Part shown: positions 1 to 64,000 of the stretch, one piece after another
How positions within the stretch are numbered: position 1 is the first letter of the stretch
How the letters are laid out: each line of letters starts with the position of its first letter
Source of the DNA: an uncultured delta proteobacterium
Lineage (GTDB): Bacteria; Desulfobacterota; WTBG01; CAIYCZ01; CAIRTM01
NCBI GenBank assembly: GCA_963804955.1
Contig: CAWDSQ010000016.1
Span: 32,001 to 96,000 of the forward strand
DNA: 64,000 nucleotides
Direction of reading: 5' to 3'
Notes under the pieces: model-generated
The model's input: the letters and a program-made list of their open reading frames with translations, nothing else
The model's database searches: none
Told to the model about the DNA's origin: nothing
Made by a program: the position numbers and the translations under genes

Positions 1-137
1 GGGGAAACCGTATGAGCTTGAAATAACATGATTTTTTTCATGGCTTCCAGCCGTCGCATTGAATGCTGCAAGAAAGGGCAAATAAGGATAGTGCAAATTG
101 CAAGGCGGGGTAGAGAAACAAAAAACGCACTGAGCGG

Positions 138-1493
138 CTATATACCGTACTCCTTGCGCTTGCGCCAAAGAGTTGCCTGGTCTATGCCCAGCACGTCGGC
201 GGCTTCCTGCAGGGATTTTGTTGCGGCAAGCACGCGGCGAATATGCTGCTCTTCGATCTGTTTCAGCGGAACCGGGTTCCCCAGTTGCGGGAGAGCTTCA
301 CCGGAACCGATGCCAGAGGGAAAGTATGCGCTACCCACCGTATCCGCCGGGCAGAGTATGGCGGCGCGCTCAATCACATTGCGAAGCTCCCTGATATTGC
401 CCGGCCATGAATAGCACTTCAGGGCATGGAGCGCACCAGCGGTAAATCCTTTAAAAAGACGATGATTGCAGCGACCGAAAAACACAAGCAACCGCTGGGA
501 AAGGCTCTCTATATCTTCCTGACGTTCACGCAGCGGTGGAATCTCAATCTCAATAACATTGAGCCGGTAGAAAAGATCTTCACGAAACCGGCCATCGGCA
601 ACTGCCTGCTCAAGATTGATATTTGTTGCCGCAATGACCCGCACATCAGCCCTGCGGGTCACATACTCGCCCACGCGCTCGTACTCCCGCTCCTGAATAA
701 AGCGCAGCAGCTTGGGCTGTAGTGCGAGGGGCAAATCCCCGATTTCATCAAGCAGCAGCGTGCCTCCTTCGCAGGCAGCTATTCTTCCCGTGTTGTCGCG
801 CACGGCGCCGGTGAAGGCCCCTTTGACATGGCCGAAAAGCTCGCTCTCGAGCAGCTCCGGGGTAAGCGTCGGGCAGGATACAACGCCGAAGGGTTTCTGC
901 GCGCGCCTGCTCCAGCTGTGCAGCATACGGGCTAGGACGGTTTTCCCGGTGCCGCTCTCGCCCCGCAGCAGAACAGTGGCATCCGAGGGCGCAACCTGAC
1001 GGGCAACAGTAATTGCCTGCTGCATGTTCTGGCTGGTGGTGGAAAAATCGACTTCCGGATTCAAGCGGCCAACATCCTCCTGCAGAGCGGAAACTTTCTG
1101 CTCAAGAGAAAGAATTTCTGTGACCTTGCTGACAGAGAGCTTCACCTGCGCCGGAGTAAAAGGTTTGGGGATATAGTCGGTTGCGCCGCGGCGCATGGCC
1201 TCGACAGCCGTATCAATGGAAGCATAGGCAGTGATGACAATGATTTTCAGCCAGGAAATTTTTGTCAGCAGCTGCGGAATAAGATCAAGGCCGTCTGCCG
1301 TGCCCAGGCGCAGATCGACGAAGGCAAGCTCAAAGGAGCGGCGTGACGCTTCGGCCACGGCATCCTCAAAGTTGCTGACGGCAACAACGCTGTGGCCCTC
1401 CGTTTCCAGACACACGGCAAGTGTCTTGCGGATATTTATTTCATCATCCACAACAAGAATATTTAATTTTTGTGGTATCTTTGTATCAGGCAT
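138..1493 (-). CDS. Sigma-54-dependent response regulator (NtrC/AlgB-like: receiver + AAA+ + Fis HTH)
   Basis: Receiver (VVDD...DLRL...KP), Walker A GESGTGKT, GAFTGA loop, C-terminal HTH 'AADVLGIDQATLWRK'. Confidence 0.95.
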   Translation of the reverse strand: MPDTKIPQKLNILVVDDEINIRKTLAVCLETEGHSVVAVSNFEDAVAEASRRSFELAFVDLRLGTADGLDLIPQLLTKISWLKIIVITAYASIDTAVEAMRRGATDYIPKPFTPAQVKLSVSKVTEILSLEQKVSALQEDVGRLNPEVDFSTTSQNMQQAITVARQVAPSDATVLLRGESGTGKTVLARMLHSWSRRAQKPFGVVSCPTLTPELLESELFGHVKGAFTGAVRDNTGRIAACEGGTLLLDEIGDLPLALQPKLLRFIQEREYERVGEYVTRRADVRVIAATNINLEQAVADGRFREDLFYRLNVIEIEIPPLRERQEDIESLSQRLLVFFGRCNHRLFKGFTAGALHALKCYSWPGNIRELRNVIERAAILCPADTVGSAYFPSGIGSGEALPQLGNPVPLKQIEEQHIRRVLAATKSLQEAADVLGIDQATLWRKRKEYGI

Positions 1494-1556
1494 GAGCGAG
1501 CTATACTCCAGTTCTTTTATACCGTCAATTATAGAATAAGAGCCATAGTGTATTCA

Positions 1557-2525
1557 TTACCGTGGCCGCAGGTACATGGTCTGGGTCTGATGTTCAAGCT
1601 CGGCCCATTTCTTTTTGTAGGGCACGGCCATGCCGAGGTCATAGAGTTCTGCATGCTCACGGCACAGCCATTCAAGCATCTTGAGCTGCAGCACATTGCC
1701 GAGCGACAGGCTGCGGTGCCGGTCGTCGAAGCTGAACTGCAGGCCCCGGAACCTGCCGTTTACAACTGCACCGTGCAGATACCCTATCTGCCGGCCGTCG
1801 AGCTCGGCTACTATCACGCGCAGCAGCCCTGCCGGGCCAATGCGCTCGAACATATGCCGGTAGAAGTCCTTCATGGGGGGCTTATCAGCGCCTTCGCCGC
1901 TTTGCCCCTTCCAGCTGCGGCTTTCTATGGCGAGCAGCTCGCTGTAGAATGCCGTCACGGTATCTGCAGGCGCCCGGTCAATACAGCGGAGCAGAACTCC
2001 TGCGTCTGCCACACGCTGAGCAGCCCTTCGCATATTAACCCTGAATTTGGATGATCGCCGGGAAAGAAATCCTTCCATGCCGCCCTGCAAAGAGGCCACG
2101 CAGCGGCTTACAGGATTGAGCAGAAAGGCCCGGTGGGTGGATGCGGTCCGGCCGGCAACGGCGTCAAGAAACGCCCGGTCATTGGGCAGGCCGTAGAGGA
2201 TAAGATGCCCCTGATGCAGACTGTCGCGGCAGATGCTGCCAAGCATCCGGGGGGACTGCCCGCCAACAAGGGCTGTGGCAAAACCCCACATGGAATCCAC
2301 TGACGAAAACAGCTGTTTTTCTTCTGCGGGCCGGCCTTGAGCCAGCACGACAAAGCTTTCTTGCTCGTGCCAGATATGCAGCGGCGCCCGTGGGGTGAAA
2401 GAAGCATGAAACGGCAGAATCCAGTCGGTGCGGCTGCAATAGGGGTCAATACCGGCGAAGGCCGCCACCGCCCCGTTATAGGTCTGCGCCTGCTGCTGAA
2501 ATTCGGTACTATCAAGCTGCTGCAT
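1557..2525 (-). CDS. GNAT family N-acetyltransferase (CelD/BcsL-like)
   Basis: 'FLSRRSSKFRVNMRR', 'IESRSWKG', 'SLSLGNVLQ...YDLG...YKKKW' pattern of this GNAT subfamily. Confidence 0.7.
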   Translation of the reverse strand: MQQLDSTEFQQQAQTYNGAVAAFAGIDPYCSRTDWILPFHASFTPRAPLHIWHEQESFVVLAQGRPAEEKQLFSSVDSMWGFATALVGGQSPRMLGSICRDSLHQGHLILYGLPNDRAFLDAVAGRTASTHRAFLLNPVSRCVASLQGGMEGFLSRRSSKFRVNMRRAAQRVADAGVLLRCIDRAPADTVTAFYSELLAIESRSWKGQSGEGADKPPMKDFYRHMFERIGPAGLLRVIVAELDGRQIGYLHGAVVNGRFRGLQFSFDDRHRSLSLGNVLQLKMLEWLCREHAELYDLGMAVPYKKKWAELEHQTQTMYLRPR

Positions 2526-2560
2526 ATCAGACCAGTCTGCCGTCAGCGCAACAGGTTGTG

Positions 2561-3217
2561 TCAGGAAACTTTTTTCAGATTTTCAATGTCCTCGAGCCGG
2601 CCCACCACGAGCATGGTATCGCTGTCTTTGATGGTGTAGTCTGCCGGCGGCACGACGATAAGATTTTCCGGCACCAGCTCCTTGATGGCAAGCACCTGCA
2701 CGTTATATTTCTTGCGGATATCCAGCTCACGCAGCGATTTATGCATAAACTCTTCGGGCGGAGCAAGCTGCACGATGCTGTAGTCGGGCCCGAGGCTCAG
2801 GGTGTCGATGACATTCGGGTTTGCCAGCTGCTCGGCGATCTTGGCCGCCACATCGCGCTCGGGAAAAATCACTTCGGTGGCGCCGATGATATGGAGAATT
2901 TTGCCGTGATCTTCAGTGATTGCCTTCACGATGATGTTTCTGACCTTGAGCTCCTTGAGATACAGCGTGATCAGGATGCTCATGTCGATCTTATCGCCGA
3001 CGCTGACGATAACCGCATCCATGTCCTGAACGCCGATCTGCTCCAGCACCTCCTTATTGGTGGCGTCGGCAATCACGACTTTTTCAACATAGGGCTTCAT
3101 GCGCTCGACCTGGATTTCATCCATGTCGATGCCCAGCACCTCCAGCCCCCGCTCGGCAAGATACCGTGCGGTGAAATGGCCGAAGCTCCCCAGTCCGATC
3201 ACTGCAAAATTTCTCAT
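2561..3217 (-). CDS. ktrA: TrkA/KtrA potassium uptake RCK subunit
   Basis: N-terminal GLGSFG Rossmann motif, TrkA-C domain; adjacent to a TrkH/KtrB gene. Confidence 0.9.
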   Translation of the reverse strand: MRNFAVIGLGSFGHFTARYLAERGLEVLGIDMDEIQVERMKPYVEKVVIADATNKEVLEQIGVQDMDAVIVSVGDKIDMSILITLYLKELKVRNIIVKAITEDHGKILHIIGATEVIFPERDVAAKIAEQLANPNVIDTLSLGPDYSIVQLAPPEEFMHKSLRELDIRKKYNVQVLAIKELVPENLIVVPPADYTIKDSDTMLVVGRLEDIENLKKVS

Positions 3218-3239
3218 AATCCACTCTCCCTGGAATTGC

Positions 3240-3264
3240 GGGCAGGTTTAAAACCTGCCCCTAC
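3240..3264 (-). repeat. GTAG-tagged REP-like palindrome
   Basis: Minus strand GTAGGGGCAGGTTTTAAACCTGCCC; same family as 23016 and 50821. Confidence 0.7.
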
Positions 3265-3301
3265 GCATAAATTTAAATCCCTCAATGCCTCAATCTATTA
3301 A

Positions 3302-4660
3302 TCATCCAATGAGTATATTCTCTTCTTCCGGATAGCGGTATGCCTTTTTTTTGCCGGCGCCCGCAAGCTCGATAGCAAGAGTGAGAGGCCCCACGCGGCC
3401 GATGTACATGAGCAGAATCAGAATGATGCGGCCCGGGTCCTTGATTGACGGCTGTGATGCCGGTGCTTAAGCCCACGGTGCCGAAGGCCGATGTCGCCTC
3501 AAACAGAAACTCGAGAAACTTTCCCTTTGTCTGCGGCATGCGGCGTTTGCCCCACTTCAAACAGCAGCAGAAAAAGGGTGGAGACCAGAATAAGAACGCC
3601 TGAAAAGGCTGCAATCGACACGGCCCGCGACATGATATCCGGAGAAATACGGCGGCCCATGAGGTTTATGTCTTCCTGATCGCGAAATTTCGCTGCAATC
3701 AGGGCCAGCAGCACGGTAAAGGTGGTTGTCTTGACGCCGCCGCCGGTGGAGGCGGGTGAGGCGCCGACAAACATAAGAAAAATAGTGAACAACAAGTGTT
3801 GCATCGGTGAGCTGGCCATAGTCGACCGTATTGAAGCCGCAGGTGCGGGGCGTAACCGACTGAAACAGCGACACGAGTATTTTGGCTTTCCACGACATTG
3901 GTTCAGCACATTGAACCATTCAAAAAGCATGAAAACAATGGCGCCGCCGAGTATGAGCCAGAGTGTTGTCCGGAGCACGAGCCGGGAGTGAAAGTTAAAT
4001 GCCGATTTTTTGCCCTGTATGCGGCTGCGCAGGGTGCGATAGACATCAAATATAACAATAAAGCCCAGGCCCCCCATCACCAGCAATACCGATATCGTGA
4101 GGTTCACGATCTGTTGTCATAATACTTCATGAGGTTGTCGGGAAACAGCGAAAAGCCGGCATTGCAGAATGCCGACACGGAATGAAAAATCGCAAGATAG
4201 GCCGCATGGCCCAGAGGATAGTCTCTGGCAAAGACGTTAAACAGAAAAACAGCGCCAATGGCCTCGATAAAAAGCGTGACGCCGAAAACCGACAGCAGCA
4301 GCGCGCCCATGTCTTTTACCGGGTGCTGGCTCAGGCTCTGCAGAACTATTTCGCGGTTGCGGATGGAGAGGCGGTGAGAAAGTAAATAAATGAAAAATGT
4401 TGAAAAAGTCATGATCCCGAGGCCGCCGGCCTGTATAAGGCCGAGCACCACGAGCTGGCCGAACACGGTCAGGCGCGTGCCGATGTCAAAAACCGCAAGG
4501 CCGGTGACACAGGTGGCAGAGGTCGTGGTGAAAAGCGCTTCGATAAATCCCACGGGCTTGCCCACAGAGGAAATGGGCAGCATAAGCAGGAATGCGCCGA
4601 AAAGTATAATGGCGGCAAAGCTCAGCAGAATGAGCTGCGAGGGTGTGATTTTCCACTTCA
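3302..4660 (-). CDS. ktrB: TrkH/KtrB potassium uptake permease (split by several frameshifts, probably sequencing errors)
   Basis: Pore motifs [37 protein letters not shown] spread over 4-5 ORFs; ends [10 protein letters not shown]. Confidence 0.88.
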
Positions 4661-4762
4661 TAAAATTTTTGAGCCCATAAAAAAAGTCATTCCGAAAACG
4701 GAATGACAAAAAAATTATAGTGCAGTCTGTTCAGGAGCGCAACAGATTTTTATTCGGGGATT

Positions 4763-5852
4763 TTATTCGATATAGCCGAGCTGCTCCAGCTGGCGGCGGA
4801 TGGCCTGGTGGCTGTCGCCGGCGGCAAAAACATTGTATTTTTTAAAGTTTACAAACACCTGCTCCCCCACCCGCCATATATATTTTGAAAACTCCAGGGC
4901 CGTGAGGCTGAAATCCTTCAAGCTGCAGATCAACCTCGGTGACGCTGCCCTTGTAGCGTATGCCGGTGACTACGGCAGGGATGGCATGCGGGCCTTCGGC
5001 GACGTGCTGCAGGCCGATATCTTCAGGCCGCACCAGCAGCACGATATCCCCCGACGGCGCATCATAACCTGCGGGCCTGTGAAGCCGGGCCTGCGTGCCG
5101 TGCACGAAAATGGCTTCGCCTTCAAGGTGCGCGTCGATGATATTGATATTGCCGATAAAGCTTGCGACGAATTTATTGGAGGGCTCCTCATAGACATCGC
5201 GAGCCGCTCCGATCTGCTCCACGCGGCCCTTGTTGATGACGATGATCTTATCGGAAATTTCCATGGCTTCGTTCTGGTCGTGGGTGACGAAAATGCTCGT
5301 CACATTGAGCTTGTCATGCATGTTGCGCAGCCACCCAACGAGGCTTTCGCGCACCTTCAGGTCCAGAGCTGCAAACGGCTCATCCAGCAGCAGTATGGCG
5401 GGCTCGGCCGCAAGAGCGCGGGCAAGGGCAACGCGCTGGCGCTGGCCGCCCGAAAGCTGCGAGGGGTAGTGCCGGGCATAGCCGCGCATCTTTACAAGAT
5501 CGATGAGGTGGCCGACCCGGTCGGCAATCTCCTTTTTGCTTTTCTTCTGCACGTTCAGGGCAAAGGCTATATTCTGCTCAGCGGTCATATGCTTAAACAG
5601 GGCATAGTGCTGAAAGACAAAGCCCACACGCCGCTGCCGGGCGGACATGGCATTCATGTTGACGCCGTTAAAAACGACCGCGCCCGTATCGGGCGTCTCA
5701 AGCCCGGCTATGACCCGCAGCAGCGTGCTCTTGCCGCAGCCGCTGGGCCCGAGCAGGGCCACCAGCTCGCCTGTTTGTACCTCGAAGCTCACACCGTCAA
5801 CGGCGACAAAGTCGCCGAAACGCTTGCTCACGTTTTGAATGCTGATACCCAT
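4763..5852 (-). CDS. cysA: Sulfate/thiosulfate ABC transporter ATP-binding subunit (C-terminal frameshift)
   Basis: GPSGCGKST, VGFVFQHYALFKHMT, LSGGQRQR, LLLDEPF; TOBE-like tail continues in another frame. Confidence 0.9.
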
Positions 5853-5853
5853 A

Positions 5854-6648
5854 TCACACCTTGCGTTTGGAAAAAATATACTGCATGGCAATCAAAATAA
5901 TAAATGAAACGGCCGCGAGCACCATGGCGGCTGCGCAGGCGCCGGTAAAGTCGAAGTCCATGAACTTGTGATGAATCAGCAGGGTGGCGGTCTGCGTTTT
6001 ATTGATGATGCCGCCGCTGACCACGATCACCGCGCCGAACTCGCCGATGGCGCGGGCGATGGTCAGGGTGATGCCGTAGATCATGCCCCATTTGATGGAA
6101 GGCAGGGTCACCTTCCAGAAGGTCTGCCACCGCGAAGCCCCGAGCACATAGGCAGCCTCCTCCTGGTCGATGCCGTATTCGCGCAGCACCGGCACTACCT
6201 CGCGCACCACGAAGGGAAACGTGACAAAAAGCGTTGCGAGCAGCATGCCGGGGAAGGCGTAGATGATTTTTATATTCTGCGCGTCAAACCAGCTGCCGAT
6301 CCAGCCCCGCGGCCCGAACAGAATGATGAACATAAAGCCCGCGATGACCGGAGACACGGCAAAGGGCAGGTCGATGATGCCCTCTAGAAAAACCTTGCCG
6401 CGGAAGCTGTGCCGCACGAGTATAAAAGACAGCATGGTGCCGAAAATTGTGTTGATGACCACCGAGCCCAGAGTCAGCCAGAACGTGAGCATGAAAGCCC
6501 GCAGGGCCGTGGGCTGGCGCAGCAGTTCGGCAAGCGAGGACAGGCCGTTTGTCCAGACCTCGCGCACGATGCCCGACAGGGGCAGCAGCACCAGCACGCT
6601 GATCCAGCCAAGCACAAGCACCATGAGAATTCTATCACCTCTCTTCAT
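5854..6648 (-). CDS. cysW: Sulfate ABC transporter permease CysW
   Basis: DLPFAVSPVIAG, EEAAYVLGAS EAA loop, ARAIGEFGAV. Confidence 0.92.
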   Translation of the reverse strand: MKRGDRILMVLVLGWISVLVLLPLSGIVREVWTNGLSSLAELLRQPTALRAFMLTFWLTLGSVVINTIFGTMLSFILVRHSFRGKVFLEGIIDLPFAVSPVIAGFMFIILFGPRGWIGSWFDAQNIKIIYAFPGMLLATLFVTFPFVVREVVPVLREYGIDQEEAAYVLGASRWQTFWKVTLPSIKWGMIYGITLTIARAIGEFGAVIVVSGGIINKTQTATLLIHHKFMDFDFTGACAAAMVLAAVSFIILIAMQYIFSKRKV

Positions 6649-7459
6649 GCCGCCTGTTCCAATACTGGATAAAGTTGAGCAGCAGAAGCACGGCAAATGA
6701 ACATGCCAGCAGAATAAACGAAACGCCTGTTGCGCCCGGCACATTGGAGCTCTCTATTTCACCATACACATACACCGCCGCAACCTGCGTTTTAAACGGA
6801 ATATTGCCCGCCACAATGACCACCGAGCCGAACTCTCCCAGGGCCCGGCTGAAGGAAAGGGCTGCGCCGGTTATGATGGACGGAAGAAGCGTCGGCAGAA
6901 TGACCTTCCTGAAAATCTGCACAGGCGAAGCCCCGAGGGTCATGGCCGCCTCTTCTATCTCCTTCTCCATTTCTTCAAGCACGGGCTGCACGCTGCGCAC
7001 CACGAAGGGGAAAGTCACGAACAGCAGCGCGATCAGAATGCCGGGGCTGTTGTAGATGATCTCCAGATTAAATGTGTTCTGCATGAATGCGCCGATAAAG
7101 CTTCGCGGGCCGTACAGCGCCACCAGCATAATGCCGGTTACGATTGTCGGAATGGCAAAAGGCAGATCGATAATAGCATTTATTTCGCGCTTGAACGGAA
7201 AATCGCAGCGCACAAGCACCCAGGCCGTGGCTGTTCCGGTGATGACATTAACAATGGCGATAATGAGGGCCAGGATAAGCGTGATCTTCAGCGAGAAAAG
7301 CGCCTGTGGCAGGGTTATTTCCTGCCACAGCAGCGCAACGCCGCCATCAAAGGCTTTACAGCTTATGGCGACAACGGGCAGGACTATGAGCAGAGCTATA
7401 TAGCTCAGCGTTATGCCCCGCAGAATCAGCCCGGCCGGCGTCGATTTATTTTCCTTCAT
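6635..7459 (-). CDS. cysT: Sulfate ABC transporter permease CysT
   Basis: DLPFAIPTIVTG, PFVVRSVQPVL, EEAAMTLGAS, FSRALGEFGSV. Confidence 0.92.
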   Translation of the reverse strand: MKENKSTPAGLILRGITLSYIALLIVLPVVAISCKAFDGGVALLWQEITLPQALFSLKITLILALIIAIVNVITGTATAWVLVRCDFPFKREINAIIDLPFAIPTIVTGIMLVALYGPRSFIGAFMQNTFNLEIIYNSPGILIALLFVTFPFVVRSVQPVLEEMEKEIEEAAMTLGASPVQIFRKVILPTLLPSIITGAALSFSRALGEFGSVVIVAGNIPFKTQVAAVYVYGEIESSNVPGATGVSFILLACSFAVLLLLNFIQYWNRRHEER

Positions 7460-8481
7460 GTGCCAGTTCTTGAATTATTTTGGTCCACACGCCCTCGGGG
7501 CCATAGAGGTCCTTCTGAACCGCCGGCCAGCCGCCGAGATATTTCATGTCAAATAAATACTGCGGCACGGGGTATTTTGCCGCGAATTCTTTGGCCACCT
7601 CAGTGTCGATGGAGCGAAACCCGTAGCGTGCAAAGGAGCGCTGCGCCTCTTTCCCGAGAAGAAATTCCAAAAAGGCTTCAGCCACCGCTCTGTTGCCGTG
7701 CTTGTCTATGTATTTATCCACAAGCGCCACTGGATTTTCAATAAGAATCGTCGCCGGTGGCACAACAAAAGGGAAATCCTTGCCCTGCTTCTGCCGAAGA
7801 AGGGCTTCATTCTCATAGGTGACCAGAGCGTCACCTATGCCGTTTTCAAAGGTGCCGACCGATTCCCTGCCCGACTTGTCCATCACTTTCACGCGGCGCT
7901 GAATGGCTCTTCAACAGTTCGCGGGCATAGGCCTTGTCCGGCGCGCCGTTTTTTACTTCAGTCAGTTTAAGCCCTGCGCCGTAGATGGCATTTACATCCC
8001 ACATGGCCCCTCCCGAGGTTTTGGGGCTGGGGTAGAGCACAGCCACATCGTCGCGCTTCAGATCATCCCAGTCCTTAATATTCTTGGGGTTGCCGGGCCG
8101 GTACGCAATGACCACGGTAGAGCGCGTAACGAACCCGCCGGTTTTGCCTGTTTTCCAGTCATGGGTGATCAGGCCGGCGCGTTTGATGACGTCGATATCT
8201 TCTTCAAGGGACAGTGCTGCTATATCTGCTTCAAAGCCGGAGGAAATGGCACGGCCCTGGGCGCCGGATGCCTCATAGGACTCTTGTATGGTCACCGTCT
8301 GGCCGGTCTTTTCTTTCCAGTATTTCTGAAATGCCGGTATGATTTCTTTCTGATATGCGTCCTTTGGAACCGTATAGGCGCCAATGGTCAGCGTCACGTC
8401 CTGAGCCCCCTGCTCTGCAGGCTTCCCGCATGCGCACAGCATGAGGGCAAGCAGAAGAATCAAAGCTTTGCAATTTTTCAT
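7446..8481 (-). CDS. sbp: Sulfate ABC transporter substrate-binding lipoprotein (one frameshift near 7900)
   Basis: Lipobox LCAC; SYEASGAQGRA, GNPKNIKDWDDL, PSPKTSGGA, YENEA, TILIENPVA motifs across two ORFs. Confidence 0.9.
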
Positions 8482-8930
8482 AGCCTTCTCCTTGTAGTGA
8501 TTTTAAATGCTTAATTCCTGAGTTGCTGCATTATTTGCACATATGCAAAAAAACTGCCGGAGATTCTTCTTTGTACAAAAGTATTCTTCAGCAGCTCAAA
8601 GGTCTCCTTGGCTTCCCATGACATTCTTTTAACACTTCTATAAGAGTCTTATACCGTTTTTTTTTACAAGTAAAGAAGATTTTTGTCCATCATGTAGTCT
8701 GCGTATTACGAAGGGATTAGTTTGTAGATTTCAGTACTGCTTCAAATGACAATATTGACGTTTATTACCACTAATTATGTCAATTTAGCATTAAAACCAT
8801 GCATATTCTTGCATATTTTTCTAGTTCAGCGACTTTCTGCATTGCCAGCTTATCTTCTTTATGATAGGCTCTATGAACCTGATAGATAAACCTCTGCTAC
8901 AGATAACCAGTATTCCTCCAGGTTTTTTAA

Positions 8931-10340
8931 GTGTACAGACATCGCGTAATTACTATATTTTTCCACCTGGCGCTTATTTTTTTGTTATGCGGCGCTTCCC
9001 GGGCTGCAGGCGTCGACAGCCGCGGCTCCCTGCCGCAGCAGGCGCCCATTGAGAACCCCTCTGCGCTGTTCAATGATCGCTTTTTTTACCAGCCTGCACC
9101 TCCGGCAACTTTTACCGCAGCAACATCCGAAGGGCTGGTGACGGTTCAGACAACGCTGCGGGAGGATCTGCAAAAGCGCCTCATGTCCCTTTTTGCGCGC
9201 TCCGGACCCATGATCGCCGCAGCTGTAGCCATTGATGCAAAAACCGGGGCCGTGCTTGCCATGGGCAACAAAACAGCAAAAAACGGGTCGAGCCTGCTGC
9301 CGGAGGGTGCTGACAACTACTGCTTGTACGGCGGTTTCCCGGCGGCATCGCTTGCCAAAATCATTACCGCTGCTGTGGCTCTTGAAAAAAAGGGTTTTAC
9401 TACAGACCATCTTGTGCCGGTGGCCGGACGGTATCACACGCTGTACAGAAGCCAGGTGGGAATTGAACGTTCTCCGTACAAACCCGAGCTGGTTCCTCTT
9501 GATAAGGCTTTTGGCCTGAGCATCAATCCGTATTTCGGAAAAATGTGGCTTGATTCTTTTGCTGATCGCGAGTTTCTGGACATGGGGCAGGGCCTGCTGT
9601 TCAACATGCCTTTGGAGTTTGATCTGCCCGTGACCAAAAGCCGCCTTGTGCCCCCTGCCGACGATTTCCAGCGGGCTGAAGTGGCAAGCGGCTACAATAC
9701 CCGCACAACCATTTCGCCCCTGCATGCAGCTCTCATTGCCGCATTGCCGGCAAATGGCGGGAAACTCATGCGGCCCTATATCATAAACCGGGTCACTGAC
9801 GCAGACGGCAGGCTCCTCTACGCGAACTCAGCCCGGCCGCTCGGCCAGCCCCTGTCTGTGCGCAGCGCTGCGCAGCTCAACGAACTGATGCGGGAAACAG
9901 TGCAGAACGGCACCGCCCGCAATTCTTTTACATATGTGAAGAGGATTGCAGCTGCGAAGGGCTGGACGCTGGGAGGCAAAACAGGGTCTATCGATCTTCC
10001 CGGCCATACGGGCCGCTGTGACTGGTTTGCCGGGTTCGGTCAGGCAGGCCAAAACAGCGTCGCCGTAGCCTGCATTCTCGTGCATGGGGCGCAGCGCACC
10101 ATGCGGTCGTCTTTTGTCGGGGCTGAGCTGATTCGTGGCTGCCTTGACCCTGCAGGCGTTGCTGCTCCGCCGCAGGTCCAGGCGAAGAAAAAGCCCGCGC
10201 CCCGCAAAACAAAGAGCCTGGCCAAGGCAACTCCAAAAGCTTCAACCAAAAAAAAGACAAAGGTCAAAACCCCTGTGCAGCAGGCAGCAAAGCCGGCGAG
10301 CAAAAAAAGACCTGCGTCAACGCCGAATACCGGCGGATAA
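8931..10340 (+). CDS. Penicillin-binding protein, transpeptidase domain with Lys/Ala/Pro-rich tail
   Basis: SxxK (SLAK), SxN (SIN), KTG (GKTGS) motifs; N-terminal hydrophobic anchor. Confidence 0.85.
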   Translation: MYRHRVITIFFHLALIFLLCGASRAAGVDSRGSLPQQAPIENPSALFNDRFFYQPAPPATFTAATSEGLVTVQTTLREDLQKRLMSLFARSGPMIAAAVAIDAKTGAVLAMGNKTAKNGSSLLPEGADNYCLYGGFPAASLAKIITAAVALEKKGFTTDHLVPVAGRYHTLYRSQVGIERSPYKPELVPLDKAFGLSINPYFGKMWLDSFADREFLDMGQGLLFNMPLEFDLPVTKSRLVPPADDFQRAEVASGYNTRTTISPLHAALIAALPANGGKLMRPYIINRVTDADGRLLYANSARPLGQPLSVRSAAQLNELMRETVQNGTARNSFTYVKRIAAAKGWTLGGKTGSIDLPGHTGRCDWFAGFGQAGQNSVAVACILVHGAQRTMRSSFVGAELIRGCLDPAGVAAPPQVQAKKKPAPRKTKSLAKATPKASTKKKTKVKTPVQQAAKPASKKRPASTPNTGG

Positions 10341-10370
10341 AAAAAGCCTGCGCATTGCTGCACAGGCTTA
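10341..10370. terminator. Hairpin between convergent PBP and atpC (terminator, U-tract on minus strand)
   Basis: AAAAAAGCCTGCGCA-TTGC-TGCACAGGCTT. Confidence 0.55.
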
Positions 10371-10396
10371 TGAAACTCCGTTTTTTAAAGCCGCTA

Positions 10397-10669
10397 TCAG
10401 GCAACCAGCTCAGCGCTGCGTGCTACGATGCTCACCCCGTCGCTTGAAACCATGAAAAAGCCCGGGCCGACATTCACCTGGTGATCAATCTTTTCCAGAT
10501 CGCGATACGTGAGTATTCCCGTATCGACCGTGCCCAGAAGAGGGGCATGCTCGGGCATGATGCCGACGGGGCCTGCGCCCGACTTAATGACAACAAATAT
10601 TATTTCTTCGTTGAGCACTGTCTTTTCAGGCGTAACCAGTTCAAGCCGGTAGCTTCTCTTGTCCTTCAT
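10397..10669 (-). CDS. atpC: ATP synthase F1 epsilon subunit (N-terminal beta-sandwich only, 90 aa)
   Basis: LELVTPEK, GIMPEHAPLL, GFFMV motifs; position after atpD. Confidence 0.9.
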   Translation of the reverse strand: MKDKRSYRLELVTPEKTVLNEEIIFVVIKSGAGPVGIMPEHAPLLGTVDTGILTYRDLEKIDHQVNVGPGFFMVSSDGVSIVARSAELVA

Positions 10670-10670
10670 A

Positions 10671-12986
<2,316 letters not shown>

Positions 12987-12989
12987 GAT

Positions 12990-14512
12990 TTATTTGAACT
13001 CTTTCTTAAATGCATCGCAGGCGGCGCGAAGACCTTCTGCAACATCGCTGGTCAGCTCTTTTTTCGTGCGCAGTGTTTCCATGACGTGTTGCATTGCTTG
13101 AGCGCAGATAGAGCAGAAATTCCTTCTCGAAGGCCTTGACGCGGTTCACGGGAACATCATCGATAAGCCCCTGGCCTGCGGCAAAAATGATGGCGATCTG
13201 GTTTTCGGTTGCAAACGGTTCGTACTGGCCCTGCTTCAGGATTTCGATCAGGCGCTGGCCGCGGTTGATCTGGGCCTGCGTCGATTTGTCGAGCTCGGAA
13301 CCGAATTTCGTGAATGCTTCAAGCTCGCGGAACTGCGCAAGGTCAAGGCGCAGTGAGCCGGCGACCTTTTTCATGGCCTTGCTCTGGGCATTACCACCGA
13401 CGCGGGACACCGAAAGGCCTGCATTGATAGCCGGACCGAACGCCCGCATAAAACAGTTCGCTCTGCAGATAAATCTGGCCGTCGGTAATGGAAATAACAT
13501 TTGTCGGGATATAGGCGGAAAAGTCGCCGGCCTGCGTCTCAACGATAGGCAGGGCCGTGAGCGATCCGCCGCCGAGCTTATCGGAAAGCTTTGCTGAGCG
13601 CTCGAGCAGGCGTGAATGGAGGTTGAAAATATCGCCGGGGAAGGCTTCGCGTCCCGGCGGCCGGCGCAGCAGCAGCGAGACCTGGCGGTAGGCAACCGCG
13701 TGCTTCCACAGATCGTCGTAAATGATCAGCGCATGGCGGCCCGTATCGCGGAACTCCTCGCCCATGGCGGTGCCCGAGTAGGGAGCGATGTACTGCAGCG
13801 GCGCCGCGTCGCTGGCGCTTGCCGATACGATGATCGTATATTTCATGGCATCGTATTTTTCGAGCGTCTCCACCACGCGAAGCACGGTGGACTGCTTCTG
13901 GCCGATGGCGACATATATACAGTAAACCGGATTTCCGGCGTCGAATTCTTTTTTCTGATTGATGATCGTATCGATGCAGATGGCGGTTTTGCCGGTCTGG
14001 CGGTCGCCGATGATAAGTTCGCGCTGGCCGCGACCGATCGGAATCATGGAGTCGATGGCCTTGATGCCGGTCTGCAGCGGTTCCTTAACCGGCTGCCGGC
14101 CCACGACATTGGGGGCGTTGACTTCAATAGGCCGCAGCTTGTCGGTTGAGATCGGGCCCTTGCCGTCGATGGGCTGACCCAGGGCATTGACCACGCGGCC
14201 GAGCATCGCGTCGCCTACCGGCACCGAGATGATCTGGCCGGTGCTGCGAACGATCTGGCCTTCCTTGATCTTTCGGCTTTCACCCAGGAGCACCGCGCCG
14301 ACTGAATCCTCTTCCAGGTTCAGTGCTATGCCGTTCACGCCGCCTTCAAATTCAAGCAGCTCGGAGGATTTGCATTTCTCAAGGCCGTAAATGCGCGCCA
14401 CGCAGTCGCCCACGGTCAGCACCGTGCCGACGCTCTCCATTTTCAGCTGTTCCTGATAATCCGTAATTTCCTTGCGGATGACCGATGTGATTTCTTCTGC
14501 CCGTAGTTCCAA
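12990..14512 (-). CDS. atpA: ATP synthase F1 alpha subunit (frameshifts near 13445 and 13090)
   Basis: [46 protein letters not shown]. Confidence 0.97.
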
Positions 14513-14537
14513 AGTGTAACTCCTTTTAACGAAGTAG

Positions 14538-15102
14538 TTATGCTGCCGATTTGATATTGCCGACTTCTTCCTGCAGGTGCTTGGATAGCCGGCCCAGGCG
14601 GCCTGCGATGCTGCCGTCCAGAATATAGGTGCCGATCATGATCTGCATGCCGCCCAGCAGCGCCGGGTCGACCTTGACCTCGATGATCACCTTTTTATTG
14701 AGCGCCTGCTCAAGCTGCGTTTTCAGCCGCTGCGACCTGATCGGGTGTGGGCTGATAGGCTGCCGTGACTTGCGCGCGCATGATGCCGCGCAGGGCGTCT
14801 GCAGCCTCCCTGAATTGGCCGTAAACCGATGAGAATATGTGCTCGCGCTTTTTCTCGATCACATAATCGATAAAACCGGTCACCACCTCAGGGGCACCAT
14901 CGCCGACTATTTTACGCAGCAGCTTTTTTTTGCGGGCACGGGAGATCGTGGGGTGAAAAAGCAGATTGCGCAAATCCCTGTTTTCCCTGAGTGCCGCGTC
15001 AATGGTTCCCAGCGCCTGCTCGACCGCATCGAGCGTACCCTCGGACTTGGCAGCCTCTATCAAGCCCTGCACATATCGCCGTGTCACGCGCAGCTGGGTC
15101 AC
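14538..15102 (-). CDS. atpH: ATP synthase F1 delta subunit (frameshift near 14730)
   Basis: VTRRYVQGL...; C-terminal VDPALLGGM...ILDGSI in a second frame; operon position. Confidence 0.9.
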
Positions 15103-15106
15103 AGGG

Positions 15107-15609
15107 TTACCCCCCCGATTTTATTGATGGCATCGTCGGTGAGCTTTGCCGCTTCCTTTTCGTCCACTGCCTTGGTCAATGATCTTGCGGGCGATATCAA
15201 CAGAAAGATTCACCACATCCCGGCGAATTTCGGTTATAACCCGTTTTTTCTCCTGCTCGATTTCTGCAAGGCCTCTGTCGCGAATCTGCGCGGCTTCCTG
15301 GCGGGTTTTTTCTATGACTTCCTGACCGGCTTTTTCCGCCCGCTGCGTTGCGCTCTGAACGATAGTTTCAGCCTCCTTGCGAGCCTCCTGAAGCCTTTGC
15401 TCATACTGCAATTTCAGGGAGGAAACCTCATCACGTATCTTCTCATTGGCATCGTAAGCGCCCCGGATTTCATCGGTGCGGCTCTGAATCAGATCCATCA
15501 CGCGGCCGAATAGAAACTTCTTCAGCAGCCAGAACAGAACCATGAAGCCAATGAACTGCGTGAAAAGCACCTTAAAATTTATCTTTAGCGCAGTTAATAA
15601 ATCTTCCAT
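15107..15609 (-). CDS. atpF: ATP synthase Fo b subunit (C-terminal frameshift)
   Basis: N-terminal TM 'QFIGFMVLFWLLKKFLF' then charged coiled coil; operon position. Confidence 0.92.
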
Positions 15610-15707
15610 ATGCTTATATAAAATACTTAAGGTTACTGCATTGCAGCCCTGCCCGGGGAACCCGGACCGGCGCAAGTGCATTTCATGACATCAAAAAAAG
15701 CGGCGTA

Positions 15708-15986
15708 TCAACCCTTGCCGACGATTCTGAACAACTCTGTTGCCTGCTCAAGGTTGGGAAGTTTTCCAAGCAGCAGAATGCCGATAACCAGCGCGTAAAT
15801 GGTCAGCGACTCGATAAGCGCTGCACCGATGATCAGGGTTGTGCGCAGGTTGCCTGCAGCCTCAGGCTGACGGGCGGTGCCCTCAAGTGCGGACGAAACT
15901 GCACGGCCGATGCCGGCGCCGCCGCCAAGAGCCGCAAGACCGATACCCATACAAATGCCTAAACCGATAAGACCGAAATAAATCAT
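15708..15986 (-). CDS. atpE: ATP synthase Fo c subunit
   Basis: GxGxG motif, ARQPE loop, conserved Glu in IESLTIY. Confidence 0.97.
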   Translation of the reverse strand: MIYFGLIGLGICMGIGLAALGGGAGIGRAVSSALEGTARQPEAAGNLRTTLIIGAALIESLTIYALVIGILLLGKLPNLEQATELFRIVGKG

Positions 15987-16061
15987 GCTGTAACCTCCTT
16001 AAAACGTTGTGGTTTGTTTATTTATTTCTCGTTGAGCCTGTAGCCGGACTACTATTGACTA

Positions 16062-16928
16062 TTAATGATGATCATCCCCCTGCGCGCCAATGGCTTCGCT
16101 GAGATAGATCGTTGACAGCAAAGTAAAAATGGTTGCCTGAATCGTGCTGAACAGCAGCGCCATAAGCACCATAATCAGATGCACCGGCACCGGTATAAAG
16201 CCGAACAGAAACGGCGTCATGATGACCAGCAGGGCAATGGTCAGATCCTCACCGGTAAGATTGCCGAAAAGACGGACAGAGAGGGATATGGGTCGCACGA
16301 GCTCCCCGATGAGATGAATCGGCAGCATGAGCGGCGCCATGAACAGGGGCTCAGCAAAATGCTTGAAATACTTTAGACCCCGGATTCGAACGGCTTCGAA
16401 ATTATAGAAAACAAAAACCGGCAGGGCCATGCTGAGCGTTACATTTATTCTATTGGTAGGAGAATGAAGAAGGGGAATAAGCCCCATGAGATTCATGAGA
16501 AGAATATAGAGAAACAGGGTACCGAGAAATCCGAAATAGCGCCGCGTATACGGCCCGAGCATTTCCCCGAGAAAATTATACAGCCCCTCGACTACAATCT
16601 CGGCAAATGCCTGGGAGCCGCGGGGGATTTTCTCCAGGCGCCGGGTTGCCCACAGCGAAAAACTGACCAGCACAAAGCCGACCAGAATGCACATGATAGT
16701 CGGAATCCAGTCTTCAAGGGATACGCCGAAAACAGGGTCATGGTAGTGCTCAAGAAATTCTTTGGGGTGAGCGCCGCCTAAAAGATGGAAAAAGGAGGGA
16801 AGTTCAAGCTCTTGATGCTCGGTGGCGGGAGCCGGGTTCTTGCTCATCTGATAGGAAAGAACAAATGAGGCAATCACCACAATCCATGCCAGGCCGGAAG
16901 TGATTTTCGATCGAAGAGAACCCTTCAT
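16062..16928 (-). CDS. atpB: ATP synthase Fo a subunit
   Basis: NLMGLIP, RPISLSVRLFGN, IQATIFTLL. Confidence 0.97.
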   Translation of the reverse strand: MKGSLRSKITSGLAWIVVIASFVLSYQMSKNPAPATEHQELELPSFFHLLGGAHPKEFLEHYHDPVFGVSLEDWIPTIMCILVGFVLVSFSLWATRRLEKIPRGSQAFAEIVVEGLYNFLGEMLGPYTRRYFGFLGTLFLYILLMNLMGLIPLLHSPTNRINVTLSMALPVFVFYNFEAVRIRGLKYFKHFAEPLFMAPLMLPIHLIGELVRPISLSVRLFGNLTGEDLTIALLVIMTPFLFGFIPVPVHLIMVLMALLFSTIQATIFTLLSTIYLSEAIGAQGDDHH

Positions 16929-16959
16929 TGAAACATCCTTGAAAAGACTTTATTAACCG

Positions 16960-17375
16960 TCAATGCTTTTTAAAAAGTTTATTCAGTGCTGCCACCAGTA
17001 TTGCGATCTGCGTAATAGCTATGCCGACTATCAGCGAGGAAGGCCTGATTCCACCCGGCATATATTTGAAAGCAAGCCACAGACCCACACCAAGAACAGG
17101 AAACTTCAGAACAAAAACATGGAGCGCGATGACCGCCATGAGGGGATTTGTCTGCTCCTTGCGCTTGTCCTTCACGATGACATTTACGCACCACCAGGCA
17201 ACAAGGAAAAAGCTGATACTCCGGCAAGAGACCCGACGATAAGACCGTTGGTGACAGCCCTGTCCCCTTCAAAAGCAGATACAAGAATCAGGGCCAGAGC
17301 GATGAGGATAGATAAAAAAAAACTCTTCTTGGGGTATCTAATACCATTTTTATCTTTCCGTAGAGGCTTTTCAAT
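16960..17375 (-). CDS. atpI: ATP synthase accessory membrane protein AtpI (frameshifted; start approximate)
   Basis: Several hydrophobic segments across frames, directly upstream of atpB. Confidence 0.6.
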
Positions 17376-17635
17376 TATGACTCACATCACCTTTTTTCCC
17401 GGCTTGTTTATCGCTTACAGCCTTGGTTTCCTGAACAAACTTGAAAAAAGCGCCTAGCCATAAACAGCAAAACCAGCACCACCATGAACCAGGGAGCGGT
17501 ACCGAGCTTACCGTCGATGTAATTACCCAGATAATACCCCATCAGGATACAGGCGCCCATCGTGAGGCCGAAACTCCCGATGTGGGAAACCGACTTGATG
17601 ACATTAGAAAGATCTTTTTTTGTATCAGGTTTCAT
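17374..17635 (-). CDS. AtpZ/AtpI-family small membrane protein (C-terminal frameshift)
   Basis: 'GYYLGNYIDGKLGTAPWF' signature of the AtpZ/AtpI (gene 1) family. Confidence 0.8.
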
Positions 17636-17650
17636 ACCTAATTTCTTAGT

Positions 17651-17679
17651 ATGCTAAAGAAAAACCCCTGTAAAGTCAA
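17651..17679 (-). promoter_or_regulatory. Putative sigma-70 promoter of the atp operon
   Basis: TTGACT-N17-TAGCAT on minus strand; -35 lies inside a CTGTAAA-N10-TTTACAG palindrome. Confidence 0.5.
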
Positions 17680-17763
17680 GAAAATTTACAGTGTCAAATT
17701 GTCACTTTCCTAAAACAAATTTTTAAATAAAAATATTTTTAAGAAAAATTTTTATGCAAAAAA

Positions 17764-18402
17764 TTAGAAACTGATTCTGGACTTTCGGCGATTGCGCAGG
17801 CCCTGCAGCCACATGCCGATAATAAAACCGCACAAAACTGCAGCAGCGCCGAAAATAAACCACATAAGCCGCGTATTCTGCGCAAGAGTTTCATTCTCTT
17901 TTGTCAGCTGTGCTGTGATCTCTTTCTGTACCGCAACCTCCTGCTGCGCCTTTTCGATCTCTGCACGCGCTTTTATATAATCGGCGCAGCCGGCTTTCAG
18001 TGCTTCAAAGGCAGCCTCATCTTCTTTCATCTTCAGTGCCTGCTGATTGCGCAGAGTTTCTAAACCTGCCTTTTCCTCTCGAAGCCGGGTCAGCTCTTCC
18101 TGTGCGCTTTTATTCTTTTCCTTCAGCTTTTCACTATCCGCTGGCGGGGCTGCTGTCAGATAGCGCGTATGCAGCCATCCCTCCGTGCCGTTTGCAAGCC
18201 TGATTTGTGCATATTCGTCTTCCGTTGAGAGCACCTCAACCGTATCGCCGGTGCGGACCATGCCCAGCACTTTCGAGCCTGCGGCAAGCCCCTTGCCTGA
18301 GCGCACAGACGCCTCTATCCTGTCGGTAATATACATCGTTTCGGCACCGACAAATGCCGGAAGCATAAAAAGTACCGCTGCTGTCAACAATCCTTTTATC
18401 AT
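17764..18402 (-). CDS. SH3-domain coiled-coil membrane protein (TIGR04211/YgiM-like)
   Basis: Signal peptide, YITD...VRSG...GTEGWLHTRYL SH3b, coiled coil, C-terminal TM with basic tail. Confidence 0.85.
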   Translation of the reverse strand: MIKGLLTAAVLFMLPAFVGAETMYITDRIEASVRSGKGLAAGSKVLGMVRTGDTVEVLSTEDEYAQIRLANGTEGWLHTRYLTAAPPADSEKLKEKNKSAQEELTRLREEKAGLETLRNQQALKMKEDEAAFEALKAGCADYIKARAEIEKAQQEVAVQKEITAQLTKENETLAQNTRLMWFIFGAAAVLCGFIIGMWLQGLRNRRKSRISF

Positions 18403-18689
18403 AGTGCCTCCTGATATCATTCAAAACAAATCAGAATATACAGAAATTTAGAGGCTAGCACAATTTAATAAATTTTAAAAACTTTTAGCCCCAAAAAAAT
18501 AAGTTTAACAGCATTCCAGGGCCTGCGCTACAGAATACGCAAGCACCGGAAGTGCGGACTTTCACCCTCTCCCTCACATAAAAATGCCGCCCTGTTTGCC
18601 GTTAAGTAATTTACCAATAATTTTTTTTATGCTACATATTCCTACACGTACACCACACCGGCAAATCTCAAGCTTAAGAGCCCTGCATC

Positions 18690-19745
18690 ATGCCTATCAA
18701 AATACTTTCACCACTGAGCACCGTTGAGGAAACCGAGCCCCTTATCAAGGCCGGGGCCGGTGAATTCTACTGCGGCGTGCTGCCCGAAGACTGGCGTGAA
18801 AACTACTCCGTGGCCGCATCGCTGAATCGCCGCCAGGAGGATACGCCAGTCTACAACACATCGCCCCATTTTAAAAGCTTTCAGGAGCTGGAGCAAAGCG
18901 TTGCCATTGCCCACCGGCATAATGTGCCCGTGGCTATTACGCTCAATGAGCATTATTACAGCCAGGGCCAGTACCCCTATCTCATCAAGTATATCGAGCG
19001 GGCTCTCGCGGCAGGGGTTGATACCTTTATTGTAGGAGATATCGGCATAATCCTGACTATTCTTGACATGAATCCGCGGGTAAAAATTCACATAAGCACG
19101 GCAGGCACGGCGTTCAATTCATCCTCCGTACATTTTTACCGCGACCTTGGCGCCTCACGCGTTATTCTGCCCCGCCATCTCTCCCTGGAGGAAATCGGCG
19201 AGGTGGCCGCGCACACCAGCGGCATCGAGCTTGAAACTTTCATCCTCAATTCGCGCTGCGCCAATGTGGACGGTTTCTGCACGTTTCAGCACGGCCTTGC
19301 AGATTTTGTCCCCGAAGGTCAGGACAAGCGCGACTATGAAAACGCCTGCATGATGCTGTATAAGATCACCGCCGCCGTCAAGGGCCTGCCGGATGCAGAG
19401 GCGGAACAGGTTCTGCGGGAGAAGGTTTCAATGGAACGGCAGCATTTCTGGTCTGCCTGCCATATCGACGACCGGCCCTGCGGCGCCTGCTCGCTCTATG
19501 AGTTCGAGCAGATGGGCCTTGTCGGGGTAAAGATTGTGGGCCGGGGCAATATAACCGAGCGAAAAGTCAAAGATGTGCAGTTCCTGCAGCAGGCGCTGGA
19601 CTATCTGTATAATCAAAAGCCCTCGAAAAAGCAGTTCCGCTCGCTTGTGCAGAATCTCTACAAAAAGCTGTATAACAGCCCCTGTCTGATTTTTAAATGC
19701 TATTACCCTTCCGTGCTGTTGGACGAAACAGCGCGGGAGCCTTAA
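18690..19745 (+). CDS. U32 family protein (Fe-S, O2-independent hydroxylase-like)
   Basis: ILSP...AGAGEFYCG, HISTAG, GASRVILPRHLSLEEI, Cys cluster, KIVGRG. Confidence 0.85.
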   Translation: MPIKILSPLSTVEETEPLIKAGAGEFYCGVLPEDWRENYSVAASLNRRQEDTPVYNTSPHFKSFQELEQSVAIAHRHNVPVAITLNEHYYSQGQYPYLIKYIERALAAGVDTFIVGDIGIILTILDMNPRVKIHISTAGTAFNSSSVHFYRDLGASRVILPRHLSLEEIGEVAAHTSGIELETFILNSRCANVDGFCTFQHGLADFVPEGQDKRDYENACMMLYKITAAVKGLPDAEAEQVLREKVSMERQHFWSACHIDDRPCGACSLYEFEQMGLVGVKIVGRGNITERKVKDVQFLQQALDYLYNQKPSKKQFRSLVQNLYKKLYNSPCLIFKCYYPSVLLDETAREP

Positions 19746-19776
19746 ACGATCTGCATGTAAAAGAGGGAGGTTCGCC

Positions 19777-20403
19777 ATGATTGAAACACTGCTGAATAAA
19801 ATCCACTGGCTGGGTCATGATGGCTTTCGGATCGAGGCGTCAAAGGTGATCTGCCTTGACCCGTATCAGATAAAATCCACAGTACCGGCCGACATTATAC
19901 TGGTGAGCCACGACCATTTTGATCACTGCTCGCCCGATGACATACAAAAGATTCTAAAAAAAGATACTGTCATTATCACCGACAAGGCTTCTGCGGGCAA
20001 GCTTACGGGTGATGTTCGCGTTGTACAGCCCGGCGACAGGCTGACCGTTCAGGGCGTCGAAATTGAAATTGTTCCCGCATACAACACCAACAAGCAGTTT
20101 CACCCCAAATCAGACGGCAAGCTGGGCTTCATCATCACACTTGACGGCGCGCGCGTGTATCATGCGGGCGATACGGACTTTATACCCGAGATGAAAAAAA
20201 TCAAGGCTGACATAGCCCTGCTGCCGGTCTCGGGAACCTACGTGATGACGGCCGATGAGGCTGTGGAGGCCGCCCTTGCCATAAACCCGAAGTTTGCCAT
20301 CCCCATGCACTACGGCGCCATTGTGGGGAGCGAGTCGGACGCCAAACAATTTGCCGACAAGCTGAAAGGCAAAATTGAAGTAAAAATTCTTCCGCAGGAG
20401 TGA
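19777..20403 (+). CDS. MBL-fold metallo-hydrolase (UPF0173/Lactamase_B_3-like)
   Basis: WLGHDGF, SHDHFDH, YHAGDT, PMHYG. Confidence 0.9.
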   Translation: MIETLLNKIHWLGHDGFRIEASKVICLDPYQIKSTVPADIILVSHDHFDHCSPDDIQKILKKDTVIITDKASAGKLTGDVRVVQPGDRLTVQGVEIEIVPAYNTNKQFHPKSDGKLGFIITLDGARVYHAGDTDFIPEMKKIKADIALLPVSGTYVMTADEAVEAALAINPKFAIPMHYGAIVGSESDAKQFADKLKGKIEVKILPQE

Positions 20404-20461
20404 GCGCCCCTCTGGGCTGAAATGGCGTCCGGCACAATACGGCGTCTAATAGGGCGAAACA

Positions 20462-20540
20462 GAGATCCTTCGCAGAGCTCAGGATGACCGCTAATACCAT
20501 ATGTCATTCTGAACGAAGCGCAAGCGCAGTAAAGAATCTC
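20462..20540. repeat. GTCATT/C-type intergenic palindromic repeat pair
   Basis: GAGATCCTTCG...CTCAGGATGAC and GTCATTCTGAACGAAG...AAGAATCTC; related copies near 22455 and 53208. Confidence 0.55.
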
Positions 20541-20573
20541 TGTTTAAATGGACACCGAAGCTGACAGGAAGCA

Positions 20574-21506
20574 ATGGAACCACGCTATCTAAAACTTTTT
20601 CACGAAGGTACGCTGCAGCAGCGCATCCATGACGCTCTTGCGCTGCTTGAGTGCTGCGAACTCTGCCCACGGCGATGCAGGGTAAACCGCCTTGAGAATG
20701 AAAAGGGCGTCTGCCGAACGGGCCGTCATGCCATGGTGTCAAGCTCCGGCCCGCACTTCGGCGAAGAGGCCGTGCTTTCCGGCCGGTTCGGCTCGGGCGC
20801 CATCTTCTTCACCGGGTGCAATCTGCAGTGCGTCTTCTGCCAGAACTATGACATCAGCCATGAAGGCCAGGGCGAAGAATTCACTGCGGAGCAGCTTGCG
20901 GACATCATGATCGGCCTTCAGAACAAAGGCGTGCACAATATAAATTTTGTCAGCCCCTCCCATGTGGTTCCGCAGATCCTCGAAGCACTACCGCTTGCCA
21001 TAGAAAAGGGCTTACACATTCCCCTGGTCTACAACACCGGCGGCTATGATCTTGTGGAGACGCTCAGGCTTCTTGAAGGCATCATCGACATCTACATGCC
21101 CGACTATAAATTCTCACAGGACATACCGGCTCTCTTCTACTGCAAGGCGCCTGATTATCCCGGGGTGGTCCAGTCCGCGCTGCGCGAAATGCACCGGCAG
21201 GTGGGCGATCTTGAAATGAACGACAGCAACCGTGCCGTGCGCGGGCTGCTCGTGCGGCACCTGGTCATGCCCGGCGGTCTGGCGGGCACGCAAAAAGCCA
21301 TGAAATTCCTCGCGGATGAAATCTCTCATTTTACCTATGTCAATATTATGGATCAGTACCACCCTTGCGGCGAGGCTGAGAAATTTCCCGAGCTCAACCG
21401 CAGCATAACCCCCGCAGAATATGAAGAGGCGCTTGAGGCTGCCCGCAACGCAGGCCTGACCCGGCTCGACAACCGCCAGCGGCCGATACTTCTGCACTGG
21501 CGTTAG
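20574..21506 (+). CDS. Radical SAM protein, PflX family
   Basis: CELCPRRC N-terminal cluster, CNLQCVFCQN, YNTGGYD, VRHLVMPG. Confidence 0.9.
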   Translation: MEPRYLKLFHEGTLQQRIHDALALLECCELCPRRCRVNRLENEKGVCRTGRHAMVSSSGPHFGEEAVLSGRFGSGAIFFTGCNLQCVFCQNYDISHEGQGEEFTAEQLADIMIGLQNKGVHNINFVSPSHVVPQILEALPLAIEKGLHIPLVYNTGGYDLVETLRLLEGIIDIYMPDYKFSQDIPALFYCKAPDYPGVVQSALREMHRQVGDLEMNDSNRAVRGLLVRHLVMPGGLAGTQKAMKFLADEISHFTYVNIMDQYHPCGEAEKFPELNRSITPAEYEEALEAARNAGLTRLDNRQRPILLHWR

Positions 21507-21518
21507 CAAGCGGCCTCA

Positions 21519-22451
21519 ATGCGATACTTTTCCTTCAACACCTATCTCAAGCAGCTCTTTGGCGAGCGCGTACAAAAGGTAACGCTCGACGCAGGCCTTA
21601 CCTGCCCTAACCGCGACGGCACCCGGGGCACGGACGGCTGCATCTACTGCGATGCGAAAGGTTCGGGAACCGGCGCACATGCCGCCATGCCCGACCTTGC
21701 CGAACAGGCCCGCGCTGGCATGGAAAAGCTTGGGCGGCGCTACAAGGCACGCAAGTTCATCGTTTACTTCCAGTCTTTCTGCAATACCTATGCGCCGATT
21801 GATAAACTGAAAACAATGTACGATCAGGCTCTCTGTATTCCCGGCGTGGTTGGTTTATCTGTTGCCACGCGGCCTGATTGCCTCAGCCCGGCTGTGCTTG
21901 AACTGCTTGCGGGCTATGCGGAACGCCTTACTGTCTGGCTTGAACTGGGGCTCCAAAGTATGCATGATGCAACGCTTGAGCGCATCAACCGGGGCCATAC
22001 GTATAAAGAGTTTCTCGACGGGTATCTGATGGCGCGGGACTATCCGCTCAATATCTGCCTGCATATGATTATCGGTCTGCCAGGCGAGGGCCGGCAGGAG
22101 GTGCAAGCCACGGCCCGCGAAATCGCCCGACTTAAACCCGAAGGGTTAAAAATTCACTCGCTCTTTATACCCCGCGGCACAGCGCTGGAAAAACTGTACC
22201 ACGATGGCGGCTATGAGCCGCTTTCGCAGGAGGAGTTTGTAGAGCAGGCCTGCGACGTCCTTGAAATCATCCCGCCAGGCACAGTCATTCAGCGCCTCAC
22301 CGGCGACCCAGACCGCCGCGAGCTTGTTGCTCCGCAGTGGTCTCTGCAGAAAAATGAAACAATTAAAATGATAGAAACGGAGCTAAAAACGCGCGGCAGC
22401 AGGCAGGGGAAGCTCTGGCTTCTCAAGCATGCGAAATGTAAGCACTGTTGA
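21519..22451 (+). CDS. Radical SAM protein, YhcC/TIGR01212 family
   Basis: CPNRDGT...GCIYC, YFQSFCNTY, TRPDC, ELGLQS, QRLTGD. Confidence 0.92.
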   Translation: MRYFSFNTYLKQLFGERVQKVTLDAGLTCPNRDGTRGTDGCIYCDAKGSGTGAHAAMPDLAEQARAGMEKLGRRYKARKFIVYFQSFCNTYAPIDKLKTMYDQALCIPGVVGLSVATRPDCLSPAVLELLAGYAERLTVWLELGLQSMHDATLERINRGHTYKEFLDGYLMARDYPLNICLHMIIGLPGEGRQEVQATAREIARLKPEGLKIHSLFIPRGTALEKLYHDGGYEPLSQEEFVEQACDVLEIIPPGTVIQRLTGDPDRRELVAPQWSLQKNETIKMIETELKTRGSRQGKLWLLKHAKCKHC

Positions 22452-22611
22452 TTTGTCATTCCGGGCGCAGGAAGGAATCTTATAGTTACAAAAATCACGA
22501 CACCCTTCACTGCGTTCAGGGGTACAAGTTAAAACTTTCCGGACAGGCTCTTAGCGTATTTGGCTTTATTTTTTGCACATTCTCCGGAGCAAGAAAGCTG
22601 CAGTATCCGGC

Positions 22612-22980
22612 TTAAGAAAACTTATACATGCCGTACAGGAAGGCCACAAACGAGATGAACCAGCCGATCTCGCTTGCGGCAATAAGGTTGTGGTAAAGAT
22701 TGAGCCGCTGCTTGCGGCGCATGAAAAGGGCGGTAAAAAAAAGTATCCAGACGCACAGCCCTGAGGCAATGGCAAAGATGAGCATAGCGTTGAAGGTTTT
22801 TATATCCGCACCTATGCTTTTCACGCCGAACATGGGCAAAAAGCTCAGAAGCATATCAAGGGAAATACCTGCCAGCATGATCCGCACGGCAGCCTTGCTC
22901 CCGTTGTCGCGAAACGATTTTGCCGCTCCTGCCAGAAAAACGCAGTAGGCAACTATCGACAATATTCCCATCGGCGTCAT
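22612..22980 (-). CDS. Small four-TM membrane protein of unknown function
   Basis: Four hydrophobic segments; AAGGA RBS upstream. Confidence 0.55.
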   Translation of the reverse strand: MTPMGILSIVAYCVFLAGAAKSFRDNGSKAAVRIMLAGISLDMLLSFLPMFGVKSIGADIKTFNAMLIFAIASGLCVWILFFTALFMRRKQRLNLYHNLIAASEIGWFISFVAFLYGMYKFS

Positions 22981-23015
22981 AGACATTCCTTTTTGAAAAT
23001 CTGTTGTTTGCACTA

Positions 23016-23074
23016 GTAGGGGCGCACCTGTGTGTGCGCCCTTGTGATGGGCAGACACGCAGGTCTGCCCCTAC
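23016..23074. repeat. Inverted doublet of GTAG-tagged REP palindromes (REPIN/BIME-like)
   Basis: GTAGGGGCGCACCTGTGTGTGCGCCC-TTGTGAT-GGGCAGACACGCAGGTCTGCCCCTAC. Confidence 0.8.
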
Positions 23075-23158
23075 GGATTCATGCTCCATGGTGAAATAAA
23101 AAATTTTTCTTTTGAGTATCCCGTATGCAGAAAAAAGTCAAGCCGGGCATCAGCCCAT

Positions 23159-23188
23159 AAAAAAAGCCGCCCGAAGGCGGCTTTTTTT
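23159..23188. terminator. Bidirectional intrinsic terminator
   Basis: AAAAAAAGCCGCC-CGAA-GGCGGCTTTTTTT. Confidence 0.85.
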
Positions 23189-23241
23189 GTACTCCTCTTT
23201 CCCCTGTTAGAAACGATACTGGTGCTTGTTCACATATTCGG

Positions 23242-24117
23242 TCACATCAACTTCCTTCGGCTCTTCGCCAAGCATGGTAATCGTGACCAGATCGTGTCGC
23301 AGGTGCCGTCGCCGTAGTCGATGATGGCATCAAACTCTTCAACAGTATTCACGAGATGCACGGTGCCTGATGTGGGCATGGGGCAGGAAAGCTGCTGCGT
23401 GACATTGTCGAAATCCATGGCATAGGTGTTGCCGTCTTCATCGGTATAGGTTGCGCTGCCGTTGATGACCAGCGCCGGCTCGATGCTGTCATTGTCGCAA
23501 TGCAGATAGAAACACAGGGCATCGCTCAGATCTATTTCGGCCGTAAGATTATCATACACAATGCTGCGCGTGCGGCCATCGGCATGGGTGGTGGTCATGT
23601 CGCCGTCGATAAAAGCATAAGGCCCGTCTTGCCCGACATACAGCAACTGATGAATGGAGCCGTTGGTTACCAGGCCTTCCATGGTCAGATTATCAACCGT
23701 CAGTTCAGTTTCAAGATAAAGCTTAAGCTCTTCATCAAGCTTTACAACCCACTGCCCGTTCACCGTGCCTGACATGGCAATGCCATTCACAATGCACTCT
23801 GGGGCATATGCGATCGTAATATTTTGTGTAAAAACAGCGGGGAGAGTACTTGCTTGCCATTGCAAGGTGATTAACGGGCAACCGGTCAGGGCAGCCATCG
23901 TCTGCACACCACCGTCTTGTTCTGCCGATGAATCGGATTGTGCGCCAAACAGGGCACCCATCGGATTTGTCATCATCATTGAGTTCACCACCGCTCCGGT
24001 GGCAACCGAAAGCTTATGTTTTTTTTCAAGGGCTTTTTTGCATCCGCCCAGAGCAAGGCCGGCAAAGCACAGCGCAACAATCATCAGACAACTGCATAGT
24101 TTTTCATAACGTTTCAT
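23242..24117 (-). CDS. Putative lipoprotein, beta-rich, Cys-containing; C-terminus probably frameshifted
   Basis: Lipobox LGGC; 'IDYGDGTCD' motif near the end; RBS GGAGG. Confidence 0.65.
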   Translation of the reverse strand: MKRYEKLCSCLMIVALCFAGLALGGCKKALEKKHKLSVATGAVVNSMMMTNPMGALFGAQSDSSAEQDGGVQTMAALTGCPLITLQWQASTLPAVFTQNITIAYAPECIVNGIAMSGTVNGQWVVKLDEELKLYLETELTVDNLTMEGLVTNGSIHQLLYVGQDGPYAFIDGDMTTTHADGRTRSIVYDNLTAEIDLSDALCFYLHCDNDSIEPALVINGSATYTDEDGNTYAMDFDNVTQQLSCPMPTSGTVHLVNTVEEFDAIIDYGDGTCDTIWSRLPCLAKSRRKLM

Positions 24118-24407
24118 AGTACCTCCCCTTTAAAATAATGGTTTTATGGTGTAGTAATTGTAATTAAAATTCTTCTTTAATCGGCTTTAACTTCAAATAC
24201 TACCTTTTTATGGCTTGTAAAATACTGGTGGTGCTGCGGTTCCCCTTTTTTGAGCAGGAGCAAATATACTATATAAAACACCAACACCTCTTCAAAGAAA
24301 AGGTTGCAAAAATTTTCTTGCCGCAATTATGAATCAAGGAAAAATTTAACTTAATAATAAGAGACTGCCTTTAAAACAGTAGAAATGTAAGGGGTAACTG
24401 CGGGGAA

Positions 24408-24779
24408 TCACGCCGGAGAAATCAGTTCGTTAACAAGCTCCACAAGCTTTTTTATGTCAAGGGGCTTTCCCATGACATGCTGAGCGCCAAAAAGCTTGGC
24501 CATTTTAAGACAATCTTCGGAGTGCAGAACGCCGCCGCCGGAAATGGCTATGACCTTTACGTCGGGCTTATGCTTCTTGAGTTCAATGATCAGCTCAAGC
24601 CCGTCTTTTTCAGGCATCAGAATATCGGTTATAATAAGATCGAAGGTCTCATCGCAGGCAGCCTGCAGGCCAGTCTTACCGTTTGTAGCTGTAAAGGCCG
24701 TGTGCCCGGACTGCTCAAAAGCTATCTTCAACAGGGATACGCAATACGGATCGTCATCAATAACAAGAATTTTCGCCAT
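24408..24779 (-). CDS. Single-domain response regulator (CheY-like receiver)
   Basis: VIDDD, TDILMPEKDG, ISGG, KP. Confidence 0.92.
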   Translation of the reverse strand: MAKILVIDDDPYCVSLLKIAFEQSGHTAFTATNGKTGLQAACDETFDLIITDILMPEKDGLELIIELKKHKPDVKVIAISGGGVLHSEDCLKMAKLFGAQHVMGKPLDIKKLVELVNELISPA

Positions 24780-24863
24780 GCATCTACTCAAGGGAACAAA
24801 ATAAAAGCCAGCAGCAATTAATTAACGGAAAAGATGATAGAATAAAAAATCTTTTTTTTCAAA

Positions 24864-27800
24864 TTAAATTGTCTGTAATCCAGGTTTTTTCCGGCGGTTC
24901 AGCCGGCGCTTTGCTCCCTCAAAAAGCGAGTAGCAGACCGGCACAATCAGCAGGGTTATCAAAAGCGACAAAGCCTGGCCACCGATAATAACCTTGGCCA
25001 TAGATGCGCGGGAAGCAGCGCCGGGTCCCGAGCCAAGGGCAATGGGTATCATGCCGGCTATCAGGGTGATGGTGGTCATGAGAATGGGGCGCAGGCGGGT
25101 GCGGTTAGCCTCAAGAATTGCCTGCGTGAGCTGCCTGCCCTGCGCGACCAGCGTATTGGTATAGTCTATCTGCAGAATGCCGTTTTTCTTGACAATGCCG
25201 AAGAGCATGAAAATGCCCAGCAGGCTGTAGATATTGAGCGTATCCCCGAGCAGCAGCAGAGAGAAAAACGCAAAGGGAAGGGTAAGCGGAAGGGCCAGCA
25301 GAATTGTTATCGGGTGCAGAAAGCTTTCGAACTGAGCGGCAAGCACGATGTACATATAAACAAAAGCAAGCACAAAGGCCAGCAGCATATTCGTCATGCC
25401 ATCGCCCATCTGTTTGGCCCTGCCCGTAAAATCGCCCTGGTAGCTCACGGGCAGTTGCATCTCCTGCACAACCGCCTCGATTTTTTCGGTCGCCTTGCCA
25501 AGATCAAGCTTGTCAAGATTTGCAAAAATCGTGACCTGGCGCTGCCGGTTGAACCGGTCGATCTCTGCCGGGCTCTTGCCTTCGGTAAGCTCGGCAACCT
25601 GATTAAGCGTGATCATTCCGGATGTATTGGCCCCGACCGGCAGGCGCGCGATAATATCGGCATCGTTGCGGTCGCGCACATCAAGCCGCAGCCACACATC
25701 ATACTGCTCAACGCCCTCGCGAAATTTCGTGACGCTGTCGCCGCCCACCATGGTGCGAAGGGCCAGGGCGACATCGGAGGCCGAAACGCCGAGGTCTGCG
25801 GCCCTGGGCCGGTCCAGCGTAATGCGCACCTCGGGCTTGCGGGCCACAAGCGAGGTATCCACATCCACAAAGCCCGGCATTTTGCGCAGCCTGCGGGCTA
25901 CTTCATCGGAATATTCCATAAGCCTGCCCAGATCAGGGCCGGTCAGGTTATAGGAAATGGCGTAATTCTGGCGCGCGCTTGATGACACGACCCCTTCGAT
26001 ATCATAAACGCCGGAGCGCAGCTCCGGGTATTTTGAGAGAATCGCGCGCACGTCCTGCATGATTTTTTTCTGAGGGTAGTTTCGCTTGGCAATATCGACG
26101 GTGCCGACATAAATCGTGCCCTGCGTAATATCCTCGGCGCCCACCTCGGTGCTCCCGATCTGCGACAGGGTGGTCGTGATGCCTTCAACCTGCTGAATCT
26201 CGGCCTCAATTTTTTTAAATACCGCATCGGCGCTCGAAAGGCTTGAACCCGCCGGCACGATAAGGCTTACCTGAAACTCGCTGCGGTCATCCGGGGGTAG
26301 AAAGTCTTTGCCCAGCAGCGCCACAAGCGGTACGACCATCAGCACGCAGCCTGCGGCAACAAGAACCGTCAGGCCCCGGTTCCGAAGCGACCACTGCAGC
26401 GCGAACTCATAGCCGTCCTGCAGCAGCTTCCAGATGCGGGTCTCTTTCGACGATGCGCCCGCCTGCTTGCTGGTAAGGAATTTTGCCGACAGCATGGGCG
26501 TGAGGGTGAATGAGATAATAAGAGATATAAAAATGGCAAAGGCCACGGTAAGGCCGAATTCATAAAAGAAGCGGCCGGCCATACCGCTCATGAATGCTAC
26601 CGGCAGAAAGATGACCACAAGCGAGGTTGTGGTGGCCATGACCGCAAGACCGATCTCCTTCAGGCCGTCGATAGCGGCCTGAAGGGGCGGTTTGCCCAGC
26701 TCCTCCATGTGGCGGAAGATATTTTCAAGCACCACGATGGCATCATCGATAACAATGCCGACAGCAAGCGTCAGGCCCAGCAGCGACATGTTGTTAAGCG
26801 TAAAGTCCATTGCGCTCATGAAGGTAAAGGTCGCGATCAGGGATGTGGGAATGGCAACCGCAGCTATGAGTGTTGAGCGCAGGCTGCGCATGAACAGCAG
26901 CACGGACAGGGCCGTAAGAATGCCGCCCAGAATAAGGTGCAGCCGCAGCTCGTCGATGGAGCTTTCGATGAAGCGGGACTGGTCGGCAATGACCGACACC
27001 TTGATGCCGGGCGGCAGCGTCGAAGCGATGTCCTTCAGGCGCTTTTTAACCGCGTGAATGACCTCGACGGTATTGGTGCCCGACTGCTTCTGCACCACAA
27101 GCGATACTGCCGGCGTGCCCGCGCTCCCCGCTTCTTTTTTCCAGAGGCGGGCAAGCGTGCGGGGCTCTTCAACCGAATCCTCCACGCGGCCGATATCGCC
27201 CACCGTGATCTGACGGCCGTTCACCGTGGCGACCACTATCTTTTTAAAATCCTCCACCCGCTCAATGCGCGCAAGCGTGCGCAGCACCTGCTCGGAGTCG
27301 CCGCGGTCGATACGGCCCGAGGGAATTTCAACATTCTGCGTCGCCAGCGCCACTTTCACTTTTGCGATAGGAATGCCGAACGACTGCAGCCGGTCAAGAT
27401 CAAGAAACACATTGATGGCGCGGATCCAGTTGCCCATGGGAATAACCGCACCAACACCGCGTATGTTCTCTATGGCCTCCTTCACCTGCAGGCGCGCGAT
27501 TTCCGATATCTCCTTCATGTCCCGGGGGCCGGTCACGGCAAGGGTCAGGATCGGGATGGCGTCAAAATCCATCTTCGTGATGACCGGGGCTTCCGTGTCT
27601 TCAGGCAGGCGGCGCAACACGGTTGCCACCTTGTCGCGCACATCCTGGGCGGCTTCGGCAATTTTCCTCTCGAGGTGGAACTTGATAATGATGCGCGACA
27701 TGCCCTCCGTGTTGACGGCCCTCAGCTCATCCACGCCCTCAATCGTATTGACCACTTCTTCGATGGGCTTGGTGACCTGCGACTCCACCTCCTCGGGGGA

Positions 27801-27962
27801 TGCGCCGCGCAGAATTGTCGTAACAGTTACGATGGGGATTTCAATATCGGGCATGGTATCCACGCCCAGGGTGCGGTAGGAAAACATCCCGAGCACCACC
27901 AGCAGCAGCGACAGCATGGTGGCAAGAACCGGTCTGCGGATAAAAACGGTTAGATTATCCAT
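24864..27962 (-). CDS. RND efflux transporter permease (AcrB/MdtB family)
   Basis: FIRRPV, GIVIDDAIVVLENI, RLRPILMTT. Confidence 0.97.
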   Translation of the reverse strand: MDNLTVFIRRPVLATMLSLLLVVLGMFSYRTLGVDTMPDIEIPIVTVTTILRGASPEEVESQVTKPIEEVVNTIEGVDELRAVNTEGMSRIIIKFHLERKIAEAAQDVRDKVATVLRRLPEDTEAPVITKMDFDAIPILTLAVTGPRDMKEISEIARLQVKEAIENIRGVGAVIPMGNWIRAINVFLDLDRLQSFGIPIAKVKVALATQNVEIPSGRIDRGDSEQVLRTLARIERVEDFKKIVVATVNGRQITVGDIGRVEDSVEEPRTLARLWKKEAGSAGTPAVSLVVQKQSGTNTVEVIHAVKKRLKDIASTLPPGIKVSVIADQSRFIESSIDELRLHLILGGILTALSVLLFMRSLRSTLIAAVAIPTSLIATFTFMSAMDFTLNNMSLLGLTLAVGIVIDDAIVVLENIFRHMEELGKPPLQAAIDGLKEIGLAVMATTTSLVVIFLPVAFMSGMAGRFFYEFGLTVAFAIFISLIISFTLTPMLSAKFLTSKQAGASSKETRIWKLLQDGYEFALQWSLRNRGLTVLVAAGCVLMVVPLVALLGKDFLPPDDRSEFQVSLIVPAGSSLSSADAVFKKIEAEIQQVEGITTTLSQIGSTEVGAEDITQGTIYVGTVDIAKRNYPQKKIMQDVRAILSKYPELRSGVYDIEGVVSSSARQNYAISYNLTGPDLGRLMEYSDEVARRLRKMPGFVDVDTSLVARKPEVRITLDRPRAADLGVSASDVALALRTMVGGDSVTKFREGVEQYDVWLRLDVRDRNDADIIARLPVGANTSGMITLNQVAELTEGKSPAEIDRFNRQRQVTIFANLDKLDLGKATEKIEAVVQEMQLPVSYQGDFTGRAKQMGDGMTNMLLAFVLAFVYMYIVLAAQFESFLHPITILLALPLTLPFAFFSLLLLGDTLNIYSLLGIFMLFGIVKKNGILQIDYTNTLVAQGRQLTQAILEANRTRLRPILMTTITLIAGMIPIALGSGPGAASRASMAKVIIGGQALSLLITLLIVPVCYSLFEGAKRRLNRRKKPGLQTI

Positions 27963-28059
27963 ATGTATATTGTAAAATTATAAGGTTTAGGTATTCAGAA
28001 ACAGGGCATTAACTTTTATGAACGCATTCTTCGAAAATGCTTATGAGTTTCTCAATCTC

Positions 28060-29124
28060 TCAATTCCCCAATCCTGCATTTTTTTTATTTTCGCGAATTG
28101 TAATTGCTTTGCCGTCAGTAAGCAGCTCGACACCCGTGGTAACGACCTTCTCTCCCTCAGACACACCTTTAGCCACCAGCACGCGGTCATGCATCTTGCC
28201 GGCCGTTTCAATGACGCGCTCAACGGCCTTGCCGTCTTTTGCAACAAACACCCGCGGCGTGCCGGCAAAAGCCGTAACCGCTGTTTCGGGAACGGTCAGC
28301 ATGGTGTCAACTTTCTGAGTCAGGATAGACACCCGGGCAAAGGAGCCGGGCTTGATTTTGCCTTCGCTGTTGTCGATTTCCGCCTCAACGGGAAATGAGC
28401 GCGAATCGCTTGCCACGCTGGGCCCGACGCGCTCTATGGTGCCGGGGAAGGAATAGTCCCGTCCGGCATCGGTATAGGCAAGAACATGATCCTCCTTGTG
28501 CACGTCGCCGGCATAGCGCTCCGGCACATCGCCCTTGAATTTTATCGGATTGAGCCGCACAAGATAAAACGCCGCTGAGCCCGCACGAACGTACTCCCCG
28601 GGATTGACGAGGCGCTTTCCCACGGCGCCGTCAAAGGGCGCCCGCAGCACCGTATCCTCGAGCTTCTTGCGGGCAAGGTCAGCAGCAGCGCGTGCTACAT
28701 TGAGCTTGCGCAGGTTCTCATCCATTTGCTCCTTTGCCATCACATTGTCGGCATGAAGCTTTTGCGCCCGCTTGAAATCAGCTTCGGTCTTCATAAGATC
28801 CGCCTCGGCCTGCGTCTTTTTCCATTCATATTCAACGGGTGTTATACGGCACAGCACATCGCCCTTTTTGACCTGGTCGCCAAGGTCAACCCGCATCTCG
28901 GTAAGCCTGCCATCAACCTCGATTGAGACCGTGGCCTCCTCCCAGGCGGCAAGAGTGCCGGTAATATCGATTCGGCGCTCCACTGCCTCGGACGTGACCG
29001 GAGCAACCTCAACGTTCTGGGCAGCCTCACCGGTTTCCGTATCCTTTTTTTTCCCGCAACCCGGCAGGGCCGATACAGCCAGGAGCACAAGAGCTAAAAA
29101 TATACATGCGTTTTTTTTCATCAT
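28060..29124 (-). CDS. RND efflux periplasmic adaptor (MFP) lipoprotein
   Basis: Lipobox LPGC, VDLGDQVKKGD, LRAPFDG, KPGSFARV. Confidence 0.95.
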   Translation of the reverse strand: MMKKNACIFLALVLLAVSALPGCGKKKDTETGEAAQNVEVAPVTSEAVERRIDITGTLAAWEEATVSIEVDGRLTEMRVDLGDQVKKGDVLCRITPVEYEWKKTQAEADLMKTEADFKRAQKLHADNVMAKEQMDENLRKLNVARAAADLARKKLEDTVLRAPFDGAVGKRLVNPGEYVRAGSAAFYLVRLNPIKFKGDVPERYAGDVHKEDHVLAYTDAGRDYSFPGTIERVGPSVASDSRSFPVEAEIDNSEGKIKPGSFARVSILTQKVDTMLTVPETAVTAFAGTPRVFVAKDGKAVERVIETAGKMHDRVLVAKGVSEGEKVVTTGVELLTDGKAITIRENKKNAGLGN

Positions 29125-29433
29125 CTTTGCTGCTTTTAATATTATATGGTTAATAATTTATAAAGAAGCCAGGCCTGCTCCTTTAAAAAAAGTAAAATCA
29201 AATCCTTAAAAATTTCTAGGAGGAAAAATCTCGAGCTGCCATTATTCTTCAGTTTTTTTAATTATACCATTAAAAACTTCAGAGTCAAATAGATAGCGTG
29301 CAACTTAATTGCTTTTTTAGTTATTTCTTTTTTTGAAAAATGAAAAAAGGAGGGGGCTTACTTGCGGCTCAAGACTGGTGGTAAGCTGATGCGTCTATAC
29401 TCTTTCACTGTTGTCTTGAATGCGCCTTACCGG

Positions 29434-30652
29434 CTAAAAAGGAGTGAGGGATATTTCCACGTTCATAGTTACCGGATAGTCCGTTCCGATCAGCGGAAAG
29501 GGTGATGGAATTGTAGCCAGAAAAACAATCCCAAACGCAAAATCAGGCACCGGAACAACTGTTACGATGGGATGGGATAGGCTTGGGTATTGACTATCGG
29601 CGTCAGGCCGAGAAAGCCTGCTATGCCATAGAGCAAGATCTGCCGGAGATGCCGGCTCAACGGTCAGCTGAACAGAGCCGGCCCCTAAGGTAAGAAAAAT
29701 GAAGGCGTGAAACTCGCTCGGGTCATTTAAAACGGTGTTGACAAACGGAATTGAAAAAGTCTTCGGGGTCTCGGACGTGAGCGTGAAAAAGCTAAAGTGA
29801 TTATTTGAGAATCCTGTTGTTGTTGTCGTTGTCGTTTGAATCCCCCCGTTGAGCAGTGCGGCGGCGCTGTCGACCACGTCGCCGTTCGGAGCTATTGTCT
29901 TATAAACAAAAGCTCCATAGGCATGCGCACCGGTCATATCGGCGTCGGTAAAATCAGTATATACCATCACCGCATCATCAAAGTTGACCTCCCTCAGGTT
30001 CGCGCCGGCAAAGCTTGCATGGCTCAACCCTGTGCCCTTCAGGTCAGACTTCGGCATAACCACAGCATCAAAATTTGCATAATGCAGCGCTGCGCCGGGT
30101 GCGGAGGCAAAAAATGCTGAGCTTTCCGGGCTGAAAAACGGCGTATAACAATTCCCTGCCAGGTCCCATGCGCCCAAACAGGGTAAGCCCGGGTTGCAAT
30201 CCCTGTTGATCTCAATCGCCACGTCACCCGAGGCAGACGGCGCCTTTGAGAACCTGTTCGGCCTTTTCAGTTCGGCGATAATAGATTCATTGTCATACCT
30301 TAACGACGAAATGGTAGCGCAGGCGGGCGTTGAGTCGCCCCAGACAATAGCAGGTTTTTCGCTGTTGCTAACTACAGTAATCGAGAAAGCAACTGAGGCT
30401 CTGACTGCCGGCAGCATCATCGTCCGTGGTTCTCCAGTACATATAGGGATCGGGCGTTGATAATGTTAAAATATAGGTATTATTGTCACTGCTGGCTATT
30501 TTTCTAATGCTTGCGTCCGTTCCGGCCAGCGTATAAATGGCATTGCCCGGCCCGCATGTGCATGTGGCCAGAACTGTTTCGGTCGCGCCGGACAGCAGCA
30601 TCAGGGTTATACACGCAGCACCTATATTTTTAAGTTTTCTATACCATTCCAC
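29434..30652 (-). CDS. Secreted protein with pentapeptide repeats and poly-Thr linker (two ORFs, probably one frameshifted gene)
   Basis: Signal peptide in 30368-30652; A(N/D)(L/F) pentapeptide repeats and TTTTTTT in 29434-30420. Confidence 0.6.
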
Positions 30653-30939
30653 TTGTATTCCTGCTCCTTTATTTATCTATATTTTTTATACTAGCGTTAT
30701 TTTCACTATACCGCAAGAACCTTCTAGCCGCTTTGCGTTCCTTCGTGCCCCTGCGGTGTTCAAGCTGGAACTCAGAACACTCCTTTTTACTACAACAGTG
30801 GCAATTGTTCCTGGTTTCAATCTTTTTTATGGGTAAAAAACAATTTCAGCCTCACTGTTTTACGAACGCCGCTTCTTTGTCATACTCTTTTTTATCGGGC
30901 GGATCCGGTTCAGCTTGATTCAAATCTGGAAGCAGGCGC

Positions 30940-31425
30940 TTATTTTTTTTCAAAAACTTTTATAGCCTGCTCGAATTTGGCCTTGTTTTCAGGGCTCATT
31001 TTCATCAGCGTGCGGTGGGCTGCCAGGATATGATTTGTCATCTCTTTTTCGTCTGCTGCAATGGGTTTTATTTCTTGAAAATCACCACCCACGGTTCCGT
31101 TGCCGTGTAAAATAGTAAACACGCTATCAAAGTCCATGCCTTTGAGAATTTTAAGAATATCATTATCATTATCTGCAACCAGCAGGATGGGTTTTGCCTG
31201 CAGCATGCGTTTGCTGTGAAGGGCTATCTGCGCCAGAAACCCCATGCCGGTGCTGTCGATCCCGGTTGTTTCGGTCATGTCAACGACCACGGGCCTCATT
31301 CCCTTTTCAGCAAGCATTGCCCTCATACATGCTTCAACAGCGGGGCAAAGGCTGAAATGAAAATTCCCGAGGAGCTTAAAGATATAGACATTATTATAGT
31401 CTGCAAAAAAAACCTGGTCCGGCAT
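30940..31425 (-). CDS. STAS-domain anti-anti-sigma factor (RssC-like)
   Basis: VVVDMTETTGIDSTGMGFLA, ILAAHRTLM...EN; coupled to RssB-like gene. Confidence 0.85.
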   Translation of the reverse strand: MPDQVFFADYNNVYIFKLLGNFHFSLCPAVEACMRAMLAEKGMRPVVVDMTETTGIDSTGMGFLAQIALHSKRMLQAKPILLVADNDNDILKILKGMDFDSVFTILHGNGTVGGDFQEIKPIAADEKEMTNHILAAHRTLMKMSPENKAKFEQAIKVFEKK

Positions 31426-31426
31426 A

Positions 31427-32611
31427 TCAGGCCTTTCGCTGAAGCATACAGACGGTGATATCATCCGGCGGCTGTTCAGCCCGGTCCAGATGCAGGATAC
31501 TGGAAAGCAGGGCAATTGATATATCCGGCCGGGAGCATAGCTCAAGAAGAGCCTGTTCCTTATCTTCAAGATTTTTTCCAACAACCCTCTCCAGCAGGCC
31601 GTCGGAAAACATGAATAAAGAAAACTGCCGGGGAATTTCCAGCTGCTCCGCAGTATACTCAGCATCCTCAAAAAGGCCTACGGGGAAACCGTGACCGGGG
31701 ATAAAGCCGGCCTGGTTGTCAACAACAAGAACAGGCCGGGGGTAGTGGCCGCCGACACAATAGTGCAAAAGGCCTTCCTGCCTGTCTATGACGCAGTAAA
31801 ACATGGTCAGATATTTACCCAGGCCGGTCTGCAGGAATTCCGTGTTCAGGTACTCAAGCAGCTTATCGGGCCGGATTATGAGGCTGTCGGCCTGTGTGTG
31901 ATAGCGCCTGAGCAGCTGGCTTATGAGGCTTTTAAGCAGCACGGTGACAAAGGCTGATGAAGCTCCATGCCCTGATACATCGGCAATGTAAAAGCCGAGA
32001 TACCGCTGGTCAATGGAAAAACAATCAAGAAAATCTCCGCTCAAGTAGAGGGAGGGCAGAAGGACATGGGTGAAGACATAATCTCCGAAACTGTCTTTGC
32101 CGTCAGGCAGAAGGCGGGCCTGCACCTGCCGGCCCGCTTCCTGGTCTTCCCGCAGTACGGCTAAACTTGCCGCAAGCTCCCGGTTGGTCGCCTCCAGCTT
32201 TTCGCGGTAGTCTCTGTTTTCCTGCTCGAGCCTTGCCCGGTGCAGGCACTGGGTTACGGTATGCTCCACAACAGCGAGGCTGGGTAAAGGCTTGATCAGA
32301 TACTCCCAGGCGCCCAGCCGTAAGGCTGCGACAACATCCTGTATAAACCCCGCACCTGAAATCATGATAACCGGCAGGCGGGGATATTTCTGCTTTACCT
32401 CTTTTAGAACTTCCAGGCCATTGATACGAGGCATTTGCACGTCACACAAAAGCAGGTCGGGGAGTTGCTGACTCAAAGAGAGCAGCCCTTCTTCACCATC
32501 CTGTGCTTGGCTGACCTCAAAACCCTTTGCTCTCAAACAGCAGCAGATAAGCTCCCGGAGCTGGGGATCATCATCAACAACCAGAATGTGTGCAGAACTC
32601 CCGGTTTGCAT
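31427..32611 (-). CDS. Response regulator with SpoIIE/PP2C-like output (RssB-like)
   Basis: Receiver + coiled coil (EDQEAGRQVQ) + LSGDF, ADVSGHGASSA, FSDG, DDIT. Confidence 0.9.
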   Translation of the reverse strand: MQTGSSAHILVVDDDPQLRELICCCLRAKGFEVSQAQDGEEGLLSLSQQLPDLLLCDVQMPRINGLEVLKEVKQKYPRLPVIMISGAGFIQDVVAALRLGAWEYLIKPLPSLAVVEHTVTQCLHRARLEQENRDYREKLEATNRELAASLAVLREDQEAGRQVQARLLPDGKDSFGDYVFTHVLLPSLYLSGDFLDCFSIDQRYLGFYIADVSGHGASSAFVTVLLKSLISQLLRRYHTQADSLIIRPDKLLEYLNTEFLQTGLGKYLTMFYCVIDRQEGLLHYCVGGHYPRPVLVVDNQAGFIPGHGFPVGLFEDAEYTAEQLEIPRQFSLFMFSDGLLERVVGKNLEDKEQALLELCSRPDISIALLSSILHLDRAEQPPDDITVCMLQRKA

Positions 32612-33296
32612 GCGCTGACTTTCGCATATAACAAATTTAGATCTTTATTTTGAAGTATACCTTTTATGATGAAACTTTTGCCAATAATTCTTGCCTCAAC
32701 CGCTATAAAAAAGGAGGCTCACCTTCCAGGAAAGACCAACTCTCTCCTGGGCATGAAGCAGTTTCCCCTTTTTATTTTTCATAAAGTTTAGAGGTTTGAT
32801 ACGATTCACCAGATGAAGCTCTTTTTTTTAAACTTTTATTGGTATTTGCAAAACCGGGCACGTTACCCCGCTCCCGGGTAGAAGTACCGGTTGCGGTCAG
32901 AGTTTACAGCTCCGGGGGGAAATATGACAGCAATTTAATCACGCGTTGCTGATTACCAAATTCAGTTGCGCCTGCCTTATTATTATGGCAGGATTATCCT
33001 TTTATGGATAAACGATTCATTATCAGAAGTATCATAATAATCAAACCGACTACGTGTTGCTTCCGTAAGAGCTGCATAAACGGTTTATGTCGGCAGCTTA
33101 GCCTGTAATGCCTCACTAGCAGCGCTGTTTGTTTTGCCTGCATGTGTTCCACAAAGGGAGATACCCTTTACCGGTTTTGCAGTGTGCTGGTTGCGCACTG
33201 CGCACCGTTTTAAAATCAGGATATGTCGTAACGGACACTGACCGCTCTTCTCTGTGTAAAGCCATTGCGCACATAAACGTATCATTTGGATGCAGT

Positions 33297-33908
33297 ATGA
33301 CCACTGAAAAACAACGACCGGGGTTCGACCTGAAAATGACGGGTGAAGAAATCAATACGCTCCCCGTTGCAGCCTATGAAGGCACGGTGCATGTCGTGCG
33401 CACTGAGGACGCGCTTGAAAAAGCCGTGCATGCTTTGCGCCGGGAAACCGTCCTGGGTTTTGATACGGAGACGAAACCGAATTTTGCACGGGGCGAAAAC
33501 AATCCGCTTTCTCTCATCCAGTTTGCCGGCAGCAGGGCCGCCTACATCATTCAGCTGCGGCATCTGACGTCATGCGCTCCCCTGCTCAAGCTCTTCTCCG
33601 ATGAGCGCATCATAAAGGCCGGCGTGGACATACCGCAGGACATCGTTAAGCTCAAGGAGCGCATGGGGGGAGACTATAAAGGTTTTGTTGATGTCAGTCT
33701 GGCGGCAAAGCAGGCCGGGCTGAAAAATTTCAGCCTGCGGGGGCTCGCAGCCGTTCTGCTTGGCGTGCGCATAACAAAAGGGATGCGGGTATCAAACTGG
33801 GCGCGCGACACGCTGCTGCCGTCACAGATCAAATATGCCGCCACCGATGCCTGGATCAGCCGGGAACTCTACCTGCGGCTGCAGCAGCCGGAGGCCGGCA
33901 GAATATAA
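33297..33908 (+). CDS. 3'-5' exonuclease (DEDDy, WRN-exo-like)
   Basis: GFDTETKP, SLRGLAA, SNW, YAATDAW. Confidence 0.92.
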   Translation: MTTEKQRPGFDLKMTGEEINTLPVAAYEGTVHVVRTEDALEKAVHALRRETVLGFDTETKPNFARGENNPLSLIQFAGSRAAYIIQLRHLTSCAPLLKLFSDERIIKAGVDIPQDIVKLKERMGGDYKGFVDVSLAAKQAGLKNFSLRGLAAVLLGVRITKGMRVSNWARDTLLPSQIKYAATDAWISRELYLRLQQPEAGRI

Positions 33909-33974
33909 AAGGACCCTGTGCTGAACCGGATCCTTTTTCAACACTGGTTGCTCTTTATACTGAACGGCGCCGCG

Positions 33975-36537
33975 CTACTTTACCGTGAGCGTTCCCGTGC
34001 AGTTGTTAACGGTCACCGTATACTCGTCTCTTTTCAGCTTGAAGGGTCTCAATAGAACCAGCACTTTTATGGCATGCGGCTCTTTCGTTGTTCTTATCCG
34101 CAATGTGCGTATCGCGTCAGTGCCCCAGAGGATATCCCCCCGCTCCACAGAGGGGAAGGTCGTTGCCTCGTCAACTGACAGGGTAATGATCCTGAACGGA
34201 AAAATGAAGCTGAACAGTTTTCTGATCGGCGAAACAGTCAGCTTGCATTCGGTTTCATTGTCGACGCACTCGGTCTCGTCGATCTGCCCGTCGCAGTTAT
34301 TGTCGATGCCGTCGTCACAGATCTCTATGGCCCCGGGATGAACAGCGGAATTATTGTCATTGCAGTCGGTACCTTCAGAACACATCCCGGGGATGAACCC
34401 CGCATACCCGTCCCCATCGCTGTCAATGCAGCCATTGTACACAAGCCTGACGCTGGAGTTGCTTGTATCAGCTATATACATATCACCCGAGGCGGCAATC
34501 ATCACGCCATCTGGCCTGTTGATTTTCGCAGCCGGAGCCAGGCCCGCCGTCACCGCTATAGCCGGCAGTGCCGGTGCCGGCAAAAGTAGTTATGGTGCCG
34601 TTGTCTGCAACCCGGCGGATGCGATTGTTGGCGCCGTCCGCTATATAGAGAGCACCCTGGCTGTCGAGCGCAACAGCCCAGGGATTGTGTAACTTCGCCG
34701 CCGTTGCAGTCCCGCCGTCGCCTGAATACCCGAACTGTCCGGTACCGGCAAAGGTAGTGATGGTTCCGTTGTCGGACACTTTACGAATACAATTGTTCAT
34801 TGTATCGGCTATGTAGACGGTGCCGGAACCGTCAACCGCAACGCCGTAGGGGTTTCTCAGCTCTGCCGCTGTGGCCGTGCCATTGTCGCCTGAATAGCCG
34901 GGGGCGCCAGTCCCGGCAAAAGTGGTAATGGTGCCGTTATCGGCCACCCTGCGGATAACGTGATTGTCGGAATCGGCAATATAGACGATACCCGTGCCGG
35001 TAACCACCATACGCCGCGGGGCCGCCTGAGCTGTGCAGCTGTGGCAAGTCCACCATCACCGGAATACCCGCCTGTACCGGTGCCGGCAAAGGTGGTAATC
35101 GTGCCGTTGTCAACAACTTTACGGATGACGTGGTTAGTCATATCCGCGATATACATGCTCCCCAGGTCGTCAATCGTCACGCAGGCAGGATTATTCAACT
35201 CTGCTGCGTCAGCCGGTCCGCCGTCGCCGGAATACCCGTACTGGCCGTTACCTGCAAAGGTGGTGATCGTGCCTGACATATCGATTTTGCGGATTCGGCT
35301 GTTGCCAAAGTCTGCAATATAGAGGTTGCCGAGGCTGTCGAGAGCTGTCGAGGTCGGGTACCCCAGCGGGGCCTCTGCAGCCGGCCCGCCGTCGCCGCCA
35401 TAGCCCGCGGGTCCATTGCCGGCAACCGTGTCGATCGTGCCGCCGATATCCACCATGCGGATTCTGTTGTTTTCGGTATCGGAAACATACACGTTTCCGG
35501 AACTGCCGGCGTCGACACCGCCGGGAAAATAGAGCCTTGCTGCCGTGGCAGGCCCGCCATCACCGGCGAAGCTGTACCCCTGGCCGTTGCCGGCAAAGGT
35601 GGAAATGGTGCCGTTGTCAGACACTCTGCGGATGCGGTTATTTGTTCTGTCGGCAATGTAGAGATTGTTCATCCCGTCGGTTGCCACATCATAGGGATAA
35701 TTAAGCTGAGCTGCCTCTGCCGGGCCGCCGTCGCCGGAGTAACCTGCTGCGCCGGTGCCGGCGAAGGTGGAGATGGTGCCGTTGTCAGACACTCTGCGGA
35801 TGCGATTATTACTCGAGTCGGCGATATAGACAGCACCGCTGCCGTCAGTTGCAACTTTGAACGGATAATAAAGCCGGGCTGCCTCTGCCGGGCCGCCGTC
35901 GCCGGAGTAGCCGCCGGCTCCGGTACCGGCGAAGGTGGACATGGTACCGTTGTCAGACACTCTGCGGATGCGATTATTACTCGAGTCGGCGATATAGAAG
36001 CCTCCTGAGCCAGCGAAGAATGAGACCGTGCGGATTTTCCAGCTGGGCTGCCGTTGCAGGCCCGCCGTCGCCGGCATACCCTGCAGTGCCGGTGCCTGCC
36101 ACGGTGGTAATCGTGCCTGACGTATCTATCATGCGAATGCAGTGGTTGTATGTGTCAGCTATGTAGATACTGCCGGAGCCGGCCACCGCAATGTCGTACG
36201 GGCCATTCAGCCGGGCTGACGCGGCCGGCCCCCCATCGCCTGAATATCCCGGCTCGCCGGTGCCTGCCACCGTGGTGATCATGCCCGAGGTTTCGATCTT
36301 GCGCACGCGGTGATTGAATGTGTCTGCCAGATAGATATTCCCGGCGGCATCTACGGCAACAGCATTCGGCTTCAAAAGGGTAATCTGCGTTGCAGGGATG
36401 TTTTCAGCCTCAGTGGCGATCCCCGCAATCTTTTCTATAAGCCACTCTGCAGCCGCCTCCTGCTGCCACAGCAGAAGATACACCGAAAGTGTTACTACCG
36501 CTACGCCCAGCCACGGCCATATAATAGTTCGTTTCAT
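33975..36537 (-). CDS. Large secreted NHL-repeat (teneurin/YD-like beta-propeller) protein with MopE-type Cys/Asp metal-binding repeats; three frameshifts
   Basis: Signal peptide; >10 repeats of YIADxxNxRIRxV...[21 protein letters not shown]...[31 protein letters not shown]. Confidence 0.85.
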
Positions 36538-36714
36538 GGCAAGCCCCCTTTTTAGATGGTTGATAGCATTAATTCAAAAACCTAACAATATTTTGGGGCA
36601 ATTGTAAAGGAATTTCCTGTATGCTTTCTATCTTTTTTTATACATTTTCGGGGGCCGGGTATGAGGAAAAATAGTACAGGTGATTTGTGATTTGCAGGGT
36701 GGAGCTATGCATTA

Positions 36715-37311
36715 TCAGCCGGCAACGAGTTTCCTGCCCAACAGCCGGGCTTTGTTCAATGTCCGCCCGTTTATGTCCTGCTTTTGAGCTCTTGCGGCAA
36801 TGCCGATAGTAAGGACGCCTATGGTCTCGGCGCCGAGCATACCGGCGGCTGTCTTCATAATGCCGGCAACACCCGTCCGCAGCCGGATCAGGAGCGATGG
36901 TGCAGCAGAGGAAATGACCACAACAGCACGCCTGCTTTTTTCTTGTGCACGCACCTTCGGGCTGAGCATACCCCACGGCCACCAGGCATAGCACACCAGC
37001 CGCTCGAGAAATTTTTTCATAACAGCCGTAACGGTATAAAAATTGACGGAAGTACCGAGCACAATGGCGTCCGAGCTTTCCAGCTCATCAAGAATGCTTT
37101 GCATATCGTCGGCAAGCGGGCAGGCGCCCCGACGGAGTCCCTTCTCCTGCGTGCAGGAGCGGCAGTTGGTGCAGAACTCAATGTGCCTGTCAATCAGGTA
37201 GATTTTTGCAGTTTCGGCTCCCGCCTGTTGTGCCGAAGAAAGTATGGCATCGATCACCGTATCAACGGTTCCCTGTTTGCGGTAGCTTCCGACTATGGCT
37301 GTTACTTTCAT
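36715..37311 (-). CDS. Flavodoxin family / iron-sulfur flavoprotein
   Basis: IVGSYRKQG, CTNCRSC...C motif, VNFYTVTAVMKKFLER. Confidence 0.85.
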   Translation of the reverse strand: MKVTAIVGSYRKQGTVDTVIDAILSSAQQAGAETAKIYLIDRHIEFCTNCRSCTQEKGLRRGACPLADDMQSILDELESSDAIVLGTSVNFYTVTAVMKKFLERLVCYAWWPWGMLSPKVRAQEKSRRAVVVISSAAPSLLIRLRTGVAGIMKTAAGMLGAETIGVLTIGIAARAQKQDINGRTLNKARLLGRKLVAG

Positions 37312-37591
37312 CTGTCAGCCCTATACGCGTATTGATAAAGTTCAGCGGATGCCCGACAGTACTGTTTTGCCCCTCATGATTGTCGGGTGCGCTGCGCACT
37401 CTCCCGGCTGTCTCATTTTTTCCCCACTCAACTGATTCAAAAACCTCCCTCTCGTTTACTCCCGGCCAGGTCCACTGTCAGGCATCAGAATGGCCTTTTA
37501 CCGGAACACTGCACTTTCATCCCCGCCGTGCAGGCGGGGAGCATCACTTCTAACTCTGCTCCACATTAGGCTTCATATATTCAGGACCGGA

Positions 37592-38200
37592 CTATGGGCG
37601 GACGGGCAGAAATCCGTATGTCTGCAGCAGGCCGGTGAGGAGCGGAACCGCCTGCTGTTTGTCCGTGACGTCAAGGGTGACAACCGGTGCGGTTTTATTG
37701 TACTGACTGACTGTGTTTGTAACTGCGGCCTCAGCGGCATCGAGGCCTGCGCGCACATTGTTTATGATGAGATCGGCCTTTGCAAGGGCCGCAGCGCGGC
37801 TGGGTTTGGGGGGCTTGTCAGCGCAGATGCGGCTGTCGCACATGAAAACGGCAACGGTGGGGGTGATGTGGGCAAGAACGCTGTTGCCCTCGATGAGCAG
37901 GCGCGGTTTTGCGCCGACCCGCCTGAGCGCTTCGGCCAGGGACTCCTGCAGATGCTCCTCCTGTGCCCGGACCCAGACCACCTGAGCCGCACCGCTTGTT
38001 TTTAAGCGCCAGGTGTCTTTGCCCGCAACCATGATTGAGGCTTTGTCGTCGAGCACCTCGGTGGTCTGATCGTTGATGGTGACTTTAATGGCGGCACAGC
38101 CGGGAAGCAGGGATACGATGCGGCAGCTCAGATCGGTTTTGCCGATGCCGGAATATAGGCCCGAAACGGTGATGATTTTTTGTTCAGCCGGTTGCTGCAT
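37592..38200 (-). CDS. MobB-like P-loop protein
   Basis: SGLYSGIGKT Walker A, AAIK, KDTWRLKTSGA, LIEGNS; directly downstream of moaA. Confidence 0.65.
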   Translation of the reverse strand: MQQPAEQKIITVSGLYSGIGKTDLSCRIVSLLPGCAAIKVTINDQTTEVLDDKASIMVAGKDTWRLKTSGAAQVVWVRAQEEHLQESLAEALRRVGAKPRLLIEGNSVLAHITPTVAVFMCDSRICADKPPKPSRAAALAKADLIINNVRAGLDAAEAAVTNTVSQYNKTAPVVTLDVTDKQQAVPLLTGLLQTYGFLPVRP

Positions 38201-38213
38201 GCGGGCCTGCCCT

Positions 38214-39203
38214 TTAGCCGCCTATTGCCGACATGGTTCTGCTGCATTTTTTATAGGTTGCTTCGCGGATTTCATGGCGCTGTGGCTTTGAGAGAATGGC
38301 CTGTTCGATGACGGCGCTCAGCTCGTCGTCGCAGCAGCCGCTCCGCAGCAGAGGCTTTAAGTCGATTTCATCATCGGAGAACAGGCATGCCCGGAGCTTG
38401 CCGTCGGCCGTGAGCCGCAGCCTGTTGCAGGTTTTGCAGAAATGGCTGCTCAGTGCCGTGATGAACCCGAGCTTGCCCTGCGCCCCTTCCAGCTGAAACA
38501 TTTTTGCCGGGCCGGCTTTTTCGTCGGCCTCAAGCGGGATGAGCGGCCCCAGCGCGCTGATTCTGTTCTGCAGTTCTTCGCTTGAAATGAACTGCGCTTC
38601 TTCCCACATGGTCTGGCCTGCTACGGGCATGAACTCGATGAAGCGGATATGCACCGGCCGGTCCAGGGTGAGCCGTGCAAATTCGACGGCCTCGTCGTCA
38701 TTGACATTGCGCATGGCAACCACGTTTATTTTGATGGGGGCAAAGCCTGCCTCGCGGGCTTTGCGGATGCCGGCAAACACGGCATTGATATCGCCGCCGC
38801 GGGTGATTGTTCTGTATTTCTCCGGGTCAAGGGTGTCGAGGCTGATATTGATTCGCCTCATGCCGGCCCGGTACAGCGCCTCAGCGCATGCTTCCAGCAG
38901 CACCCCGTTGGTGGTGAGGGAGAGCTCTGCTATGCCGGAAATCCCCTTCAGATCCCCGACAAAGTCGATGATGCCCTTGCGCACCAGGGGCTCGCCACCG
39001 GTGATCCTGATTTTGGTTATGCCTTTTTCAGCCGCGCTGCGGGCCACGCGCAGGATTTCCTCGTAACGCAGTATCGCGTCATGACCCATGGGCGAAATAC
39101 CCTCCTTGGGCATGCAGTAAATGCAGCGCAGGTTGCACCTGTCTGTCACCGAAATGCGCAGGTAGTTTATATGGCGGTTGAAGGTATCAAGCAGCTTCGG
39201 CAT
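38214..39203 (-). CDS. moaA: GTP 3',8-cyclase MoaA
   Basis: YLRISVTDRCNLRCIYC, RITGGEP, FCKTCNRLRLTADG...CL, C-terminal IGG. Confidence 0.98.
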   Translation of the reverse strand: MPKLLDTFNRHINYLRISVTDRCNLRCIYCMPKEGISPMGHDAILRYEEILRVARSAAEKGITKIRITGGEPLVRKGIIDFVGDLKGISGIAELSLTTNGVLLEACAEALYRAGMRRINISLDTLDPEKYRTITRGGDINAVFAGIRKAREAGFAPIKINVVAMRNVNDDEAVEFARLTLDRPVHIRFIEFMPVAGQTMWEEAQFISSEELQNRISALGPLIPLEADEKAGPAKMFQLEGAQGKLGFITALSSHFCKTCNRLRLTADGKLRACLFSDDEIDLKPLLRSGCCDDELSAVIEQAILSKPQRHEIREATYKKCSRTMSAIGG

Positions 39204-39215
39204 TGTTGTTTCCGC

Positions 39216-39253
39216 AAAAATTAAGCCCGGTACTTCCAGTGGAGTACCGGGCC
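39216..39253 (-). terminator. Hairpin + U-rich tail between Moco aptamer and moaA start (expression platform)
   Basis: Minus strand GGCCCGGTACTCCACTGGAAGTACCGGGCTTAATTTTT. Confidence 0.6.
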
Positions 39254-39281
39254 TGCATGCGCATAGACAGCGGTCATACCC

Positions 39282-39378
39282 GTCTCCTTCCCAAATCCGG
39301 GAGGCGCGGCCGTCGCCGGCCGTACCCTGTCGGTTAGACCTCCTGCGCTACTGGCGCAGGCTGAATAACTCCAGAGAC
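39282..39378 (-). ncRNA. Moco (molybdenum cofactor) riboswitch
   Basis: Minus strand GTCTCTGGAG...AGGGTACGGCCG-GCGA-CGGCCGCGCCTCCCGGATTTGGGAAGGAGAC: P1, AGGG-P4 with GNRA loop, CCUCCC...GGRAAGG; in the moaA leader. Confidence 0.85.
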
Positions 39379-39391
39379 TTTCTTCACTTAA

Positions 39392-39420
39392 CTAATACTG
39401 TATACACCGGAGCTTGTCAA
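39392..39420 (-). promoter_or_regulatory. Sigma-70 promoter for the Moco riboswitch-moaA transcript
   Basis: TTGACA-N17-TATTAG ending about 14 nt before the aptamer. Confidence 0.6.
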
Positions 39421-39526
39421 GAAACGACACCGGTTGAGGCCGCGTGAAGAAGGTTGCGCCGGCGGCAAAACTTGTATGCTGACACTGCAGCTCTTCACGC
39501 ACCACGACAGGATCCCGGCCTATTTT

Positions 39527-39940
39527 ATGCCTTCATCCCCGACTTTCAGCCCCCCGCCGCACAGAGAGACATGATGATCGGCCATGCCCGGAGAGATGCG
39601 CCCAATGAATGCTGCGGGCGTGCTGCTGGGCAGAGACGCGGGTCATGGACCGCCGGTGCCCATGACAAGCGATCCGCCAAGCTCCTGATGCCTATTTTAT
39701 GGATCCCGAGCAGCAGGTAGAGGTGTTTACGGGGGTGGCAAAACGGGGCGAGCGGCTTCTGGGCATTTCTCACTTCGCACCCAAAGGCCCGCCGCAGCCC
39801 TCGGGGGCCGATCTGCAGCTGGCGTTTCATCCCGAGGTGTCTATTTCATTATCTCCCTTTCCGATGCAGCCCGTCCCGAAGTTCGGGCCTTCAATCTGCT
39901 TAGCGGCGAGTTTCATGAAATACCGTTCATCATCAGATAA
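39527..39940 (+). CDS. JAMM/MPN (M67, Mec+-like) metalloprotease, heavily frameshifted
   Basis: HARRDAPNECCG; YFMDPEQQ; a one-base correction restores GI-HSHP...PSGAD (JAMM HxH-x7-SxxD). Confidence 0.7.
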
Positions 39941-40026
39941 ATCTATTTTCGTCCCGTCGCTTCCACCCGCTAACCGAATTATGCAGTACGACTGATTTCT
40001 GCTGGAGCGGAGAATACGATTATCGC

Positions 40027-40155
40027 TTAACCTCTACAAACAGAAAAAAAAACGCCAGGCTTCATTGATTTATGCATGCCGCATTTCGGGCACTGATCGG
40101 GCGGCGCATCGCCGGTGTGAATATAGCCGCAGGTCGTACATCTCCATTTCTTCAT
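40027..40155 (-). CDS. Small rubredoxin-like protein (42 aa; missing from the ORF track)
   Basis: Hand translation MKKWRCTTCGYIHTGDAPPDQCPKCG...; RBS AAGGAG. Confidence 0.85.
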   Translation of the reverse strand: MKKWRCTTCGYIHTGDAPPDQCPKCGMHKSMKPGVFFSVCRG

Positions 40156-40244
40156 AATGCTCTCCTTGCTGTTTTAGGTTCTAAGCTAAGCCCCTCGTGT
40201 GGTATCCGCCTGCACCCCTGTCGCCGCCCTGCAGGCAGACGGCA

Positions 40245-41305
40245 TCACGGACGGGCCTCAAATACAAGATTTATCGGGGTCTGCGCAACCCTGTCTGAAG
40301 CGGCTGAACCCGGCCCGCGTGATAATTTCTCGCAGGCGGCGCTCGCCGGCCTGGCCTCCCAGCGCAGATGCCATTCTCCTGGGCCAGCGCGCCCGGTACG
40401 CACAGCAGCACCGAAGCGCTGTAATACAGGCGCCCTACCGGTGTAAAATTGTCCTCGAGCCGGTCACCGGCAAGCGGTTCCACGATCATCCAGGTTCCGT
40501 CGGGCTTGAGCGCCTGCAGCGCTTTCCGGGCAGCTTTGCCGGGAGCGCCCATATCGTGCAGGCAGTCAAAGGTGGTAATAAAATCATATCCCGCAGGGGC
40601 CAGGTTCTTCCGAGGCGCATACTTCAAAGCGCGCATTGCCGCTAACGCCTGCTTCGGCTGCGGCTTTGCGCGCAGCGGCAATGGACGGGGATGTGAGTCA
40701 AAGCCGGTGAAGGTCGATCGGGAAATGCCTGCGCCATCAGGATGGTCGACGTGCCGAAACCGCAGCCGACATCGGCCACGTTTGCTCCTGCCGCCAAGTT
40801 TTTCAGCAACACCGTCAAGGGCCGGAATCCAGCTCGAAACAAGATTTGCCACATAGTTCGGCCGGTAGAAACGCTCGGCGCCGTGGTAAAACTCATCAGC
40901 ATGCTCATCCCAGCCCACGCCTTTGCCGCTTATGAAGGCCTGTGTTATTTTCGGCTCTGATTTCAGCGCCGCCGTTGCGGCCTGAAATGCGCCTGCCATG
41001 ATAGCAGGGGCTGTTTTGGCGGGCAAGCACCAGGGCCTGCGCTTCTGTCAGAAAAAAGCGCTCTGTGTGCGCATCATAGGAAACATACCCGCCGGCCGCC
41101 ATGGCGGCAAGCCACTCCTGCACATAGCGCTCTGCAACGCCGCATTTCGCGGCAAGCTCGGCCGGGGTCATCGGCTCGGCTCCATCCAGCGCGACAAACA
41201 ATCCCAGCTTATCCCCGATAAGCACAAGCGGCGCATGAAAGGTAGCGCCGATATCTTCAATGACTTTTTGCACAGTTGGTTCAGTTGCTTCTCATCAATT
41301 TCCAT
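40245..41305 (-). CDS. Class I SAM-dependent methyltransferase with N-terminal wHTH (Rv2258c-like), frameshifted
   Basis: IGDKLGLF, ERYVQEWL, VADVGCGFG, FDCLHDM, IVEP, ends NLVFEARP*. Confidence 0.85.
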
Positions 41306-41443
41306 CGCTTTTGTCTCCCCGTTCAACCATGTAGTGGTTTTAGCTGTATGCCCAACAATGCAGCGCAGATGTCCGCCTGTCAAGATAATAGCTTTTTTGA
41401 CCCCTAACTTCAAAGTCTGAAAAAACCTGGCGCATGCTCCGGG

Positions 41444-41849
41444 TCAGGGGGCTGCAAGGCTGCCGCAATAGACAGCCCCGAATTTTTTTAGAAACTCGAT
41501 AAGCACGAAACGGTGACACCTATCAGGGCCGCCGTTGCAGGAGCAGACGAGCACGATTCTGCCGCTTGCAAGAAGTATGTCCCAGTTGTGCATGTGCTCA
41601 ATAAAGCTGCCTTCCCAGAAACCGGCGGTATTCGGCCTGAAATTTTTCAAGGCTTACTCTGCCGAGGCGGTACTCGAACAGCATGGGCCGGGGCGGCGTG
41701 AACACGAAGCTGCCGCCGTTGAACGACACATCGACCCTGTCGTCTCCGGCATAGCCATACGGCGCTGTGTACATTTCGAGCCTGGTGCTGCTCTGCTGCC
41801 GCAGCCTGAAGGCTTTTTCCACATCAACTGGAACTGCTCCCGCTCCCAT
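41444..41849 (-). CDS. DUF488-like protein (one frameshift)
   Basis: FTPPRPML...FQAEYRR; IVLVCSC...RCHRFVL. Confidence 0.55.
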
Positions 41850-41924
41850 ATCCTGCCTTTTTGTGGTTGCAAAAAAAAGTTTTTGCTTTATTTATATATG
41901 TACCAGAAAAAACACGGCTTATCA

Positions 41925-41967
41925 TTGACATAAGTCAAAACAGCCGCGCCTCGAATATGGTATAACT
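41925..41967 (+). promoter_or_regulatory. CRP/FNR-family site plus extended -10 (class II promoter geometry)
   Basis: Perfect TTGAC-ATAA-GTCAA at 41925-41938; TG-G-TATAAC at 41958-41966; site centre about -41.5. Confidence 0.65.
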
Positions 41968-42052
41968 AAAAACAGTGCTGCTGAAACAGAGCGCGTACTT
42001 CCCTGCAGCGCTAAACGTTTAATCAACACAACCATCATAAGGAGAGAAAAGT

Positions 42053-42268
42053 ATGTCACGAGCCGATATGTTTGTAAACCCCACCCGCGAAGACTGGATG
42101 ACCGAAGAGCTCATTCAGAAGCTGAAGGCCGTTTCAAAAGACGGCAAAATCACCTGCGCCGCTGCGCAGCAATTCGCCCGCGACAACGGCATCACGATGA
42201 ACAAAATGAAGGCCTTTGTCGATTTTGTCACCCTGAAGGTGCAAAGCTGCCAGCTGGGGTGCTTTTAA
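42053..42268 (+). CDS. Small Cys-containing protein ending CQLGCF (unknown function)
   Basis: RBS AAGGAG; 'GKITCAAA...KVQSCQLGCF'. Confidence 0.8.
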   Translation: MSRADMFVNPTREDWMTEELIQKLKAVSKDGKITCAAAQQFARDNGITMNKMKAFVDFVTLKVQSCQLGCF

Positions 42269-42306
42269 TTTTTCGCGACACAGAACCATCATTTCGGAGA
42301 CAGCCC

Positions 42307-43332
42307 ATGGTAACCACGCTTCGAGAAGACCTGCGTGAGGCGATACTCTCCAGGCTCGCCAAGAAACAGAACCCCCTGGAGGGGTTTTACTGCGACGAGG
42401 CGACGCGGGAATCCATACTGGCGATCCTGATCGCCGGCCGGCACCTGCTGCTGGAAGGCCCGCCGGGCACGGGCAAAACCACGGTGGCGCGCATTATCGC
42501 CTCGCTTTTGCCGCCGATGGAAACCGTGGCGGATTGCCGCTACAACTGCTACCCCGCGTCCCCGTCGTGCCCTGACTGCACGGGCCGCAAGAGCCACAAA
42601 AAAATCAAGGTGGCCGGTGCGCAGCGCTTTATCCGCATCCAGGGCTCGCCCGAAATGATGCCCGAGGACCTCATGGGCGATCTTGACCCCGTGCTCGCCA
42701 TGAAGCTCGGCATTCAGGATGCCCGCGCGTTCACGCCCGGTAAAATCCAGAAGGCTAACCGCAAGATTCTTTTCATCGACGAGCTCAACCGCGTGCCCCA
42801 GCGAACGCAGAACACGCTGGTGCAGGTGCTCGAGGAGGGCATCACCACCATCGCCGGCTTTGACCTCACCTCAACGGTCGACACGCTGGTGGTGGCCACG
42901 GAAAACCCCGAGGAATACGCGGGCGCGGAGCGCGTGAGCGAAACCCTCTCGGACCGGTTCGAGCAGGTGCGCATCGGCTACCCCTGCGCCGAGGACGAAG
43001 AGGAGATTATCTCAGCGCTACGGCAAGCGCATCGAAGGCGTGAAGGCAGCCGATGATATTATCCGCCAGTCCGTGGCCATCAGCAATATTGCCCGCAGCA
43101 TGCCCGATGAGACTTGAGCGCCTCCCGAGCGTGCGCGCGACGCTTTCGATTTTCGAACAGTCCCAGTCTCTTGCTCGTCTCAAAGGCGCAAAGTCGGTGA
43201 GCAAAGCTGATGTCGAAACCGCGGCGCGGCGCGTACTGGAAGGCCGCCTTGCGGTGAGCAGCGAAAGCAAGTATTTTGAAAAGCAGGATTTGCTGATCGA
43301 GAAAAATCATCGATCAGTCGAAGAAGAATTAA
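42307..43332 (+). CDS. MoxR/ChlI-like AAA+ ATPase (frameshifts near 43015 and 43305)
   Basis: GPPGTGKT, CRYNC..CPDC insert, MGDLDP, LFIDELNR, SETLSDRF, lid 'ERLPSVRATL'. Confidence 0.85.
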
Positions 43333-46300
43333 TGCCCCTCTTCTGGAGCGGCAGGTTTCAAATCCCGTTTCTCCGGGGGTATGCTTCACATGGTGAGCAA
43401 TGCGATTACGCACCCTCAAGCGCTTCTTTGTTTTAAAGCAGGACGGGCTTAATAACCGCCCTCGTGAGGGGGATACCACCTAACAGCATGGAATATGTGC
43501 CGGGATACTAAATAATTTATCTGTTTGGATACATTCTCGTTGAATTCAGGGCGTTCCGCGCACCAAAATAAAATATGCAGCCATCAATAAACCTCACCAC
43601 ATATGAATCTGCAGCAGGCGCTTCTACGGGGGGTCGGGCTGCAGGGAGCTTGACGCGCAGCTTTTGCGGCGCATGAAACTGCCTGCGCCTTCCGCACTGC
43701 AGCCGGGCCGCTTTTCTTTTGGAGCAGACATCGCGCCGAGCTTGCGGGGGTGGTCCGGCAGTGGATGCACGGCGCATGGCAGCCGCCGAAAAAACCGTTC
43801 CACAAACCCACCCGGGTATCTGGCCCCGCGAGCCCCCGCGGCATGGATGTTCCGTCCTATTCAAAGCGGCTCTGCCGGCTGCGCCACCTTCCGTCATCGC
43901 CGTTGACGCCGCACCTGCAGAGGTCGGCGCTGCACTGCATTACGGCTGCTCCCTGCAGTACGGGCTGCAGCTGCCCGTGCAAGTTGCCTCTGTGTATAAG
44001 CACCACCATCCCGGGGCAGGACATGGAATTCCATGCGGGCGATTTTCTCTGCGAGCTTGCCGTCTGGTGCCTGCAGAATAAAACGCCCCTCATCCCCCAT
44101 CGGCACGCAGCAGCGCATAGTGGCCTCGGAATTCCAGTTTATCTATAACCAGATGATTGCCCGTGCGCAGGATGATTTTGCCGGCCAATCGCGGCAAATC
44201 AAAAAACCCGAGCAGCTTGAAACCCTTGCTGTACAACTTGCGCAACAGGTTTTCAGCTCAGGCATGAGCATCGGGCGCCGAGCGCGAGGACATCATCAAC
44301 CGCGCCTGCTATCTCGGGAGCCGCCTGCTTGATTTGAGCAGGTATCTTTGCGCAACAGGCTACAGGCAGAAACCTGTTCTCCTGCTCTATAAAATGCAGC
44401 TTTCCCTTGATCTGCCGGCCCTGGCGCGCATGTTTTTCTCACCTCCCCTGCGGCGGTTGAAGAAATGTATCAGCCTCTTGACCCCCAGCATGCCTGCACA
44501 TACCGCATGCGCGCACTGCCCTGTGACCGGGAGGCGCCGCCCGTAAAAAAGCATTCAGCCCACAGCGCGAAAATGCAGGCAGCTATCGAAAAATTGCTTG
44601 CCGAACGCATGCAGGAGAAGCTTTCACTTTGCCGACATCGACAGGCTGTGCTCGCAGGTGGCCCTGGCCGTGCGGCAGCATCCGCTGGTGGAGCGGCCCG
44701 CAAGTGTGCGCGGCACCCTTGCCATGCGCGAAATAGCCCAGGGCCTCGGGCCTCATTCGCGGCGCCGTCACCCGCGAAACGCTTGCCAAGGCAGGCTTCT
44801 GTGGCCCTGGCCCACCGCATTCGCCTGGCCCAGGGCGACGACATCTGCATGGAAAGCCTGCTGAAAAGCATTTTCAGCAGCGCCATCTTCGGCATACCGC
44901 TTCCAAAGATGAAGAGCGCGCTGCCGAGCAGCGCCGTCCCCTGACACCCGAAGAGCTGGCACAAGCACTGCAGGGGCTTACTGATGCGGCATTCCGGCAG
45001 CTGGGCCCGGAAGAAGCCCTTCCCACGTCTGACCCCGGCTTTGCCCAGGATGCCATGAACCATCCGCTGGTGCAACAAGCACTGAAGGAGGCCATGGAAA
45101 AAGGGCTCCATGAATGACTCCTATAACGATTATAAAGACCTGCTGCGCGAGCTTGAAGACCGGGGCATGCTTGACATGGCGGATGCATCGAGCATGACCC
45201 TGAGCCAGGACGGGCAGGAGAACTTCAAAGAGAGCCTTGAGGATGCGCTGCGCCGCGGCGAGATTACCCCCGAAGAGCTGGCCGAAGCCCTTAGAAAAAC
45301 GCCCGCAGCATGCCTCCGCCTCCCGGACTGAACGGCGACAAAATGCGCCTGTCGCCGCAGGCGGAAACCGAGCTGATCGCCGAGATGATGGATTTTCAGC
45401 ATCAGGGCCGCTCGGAAAGCACCTCCCTTTGAAGACCTCTACGTGCACTATTCCGTTGGGGAAAATAAAGGCCTTGAGATCGACAAAGAAAAGGTCGATT
45501 ACGACCGCCTTAAAATCATGATCCACGAGCTTGAAAAAAAGGGCGTGCTTGCCATGTCGGGCGAAAAGAAACGGTTCACGCTGTCGCATCTCTCACTTGA
45601 GCGCCTGCTGAAGGGGCTCATCCAGCGGCAGAAGGGGCAAGTCCTGGAAAAACGCGCATTCAAAAAAGATCTCGAGTCGGATAAAACGGATGTGCGCCGC
45701 TACCAGCGGGGTGATGTTTTCAAAAACATATCCATACGCCATACCCTGCGGCGCGTGCTCCAGAAAGGGCAAGTCGTTCGAGGACGTTAATTATACCGAC
45801 CTGCGTGCTTTTGAAAAAAAACCGGCAAACCAGCTTGACATTGCCGTATGCGTCGACATTTCAGCCTCCATGAAGGAAAGCGGCAAGCTGCGGTATGCAA
45901 AAATGGCCATGGCCGAGCTTGCCCGGGCAGCCACTGCCAAAGGTGACCGCATGGGCATCATAGCTTTTTCCAACCTCGGGCAGGTCGTAGAGCCCCTGAC
46001 CGACAAAATAACGCCGCTTATGAATGCCGCCATGACGCTGCGCTCTGAGCAGTACACCAATATCGGCAACGGCCTGCGGGTGGCCCGCCAGATGCTGGAG
46101 AAAGACCGCAACAGCAATGCCAAATTTATTATACTTATTACCGATGGCGAGCCCAATGCCGCCCTGTCCGATGACAGCCGGGGCGACGGTTATTACGCCC
46201 GCGTGGCGGAGTTTTCCCACGGAACTTCTATGGAGGCCAAGCGCGCCATGGGAGCCCAGCATGCCCTGCTGGAGGCCGCAAGAACCCGGCGCAAGCATAT

Positions 46301-46453
46301 GAAAGTTGCGGTTGTCTATATATGCCCGGAAGACAAGGTCGATCCGGAAAGCGAGCGTGTGGCCGCGAAATCGCCCGCAGGGGCGGGGGCAAATTTCACA
46401 GAGTGCGGGCACTGGAACGCCTGCCGCTTGAAGCGCTGGAAACCGTGGCGTAA
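43332..46453 (+). CDS. Large VWA-domain protein, ChlD-like C-terminal half (many frameshifts; N-terminal region uncertain)
   Basis: TAATG coupling to the ATPase; lid-like 'ERPASVRGTL'; DVRRYQRGD...ISIRHTLRR; MIDAS DISASM, TNIG, ITDG. Confidence 0.65.
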
Positions 46454-46504
46454 ACCCCACTACGTGTGAAGCAGTCATATAAAATTGAAAGCATTAAATT
46501 TCCG

Positions 46505-46532
46505 CGTCATCCCGGCGAAAGCCGGTATCCAG
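46505..46532 (+). repeat. CGTC-tagged REP-like palindrome
   Basis: CGTCATCCCGGCGAAAGCCGGTATCCAG; inverted near-copy at 50882-50909. Confidence 0.7.
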
Positions 46533-46593
46533 TTCTCATGCAGGGGCAGGATGTATCGTGCTCCTACTCTGGATTAAGGTTACCAATATCTTC

Positions 46594-46633
46594 AAAAAAA
46601 CAAGGCCCGAAGCCATGCGGCTTCGGGCCTTGT
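46594..46633. terminator. Intrinsic terminator for the AOR operon (convergent genes)
   Basis: AAAAAAACAAGGCCCGAAGCC-ATGC-GGCTTCGGGCCTTGT. Confidence 0.75.
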
Positions 46634-46658
46634 ACGTGTTTCTGCAGATTAACTAATA

Positions 46659-46901
46659 CTACTCGGCCAGAACGGGAAGCAGATAATTAAAACCGTTTTT
46701 GACGGCTTCTTTAGCCTGCTTGCCGCTGATGACCTTCTTCTTCTCAAGATAGTTGACAAGCTTTTCATATCCTTCCAGCAAAATGCGGCGGTGGGTCTTT
46801 TCGTCGACCACGTTCTTGTCTTTCAGATAATCCAGAACGTCGAGCGTCTTGTCGTCTAGGTCTATGAACTTCTTGGCCTGCGCCTGTGTCATGATTGCCA
46901 T
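46659..46901 (-). CDS. Small 80-aa helical two-repeat protein in the AOR operon
   Basis: RBS AAGGAG then MAIMTQAQAKK...; internal repeat LDYLKDKNVV / VNYLEKKKVI. Confidence 0.75.
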   Translation of the reverse strand: MAIMTQAQAKKFIDLDDKTLDVLDYLKDKNVVDEKTHRRILLEGYEKLVNYLEKKKVISGKQAKEAVKNGFNYLLPVLAE

Positions 46902-46927
46902 AATATATCTCCTTTCGCTTATCAGAA

Positions 46928-48678
46928 TTAATAGTAGTATTTTTGTTTTTTCTTTCCAGCGTCGGACATATACTTCGGCTCTGAGCGGAGCGAGGTCTTT
47001 TGCAACGTAGTCAAGGCCGAGCATCTTCAGTCTCTTTTCCGAGGGGAAGCCGGTCTTGGCATCCCAGTCACGATACTTGTAGTACTTTTGCAGCATATCG
47101 TTGAGCGGGAAAACGACGCCGACGTTGGTCTGATAGTCCACGCCCTGGGGCATGGGCTCTTTGAGGAAACGCTCGGGAACCGTATCCTCGCGGGCGCCGG
47201 ACATGCAGCGCGTCCAGTACGCTCGTCCAAGCTGGAAAATACGCTCGCCGATCTCCTGGAACTCTTCCTCGGTGAAGTCAAGGCCGCGGTGCAGGCGTTC
47301 AGGTACTCTACCTGATCGGGGGTAAGCACGGCGTATGACCAGTGCGTGGTGAAACAGCACACCTGGGAACGGTGACTTTGTGTAGCCTTCTGGTTTTCTT
47401 CGTCGAGCAGTGCGGGCTTGTTGGCAGTCGTGGTGGGCTTTGCGCCGCGCTCGTAGCCGAGCAGCTTGGTGTTCAGGCCCGTGTACAGAGCGCCTGAAAG
47501 CTCGCAGCGAGCACAGTGAACGAAGATGATCGCAGCCGCCGCGGGTGCCCTGCGCAAATGACAGGCCGTAGCCGAAACCAAGGCCGCGGGGGTCATCGCC
47601 CGGCAGCGTCATGCCGCGGGTTGTGATGCTGTAATAGTGCGCATCTTGGGGCAGGCCCAGTTTGTCGGCAGCACGGTCTGCGCCTTCGGCAAGAATTGCG
47701 CCGAAGCCTTCTCTTTTTGCTATCATGGGGATAAGCTTATCCATAACCTCTTCATTACCCCATTCAAGCTCAAGACCAGCCAGTTCCTGGTGGTGATGAA
47801 GCCTCTCTGATACCATTCCATGGCAGTCGAGATAACACCGCCGCACTCGATGGCATCCATACCGTAATCATTGGTCAGCCGGGCATTGTGCCAGATATCG
47901 TTGGCGTCTTCGATGATACCGCAGCGAGCATGCGTGCTGGGGAACTGCATGCTCGTATTCGGGACCGCCGAACTCTTCACCTGCCCATTTGCCTTCCTGA
48001 TCTGCGTGAAACGGCCGCAACAGATGGGGCATGAAAAGCAGCCTTCGCGGTGCTTCAGCACGGTGGCGGCGATACCCTTCAGATTCTTGGAGCCGATAAC
48101 GCCGCCCGTGCCGGTACGGCCTGCAGCCCGCCAAACGTCATTGAAGGTACAGGCAAAACGCACCATGTTCTCACCTGCGGGGCCGATCAGCATGATGTGA
48201 ATGTCCTCGTCCCCGAGCTCTTCCTTAATCATCTGGTCCGCCTCGCGGGGGAACTTGCCCCAGAGGTGGCGGGCGTCGCGAATCTCGACCTTGTCGTCAT
48301 CGATCCAGATATACACGGGGTTCTTTGCCTTGCCCTGAACGATGATCTGGTCATAGCCGGCGAACTTTACTTCTGCGCCCCAGTGGCCGCCCATGTTGCC
48401 GAATCGCCGAAGCCGCCCGTGAGCGGGCTTTTGCAGGAAACGGTCACGCGGCCCGTTGAGGGGGCTGCGGTGCCGCTGATCGGGGCCCATGCCGAAGCAG
48501 ACGCGCGCTTCGGGATCATAGGGATCCAAGGTGCGCGGGCACCTCGTTATAGATTACGTCTGAATTGAAACCACGGCCGCCGATCCATTTGCGCCGGTAC
48601 TCATAGGAAAGGGGCTCTTTCTTGATTTCACCTGTGGTGAGATTAACTCTGAGTCTTTGTCCTGCCCCATCCGTACAT
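46928..48678 (-). CDS. aor: Tungsten-containing aldehyde:ferredoxin oxidoreductase family protein (AOR/WOR large subunit); frameshifted, apparent internal gap
   Basis: MYGW...RVNLTTG, WIGGRG, MGGHWGAEVKFAGYD, IGPAGEN, AAGRTG...GSKNLKG, CFSCPICC, GPEYE, YGMDAI, DDPRG, RGGCDH, YYKYRDWD. Confidence 0.88.
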
Positions 48679-48680
48679 AA

Positions 48681-49187
48681 TTAGGCCTCCTCTCCAACAC
48701 TTAGCGGCTTTAAGTCGTTCTTCCAGTTTTTCTCTGCGCTTGGCCTTGAAGGCGACGGTCGGCGTCGTGTAGGTAGATGGCGCCGCTCGGGCACCAGTCG
48801 GCGCAGACAGGGGCCTTCGGCCCGGCCTTCGCACAGAGTCGCACTTGAAGGCTTTGCCGGTTTTATAGTGCATGTTGATGGCGCCGAAAGGGGCATGCCA
48901 TCGCGCACTCTTTGCAGCCGATGCACTTATTGGCATCGATTTTGGTGATTCCTGCCGCGGCGTCCATGGCGCAGGCGCCGGTGGGGCACACATTGGCGCA
49001 GCGGCGCGTCGGTGCAGGCGTCGCAGCCCACGACAAAGGACTCGCCGAATCTCTCGTTACGAACACATGCGATGCGGGAAACCACCTTGCCGCATTCGCC
49101 GTCATGATACAGGGAACACCCTACGACGCAGCTTCTACAGCCGCTGCATTTTTCCTGGTGGTACACCAAGACTTTTTCATTGCTCAT
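48681..49187 (-). CDS. 4Fe-4S dicluster protein (AOR small subunit; DmsB/CooF-like), frameshifted
   Basis: CSGCRSCVVGC, CDACTDAPCANVCP, CIGCKECAMACPFG, KCD. Confidence 0.85.
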
Positions 49188-49324
49188 GTCAGTTACCCTC
49201 CTTTCAAAGGGATCAAAAAAAAGAAACTCTAGCCAGTATTGCCTTTAGTTTCCGGTTCCCCCACGGGAACCGTCGGTGAAAAAAAACACCTCCTTTCATT
49301 TTTTTTATTTTTTACAGAAACTCC

Positions 49325-49433
49325 AAAAAAAAGCCTGAAGGCACAGCTGTGCCTTCAGGCTTCCTTTGCAAAATTGGCGGGCCAAGCACACTGCTTGAGC
49401 CTTATCGAGTCCGCTTTAGAGCGGACTCGGAAG
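49325..49433 (-). ncRNA. Variant Moco/Wco-like riboswitch candidate with fused intrinsic terminator (copy 1)
   Basis: CTTCCGAGTCCGCTCTAAAGCGGACTCGATAAGGCTCAAGCAGTGTGCTTGGCCCGCCAATTTTGCAAAGGAAG + GCCTGAAGGCAC...GTGCCTTCAGGC-T8. Confidence 0.7.
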
Positions 49434-49717
49434 TCCTTAAAGTATGAGCATGTTTAATTACTTTTTTATGACGCAGAAGTCAATGGTTTTTTCACAACTT
49501 AGAAGGAGGTATATTTCAGCCTGATCAGCACCCATGCCTGTCCATCCAACCCGGGTATCGCACCCGCAAAAGCTCTGTTTGTCGTCATATGTTTTTTTGC
49601 TGCGCAGCTTACATCCTTTCTCTCTGTCCAGCCTTTCGGGAAACCTGCCACAGGCTGATAGCTGGCAGGCTTCATTAGAAGCGGCTTTTATGCAGTGTAT
49701 TTGTCTTTTTTTTCAGG

Positions 49718-50674
49718 TCACTGCTTTTCCTGCTGCAGTTTGCTGTCTGCCATTGAATCCAGGATGGCGACATCGGCTTTTTCGCGGAGCGCGTCGGTGA
49801 ACGTATGGAGAAGCGCCACTGAGCACATTTCATAGAGCCTGGCCTTCAGATCTTCTTCAATCAGCTCAAAGGGCCGCTTCCTGCCGCCCTCAATAATGGT
49901 CTTCACCATAAGAACATGCAGGCCTTCATCGGTTCGGATCACGCGGGAAATCTCGCCTTCCTTCATGCGGAAAGCAATGCCGTCAAGGATCGGATGAAAC
50001 TGGCCGGGCGTGACAAAGCCGAGGTTTGCGCCCTTGATCTCAGTGCCGTTCAGAGAGCCTTCGGCAGCGACTTTCTCGAAAGCCGCAGGGTCTGCAGCAA
50101 GCTTTTCAAGCTCCTGACGCACTTTTTTCTCTTCGGCGGGGTCGGCATAGCGGTCCAGCCTCTGCATGACGTGCAGCACGTTACGGACCTCGGGCCCCTG
50201 CATTTCATCAGGATGCTCATCATAATACCGCCGCGCCTCCTGCGAGGTCACGGGCTTTCGCTTGCCCTCCACGGCTGAAGCTGCGGTTTTATTTATTATG
50301 ATATCTTTCTGCACCTGGTCGCGGAACTCCGCCGGACTCAGCCCCGTCATCACGAGCATGGCCTTGAACTGCTGCTCGCTGTCGAATTCGGCAATCGAGC
50401 CGGCGGTCACCGTGGCAATTTCCTCATCCGTGGCGGCAATGCCCGTGCGGCAGCCTTCCTGGTACAGCAGCTCCCGCATAACAAGCTTATCGATCGCATG
50501 CTTGCGGGCAGCATACATTTCCTGCTGCGGCAGGCGCACTTTGCCCTTGCTGTCCTTGTACGGATCAAGCAGGGTCTGCAGGGCCGCTGCCACCTGGTAT
50601 TCGCTGATAACAACGCCATTGACCCGTGCGACAGGGGTCTTTTTTTGAGCTGGATTAATTGTATTTTGTTCCAT
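49718..50674 (-). CDS. SurA/PpiC-type peptidylprolyl isomerase (no obvious signal peptide)
   Basis: VARVNG, SurA N-domain, GANLGFV, EISRVIRTDEGLHVL. Confidence 0.8.
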   Translation of the reverse strand: MEQNTINPAQKKTPVARVNGVVISEYQVAAALQTLLDPYKDSKGKVRLPQQEMYAARKHAIDKLVMRELLYQEGCRTGIAATDEEIATVTAGSIAEFDSEQQFKAMLVMTGLSPAEFRDQVQKDIIINKTAASAVEGKRKPVTSQEARRYYDEHPDEMQGPEVRNVLHVMQRLDRYADPAEEKKVRQELEKLAADPAAFEKVAAEGSLNGTEIKGANLGFVTPGQFHPILDGIAFRMKEGEISRVIRTDEGLHVLMVKTIIEGGRKRPFELIEEDLKARLYEMCSVALLHTFTDALREKADVAILDSMADSKLQQEKQ

Positions 50675-50820
50675 ATGTTTTACCTGCGCAATTATTATTT
50701 ATGTGCCGCTCACACTTCATACAGTAACATATGTCTCAAATACTCCAGCATGTCCACAAAAAATTGTTCTCCTCGACGCGCTGGGGCAACACGTGAAAAG
50801 TGTACAAGATTCATAGTCCA

Positions 50821-50909
50821 GTAGGGGCAGACCTGCGTGTCTGCCAGAGGTCCGCACACCGGTCTGCCCCTACATAAAATTCTGGATGCCGGCTTTCGCC
50901 GGTATGACG
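50821..50909. repeat. GTAG REP doublet followed by a CGTC-type REP
   Basis: GTAGGGGCAGACCTGCGTGTCTGCC...GGTCTGCCCCTAC; CTGGATGCCGGCTTTCGCCGGTATGACG. Confidence 0.75.
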
Positions 50910-50997
50910 ATCTTGTTGGATTTTCGACTTTTTACGAGGGCAGCAAACCTGCTTTTTAATTTATTGAACCTTGAACACAAGACCCTGTAGTGAAGTA

Positions 50998-52296
50998 TCA
51001 GGCGCCTGTCCTTGACACAAACCCGCTCAACTGGTTAACCACAGGGAGAAGCTGCGTCTGAGGCTTTTTGATAAATTCTTTCCACGGCGTCTTTCCGACA
51101 ATAGCACCCCGGACAATGCCTGCTCCGTCCACATTGCCGACAGCCATAAAAGAAACAGGGATGCCGTCTTTCAGCTTTACCTTCTGGTAGATGCTATGAC
51201 TCTTAAAGGTGACTTCTTCAATGTCATCACCCTCTGTCTGAACATCGCCGATAGCAGTTATCCACATCTCGTAGAAGTCAACGCTGTTCATGGGGATATT
51301 GCCCTCATAGGTCCTCTGCTGCCCGGACATGTTGCACGCTGCGATTCTTCCCTGCGCTGCCGCCACTGGCCAGATGGCATTGTATATCCATTCCTTGCTG
51401 ACTATATGACGCGAGCGGCATACATCTCCTGCAGCATAGACATCCTCAACCGTGGTACGCTGGCAATCATCAACAGAGATTATCCGGTCCACCTTAACAT
51501 CTGTGCCTTCAAGAAAGTCCGTGTTTGCTTTAACACCAACAGAGGCAACAATAAAATCAGCTTCTTCTTCTCCGCCGTTTTTATACGTCACAACATACTT
51601 ATTTCCCTGTTTCCGCGTGTCAATAACAGAATTGTGAAGCTCAATATCAAGCAGTTCATGCCGGGTCATCCGTTCCCGAACCCGGGCGCTTGCCTCAAGA
51701 TCAGTCATGCGGCCAAGCACTGTTGGCAGCAGCTCGACTACCTTGACCTGCACTCCCTGCTTCACAAGACCATATGCTGTTTTCAGCCCGACAAATCCTG
51801 CGCCGATAATAATTGCTTTTTTACCCTTCTTTGCCCAGCCTTTCAGTTTGTTTGAATCATCATAATTCCTCATCCCTATAATACCTTCCGGGTCATAGGG
51901 GAAGCTTTTGAGAAAAATGGGTGATGAGCCTGTTGCTACAAGCAGGGTATCATAAGAAATCTTTTTCGTTCTTCCATTCTGTTTTGCATAGACAATCCGG
52001 TTTTTAGCATCGACTTTCTCAGCCCGGGTAGAAAGGTTCAGGTCTATATCACGACCAGTGTACCATTTTTCAGAATGTGACAGAAGGTGGCTCCGGGTAA
52101 CCATACCGCCAAGATAATAGGTAATAAGGCACCGTGAATAAGAGGGCACCGCCTCTTCACCAAGAATAACAATTTTATCTTCAGGATTCAGTGTCCGCAG
52201 AGTATCTGCCGCGGTAACAGCTGCAATGCAGTTACCGATAATAACATGCTGCCGCGCACTTTTTTTTACTTTGGTTTTATTGGCCTGTATTTTCAT
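50998..52296 (-). CDS. FAD/NAD(P)-dependent oxidoreductase (NirB-N/NROR/AorC-like)
   Basis: IIGN...YSRCL, LLVATGS, IIGAGFVG, VYAAGDV, WPVAAAQG. Confidence 0.9.
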   Translation of the reverse strand: MKIQANKTKVKKSARQHVIIGNCIAAVTAADTLRTLNPEDKIVILGEEAVPSYSRCLITYYLGGMVTRSHLLSHSEKWYTGRDIDLNLSTRAEKVDAKNRIVYAKQNGRTKKISYDTLLVATGSSPIFLKSFPYDPEGIIGMRNYDDSNKLKGWAKKGKKAIIIGAGFVGLKTAYGLVKQGVQVKVVELLPTVLGRMTDLEASARVRERMTRHELLDIELHNSVIDTRKQGNKYVVTYKNGGEEEADFIVASVGVKANTDFLEGTDVKVDRIISVDDCQRTTVEDVYAAGDVCRSRHIVSKEWIYNAIWPVAAAQGRIAACNMSGQQRTYEGNIPMNSVDFYEMWITAIGDVQTEGDDIEEVTFKSHSIYQKVKLKDGIPVSFMAVGNVDGAGIVRGAIVGKTPWKEFIKKPQTQLLPVVNQLSGFVSRTGA

Positions 52297-52772
52297 CTTC
52301 GTGTTATCCCCCGTATCTCTTTTATTTTTCTATTTCTTCTTTTTTTCACTGTCGTGCTAAAATCATCAAAAAACAGAGCTTCCCTGTCGCATACGGCAAC
52401 GCAGGGAGGATTATCTTTTTCTCCGCAAATCAGCGTGCACTTAAAAGCTTTTTCAAGGCTCATAACCGTCTTTATTGCTCCATGGGGACATACCATGTTG
52501 CACATAAAGCACCCAATGCACCTTTTTTCATCCTGAATAATAATTCCATCGTTGCCGCACTTCAGTGATTCACCAATGCAGGCATCCACGCAGGGTGTGT
52601 CTTCGCAGTGCTTGCACAGGCGAAGGAAAGGCCCCTGCGGGCTCTGGTACACTTTGATAAATGGTGCATACCCGGCAGAGTCGCTGCTTGATTTGCTGCA
52701 TTGTGCAGAGCAGGCGACTTCGCACTGGCGGCACACATCGCACTTATCAGGTCTAAAAACAAATGCTTTCAT
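52293..52772 (-). CDS. 4Fe-4S dicluster protein (CooF/HydN/AorA-like)
   Basis: CDVCRQCEVAC, CKHCEDTPCVDAC, CIGCFMCNMVCPHG, KCTLIC...CVAVC. Confidence 0.92.
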   Translation of the reverse strand: MKAFVFRPDKCDVCRQCEVACSAQCSKSSSDSAGYAPFIKVYQSPQGPFLRLCKHCEDTPCVDACIGESLKCGNDGIIIQDEKRCIGCFMCNMVCPHGAIKTVMSLEKAFKCTLICGEKDNPPCVAVCDREALFFDDFSTTVKKRRNRKIKEIRGITRR

Positions 52773-53415
52773 ATGTGTCTCCTCTACTTCAAATTATATT
52801 AATATCCTCTATGGCCATAAGAATACCATAGCTGTAAATTATTAAATGGCTGTCGTACAACTGATTCAAAAGGCGCTACTGTAATTGTACTAACTAAGAT
52901 TTAATCAGGCTTTTTGCGTGGAATACAGCGGGCAGGCTTTTTATCCCAATACCTCGACATTATCCACTTCCAATAAAACTAAGGGCAAGCACATTTGCCA
53001 TGCAGACATCTTTTGGCGCTTACTTAGCATACTAATAGTTTACCATGGCATCGAATATTGTGTCAACACGTAAAATTGTACGGGAACCGCTTACGCGATA
53101 TAAAATATTGATATTACTTGTTTAATATTTAAAAATACCTTCCGGCAAATATTGCAAAGGCCTTATTGTTCCCCAACTTTACCGGAGCGTGTTACAATGA
53201 AATAATGGTTATTCCGGGGAGCTGAAGGCGACGAAGAATCTCGTTCTTTAATCGACACAGCCTCTGAGGGAGAGGAGTAAGGTAAGGGTGTGAAAAAGTT
53301 TATTTTTAATAATTCATGAGCACCCTCTCTTCAAGAGAGGGAAATAATTTTATACATACACATCAGCGGACAACATGCCTCGTAATAGTACGTTTACTCT
53401 GCCGGGCTTTTATGT

Positions 53416-54207
53416 TTATTTCGCCATATCCCTATGGGAAAACTTTTGAGTGAGGTTGCGCCTTCGGCATTTCACGCACACATCTTTAAAGTCATCGGAT
53501 AAGTCTTTCAGCTTTCTGTGCACCTCATTTATGAGTGGCTCGGGTGCGACAACCTCTCCGCATATTCTGCACGTATGAAGCTCCACCGAAGTCTGCGACC
53601 AGGTTTCAACTGTCCGTGTGCCTTTCCTGTCGGAAATTTTTATTAATTTTGTCGGGCATACATCCGCGCATGCCGTACAGCCAAAGCATGTATCGGAAGG
53701 CTCCTGGTAGGCAGTGTTAACCCTTGTTTCCGGGCCGCGAGAGATAAAGTTTATAACCCCGGCCCCCACCGCCTCATTACAGACACGCACACACAAGCCG
53801 CAGAGCACGCACTTTTCTTCGGGTGCGCCCTTCTTTTTCTCCTCTTTGCGGGCAAAGCGGGACTCGGTGATACCGTATTTTGCCGCCATTTCCCTGATAT
53901 GATCAGAGTCAGGCGCCTCAGCAAGATAGAGCTCCATGAGGCCTTTCCTGATACCCCTGATTTCCGCAGTATCCGTTTTTACCTCAAGGCCCTCACTTGC
54001 TGCAAGGGTGCATGACGTAGTCATGCCCTTTCTGCCGCCAGCCACAACCTCTACCATGCACAGCCTGCATGCGCCAAAGGCGGCAAGCGCCTCATGATAG
54101 CAGAGGGCCGGAATGTCAATGCCTCCGCTTTTTGCAGCTTTAAGCACCGAGTCACCCTGCTCGGCCTGAATTTTTTTTCCATCAATAATAATTGTTACAT
54201 TCTTCAT
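53416..54207 (-). CDS. NuoG/HydA N-terminal-like 2Fe-2S/4Fe-4S protein without catalytic domain (BamI/BfuA-like)
   Basis: IPALC...GACRLC...SC; CVLCGLCVRVC; CFGCTACADVCP; C-terminal CRIC...CVKC. Confidence 0.88.
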   Translation of the reverse strand: MKNVTIIIDGKKIQAEQGDSVLKAAKSGGIDIPALCYHEALAAFGACRLCMVEVVAGGRKGMTTSCTLAASEGLEVKTDTAEIRGIRKGLMELYLAEAPDSDHIREMAAKYGITESRFARKEEKKKGAPEEKCVLCGLCVRVCNEAVGAGVINFISRGPETRVNTAYQEPSDTCFGCTACADVCPTKLIKISDRKGTRTVETWSQTSVELHTCRICGEVVAPEPLINEVHRKLKDLSDDFKDVCVKCRRRNLTQKFSHRDMAK

Positions 54208-54214
54208 AACGGTA

Positions 54215-57200
54215 TCAACCTTCTTTCACATCACATCGTAAGCATCGGGTAACTTCCACCCTGGCTACATCAGGGGGATAGCACAGGGTAACTTCATCAA
54301 AGCTGCATCGTCGTGCTTCAGGGGAAACCATGGGCATGGGATTACGGTTTCCTCCCTGGGGCTCAACTGAAACCTCATTGTTGTACCTTACTTTCTTCAA
54401 CAACTCGCTTAGCCGGTCTTTGCCGGTAAGCTTTTTGTCAACAGCCATGGCAAACCTCTTGCCCTGTCCCATGGCGCCGCTCACCGTTAAAGGACCGGTC
54501 ACAAGATCGCCCCCGGCATACACACCGGAGATATTTGTTTCAAGGGTGAATGGGTCTACGGCAATAGTGCCGTTGCGGTTCAGTGTGACACCAATCCTGC
54601 CGATAAAATCAGAATCACACACCTGGCCGATGGCGGCAATTACCGTGTCACAGTCATAGGTGATTGTCTCATTATCGGACACCGGCACCCTCCTGCCTGC
54701 AAGGTCATAGTCACCGGGCCGCATCCTTGTGACAATAATGCCTTTTACCCTGCCGCTGCGTGCGAGTATTTTATGCGGACCAACAAGGGTCACAATCTTA
54801 ATTCCTTCTTCCTCTGCCTGGCTGATTTCTTCTTCTTCTGCAGGCATATCAGCCTTTTCGCGGCGGTAGAGAATGGTTACATCAGCGCCGAGGCGCTTTG
54901 CTACACGTGCTGAATCCATTGCCACGTTTCCACCGCCGATGACCACGGTTTTAGCCCCTACGGCAACATCTTTGCCAAGATTGACATCGCGGAGAAACTC
55001 AACGCCGCTCAGCACGCCCAGTGCTTCCTCGCCCTGAACCCGAAGCGGACTTTCTTTCTGGGCGCCGATGGCAAGAAAGATCGCATCATGCTCCTTTTTA
55101 AGCGTCCGCAGGTTCTTATCCCTGCCAACGGTTGTATTAAATTTAAAGGTAACTCCAAGCTTCTTAATCAGCTCAACTTCCTGATTCACCACCTTCTTGG
55201 GAAGTCGGAATTCCGGAATACCCCAGGTCAGCATGCCGCCGGCTGATGGACAGGCATCATACACCGTGACTTTATGGCCAAGCCGGGCAAGGTAGTATGC
55301 AGCGGTTAGGCCTGCAGGTCCTGCACCCACGATACCTATCTTTTTACGGGTTGGTTTTAACTTCCGCGGCTCAACCTTCCGCAGTTTCTTTGCCTTTCCG
55401 TTGTTAAACATGTAATCAGCAACAAACCGGTGAACTTCCCGCGTGGAAACCGTATCATCAACCTCATTGCGTCTGCACCTGCCCTGGCAGGGATGATGGC
55501 ATACGCGACCCGTGCTTGCCGGAAGGGGATTATCCTGAAGGATGAATTCATAGGCATCGGCAATCCTCCCTTCCTTGAGAAGGGTCAAATACCCGGGAAT
55601 GTTCATGTTGATCGGGCAGGCATTTTCACAAGGCGCAACAAACAGGCTTGCGCATGCTCCTGCCTGGCACCGGTTGTTCCTGATATGGTTTTCATATTCA
55701 TTCTTAAAATATCTAAGTGTCGTAAGAACCGGGTTTGGTGCGCTCTGGCCCAGACCGCACAGGGACGTTTTTTTAATAAGATTGCCGAGCTCCTCAAGTA
55801 CGGACAGATCCTCCATCTTCCCTTTGCCGTTGCAGATGTCAGTAAGAAGGGCAAGCATATGCTTGAGGCCTTCCCGGCAGGGTGCGCACTTGCCGCAAGA
55901 CTCTTCCTTGGTAAAATCAACAAAGTAGCGTGCCGTGTCAACCATGCAGGTGTCTTCATCCACCACAACCACACCGCCGGATCCCATAATGGAGCCAAGC
56001 TTTGTCAGGCTTTCATAATCAATTGGTGACTCAAAGTATGGCGCGGGAATACAGCCGCCAGATGGGCCTCCTGTCTGCACTGCTTTAATCTGCCGGCCCT
56101 CTACGCCGCCGCCGCCGATGTCATACACAAGGGTCTTCAATGACGTGCCGAAAGCAATTTCAGCAAGCCCTGCCTGGCTTATTTTGCCGACAAGGGAGAG
56201 CACCTTGGTGCCCTTGCTTGTCTCGGTACCGGTCTGGCTGAACCATGCCCCGCCCCGGGATATAATAACGGGGATATTGCACCAAGTCTCAACATTGTTG
56301 ATGTTTGTTGGTTTACCCCAGAGGCCTTTTTCTGCGGGAAACGGTGGGCGGCTACGGGAGCGGCCGGCAAAGCCCTCTATGGAGGATATCAGGGCTGTTT
56401 CCTCGCCGCACACAAATGCGCCGGCGCCTTTCACCATAATAATATCAAAAGAGAAGCCTGAACCGAGTATGTTTTTCCCCAGGAACCCATATGCCCGCAG
56501 CTGCTTAAGCGCATTCTGCAGCCGCTTGATTGCCAGCGGATATTCTTCGCGAATATAAATGATGCCTTCACTTGCCCCGATTGCATATGCGCCGATGATC
56601 ATACCCTCTAGCAGCATGCACGGGTCGCTTTCCATTTCATTGCGGTTCATATAGGCGCCGGGATCGCCTTCATCAGCATTGCAGATGATATATTTCTTTT
56701 CCCCTGCGGCATTGCGGGCAAACTTCCATTTCTGGCCCGTCGGGAAGCCTGCGCCGCCTCGTCCGCGAAGCCCTGCTTTAAGCACTTCATCAATAATCGC
56801 TTCAGGGGTCATAGCCGTGAGTGCTGTGTGCAGGGCTGAGAATCCGCCAACACCAATATACTCATCAATATCTTCAGGGTTGATAAACCCCGTATTTCTC
56901 AAAATAATCTTTGTCTGCTTTGAGAAAAACGGCACGTCGGCATAGGCCGTGATGTCGGCAAAACCTTTGCCATACTCAAGGACTGCGCCTTTTGTAATGT
57001 GATCCCATCTCTCAACCCGGCAGAGGGCTTTTTCCCGGCAGACATCATTTTTGACAAGCTTGTCAAGTATGGCCTTTGCATCTTCGGGCACAACACCTGA
57101 ATAAATAATCATCGGCATATCAGGAATGCTTACATTTACCAGGGGCTCCCTGGTGCAGTAGCCGATGCAGCCAACCTTGGTAAGCACCACATCAAGCTTT

Positions 57201-57373
57201 CTGCTCTTGATCTCTTCTTCCAGCGCGCGCATCACTTTATCTGCGCCTGCGGCAATTCCGCAGCTGGCGTAGCCCACTGCAATTCGGGGCTTTCCAGGGA
57301 AAATCTTCTTTAACCCTTCGTCTTTAATCTGCTTTAGATATGCTTGATGATGTAGTTTCACTTTTCTTCCCAC
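54215..57373 (-). CDS. NuoF/HydB-like FMN-NADH subunit fused to a GltD/NfnB-like FAD-NADP(H) domain
   Basis: Trx-like 2Fe-2S N-terminus; GRGGAGFPTG, NADEGDPGA, FVCGEETAL, ESCGKCAPC; then CENACP...GRVCHHPC, GAGPAG, GGGNVAMD, YRR, CLRCD. Confidence 0.92.
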   Translation of the reverse strand: MGRKVKLHHQAYLKQIKDEGLKKIFPGKPRIAVGYASCGIAAGADKVMRALEEEIKSRKLDVVLTKVGCIGYCTREPLVNVSIPDMPMIIYSGVVPEDAKAILDKLVKNDVCREKALCRVERWDHITKGAVLEYGKGFADITAYADVPFFSKQTKIILRNTGFINPEDIDEYIGVGGFSALHTALTAMTPEAIIDEVLKAGLRGRGGAGFPTGQKWKFARNAAGEKKYIICNADEGDPGAYMNRNEMESDPCMLLEGMIIGAYAIGASEGIIYIREEYPLAIKRLQNALKQLRAYGFLGKNILGSGFSFDIIMVKGAGAFVCGEETALISSIEGFAGRSRSRPPFPAEKGLWGKPTNINNVETWCNIPVIISRGGAWFSQTGTETSKGTKVLSLVGKISQAGLAEIAFGTSLKTLVYDIGGGGVEGRQIKAVQTGGPSGGCIPAPYFESPIDYESLTKLGSIMGSGGVVVVDEDTCMVDTARYFVDFTKEESCGKCAPCREGLKHMLALLTDICNGKGKMEDLSVLEELGNLIKKTSLCGLGQSAPNPVLTTLRYFKNEYENHIRNNRCQAGACASLFVAPCENACPINMNIPGYLTLLKEGRIADAYEFILQDNPLPASTGRVCHHPCQGRCRRNEVDDTVSTREVHRFVADYMFNNGKAKKLRKVEPRKLKPTRKKIGIVGAGPAGLTAAYYLARLGHKVTVYDACPSAGGMLTWGIPEFRLPKKVVNQEVELIKKLGVTFKFNTTVGRDKNLRTLKKEHDAIFLAIGAQKESPLRVQGEEALGVLSGVEFLRDVNLGKDVAVGAKTVVIGGGNVAMDSARVAKRLGADVTILYRREKADMPAEEEEISQAEEEGIKIVTLVGPHKILARSGRVKGIIVTRMRPGDYDLAGRRVPVSDNETITYDCDTVIAAIGQVCDSDFIGRIGVTLNRNGTIAVDPFTLETNISGVYAGGDLVTGPLTVSGAMGQGKRFAMAVDKKLTGKDRLSELLKKVRYNNEVSVEPQGGNRNPMPMVSPEARRCSFDEVTLCYPPDVARVEVTRCLRCDVKEG

Positions 57374-57840
57374 TCATATTGTTTCAGAATTTCAGGTAGT
57401 TTTTTAGGCGTTAAATAGCCATAAATAGTGCCGTCAACCATCATCACCGGCGCAAGACTGCAACACCCGAGACAGCGGGTGCTTTCAATCGTAAACAGCT
57501 TGTCATCGGTTGTGATTGACTTTTCATTTCTTTCTTCATGCCTAATCTTTAAAAGATCAAGCATGGCAGCCTTAAGCCTTGGCCCGCCTCGAACATGGCA
57601 ACTTGTACCTTCACAAACGGTGATTATGTGCTTACCCCGGGGTTTCAGGCTGAAGGCAGCATAAAACGTGCAGACGCTGAAGAGCTGAGAAAACGGAACC
57701 CCCATCTTCTCCCCCACATACTGCATTGCTTCTTTTGGCACATACCCTTCCTCTTCCTGAATTGCCTCCAGTGTGGACAAAACCTGCCCGGGCATATCCA
57801 CATACTGCTCAATAATTTTATCCAGTTTTCTTGCATCCAT
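57358..57840 (-). CDS. NuoE/HydC-like 2Fe-2S subunit
   Basis: VCTFY...VCEGTSCHVRG...CLGCCSLAP. Confidence 0.95.
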   Translation of the reverse strand: MDARKLDKIIEQYVDMPGQVLSTLEAIQEEEGYVPKEAMQYVGEKMGVPFSQLFSVCTFYAAFSLKPRGKHIITVCEGTSCHVRGGPRLKAAMLDLLKIRHEERNEKSITTDDKLFTIESTRCLGCCSLAPVMMVDGTIYGYLTPKKLPEILKQYEWEEK

Positions 57841-58078
57841 GGCTTACGTCTCTACTTTTGAATTAATACATTGATAAGACGAACAAATCAAAAAATCAGC
57901 TTTCCATTTATTTGTTCACACCACTCTACAAAGAACACCAGGGGGAATACGCCGGCATTCAAAAATCAGGCTGTCAATGTCTGATATCCTGCGGGTAAGC
58001 GGGGGCGACGAGAACTACCTCTTGTCCGTCACCAGTCCGATCCACCACCCGACAACAAACCATCGCAAAAAACTGTCG

Positions 58079-58184
58079 AAAAAAGCCTGAAGACACATCC
58101 CGATAATCTTCAGGCTTCCTTTGCACTATGGCGGGCCGGATATCTATCCGGCCTTTTCGGCCCACACCTAAAGGAACTCAGAAA
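58079..58184 (-). ncRNA. Variant Moco/Wco-like riboswitch candidate with fused intrinsic terminator (copy 2)
   Basis: TTTCTGAGTTCC...GGGCCGAAAAGGCCGGATAGATATCCGGCCCGCCATAGTGCAAAGGAAG + GCCTGAAGA...TCTTCAGGC-T6. Confidence 0.65.
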
Positions 58185-58290
58185 TCCCTATAAAGTAAGG
58201 TTTTTGTATATTTCAAAATATTAATCGTTTGTATATAAAACCAGCGTAACGCTGTCAACTTTTTTTATCATATTTCTTCCCTAGTCACCA

Positions 58291-58319
58291 TTGACGCATA
58301 GGCGTTTTTATTTTATACT
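58291..58319 (+). promoter_or_regulatory. Sigma-70 promoter of the rubrerythrin-like gene
   Basis: TTGACG-N17-TATACT. Confidence 0.6.
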
Positions 58320-58376
58320 GCGACAGTTCAAAAACCGAACGATCATTAACTTTATTAAATAGAAGGAACAGGCACC

Positions 58377-58829
58377 ATGGAGCAAAAAAAATTTAACGAA
58401 GTAATTGATTTTGCCATTGCAAGAGAAAAGGAAGCCGTAAAATTTTACCACGACCTGCAGGGCATAGTCCATTTTAAGGCAAGGCAGGAAATGCTTCGTG
58501 AGCTGGAAGATATGGAAAAAGGGCATGTGAAAACCCTTGAAGGTATCCGCAAGGGCTCCACCAAGATAACCGAAAGCCCAAAAGTTCAAGACATGAAAAT
58601 AAGCGACTATCTGGTTGAAGCACAACCCGCAGCTGATATGAGCTACCAGGACATTATAATTACCGCCATGAAGCGTGAGCAGGCAGCTGTCCAGCTGTAT
58701 ACAGACCTTGCCAACCGTTCCGCAGATGCCACCGTCAAGCAGCTGTTTTTAAATTTGACCGCCGAAGAGGCAAAACACAAGCTCAAATTTGAAAAAATTT
58801 ACAATGATGAAATATTAAAAGATAACTGA
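58377..58829 (+). CDS. Ferritin-like/rubrerythrin-family diiron protein
   Basis: Two E-x6-Y...ExxH half-domains (AIAREKEAVKFY...EKGH; AMKREQAAVQLY...EAKH). Confidence 0.9.
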   Translation: MEQKKFNEVIDFAIAREKEAVKFYHDLQGIVHFKARQEMLRELEDMEKGHVKTLEGIRKGSTKITESPKVQDMKISDYLVEAQPAADMSYQDIIITAMKREQAAVQLYTDLANRSADATVKQLFLNLTAEEAKHKLKFEKIYNDEILKDN

Positions 58830-58846
58830 GATCAAAGATTCAAGAT

Positions 58847-58886
58847 GCAAACACAAAGGGGCTCAAATGAGCCCCTTTGTGTTTGC
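58847..58886. terminator. Long bidirectional hairpin terminator
   Basis: GCAAACACAAAGGGGCTCA-AA-TGAGCCCCTTTGTGTTTGC between convergent genes. Confidence 0.8.
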
Positions 58887-58900
58887 TGTTGAACAACCAA

Positions 58901-60073
58901 TTACTTCTTCATGCTGACAATGATCTCGGTCGTCTTGGCGCCCTTGGCGATATGCGACTTAATCTTGAAGGATGCCTTCTTGTCGGTCCTAGTTGCCTTC
59001 AGAACGTTGGCAATAAAATCTTCGTCCATGGCGGCGAGATCCGCCTTGTAGGCAGGGGGCGCCTGCAGCATGTCTCCGACCTGCACAAAGGGGTCAGCCG
59101 CAGCGGTCAGGGTAACGGTGCCATCGGCATTTTGGGTCTGCGTGAAGGCAATGTATTTCTTCTTTTCGCAGTACGCGATAATGGAAGCGATGTCTTCGGC
59201 GGTCTTGATCTTGCCGATTTCCAGATCAAGCTTGGCGTCCTTCACCCACATTTTGGGGAAGGTCTGCCACAGCTTCAGGTAGATTTCCTTTGCCTTGGGC
59301 TTTACGTTCAGGAACAGCTGCAGCCAGGCAAGAAAATCGACAGCGAAAAAGCCCAGAAATGAGCCCGGGCCCTGCTCTTCGAAGGTGCGCTTCTGTTTTT
59401 TCAGAATATAGGCCACCGGCTCCTGTGTGCCCATTTCAAGATCGATGAACCGGCTTTCGACTTCGGGCAGGGGCAGATCGGGATTTGCGGCGCGGGTGCG
59501 CAGAATGATCTGACAGGCGCAGGCTGCGCCGTCGCGGCAGCGGCCGGAGGGCAGCTCGACAAGGATTTCTTCTTTGAGGCCGGCCTTCTTGGCTTTCTCA
59601 ATGAGCTCCCAGATATACACATAGGTAAGGTACACTTCCTGCCGGTAATAGTCGTGGCGGCAATAGGTGCAGTCTGCCGGGCCGTAGGCCGGATTTGCGC
59701 ACCACTGCACATGGCCCACATGCTCGGTTTCCGTATTGCGGCGGGTAATGTACAGCGCGGGCACGCCGGTAAAGCAGTCCTCGACAATGCGGCCCAGGGT
59801 GGGCAGGTCTTTTACTTCCTTCAAGCCGAACTTTGCCATGGCGCCGTCAAACGACATATCCGCCAGAGCGCCCCAGACATTGCCGTAATATTTCAGGCCG
59901 TCCTTCTCGCCAAGGGCGGGCTTGAAAGTGTTCCAGATATAATAGACATGCCCGAACAGAGACTTGAGTGCCTCTACCGTCAGGTCCTTCAGGCTCATTT
60001 TCAGGGCCTTGGCATGGGCATCCATGAACGGAAGAAACGGTGAGGGTGCTGATTTTGCTGCTTTGGTTGCCAT
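58901..60073 (-). CDS. Uncharacterised protein with two tandem V4R/ATC-hydrolase-like domains
   Basis: Helical bundle + 'VQWCANP...GRCRDGAACACQIIL'; second copy 'AADPF...HIAKGAKTTEIIV' lacking the Cys. Confidence 0.6.
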   Translation of the reverse strand: MATKAAKSAPSPFLPFMDAHAKALKMSLKDLTVEALKSLFGHVYYIWNTFKPALGEKDGLKYYGNVWGALADMSFDGAMAKFGLKEVKDLPTLGRIVEDCFTGVPALYITRRNTETEHVGHVQWCANPAYGPADCTYCRHDYYRQEVYLTYVYIWELIEKAKKAGLKEEILVELPSGRCRDGAACACQIILRTRAANPDLPLPEVESRFIDLEMGTQEPVAYILKKQKRTFEEQGPGSFLGFFAVDFLAWLQLFLNVKPKAKEIYLKLWQTFPKMWVKDAKLDLEIGKIKTAEDIASIIAYCEKKKYIAFTQTQNADGTVTLTAAADPFVQVGDMLQAPPAYKADLAAMDEDFIANVLKATRTDKKASFKIKSHIAKGAKTTEIIVSMKK

Positions 60074-60156
60074 GAAACTCTCCTTCAGTAAATAAGGTTT
60101 ATAGGGTTATATGCTGTAGTACGCGGCCAGGCAAAAAGCCTGTGCATCACCCTATC

Positions 60157-60186
60157 ATTATATAAATCTCAGCTTGCTATTGTCAA
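60157..60186 (-). promoter_or_regulatory. Consensus sigma-70 promoter
   Basis: TTGACA-N18-TATAAT on minus strand, upstream of 58901-60073. Confidence 0.7.
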
Positions 60187-60314
60187 ACAAAAATGAGCTT
60201 TAAAAGGACCGCGGCAGCTAGGGTTCGCCGGGGCGGCCGTTTCCAGGCGCCGTACTGCGCAAAGCGGCGCCCCTGCTGCGGTAGGCCGGTTTGCGTTTGC
60301 CTGCATGCAAAGGG

Positions 60315-60343
60315 TTGACTTTTGCTTTAAATCCGCCTATTAA
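60315..60343 (+). promoter_or_regulatory. Putative sigma-70 promoter for thiF/moeB-moaD
   Basis: TTGACT-N17-TATTAA. Confidence 0.45.
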
Positions 60344-60393
60344 AAATCACGTGCTTAAAAATTCTGAAAATCCGTACGCTGGATGACCGCCCC

Positions 60394-61137
60394 ATGCATT
60401 TAAGCCAACAGGAACAAGACCGCTACTGCCGTCAGATGCTCATGCCGGGGTGGGGCCAGGAAGCTCAACTCCGAATAAAGCAGTCCCGGGTTTTTATCGC
60501 CGGCGCAGGCGGGCTTGGCAGCCCCGTATCTATTTATCTCGCGGTTGCCGGCATAGGCACACTGCGCATCTGCGACTGCGGCGAGTTGGAGCTGTCAAAC
60601 CTGAACCGGCAAATACTGCATGACGACAGCCGCATCGGGTGGAACAAGGCCCTCTCTGCCAAAGCAACGCTTGAGAGGATGAATCCCGATATAACCGTCG
60701 AGGCTCTGCAGGAACAAATCACTGCCGACAGCGTTGCCGGGCTTATCGGCAACGCTGATTTGATACTGGACTGCCTGGATAATTTCCCGACCCGGCACAT
60801 TATCAATGCATACGCCGTGAACAAAGGCATCCCGGTCATTCATGCCGGGGTATACGGCATGCAGGGCCAGATAACCTTTATAAAGGCGCCGGAAACGCCC
60901 TGCCTGTGGTGCATCAGCGCGGGCACGCCTGCTGCCGTATTTCCGATTGTGGGAGCTACGGCAGGCGTCATCGGTTGCATGGAAGCGCTTGAGGCGATAA
61001 AGTATCTCGGCGGCGTCGGCACAAATCTTAAGGACCGGCTCCTGATCTGGGATGGAGAAAAAATTGAGTTCATGGAGCTGCCCCAGAAAAAAATCGCCGA
61101 CTGCCCCGTTTGCGGACATCTCAATACCACGGGCTGA
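60394..61137 (+). CDS. moeB: ThiF/MoeB family adenylyltransferase (E1-like)
   Basis: RYCRQ, GAGGLGS, SNLNRQILH, DCLDN, CLWC, CPVC. Confidence 0.9.
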   Translation: MHLSQQEQDRYCRQMLMPGWGQEAQLRIKQSRVFIAGAGGLGSPVSIYLAVAGIGTLRICDCGELELSNLNRQILHDDSRIGWNKALSAKATLERMNPDITVEALQEQITADSVAGLIGNADLILDCLDNFPTRHIINAYAVNKGIPVIHAGVYGMQGQITFIKAPETPCLWCISAGTPAAVFPIVGATAGVIGCMEALEAIKYLGGVGTNLKDRLLIWDGEKIEFMELPQKKIADCPVCGHLNTTG

Positions 61138-61192
61138 GTGAACAGCCACACGACAACAGAACTTATAAAAATCAACCGGAGTTTAAAAATGT

Positions 61193-61501
61193 ATGGCAAA
61201 AATTTCCTGCAAGTATTTTGTTAATGTGCTGGGGGCTACGAAAAAAGACGGTGAAATCGTCGAGGTCCCGGACGGGATGATCGTTGAGCAGTTTTTGGAT
61301 TTCATGTCGGAGAAGTACGGCGCCGAGTTTGCCAGGCATGTGTATGCAACCGGCACCCTGTCGGGCGAGCCTTTCAAAACGCCCAATATCTACCTGAACA
61401 AGCGGCGCATTCAGTGGGTGCAGGATTTCCCCGAAGGGATAAAAACAAAAATCAAAGACGGCGATGAGTTCTGGTTCGGCCTCATCGTAGGCGGGGGCTG
61501 A
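61193..61501 (+). CDS. MoaD/ThiS family ubiquitin-like sulfur carrier
   Basis: Beta-grasp pattern, IKDGDE, C-terminal VGGG; follows the E1-like gene. Confidence 0.88.
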   Translation: MAKISCKYFVNVLGATKKDGEIVEVPDGMIVEQFLDFMSEKYGAEFARHVYATGTLSGEPFKTPNIYLNKRRIQWVQDFPEGIKTKIKDGDEFWFGLIVGGG

Positions 61502-61550
61502 TGGGGCTGCTGCGTGCCGAACCGCCGGTTACTTCCCGCGCTCTGGCTGG

Positions 61551-62447
61551 TCAGGCCCTGAGCTTCAGCACATAATCCCGGAAAGCCTTTCCAAGGGGCG
61601 ACAGCGAGCGCTTGCGGTCGGTCACCACGTAAAACACCCGGGCGAAGGTATGCCCGGCCACCGTGATGATGCGCAGTAGACCGTGGCCGACCTCATCCAC
61701 GACAGCCCGGCGGGAAATGAAAGCGACCCCCACCCCCGAGCGCACGGCATGCTTGAGAGCCGCTGTGCTGCCCATCTCGGCGCTGACCAGCAGCTGGCCG
61801 GGATTGATGCCCGCCTCCCGCAGATTGATCTCCATGCTCATGCGCGATCCAGACCCCTGCTCGCGCATCACCAGCGGCTCACGGGCAAGCTCCTCCAGGG
61901 ACACTTCTTTTTTTGCCCACCACCGGTGCCTGCGCGGAACGATCAGCACCTGCTCGTCATCGGCAAATTTTGCATACTGCAGATGCTCGTCCTTAATGCG
62001 GCCGCCCACAATGCCCAGCTCAAGATTTCTGCTCAGCAGCTCCTGCACAATGACTGCCGTGTCGGCTATGCGCATAGTGATCTGAATAGCGGGATACAGG
62101 CCTTTAAAATCACCCAGCAGCGGCGGCAGAATATATTCTCCCGGTATGGTGCTTGCCCCGATCACGAGATGGCCGGACTTCCTGCCCTTAAAATGATCAA
62201 GCGCCTGAACGGCTTCATCCTGCAAAATTATGATCTGGCGGGCATAGGTATACAGCAGCTCGCCGGCTTTGGTAAGGGTTATGTCGCGGTCGGCGCGGTC
62301 AAACAGCGGCAGGCCCACAAACTGCTCGAGGGCGGCAATATGCTGGCTTACCGTGGGCTGCGTGAGATACAGCTCATGGGCTGCACGCGAAAAACTTTTC
62401 AGCTCGGCAATTTTTAAAAAAATTTTCAGGCGGTGGGTATCAAGCAT
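61551..62447 (-). CDS. LysR-family regulator (CysL / selenium-metabolism-associated-like)
   Basis: SFSRAAHELYLTQPTVSQHI, GASTIPGEYILP, REQGSGSR. Confidence 0.9.
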   Translation of the reverse strand: MLDTHRLKIFLKIAELKSFSRAAHELYLTQPTVSQHIAALEQFVGLPLFDRADRDITLTKAGELLYTYARQIIILQDEAVQALDHFKGRKSGHLVIGASTIPGEYILPPLLGDFKGLYPAIQITMRIADTAVIVQELLSRNLELGIVGGRIKDEHLQYAKFADDEQVLIVPRRHRWWAKKEVSLEELAREPLVMREQGSGSRMSMEINLREAGINPGQLLVSAEMGSTAALKHAVRSGVGVAFISRRAVVDEVGHGLLRIITVAGHTFARVFYVVTDRKRSLSPLGKAFRDYVLKLRA

Positions 62448-62794
62448 CTTCAACTCCTGTATTATGATAGTGCGTGCAGCTGTTATAGCCCAGAGCTCCT
62501 CTTCTGCCAAGCTCCCTTTTTGCTCGAGCGCTGCCGGCTGGCTTGTATGGAAAGTTGGGGCTGCGGGACAGAAGAAGCTGCTCAGCCCCCTGCCAGAAGG
62601 GCTGCCGCGGCGGCGGGAAACAGGGATACAGAAAAAGTTTGCTTGCTTGAAAAATCCGGTGGTCAACTGGGGCGTGTCCGCCGTTAGCGGGCAGACAAAA
62701 AAGAGGTCTTATTACGATTTCATCGCTTTTTATGCTCGTACCACCTGCAGAAGAACTCTTTTCTTCGTGTTCTCTGCGCTTCGGCTGTGCGCTT

Positions 62795-63442
62795 TTAATA
62801 CAAAAACCTCCCGATGCCCACATAGTGGCAGCCAGCGCCCAAAAACACAAACAGGTGCCAGATCATGTGATGATAGCGCACCGATTGCATGGCATAGAAA
62901 ACGGCGCCAAGGGAGTAGCAGATGCCGCCGGCGAAAATCAGCCAGAACAGGGCAGGGCTGGCATTGCGATAGAAGCTCGGCAGGATCAGCACCACGGTCC
63001 AGCCCATGACCAAATACAGGGTTAAGGATATTTTCGGCCTGGGTGTTCGCGCCAGCGATTTATACAAAATGCCCACCAGCACCATAAACCACTGCACGGA
63101 TAGGATCGCCACAGCCTCCCATCCGCCGATCACCCGCAGCGCAATGGGCGTATAGGAGCCCGCAATGGCAAAATAAATGAAAATGTGATCCAGTATTTTG
63201 AATATTTTCTTGTGGCGCGACTCATGCTCCATGGCATGGTACAGCGTCGACATGAGGAACATCAGGAAAATAGAACTGCAGAAAACAGAAATGCCCGCCA
63301 CATCTGCCGTGGTGCCGTTGCGGTGGGCTGTGATGACCATGGCGGGCATAGAACACAGCACCAGCAAAGCCGCGACGCCATGGGTGACTGCATTGGCGAG
63401 CTCCTCGCCGAAGCTCTGTTTGCGGGCAAGCCACAAATGCAT
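62795..63442 (-). CDS. Hemolysin III / PAQR family membrane protein
   Basis: EELANAVTH, STLYH, LDHIFIYFAIAGSYTP, YLVMGW, HMIWHLFV. Confidence 0.95.
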   Translation of the reverse strand: MHLWLARKQSFGEELANAVTHGVAALLVLCSMPAMVITAHRNGTTADVAGISVFCSSIFLMFLMSTLYHAMEHESRHKKIFKILDHIFIYFAIAGSYTPIALRVIGGWEAVAILSVQWFMVLVGILYKSLARTPRPKISLTLYLVMGWTVVLILPSFYRNASPALFWLIFAGGICYSLGAVFYAMQSVRYHHMIWHLFVFLGAGCHYVGIGRFLY

Positions 63443-63621
63443 GGTGCACTCCGGTATGCTGCATGCGGATACGGCCAGAGATCAATCCCGGCGGATCGCT
63501 TCATCGCATTTAAAAGTCTTTTTCGGGCTGCCGTTTTTATCAAACGGCTCACATGAGAGCATAGCGCCCATGTCCGAAGGCCTTGCTGAACACGAAGGGC
63601 CTTTTTAAAAATCAGGCCCGC

Positions 63622-64000
63622 TTAAAAATCAAACAGACTGTCCATATCCTCATTCTTCACAAGAAACGGCTTATTGTGCGGGGGCAGGGCCTCCGTGTAA
63701 AAAAACGCCGGCAGACGGTCAGCCTCTTTGGCGAGGCCCGCTCTCAGATTAAAATCCCGTTCCGTGAGAAGCACTCTTTTGCCGAGCGCTGCCATGTACT
63801 GCGGGCCGAAGCTTGCGCCGTATTTGGCCTGCAGCATTTCATGCAGCCCTTGCCCCCCCGACGGGATATCATTGAGCGGAAAACCCGCGAACTGGCACAT
63901 GCCCGTGCAGTCTGCCGCGGCAGTATGAATCTGAATGTCGCGCGAGCAGGCCACCTGGCCATCGGGTGACAGGGGGTCGAGCTTGCCGCCCATTGCTTCA
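63622..64000 (-). CDS. aor: C-terminal part of a second aldehyde:ferredoxin oxidoreductase (runs off the window edge)
   Basis: AADCTGMCQF, GKRVLLTERDFNLRAGL, DRLPAFFYTEALPPHN. Confidence 0.85.
   Translation of the reverse strand, partial: EAMGGKLDPLSPDGQVACSRDIQIHTAAADCTGMCQFAGFPLNDIPSGGQGLHEMLQAKYGASFGPQYMAALGKRVLLTERDFNLRAGLAKEADRLPAFFYTEALPPHNKPFLVKNEDMDSLFDF

Follow-up and report, generated by a model that had tools for sequence, protein, structure and literature searches.

The window analysed here is a 64,000-nucleotide stretch of contig CAWDSQ010000016.1, and the host of the locus is a sediment bacterium of the Thermodesulfobacteriota. The analysis established which genes are present and their homologies, together with the structure of the riboswitch, synteny and phylogeny. 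Read 5' to 3' on the minus strand, a three-gene Bfu module is followed by a polyferredoxin, an AorC-like flavoprotein, a PPIase, a riboswitch, an FeS subunit, an AOR and an 80-aa open reading frame. The features are as follows.

58113..58189, minus strand: P3-less Moco/Tuco-class riboswitch aptamer in the leader of the Bfu module (62.3 bits, E 1.8e-18, with R1, the covariance model of this analysis, this copy being outside its training set)
58076..58122, minus strand: intrinsic terminator hairpin and U-tract, identified from the sequence, its base overlapping the 3' strand of P1
57358..57840, minus strand: BfuC, NuoE-like [2Fe-2S] subunit, 160 aa (PF01257, E 1.5e-45)
54215..57373, minus strand: BfuB, NuoF-like protein fused to a GltD/NfnL-like module, 1052 aa (Pfam and PDB matches)
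53416..54207, minus strand: BfuA, WorA-like short A subunit, 263 aa (best PDB match 9mqx_A)
52293..52772, minus strand: polyferredoxin Fer4_159, WorS/HycB/AorA-like, 159 aa (Pfam Fer4_11)
50998..52296, minus strand: AorC-like FAD/NAD(P)H flavoprotein, 432 aa (best PDB match 8c0z_E, E 1.5e-41)
49718..50674, minus strand: SurA-like PPIase, 318 aa (Pfam)
49358..49438, minus strand: riboswitch of the same class in the FeS-AOR leader (R1, 61.0 bits)
48685..49187, minus strand: WorS/AorA-like FeS subunit of the AOR (frameshift-aware alignment, 5 frameshifts)
46931..48678, minus strand: AOR, WorL/AorB-like tungsten subunit (frameshift-aware alignment, 10 frameshifts)
46659..46901, minus strand: intact 80-aa protein conserved 3' of the AOR (no family found)

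The original prediction, that a split, co-regulated oxidoreductase is encoded here by two operons, is partly supported: the genes and their shared leader are real, but the reading frames, the gene inventory and the account of the leader had to be corrected. The second operon does consist of NuoE-, NuoF- and NuoG-N-like genes without a hydrogenase or FDH domain according to Pfam, and the leaders of the two units are homologous (72% identity, both recovered by R1). The FeS, AOR and 80-aa genes of the first operon are present, but the FeS and AOR reading frames are not open, being interrupted by 15 small indels. Three genes between the units, encoding the Fer4 polyferredoxin, the AorC-like flavoprotein and the SurA-like PPIase, had been overlooked. 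The Bfu module and the FeS-AOR genes form two units separated by about 4 kb and by these three genes, which counts against a link; the WorS-WorL-type genes lie outside the bfuABC cluster, in their own riboswitch-led unit downstream.

Frameshift-aware alignment of the FeS and AOR genes to intact orthologues revealed no in-frame stops. Orthologues of the FeS subunit are intact at 166 aa in two same-genus genomes (G002, G003), and its best PDB match is WorS (8e-34), with AorA at 8e-29. An intact 654-aa AOR is likewise found in same-genus genomes, and the G002 protein matches 1aor (2.5e-142), WorL (9mqx_D, 7e-123) and AorB (9e-98). The 80-aa protein is 87-90% identical to the copies in G001-G003 and 51% identical to that of locus L015; NCBIfam and Atlas searches with it returned no match. 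The disruption belongs to a patch of single-base insertions at about 43,012-49,520, where the same insertions appear against each of three same-genus genomes and also disrupt the AOR leader as well as unrelated genes of the MoxR/VWA type. The PPIase gene contains no non-triplet indels, and the next two genes contain small compensating pairs only. An upstream methyltransferase-like gene is also spread over three frames, and from this gene alone the patch may begin at about 39.4 kb. Contigs from four other metagenomes omit the same letters. The broken frames are most likely an assembly error and not a split or dead gene, and users of this assembly should be aware that its indel-rich patch can be mistaken for split genes.

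If the AOR and FeS genes were instead true pseudogenes, with 15 frameshifts and a deletion of 76 codons, there would be no functional link between AOR and module in this organism. We consider this very unlikely. Apart from the disrupted frames of the deposited sequence, it can draw on a 228-bp in-frame gap in the AOR at about 48066-48070, which removes sequence present in all compared relatives and has 3-nt microhomology at its junction, and on a search for the source reads, in which every public run contained at most 11% of the sampled words. Against it, insertions far outnumber small deletions relative to G002 (17 events versus 3 across the 80-aa, AOR and FeS genes, window 46658-49002), the opposite of the natural deletion bias of bacterial gene decay. 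In addition, there are no in-frame stops, dN/dS versus G002 is 0.10, compared with 0.08 between the two intact genes, and like insertions hit unrelated genes and a non-coding leader within one bounded patch ending at about 49.5 kb.

The Bfu module has the core features of the family. PF01257, PF01512 and PF10589 are all present in BfuC and BfuB, and NuoE/HoxE NCBIfam models match BfuC below their cut-offs. The NuoF-like, FMN/NADH part of BfuB spans residues about 30-578 and is covered over residues 30-578 by PDB homologues of BfuB, including NfnB (9n5u_B). Its bit scores are 573 with WorB and 673 with NfnB, so it is not especially close to WorB. Alignments to BfuB chains stop at residue ~578-584, and the B3/B4 ferredoxin-reducing domain is absent; residues 567-971 match Fer4_20 (DPD_II) and Pyr_redox_2, with DPD_II and its 2x[4Fe-4S] at residues 567-659 and the FAD/NAD(P) domain at 678-971. 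NfnA (9n5u_A), StnC (8oh5_C) and NfnL (5jca_L) cover residues 579-1050. BfuA carries FeS domains only, with no Fe_hyd_lg_C domain found by Pfam, and aligns to 9mqx_A with residues 4-256 on 5-242 of 247 (E 1.1e-40). Both CxxC pairs of its C-terminal zinc finger align to WorA (CRICG...CVKCRRR), and its basic terminal segment and C-terminal helix align to the WorA adaptor helix.

From these homologies, the locus looks like a variant of the recently solved WorABCSL enzyme type of Acetomicrobium mobile (9MQX, PMC12318220). Homologues of all five subunit types occur in the window: WorS, WorL, WorB and a NuoE-like WorC equivalent are all matched, and WorA tops the PDB matches of BfuA with its zinc finger and docking helix included. 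In WorA, the C-terminal helix recruits WorS, and the zinc finger and adaptor helix have been described (PMC12318220). The window differs in that its BfuB has exchanged the B3/B4 ferredoxin domain for a GltD/NfnL-like FAD-NAD(P)H module and that its genes are split over two units. The same domain swap, in which DPD_II and FAD/NAD(P) replace B3/B4, characterizes the sub-type I BfuB of group A3 [FeFe]-hydrogenases (Zheng & Huang 2024, PMC11406978). There, however, the A subunit is an H-cluster HydA, whereas that of the window is a short WorA-like adaptor; the Fe_hyd_lg_C domain that the window BfuA lacks is present in loci L084 and L069. In the literature, we found no report of a NuoF-GltD fusion with a tungsten enzyme, the fusion being known for [FeFe]-hydrogenases.

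Judging from its sequence and strong covariation, the leader shared by the two units is a P3-less riboswitch of the Moco/Tuco class. In a 21-sequence alignment, 19 pairs were recovered with 97% of cells paired and compensatory changes in 8; none of 500 shuffled controls reached the observed score, and slid controls collapsed. The class shares with the Moco RNA motif (RF01055) the core CCGAG...CC-GCC...AAAGGA and helices P1, P2 and P4, but differs in lacking P3, in its short P2 and in the replacement of the small CC/GG helix by GC/GC. The absence of P3 is reportedly a mark of association with the tungsten cofactor in the original description of the Moco motif. This well-supported subclass escapes the Rfam model: the intact G002 copy of the AOR leader (79.7 bits with R1) aligns to the whole of RF01055 at 32.7 bits (E 2e-4), below the gathering score of 36, and neither window copy was matched in an RF01055 search at E<=10. 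The AOR-leader copy of the window holds extra bases of the error patch (insertions at 49399-49452). In the Bfu leader, CUGAG replaces CCGAG and P2 is weak; the change of a nearly invariant core base together with two non-standard P2 pairs counts against a functional link. The minimum free energy fold of this leader displays an extended terminator.

A scan of the host's own genome with RF01055 recovered three canonical copies only. Strong R1 matches in the same genome also number only three, preceding the AOR, the Bfu module and a TAT-signal protein gene. The latter has a SECIS-like match ~630 nt further on (33.3 bits, below the Rfam gathering score of 63), and we read it from sequence as a putative selenocysteine formate dehydrogenase gene. 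Among relatives, the leader of the module in G020 carries the same riboswitch (57.7 bits). It is absent from three of the five close module orthologues (L018, L020 and L022).

The genes between the two units offer this AOR another potential partner. The stop of Fer4_159 overlaps the start of the AorC-like gene, and the PPIase travels with this pair in relatives (synteny in L020, L022 and L111). Fer4_159 is 33% identical to the FeS subunit of the AOR and matches HycB4, WorS (1.4e-14) and AorA (5e-10) in the PDB, and the top NCBIfam match of the AorC-like protein is PadH (220 bits, below cut-off). Orthologues of the AorC-like gene occur in 16 of 31 genomes and, in five of them (G000, G003, G005, G012 and G013), adjoin the AOR operon or lie within a few kb of it. 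By its sequence neighbourhood, the AorA/AorC-like pair is a nearer and more widely conserved candidate for the output arm of this AOR than the Bfu module. The proposal that the orphan module is the output arm of the AOR gains from its Bfu-type core and WorA-like A subunit, but has to share the field with this nearer candidate. As in AorABC, the N-type WOR of Aromatoleum aromaticum (8C0Z), AorA-, AorB- and AorC-like proteins are encoded in the locus, a subunit set recognized by homology and neighbourhood only (PDB matches 8c0z_A, 8c0z_C and 8c0z_E). Unlike in AorABC, a second polyferredoxin accompanies the AorC-like gene and the gene order differs, with the AorC-like unit upstream of the AOR, the PPIase and riboswitch in between, and a Bfu module added.

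Distribution and phylogeny give a divided picture of the module. The AOR operon is widespread, with matches in 20 or more of 30 relatives, whereas an orthologue of the module (>=73% identity) occurs in only four of the 30, which counts against a link; none was found in four same-genus genomes that are 76-90% complete. In four of 80 fetched loci (L053 and L060-L062), an AOR gene sits directly upstream of the genes for NuoE, the NuoF::GltD fusion and BfuA, with an FeS gene ahead of the AOR in L060-L062; the sequence of L053 begins inside the AOR gene. In a quick NuoF tree of 74 rows, these four loci and L051 form the sister clade of the window clade (SH-aLRT 89, each clade 100). The placement of the NuoF part, proposed as a check, came out in favour of the prediction, the nearest relatives being modules clustered with FeS-AOR genes. 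The module-linked AOR of L060-L062 is a paralogue, 33-37% identical to that of the window, with no close orthologue found in the host's own genome, and the sister-clade BfuA proteins have no zinc-finger cysteines, which counts against the link. The GltD fusion is not confined to this system, as HydA and CODH partners occur in other loci, HydA in L067-L069, L077, L080, L083-L085, L088, L090-L092 and L097. The tree separates a 44-row group containing the window clade (support 99) from a 30-row group with the HydA-linked fusions (support 99). Modules found with other enzymes and not with this AOR, which had been named as evidence that would tell against the prediction, occur among distant homologues only and not in the nearest clade.

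These patterns bear on a different assignment of the electron-output arm. The real arm of the AOR could be the AorC-like flavoprotein, in an AorABC-type, NAD(P)+-reducing N-type WOR, with the Bfu module a later insertion that forms a flavin/FeS-only, NAD(P)H-converting complex with Fer4_159-AorC or serves another enzyme. We regard this as rather unlikely. It accords with the AorC match and distribution given above, with the basic C-terminal helix of the WorS homologue Fer4_159, with the position of the module directly upstream of Fer4_159-AorC-PPIase in G007 and G009, and with G003, where the Fer4_159-AorC pair has its own riboswitch copy (75.2 bits) and no Bfu module. It accords less well with G020, in which riboswitch, module and PPIase occur without an AorC-like gene (E<=1e-100), or with the sister clade, which is operon-linked to AORs and not to AorC; moreover, a flavin-only complex has no obvious reason to be controlled by a tungsten/molybdenum cofactor switch. 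The two arms are also compatible, since both plugs could serve one AOR filament.

A further alternative is that the module works independently of the AOR to balance redox pools. It would then be a stand-alone, Nfn/Stn-like transhydrogenase whose topology is swapped, the GltD part binding NADPH, the FMN site NADH and the A branch free ferredoxin or flavodoxin. Like NfnABC/StnABC (9N5U, 8OH5), which provide the best matches to both halves of the fusion (NfnB, NfnA and StnC), the module combines a BfuBC core with a GltD/NfnL-like NADPH module and so holds all of their cofactor modules. Acidobacteriaceae commonly carry fusion modules whose BfuA is short and which have no catalytic gene beside them (14 tree rows), the 10 kb around the module of L018 contain neither FeS nor AOR nor AorC genes, and, as noted, three of five close orthologues have no riboswitch. 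Still, we judge this quite unlikely. In NfnABC/Stn the GltD module resides in BfuA and BfuB keeps its ferredoxin domain (PMC9304861), whereas here the module replaces the B3/B4 ferredoxin-binding domain of BfuB, and BfuA is a bare adaptor that retains the WorA-type docking zinc finger and helix. A Tuco/Moco-class leader precedes the module in two genomes, and the acidobacterial BfuA differs in its NADH-G_4Fe-4S_3 domain and identity of only ~30% (the short, 241-aa form was inspected in L073 only).

Docking of BfuA on the FeS subunit was examined with a predicted complex, using a same-genus stand-in for the FeS subunit and with a like complex already solved; the model scored 0.75 versus 0.00 for the best control. 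Of 157 solved complexes, 116 reached this mark, as did 2 of 215 mismatched pairs. Contact agreement between runs was at least 77%, partner pLDDT was at least 79, and the modelled interface joins BfuA 220-257 to FeS 40-53 and 84-104. The outcome favours the proposed pairing but is tempered by the stand-in and by the solved complex, as the score may reflect memory of 9MQX, and the model does not separate the FeS subunit of the AOR from its homologue Fer4_159 as partner.

Bfu-type enzymes are a large and recently recognised family of electron-bifurcating complexes. The reading we favour, at about even chances, is that the locus encodes a tungsten aldehyde:acceptor oxidoreductase system of exchangeable parts, a catalytic pair with two output plugs, controlled by two P3-less riboswitch copies. 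The catalytic unit would be the WorSL/AorAB-like polyferredoxin and AOR, followed by the 80-aa protein. One plug would be the AorC-like FAD flavoprotein with its own polyferredoxin (N-type, AorABC-like) and the other the Bfu core of BfuC, BfuB and BfuA. We infer a physical complex in which the zinc finger and C-terminal helix of BfuA would dock on a WorS-type polyferredoxin, as in WorABCSL; the FeS subunit and Fer4_159 are both candidates for that role. Because the B3/B4 domain is replaced by the GltD/NfnL-like module, the low-potential branch of BfuB would probably end in NADP(H) and not in free ferredoxin, and with these putative cofactor specificities aldehyde oxidation would be coupled with NAD+ and NADP+ reduction. 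The riboswitch would presumably turn the genes on when the cofactor is present. The E. limosum enzyme is described as being under tungstopyranopterin riboswitch control (PMC12318220).

A stronger form of this proposal, which we put forward as doubtful, is a ferredoxin-free tungsten enzyme: a Bfu-plugged WorSL filament in which an NfnL-like FAD replaces ferredoxin, with NADH and NADPH formed in an obligate 1:1 ratio, perhaps a second bifurcation site based on FAD, an AorC-type plug that could share the filament, and a regulon governed by a tungsten-cofactor ON-riboswitch. If true, it would add a new functional class to the Bfu family and give sub-type I BfuB a testable role.

The role of the widespread BfuB::GltD swap has been called untested (PMC11406978), and its combination with a tungsten AOR provides a chemically simple, assayable case for asking whether NAD+ and NADP+ are jointly required for aldehyde oxidation and whether the enzyme can do without ferredoxin. 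The listing of Wor-Bfu systems in PMC9304861 names Synergistetes and Firmicutes only, and the present locus would extend them to Thermodesulfobacteriota. The contiguous FeS-AOR-BfuC-BfuB::GltD-BfuA clusters of L060-L062 are cleaner targets for expression than the genes of the window.

The genes under study run along the minus strand from about 58.2 to 46.7 kb of the window, in a genome of 4.26 Mb (36 contigs, 87% complete), and the closest related loci come from Thermodesulfobacteriota MAGs. The original prediction gave the range 46659-57840, whose ends coincide exactly with the stop of the 80-aa ORF and the start of the NuoE-like gene. In gene order, the features are:

about 58.2 kb, minus: leader RNA
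minus, after the leader RNA: NuoE-like gene (BfuC), 160 aa
minus, after BfuC: NuoF-like protein fused to a GltD/NfnL-like part (BfuB::GltD), 1052 aa
minus, after the fusion: NuoG-N-like protein (BfuA), 263 aa, followed by a 640-nt gap
minus: polyferredoxin (Fer4_159), 159 aa, its stop overlapping the start of the next gene
minus, between polyferredoxin and PPIase: pyridine-nucleotide flavoprotein (AorC-like), 432 aa
minus, 3' of the flavoprotein and 5' of the second leader: SurA-like PPIase
minus, down to 46.7 kb: second leader, then FeS gene, AOR gene and 80-aa ORF (p80)

A promoter and terminator scan gave counts no higher than in shuffles; a promoter-like site (10/12) at 53066-53037, 5' of Fer4_159, is a hint only.

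Neither the FeS nor the AOR protein is readable in any single frame of the window. Frameshift-aware alignment of intact orthologues against the DNA required five shifts in the FeS gene and ten shifts plus a 76-codon gap in the AOR gene, with no in-frame stops; 447 of 576 aligned AOR residues were identical to a different-family orthologue, and the same ten shift sites were recovered with a same-genus guide. DNA alignments with three same-genus relatives (G001-G003) located single-base insertions at positions common to all three comparisons between about 43,012 and 49,520, a patch that hits unrelated MoxR/VWA-type genes, the AOR operon and the operon's non-coding leader. In the same alignments the PPIase gene had no non-triplet indels, and the next two genes had small compensating pairs only. 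Across p80, AOR and FeS (46658-49002), 17 insertion events and 3 small deletions separate the window from G002, dN/dS is 0.10 for window versus G002 and 0.08 between the two intact genes, and the same letters are absent from contigs of four other metagenomes. Because the pattern is insertion-only, without stops or excess amino-acid change, and confined to one bounded patch across gene types, we are fairly confident that the broken frames reflect an unpolished stretch of assembly rather than decay. An AOR truly dead in this genome, which would not exclude other readings, is improbable on the same evidence; the 228 bp missing in frame from the AOR at about 48066, which may be a true deletion or a further error, are present in all relatives compared.

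The original prediction had named large and small AOR subunits; G002 and G003 each encode an intact 654-aa AOR, a 166-aa FeS protein and an 80-aa protein. A split or large-plus-small AOR and programmed frameshifting were dropped in favor of an assembly error patch on the strength of the alignments, the dN/dS values and the insertions common to relatives. Homopolymer slippage was ruled out, since the contexts of the shift sites are not homopolymers. A search for the source reads found at most 11% of the sampled words in any one public sequencing run, and a genome-wide ORF-coverage scan for further error patches (34 of 1407 3-kb bins low) was not discriminating at this G+C. The wider indel-rich stretch, about 39400-49520, carries mostly single-base insertions, roughly 45 of them, and is probably an unpolished assembly segment, making any split-gene call within it suspect. 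It also breaks the following genes:

40271-41291: methyltransferase-like gene, in three frames
about 43.0-46.4 kb: MoxR/VWA-type genes

The subunits of the module resemble those of the solved complex WorABCSL. The best solved relative of BfuA is WorA (9MQX; E 1.1e-40, residues 4-256 against 5-242 of 247), in an alignment that takes in both zinc-finger CxxC pairs and the basic C-terminal segment. The available text of PMC12318220 confirms 9MQX as WorABCSL and describes a WorA helix that recruits WorS, plugging the bifurcating core onto the WorSL nanowire. Likewise, the FeS subunit of the AOR best matches WorS (8e-34), followed by AorA (8e-29), and the AOR itself matches Pyrococcus furiosus AOR, WorL and AorB. 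Within the fusion protein, residues 30-578 (the NuoF part) match the BfuB-type proteins NfnB, HydB, StnB and WorB, and residues 579-1050 resemble the NADPH modules found in NfnA, StnC and NfnL. Hence, the ferredoxin-reducing B3/B4 domain of BfuB has been replaced by two domains, DPD_II 2x[4Fe-4S] and FAD/NAD(P). PMC11406978 describes this very swap in [FeFe]-hydrogenases, as their "sub-type I BfuB", and calls it untested. Since the ferredoxin domain is replaced, the low-potential branch would probably end in NADP(H). The accessible literature yielded no published case of a tungsten enzyme paired with a BfuB::GltD module; a search for a NuoF-GltD fusion with an AOR gave one unrelated paper, and such a fusion is not mentioned in the available text of PMC9304861, PMC12318220 and PMC6405883, whose supplementary figures or tables might list such clusters.

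Docking of the 263-aa BfuA onto the FeS subunit was examined by complex prediction. Window BfuA (alignment of 7) was paired with the FeS protein of G002 (alignment of 15), used as a stand-in because the window copy is frameshifted. The best of three controls scored 0.00 and the pair itself 0.75. Of 157 solved complexes, 116 attain the mark of 0.75, as do 2 of 215 mismatched pairs. Runs agreed in at least 77% of contacts, with partner pLDDT of at least 79, and the predicted interface joins BfuA 220-257 with FeS 40-53 and 84-104. The result counts as likeness only, and may reproduce a structure known to the predictor, because the similar complex 9MQX is already solved; the paralogous Fer4_159 could also pass as a docking partner.

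Fer4_159 is homologous to WorS, HycB and AorA and shares 33% identity with the FeS subunit of the AOR, and the 432-aa flavoprotein that follows it has as its best solved relative AorC of the Aromatoleum aromaticum AorABC complex (E 1.5e-41). This pair was overlooked in the original prediction, and the AorC-like orthologue is more widespread than the module, occurring in 16 of 31 genomes; it adjoins or lies near the AOR operon in the window's own genome (G000) and in G003, G005, G012 and G013, and in G003 the pair has its own riboswitch copy and no Bfu module. At least 20 of the 30 relatives have a match to the AOR operon, whereas a module orthologue (at least 73% identity) occurs in only 4 of 30 (G006, G007, G009 and G020) and was not found in four same-genus genomes, 76-90% complete. 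Hence, the AOR can do without the module. Where present, the module precedes Fer4_159, AorC and PPIase genes without a riboswitch in G007 and G009, in G020 a riboswitch precedes it and PPIase follows, and in G006 it stands alone. The module, then, is accessory and has repeatedly come to lie next to the AorC-type plug. The G020 module (L019, L021), from another family, is 89-92% identical to that of the window, compared with 73-77% for same-family orthologues. This, with none found in the four same-genus genomes, suggests a possible recent horizontal transfer of the module together with its leader.

Partners of the fusion were assigned from tblastn and Pfam matches among 80 loci retrieved with the fusion protein as query. 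The partner is HydA in Bacteroidota, Omnitrophota, Spirochaetota and Akkermansiaceae and CooF-CooS in a single Anaerolineae locus; in Acidobacteriaceae the fusion is accompanied by a short BfuA, and no catalytic gene lies beside it. Four loci (L053, L060, L061, L062) have an AOR directly 5' of BfuC, BfuB::GltD and BfuA. A FeS gene precedes the AOR in L060-L062, and L053 begins inside the AOR gene; in L061 and L062 an orthologue of the window's FeS-AOR-80-aa operon lies just 5' of this cluster. In a quick maximum-likelihood tree built from 74 rows of the NuoF part, the window clade and the AOR-linked clade (5 rows and support 100 each) are sisters (SH-aLRT 89). A 44-row group that also takes in CODH-linked modules contains both (support 99), and the HydA and Acidobacteria fusions are grouped apart from it, in 30 rows (support 99). 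The Anaerolineae locus (L024:6589-14887) is a CooF-CooS-BfuC-BfuB-BfuA-CooC (Codh-Bfu) cluster with the GltD fusion; Codh-Bfu clusters of Methanomicrobiales, including complete Methanospirillum genomes, are without it (e.g., L035:6969-13338).

The AOR next to the modules of the AOR-linked loci is a paralogue, 33-37% identical to that of the window. The many AOR paralogues in G000 include no close orthologue of the module-linked AOR (best 33% identity), and BfuA of the sister clade is without the zinc-finger cysteines. As the likeliest reading, at about even odds, the module would be a Wor-Bfu-type plug whose BfuB is of sub-type I and which serves the riboswitch-controlled AOR system together with an AorC-type plug. 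A less probable reading, set against the AOR-linked loci and in line with the wider distribution of the pair, makes the AorC pair the AOR's only arm, the module working with Fer4_159-AorC or something else. A stand-alone Nfn-like transhydrogenase is less probable still; the solitary module of G006 and the Nfn-like matches would fit it, and the WorA likeness of BfuA would not. The 80-aa protein (46659-46901, minus), always 3' of this AOR type and with orthologues in L110, L111, L113, L061 and L062, had no family match in NCBIfam or Atlas; it may be a small subunit or act in maturation.

The module and AOR leaders are 72% identical when aligned. Rfam gave only chance matches on these two leaders and detected only canonical Moco riboswitches in G000. 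The canonical and P3-less copies elsewhere in the genome are:

39268-39388, minus: canonical Moco riboswitch with P3 (RF01055, 38.5 bits, above the gathering score), 5' of a moaA-like gene at 38214-39203
G000:C16:130145-130266 and 134028-134149: two further canonical copies (RF01055)
G000:C13:109854-109928 (L114:1855-1929): third P3-less copy, 78.2 bits, 5' of a TAT-signal protein gene
L114:2559-2617: SECIS-like element (RF01989, 33.3 bits, gathering score 63), about 630 nt beyond the C13 copy

Both classes therefore occur in G000, and the C13 gene probably encodes a formate dehydrogenase with selenocysteine and either tungsten or molybdenum. The intact AOR leader of G002 aligns, without a P3 stem, along the entire Moco model (32.7 bits, gathering score 36). 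In 31 genomes a pattern search returned 28 matches, and 21 distinct aptamers were aligned, leaving out two module leaders and the error-laden window AOR copy. In this alignment 97% of cells pair in P1-P2-P4 and a 2-bp helix, compensatory changes affect 8 of 19 pairs, none of 500 shuffles matched the observed values, and slid controls collapsed. The covariance model built from these aptamers (R1) scored the window module leader, outside the training set, at 62.3 bits, the error-laden AOR leader at 61.0, the G020 module leader at 57.7, and three training members and the G003 copy 5' of Fer4_159 (also outside the set) at 75-82. Only three strong R1 matches occur in G000, namely the two leaders and the C13 copy; a candidate 5' of an AOR paralogue at C5, with only 16.8 bits, was not accepted. 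The module leader carries CUGAG instead of CCGAG and two non-standard P2 pairs. Of three leaders folded, the module leader and the C13 copy have MFE structures that pull the P1 3' strand into the terminator base; the structure of the G002 AOR leader is different there. We therefore infer that ligand binding would weaken termination, as in an ON switch. The available text of PMC12318220 places Eubacterium limosum WorABCSL under tungstopyranopterin riboswitch control. In L126 (G013:C107), tandem P3-less copies lie 140 nt apart 5' of one AOR operon.

Follow-up and report, generated by a model that had tools for sequence, protein, structure and literature searches.

The Moco RNAs (RF01055) are a class of riboswitches whose cofactor sensing has genetic support, and those of their forms that lack the P3 stem, the Tuco/Wco subgroup, have been linked to tungsten genes (Regulski et al., 2008, PMC2408646). 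Members of this subgroup are about 90-120 nt long and some of them have intrinsic terminators, and a GNRA tetraloop is part of the structure conserved among the 176 members of the 2008 paper. In Eubacterium limosum, one such P3-less RNA, a Tuco riboswitch and RF01055 member, lies 5' of worSLXABC, where translational control via an RBS sequestor has been proposed (PMC11725836); the tungsten AOR genes that it heads come with a polyferredoxin and a Bfu-type module (WorABCSL; PMC12318220, PDB 9MQX). The Moco-II motif (RF01713; PMC2864571) is comparable as a candidate cis-regulator near molybdenum-cofactor genes. Activation has so far been proposed, not demonstrated, in the Moco/Tuco class.

Here, we analyse a 64,000-nt stretch of DNA (referred to as the window in the following) from an uncultured delta proteobacterium of the Desulfobacterota. 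An earlier note on it had described two short leader RNAs as Moco/Wco-type aptamers without P3 and without a GNRA loop, which our analysis bears out, and had proposed that they form a distinct subtype, possibly with an altered ligand, which it does not. We consider it probable that these leaders are compact, P3-lacking, tungsten-type Moco/Tuco riboswitches that respond to the cofactor by switching on, and that they gate two modules of a single enzyme system.

Models and searches

Since a MAFFT alignment of the two copies only put P2 and P4 out of register, a covariance model of the single copy 1 sequence (R1) was used instead and then iterated, yielding a model of the compact set (R2). Each compact copy of the genome was run against the full set of 4227 Rfam models, with matches kept up to E 10; the gathering cut-off of RF01055 is 36 bits.

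Two leaders of one compact family

The window contains the following leader elements:

49357..49436, minus strand: copy 1 aptamer (80 nt), from the sequence, its minimum-free-energy fold, RF01055 (21.1 bits) and R2 (81.1 bits, copy 1 itself being part of that model)
49436-49435 and 49433-49429, pairing with 49364-49358: P1 of copy 1
49425-49420 / 49415-49410: P2 of copy 1
49401-49392 / 49388-49380: P4 of copy 1
49378-49377 / 49369-49368: P5 of copy 1
49325..49360, minus strand: intrinsic terminator of copy 1, folding into a 12-bp GC-rich stem with an AGCU loop and a U8 tail
58112..58187, minus strand: copy 2 aptamer (76 nt), with the same core and with GGCCGGAU/AUCCGGCC as P4 (R1 36.5 bits, R2 62.4 bits)
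58079..58115, minus strand: intrinsic terminator of copy 2, folding as GCCUGAAGA...UCUUCAGGC with an 11-nt loop and a U6 tail, its GCC in common with the P1 3' strand
52905..52965, minus strand: probable decayed relic of a further copy, 5' of a ferredoxin/AorC-like gene pair, with GGAUAAUG..GCCUGCCCGC..GCAAAAAGCCUGA left

Read directly from the sequence, both leaders carry the blocks that had been reported for them, UUC(C/U)GAG, CGA(U/A)AAGG, GGCCCGCC, GCAAAGGAAGCCUGAAG and CUUCAGGC, followed by U6-8, and their P4 arms differ yet pair in either copy (CAAGCA/UGCUUG versus CCGGAU/AUCCGG). By the model they are slightly longer than the roughly 70-75 nt first given. The helices of copy 1 are recovered by its minimum-free-energy fold (z = -4.5), whereas P2 of copy 2 is weak both in the fold and in the R1 alignment. 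With every window position scored, R1 finds copy 2 at 36.5 bits (E 1.6e-08), and the next unrelated match in the window reaches 13.2 bits (E 0.19); because of this gap, the likeness of the two copies exceeds chance. A third copy in the genome, on contig C13, scores 52.7 bits (E 1.4e-11). Two further R1 matches were judged spurious: one of 22 bits antisense to the P2 of copy 1, and one of 18.3 bits on contig C1, in which many positions are unpaired. The relic, which has lost P1 and the terminator, gave no R1 match at E up to 10 in the window search; its assignment as a probable remnant of another compact copy comes from its alignment with intact leaders at the same position in two relatives.

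Within this order, 18 of 21 genomes carry the family, with 37 copies in all and up to five per genome; metagenomes add 43 more (38 distinct). A scan of a genome collection for the 3' motif returned at least 117 stretches; true members (R2 at 59 bits or above) occurred in 10 of the 80 that were examined, and the remainder of these 80 had matched by chance and came mostly from other phyla. Among the genomes searched and the matches listed, the compact family was found in a single order. Sequencing runs contained small shares of the query's words, and in four metatranscriptome contig sets the ferredoxin gene of relatives was covered, the leader lying beyond the coverage.

Across the family, the core runs in the order P1, GAG, P2, CGAWAAGG, P4, CCC, P5 with a GUGUUU-type loop, AAA and the P1 return strand. 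In every aligned row, P2 and P4 are joined by the 8-nt CGAWAAGG, leaving no P3 stem. P2 and P4 covary strongly: on 37 sequences, in an alignment that had been fitted to the model, pairing is retained in 93.6% of the cells (78.7% in shuffles and at most 53.2% with partners slid) and both sides change in 14 of 24 pairs, values reached by none of 500 shuffles. The four helices are recovered independently by MAFFT with RNAalifold, where 10 of 19 pairs carry compensatory changes. P5, by contrast, is invariant within the family and P1 shows a double change in only 2 of 7 pairs; because these two helices barely vary, the outer GG/CC pairs of P1 rest on conservation rather than covariation.

TACTTT does stand directly 5' of each window copy, as the earlier note had stated, yet it is not a family feature: a TAnnnT box 3-10 nt 5' of the aptamer is found in only 16 of 37 members, and the sequence upstream of the element is unconserved across the family. 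A simple promoter/terminator scanner listed no minus-strand promoter and neither leader terminator; it permits loops of at most 8 nt, and the loop of the copy 2 terminator has 11.

Genes downstream of the leaders

The genes 3' of the two leaders were assigned with blastx against intact orthologues and Pfam for copy 1, and with Pfam and best solved matches for copy 2:

46662..49187, minus strand: operon of copy 1
about 48684-49187, minus strand: WorS-like 4Fe-4S polyferredoxin (best solved match of the orthologues including 9mqx_E, WorS)
about 46941-48665, minus strand: AOR-family tungsten enzyme (Pfam AFOR_N, AFOR_C; matches of the orthologues 1aor, 9mqx_D)
46662-46901, minus strand: conserved 80-aa protein
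49718..57840, minus strand: genes 3' of copy 2
57358-57840, minus strand: NuoE/WorC-like 2Fe-2S protein
54215-57373, minus strand: NuoF/BfuB fused to a GltD/NfnB-like half (9n5u_B, 9mqx_B)
53416-54207, minus strand: WorA-like 263-aa Fe-S protein (9mqx_A, WorA, 1.1e-40)
52293-52772, minus strand: 4Fe-4S ferredoxin
50998-52296, minus strand: AorC-like FAD oxidoreductase (8c0z_E, AorC, 1.5e-41)
49718-50674, minus strand: SurA/PpiC-like protein

The first two genes of the copy 1 operon are broken by frameshifts in this assembly. Each leader heads an operon of cofactor-using redox enzymes, as first described; judged by the best solved matches, among them chains A, E, D and B of 9MQX (WorABCSL, PMC12318220), the 'two separate redox operons' of the earlier note are better read as the two modules of one WorABCSL/AorABC-like tungsten enzyme system. 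Copy 1 would gate the WorS/WorL-like catalytic unit, that is, the polyferredoxin and the tungsten AOR, and copy 2 its WorC/B/A-like and AorC-like electron-transfer partners. This resembles the E. limosum locus, where a P3-less pterin riboswitch likewise heads tungsten AOR genes with a polyferredoxin and a Bfu-type module. It differs from what is described for E. limosum in that the two modules are split over two riboswitch-led units, that a GltD/NfnB-like half is joined to the NuoF-like subunit in one protein, and that the control predicted for the leaders is transcriptional (PMC11725836, PMC12318220).

The same association holds throughout the family, where 36 of the 37 copies are assessable and one lies at a contig end. 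All 36 are sense-oriented and directly 5' of a small, coherent gene set: a WorS-like ferredoxin plus AOR (23 copies), AOR plus a MoaD-like gene (3), a Sec-type formate dehydrogenase (6), NuoE plus NuoF-GltD (2), or a ferredoxin plus an AorC-like gene (2). Pterin enzymes accordingly follow 32 of the 36 copies (26 AOR, 6 formate dehydrogenase) and AOR redox-partner modules the other 4, and in none of the 36 is a biosynthesis or transport gene found downstream.

Relation to the Moco RNA motif

The standard Rfam model does not match the compact leaders strongly. Copy 1 reaches 21.1 bits with RF01055 against the cut-off of 36, although its alignment to the model spans the full length and skips the P3 positions; for copies 2 and 3 RF01055 returns nothing up to E 10, and none of the three is among the genome-wide RF01055 matches. 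Moco-II (RF01713) likewise matches none of them at E up to 10. Among 21 compact copies of relatives, one attains the RF01055 cut-off (37.2 bits), nine score 23-33 bits and eleven have no match at E up to 1.

In the reverse direction, R2 picks up standard members from other parts of the phylum, with scores of 23-49 bits. The 20 loci tested gave 25 such matches; 23 of these are also matched by RF01055, 22 of them at or above its cut-off, and the sequences cross-matched in this way score 35.6-77.5 bits with RF01055. The aligned compact and standard cores are the same. The compact copies have the RF01055 architecture of P1, GAG, P2, A(A/G)GG, P4, CC(U/C), P5 with a YGUNUUUG-type loop and AAAGGA, and they share the order of elements, the conserved junction and loop nucleotides, the missing P3 and the tungsten-enzyme genes with the Tuco/Wco subgroup (PMC2408646). 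By these sequence comparisons, the compact family belongs to the known P3-less (tungsten-type) Moco RNAs, as a variant restricted to one lineage among the genomes searched.

The real difference is peripheral: P2 and P4 are trimmed to plain hairpins, with neither tetraloop nor receptor. The docking of a GNRA loop on P4 into a receptor in P2, a feature of the Moco RNA motif (RF01055), is absent. None of the 37 genome copies and none of the 38 distinct metagenome copies has such a tetraloop on P4, versus 24 of 28 long forms; the CCUAAG..UAUGG receptor is confined to long forms in the aligned cores, and the P2 region is shorter, at a median of 16-18 nt versus 31.5 nt in long forms. The compact form measures 70-88 nt in total. 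A search of the literature outside subscription journals returned no description of a tetraloop-less compact form. In the supplementary alignment of PMC2408646, whose PDF text runs in blocks so that a miss is possible, CGAAAAGG and GCAAAGGAAG occur 0 times and GCCCGCC in flanks only.

Could the compact form nevertheless be a specificity class of its own, with a ligand unlike that of ordinary P3-less Moco RNAs, such as a bis-pterin or nucleotide-modified tungsten cofactor, the Mo-loaded rather than the W-loaded pterin, or another redox cofactor? Its tight conservation and its mostly sub-threshold RF01055 scores would fit, as would the comparator in the same window:

39268..39388, minus strand: standard Moco riboswitch, 5' of moaA
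38214-39203, minus strand: moaA (Pfam Radical_SAM, Mob_synth_C)

This standard riboswitch, already pointed out in the earlier note, scores 38.5 bits with RF01055. The three standard RF01055 members of the genome lead moaA, a ModA-type binding protein of a transporter and a molybdopterin dehydrogenase, whereas the compact form alone leads AOR, formate dehydrogenase and their partners; because the two kinds of RNA lead different gene sets in one genome, a division of labour exists. Yet no core nucleotide is exclusive to the compact set. AAGG, once counted as a peculiarity, is present in members that score 52-77 bits with RF01055, and the GC/GC P5, likewise taken as unusual, occurs in the 2008 seed alignment (Thermus, Desulfotomaculum) and, along with a UUCC/GGAA P1, in long forms with tetraloops that belong to a different family of the phylum. 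Because both traits occur in standard members, nothing points to a new ligand. CGAWAAGG, CCC/CCU, the P5 loop and AAAGGA, indeed all conserved junction and loop nucleotides, are common to P3-less members that pass the RF01055 cut-off. What remains are elements of peripheral tertiary contacts, which in other riboswitch classes vary without a change of ligand. We therefore regard an altered ligand as unlikely. Equally improbable, in our view, is a role as a functionally separate sensor: in genomes that use standard Moco and P3-less RNAs for biosynthesis, transport and molybdenum enzymes as well, the compact form alone would respond to the cofactor once it is loaded with tungsten (or matured in some other way) and turn on tungsten enzymes. 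In that case, the missing tetraloop-receptor clamp, together with the fixed GC/GC-UUCC core, would signal a shift of specificity or tuning, beyond a smaller scaffold.

Terminators and direction of control

The proposed overlap of the terminator with the P1 3' strand is present in each window copy, with GCC common to both; in copy 1, the first three bases of the terminator stem (49360-49358) are the last three of the P1 3' strand. Both terminators fold at -24 to -30 kcal/mol and are followed by U6-8. Across the family, the hairpin that follows takes in the GCC of the P1 3' strand in 36 of 37 copies, and a U-rich tail is found in 37 of 37; both features occur together in 42 of 43 metagenome copies. 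Such an overlap in nearly every copy sets the compact form apart from the Tuco/Wco subgroup, as do its shorter length, its mostly sub-cut-off RF01055 scores and its confinement to cofactor users and their redox partners in the 36 assessable cases. It also differs from the standard members of the same genome, whose terminators do not overlap P1; that of the moaA leader lies ~25 nt past it.

P1 and the terminator base pair mutually exclusively. When P1 is forced to form, the structure is 10-14 kcal/mol less stable than the terminator fold, and what remains of the hairpin is shortened and lies 3 nt away from the U tract. Since the overlap is 3 nt when U-tract pairs are excluded and the terminator is much more stable than P1, the switch would need to operate kinetically. 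In the mechanism that we propose, the hairpin starting within the P1 3' strand would form in the absence of ligand and, together with the U tract, stop transcription. Binding of a pterin cofactor, most likely the tungsten-loaded form, would hold P1 closed including its outer GG/CC pairs, thereby blocking the three basal G-C pairs of the terminator, which adjoin the U tract. RNA polymerase could then read through the weakened terminator, so that these modelled folds suggest an ON switch.

An unregulated terminator, an OFF switch or a leader/attenuator terminator under the control of a protein or small RNA might explain why P1 covaries little and why the 3' block GGAAGCCUGA and the terminator arms, a potential binding site, are unusually invariant across genera. 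However, the core shares homology with riboswitches for which genetics supports cofactor sensing (PMC2408646), and the gene set consists of cofactor users plus, in 4 of 36 cases, their redox-partner modules. Moreover, because P1 and the terminator have bases in common, a ligand-stabilised P1 can only weaken termination, and an OFF switch would require an anti-terminator, of which none is apparent. We thus consider control of this kind distinctly unlikely. The reading of the leaders as a dispersed repeat or mobile element without regulatory role, to which the up to five copies per genome and their near-identical 3' ends might lend colour, is effectively refuted by 36 of 36 assessable copies lying in sense directly 5' of coherent genes, by stems that change through compensatory substitution around fixed junctions, and by the unconserved sequence 5' of the element.

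Implications

Homology, structure, terminator overlap and gene associations place the two leaders within one family of compact Moco/Tuco riboswitches, for which we infer a tungsten-cofactor ligand and an ON direction. The Moco/Tuco aptamer can apparently do without the tetraloop-receptor clamp, in a form of 70-88 nt that would make a handy minimal construct for structural work and for cofactor biosensors. The family adds a uniform set of about 75 distinct sequences to the class, wired as putative transcriptional ON switches. Because the current Rfam model misses most of this branch, tungsten regulons are under-annotated in these sediment bacteria. In the organism studied here, both modules of a WorABCSL/AorABC-like tungsten aldehyde oxidoreductase, and a W/Mo formate dehydrogenase with them, are probably made only when the cofactor is available.

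Recurrence and structure of the compact leaders

When the minus strand is read, the two leaders that the earlier note had singled out as similar both contain the blocks quoted there, namely UUC(C/U)GAG, CGA(U/A)AAGG, a variable hairpin, GGCCCGCC, a 5-6-nt loop and GCAAAGGAAGCCUGAAG, followed by the hairpin return strand CUUCAGGC and U6-8. The features of the window are:

49357-49436, minus strand: compact aptamer, copy 1
58112-58187, minus strand: compact aptamer, copy 2
52905-52965, minus strand: probable decayed relic of a compact riboswitch
46659-49244, minus strand: ferredoxin and aldehyde oxidoreductase (AOR) genes behind copy 1
46662-46901, minus strand: conserved 80-88-aa protein
54215-57373, minus strand: 1052-aa fusion protein

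With all window positions scored, a covariance model built from copy 1 only (R1) matched copy 2 at 36.5 bits (E 1.6e-08), the top unrelated match being 13.2 bits, and in a whole-genome search it matched a third copy on another contig at 52.7 bits. The likeness of the two leaders is therefore real, but their number is not two: the genome holds three copies.

In a set of 101 related genomes that included the window's own, R1 had matches in 18; leaving that one aside, these were 13 of 16 genomes of the same family, all four of the sister family and none of 80 elsewhere. A second model of the compact set (R2), built from 31 matches, yielded strong matches of 48.9-83.3 bits and 70-88 nt, 37 in all, spread over 18 of the 21 genomes of the order, along with 14 weaker ones of about 100 nt each. 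It had no strong match in the class's remaining 21 genomes, nor in a sample of 146 genomes from elsewhere in the phylum. Metagenome contigs, scanned with a strict sequence pattern, gave 54 matches in 53 stretches; 43 were strong members (at least 57.8 bits), representing 38 distinct sequences, three identical to genome copies.

Across the 37 genome copies, standard pairs fill 93.6% of cells, compared to 78.7% in shuffles and at most 53.2% with slid partners. Both-sided changes occur in 14 of 24 pairs, and none of 500 shuffles reached the observed values. Compensatory changes are found in all six pairs of P2, six of nine in P4 and two of seven in P1, while P5 is invariant. As this alignment had been fitted to the model, the test was repeated with plain MAFFT and RNAalifold, which recovered all four helices and showed compensatory changes in 10 of 19 pairs.

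The probable relic lies inside a 640-nt gap (52773-53415) upstream of a ferredoxin/AorC-like pair. It aligns with intact leaders at the same position in two relatives, the covariance models give no match there, and a promoter-like site (TTGACA-17-TAAACT) is found about 90 nt upstream. One relative carries two compact riboswitches in tandem (locus L198, 237-308 and 377-449), 69 nt apart and both followed by a terminator of their own, upstream of one ferredoxin-AOR operon.

Relationship to the Moco RNA family

The window contains one standard member of the Rfam Moco RNA motif (RF01055, cut-off 36 bits), located before moaA (38.5 bits). Two more are found elsewhere in the genome, both on contig C16 outside the window and both with a separate terminator: L001 and L002 (54.8 and 44 bits). 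A ModA/TupA-type binding-protein gene lies behind one of them and a molybdopterin-dehydrogenase cluster (FAD_binding_5 and Fer2) behind the other. Copy 1 aligns to RF01055 over its full length with P3 deleted, at only 21.1 bits, and copies 2 and 3 go unmatched up to an E-value of 10. Of the relatives' 21 compact copies, a single one reaches the cut-off (37.2 bits), nine lie at 23-33 bits, and for 11 the model finds nothing at E up to 1. The lower-scoring matches of R2 in other families are ordinary Moco members: in the 20 loci tested, 23 of 25 match RF01055, 22 of them at or above the cut-off, with scores of up to 77.5 bits. Moco-II (RF01713, named in PMC2864571) does not match the compact element.

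In a joint alignment, compact and long forms share a core of CCGAG, CGAWA(A/G)GG, CC(C/U), the P5 loop (C)GUGUUUG and AAAGGA. Two features that had been regarded as special replacements turn out to be more widespread: AAGG also occurs in long forms scoring 52-77 bits, and the GC/GC P5 in the Thermus and Desulfotomaculum rows of the 2008 alignment. Together, GC/GC P5 and UUCC/GGAA P1 are seen in long forms from a different family of this phylum. These long, tetraloop-bearing, P3-less forms (L170, L179, L166, L169, L174 and L175) score low against RF01055 (35.6-54.6 bits), two having no match at E up to 0.1; this core variant is generally under-detected by the Rfam model.

The elements that do separate the compact group from the long forms are peripheral. 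None of the 37 genome copies or 38 distinct metagenome copies of the compact form carries a GNRA tetraloop on P4, which is present in 24 of 28 long forms. Their P2 is a plain hairpin whose region has a median length of 16-18 nt, versus 31.5 nt in the long forms, and it lacks the CCUAAG..UAUGG receptor found there. PMC2408646 (Regulski et al.) counts tetraloop and receptor among the conserved features of the Moco RNA structure, and describes 58 of 176 members as lacking P3 and being tied to tungsten genes. The compact form is homologous to this family, but falls outside it by two formal criteria, the score cut-off and the tetraloop-receptor. Given the common core, the peripheral nature of the differences and the absence of P3, as in the tungsten-tied members, it is best viewed as a compact variant inside the P3-less branch. 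The proposed membership in the Moco/Tuco (tungsten-cofactor) class is thereby upheld, with the compact form mostly missed by Rfam. The distinct ligand also suggested is not supported: the core is that of the long forms and, since it is unchanged, we see no evidence for a new ligand.

Terminator overlap and probable switch direction

The P1 3' strand ends in GCC, which in 36 of 37 genome copies is base-paired within the next hairpin, and a U-rich tail follows the hairpin in all 37; both hold for 42 of 43 metagenome copies. Standard members of the window's genome have terminators 15-25 nt beyond P1. When the three copies of the window's genome are folded, the most stable structure is the one with the terminator; forcing P1 costs 10.3-14.0 kcal/mol, and a shortened hairpin then remains 3 nt away from the U tract. 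P1 and the terminator base therefore exclude each other, so that a ligand stabilizing P1 can only lower termination. We infer that the compact elements are probably ON switches, which would act kinetically, in the direction proposed earlier. In P1, the outer GG/CC pairs show conservation without covariation, and the overlap is short.

Downstream genes

Genes downstream of the 37 compact genome copies, with Pfam checks
23 copies: WorS-like polyferredoxin, 655-aa AOR, usually then the conserved 80-88-aa protein without Pfam family
6 copies: Tat-signal, selenocysteine-type formate dehydrogenase, FdhB, cytochrome b
3 copies: 608-aa AOR, MoaD/ThiS-like gene, Hdr-like genes
2 copies: NuoE-like, NuoF-GltD
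2 copies: ferredoxin, FAD oxidoreductase, SurA/PpiC-like
1 copy: contig end, unassessable

Cofactor biosynthesis or transport genes follow none of the 37 copies, one of which lies at a contig end. The four non-pterin cases are AOR partner modules. The 80-88-aa protein (MA.MTKAQAKKF...; also L181, 2877-3119) follows the 655-aa AOR in most loci where downstream DNA is present.

Top solved matches of the proteins
263-aa protein: WorA of the WorABCSL complex (9mqx_A, 1.1e-40)
Polyferredoxin: WorS (9mqx_E)
AOR: 1aor and WorL
1052-aa protein, N-terminal half: BfuB-type subunits, including 9mqx_B
FAD oxidoreductase: AorC of the Aromatoleum AorABC enzyme (8c0z_E, 1.5e-41)

Based on these matches, the two copies in the window lead the two parts of a single tungsten aldehyde-oxidoreductase system: copy 2 its electron-transfer partners and copy 1 its catalytic unit. 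In one relative (locus L182), the ferredoxin/AorC-like pair carries a separate intact compact copy, immediately upstream of the AOR unit. The 1052-aa protein fuses an N-terminal BfuB/NuoF-type part (2Fe-2S, FMN, 4Fe-4S) to a GltD/NfnB-like C-terminal half. In its top matches, which are solved Nfn-Bfu and formate dehydrogenase complexes, each of the two parts is a chain of its own.

Behind copy 1, the ferredoxin and AOR genes are broken up into several reading frames, as are a formate dehydrogenase gene on contig C13 and a ModA-type gene in L001 (sites L008 6004-9094 and L001). Their orthologs are intact in relatives, whose RNA contigs lack single bases at 48526, 48665, 48696, 48774, 48809, 48838, 48887 and 49002; both observations speak against pseudogenes and point to single-base insertion errors of the assembly.

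Precedent and possible ligand

The WorABCSL complex has been described (PMC12318220), and a report on E. limosum places an RF01055 Tuco riboswitch, proposed to act on translation, before worSLXABC (PMC11725836); hence, control of a tungsten AOR through a P3-less pterin riboswitch has already been published. The compact elements appear to be true members of the Moco/Tuco riboswitch class. AOR enzymes carry a tungsten bis-pterin cofactor, and formate dehydrogenases a bis-MGD cofactor. The simplest signal common to the genes led by the compact elements would be a shared precursor, such as a metal-loaded pyranopterin.
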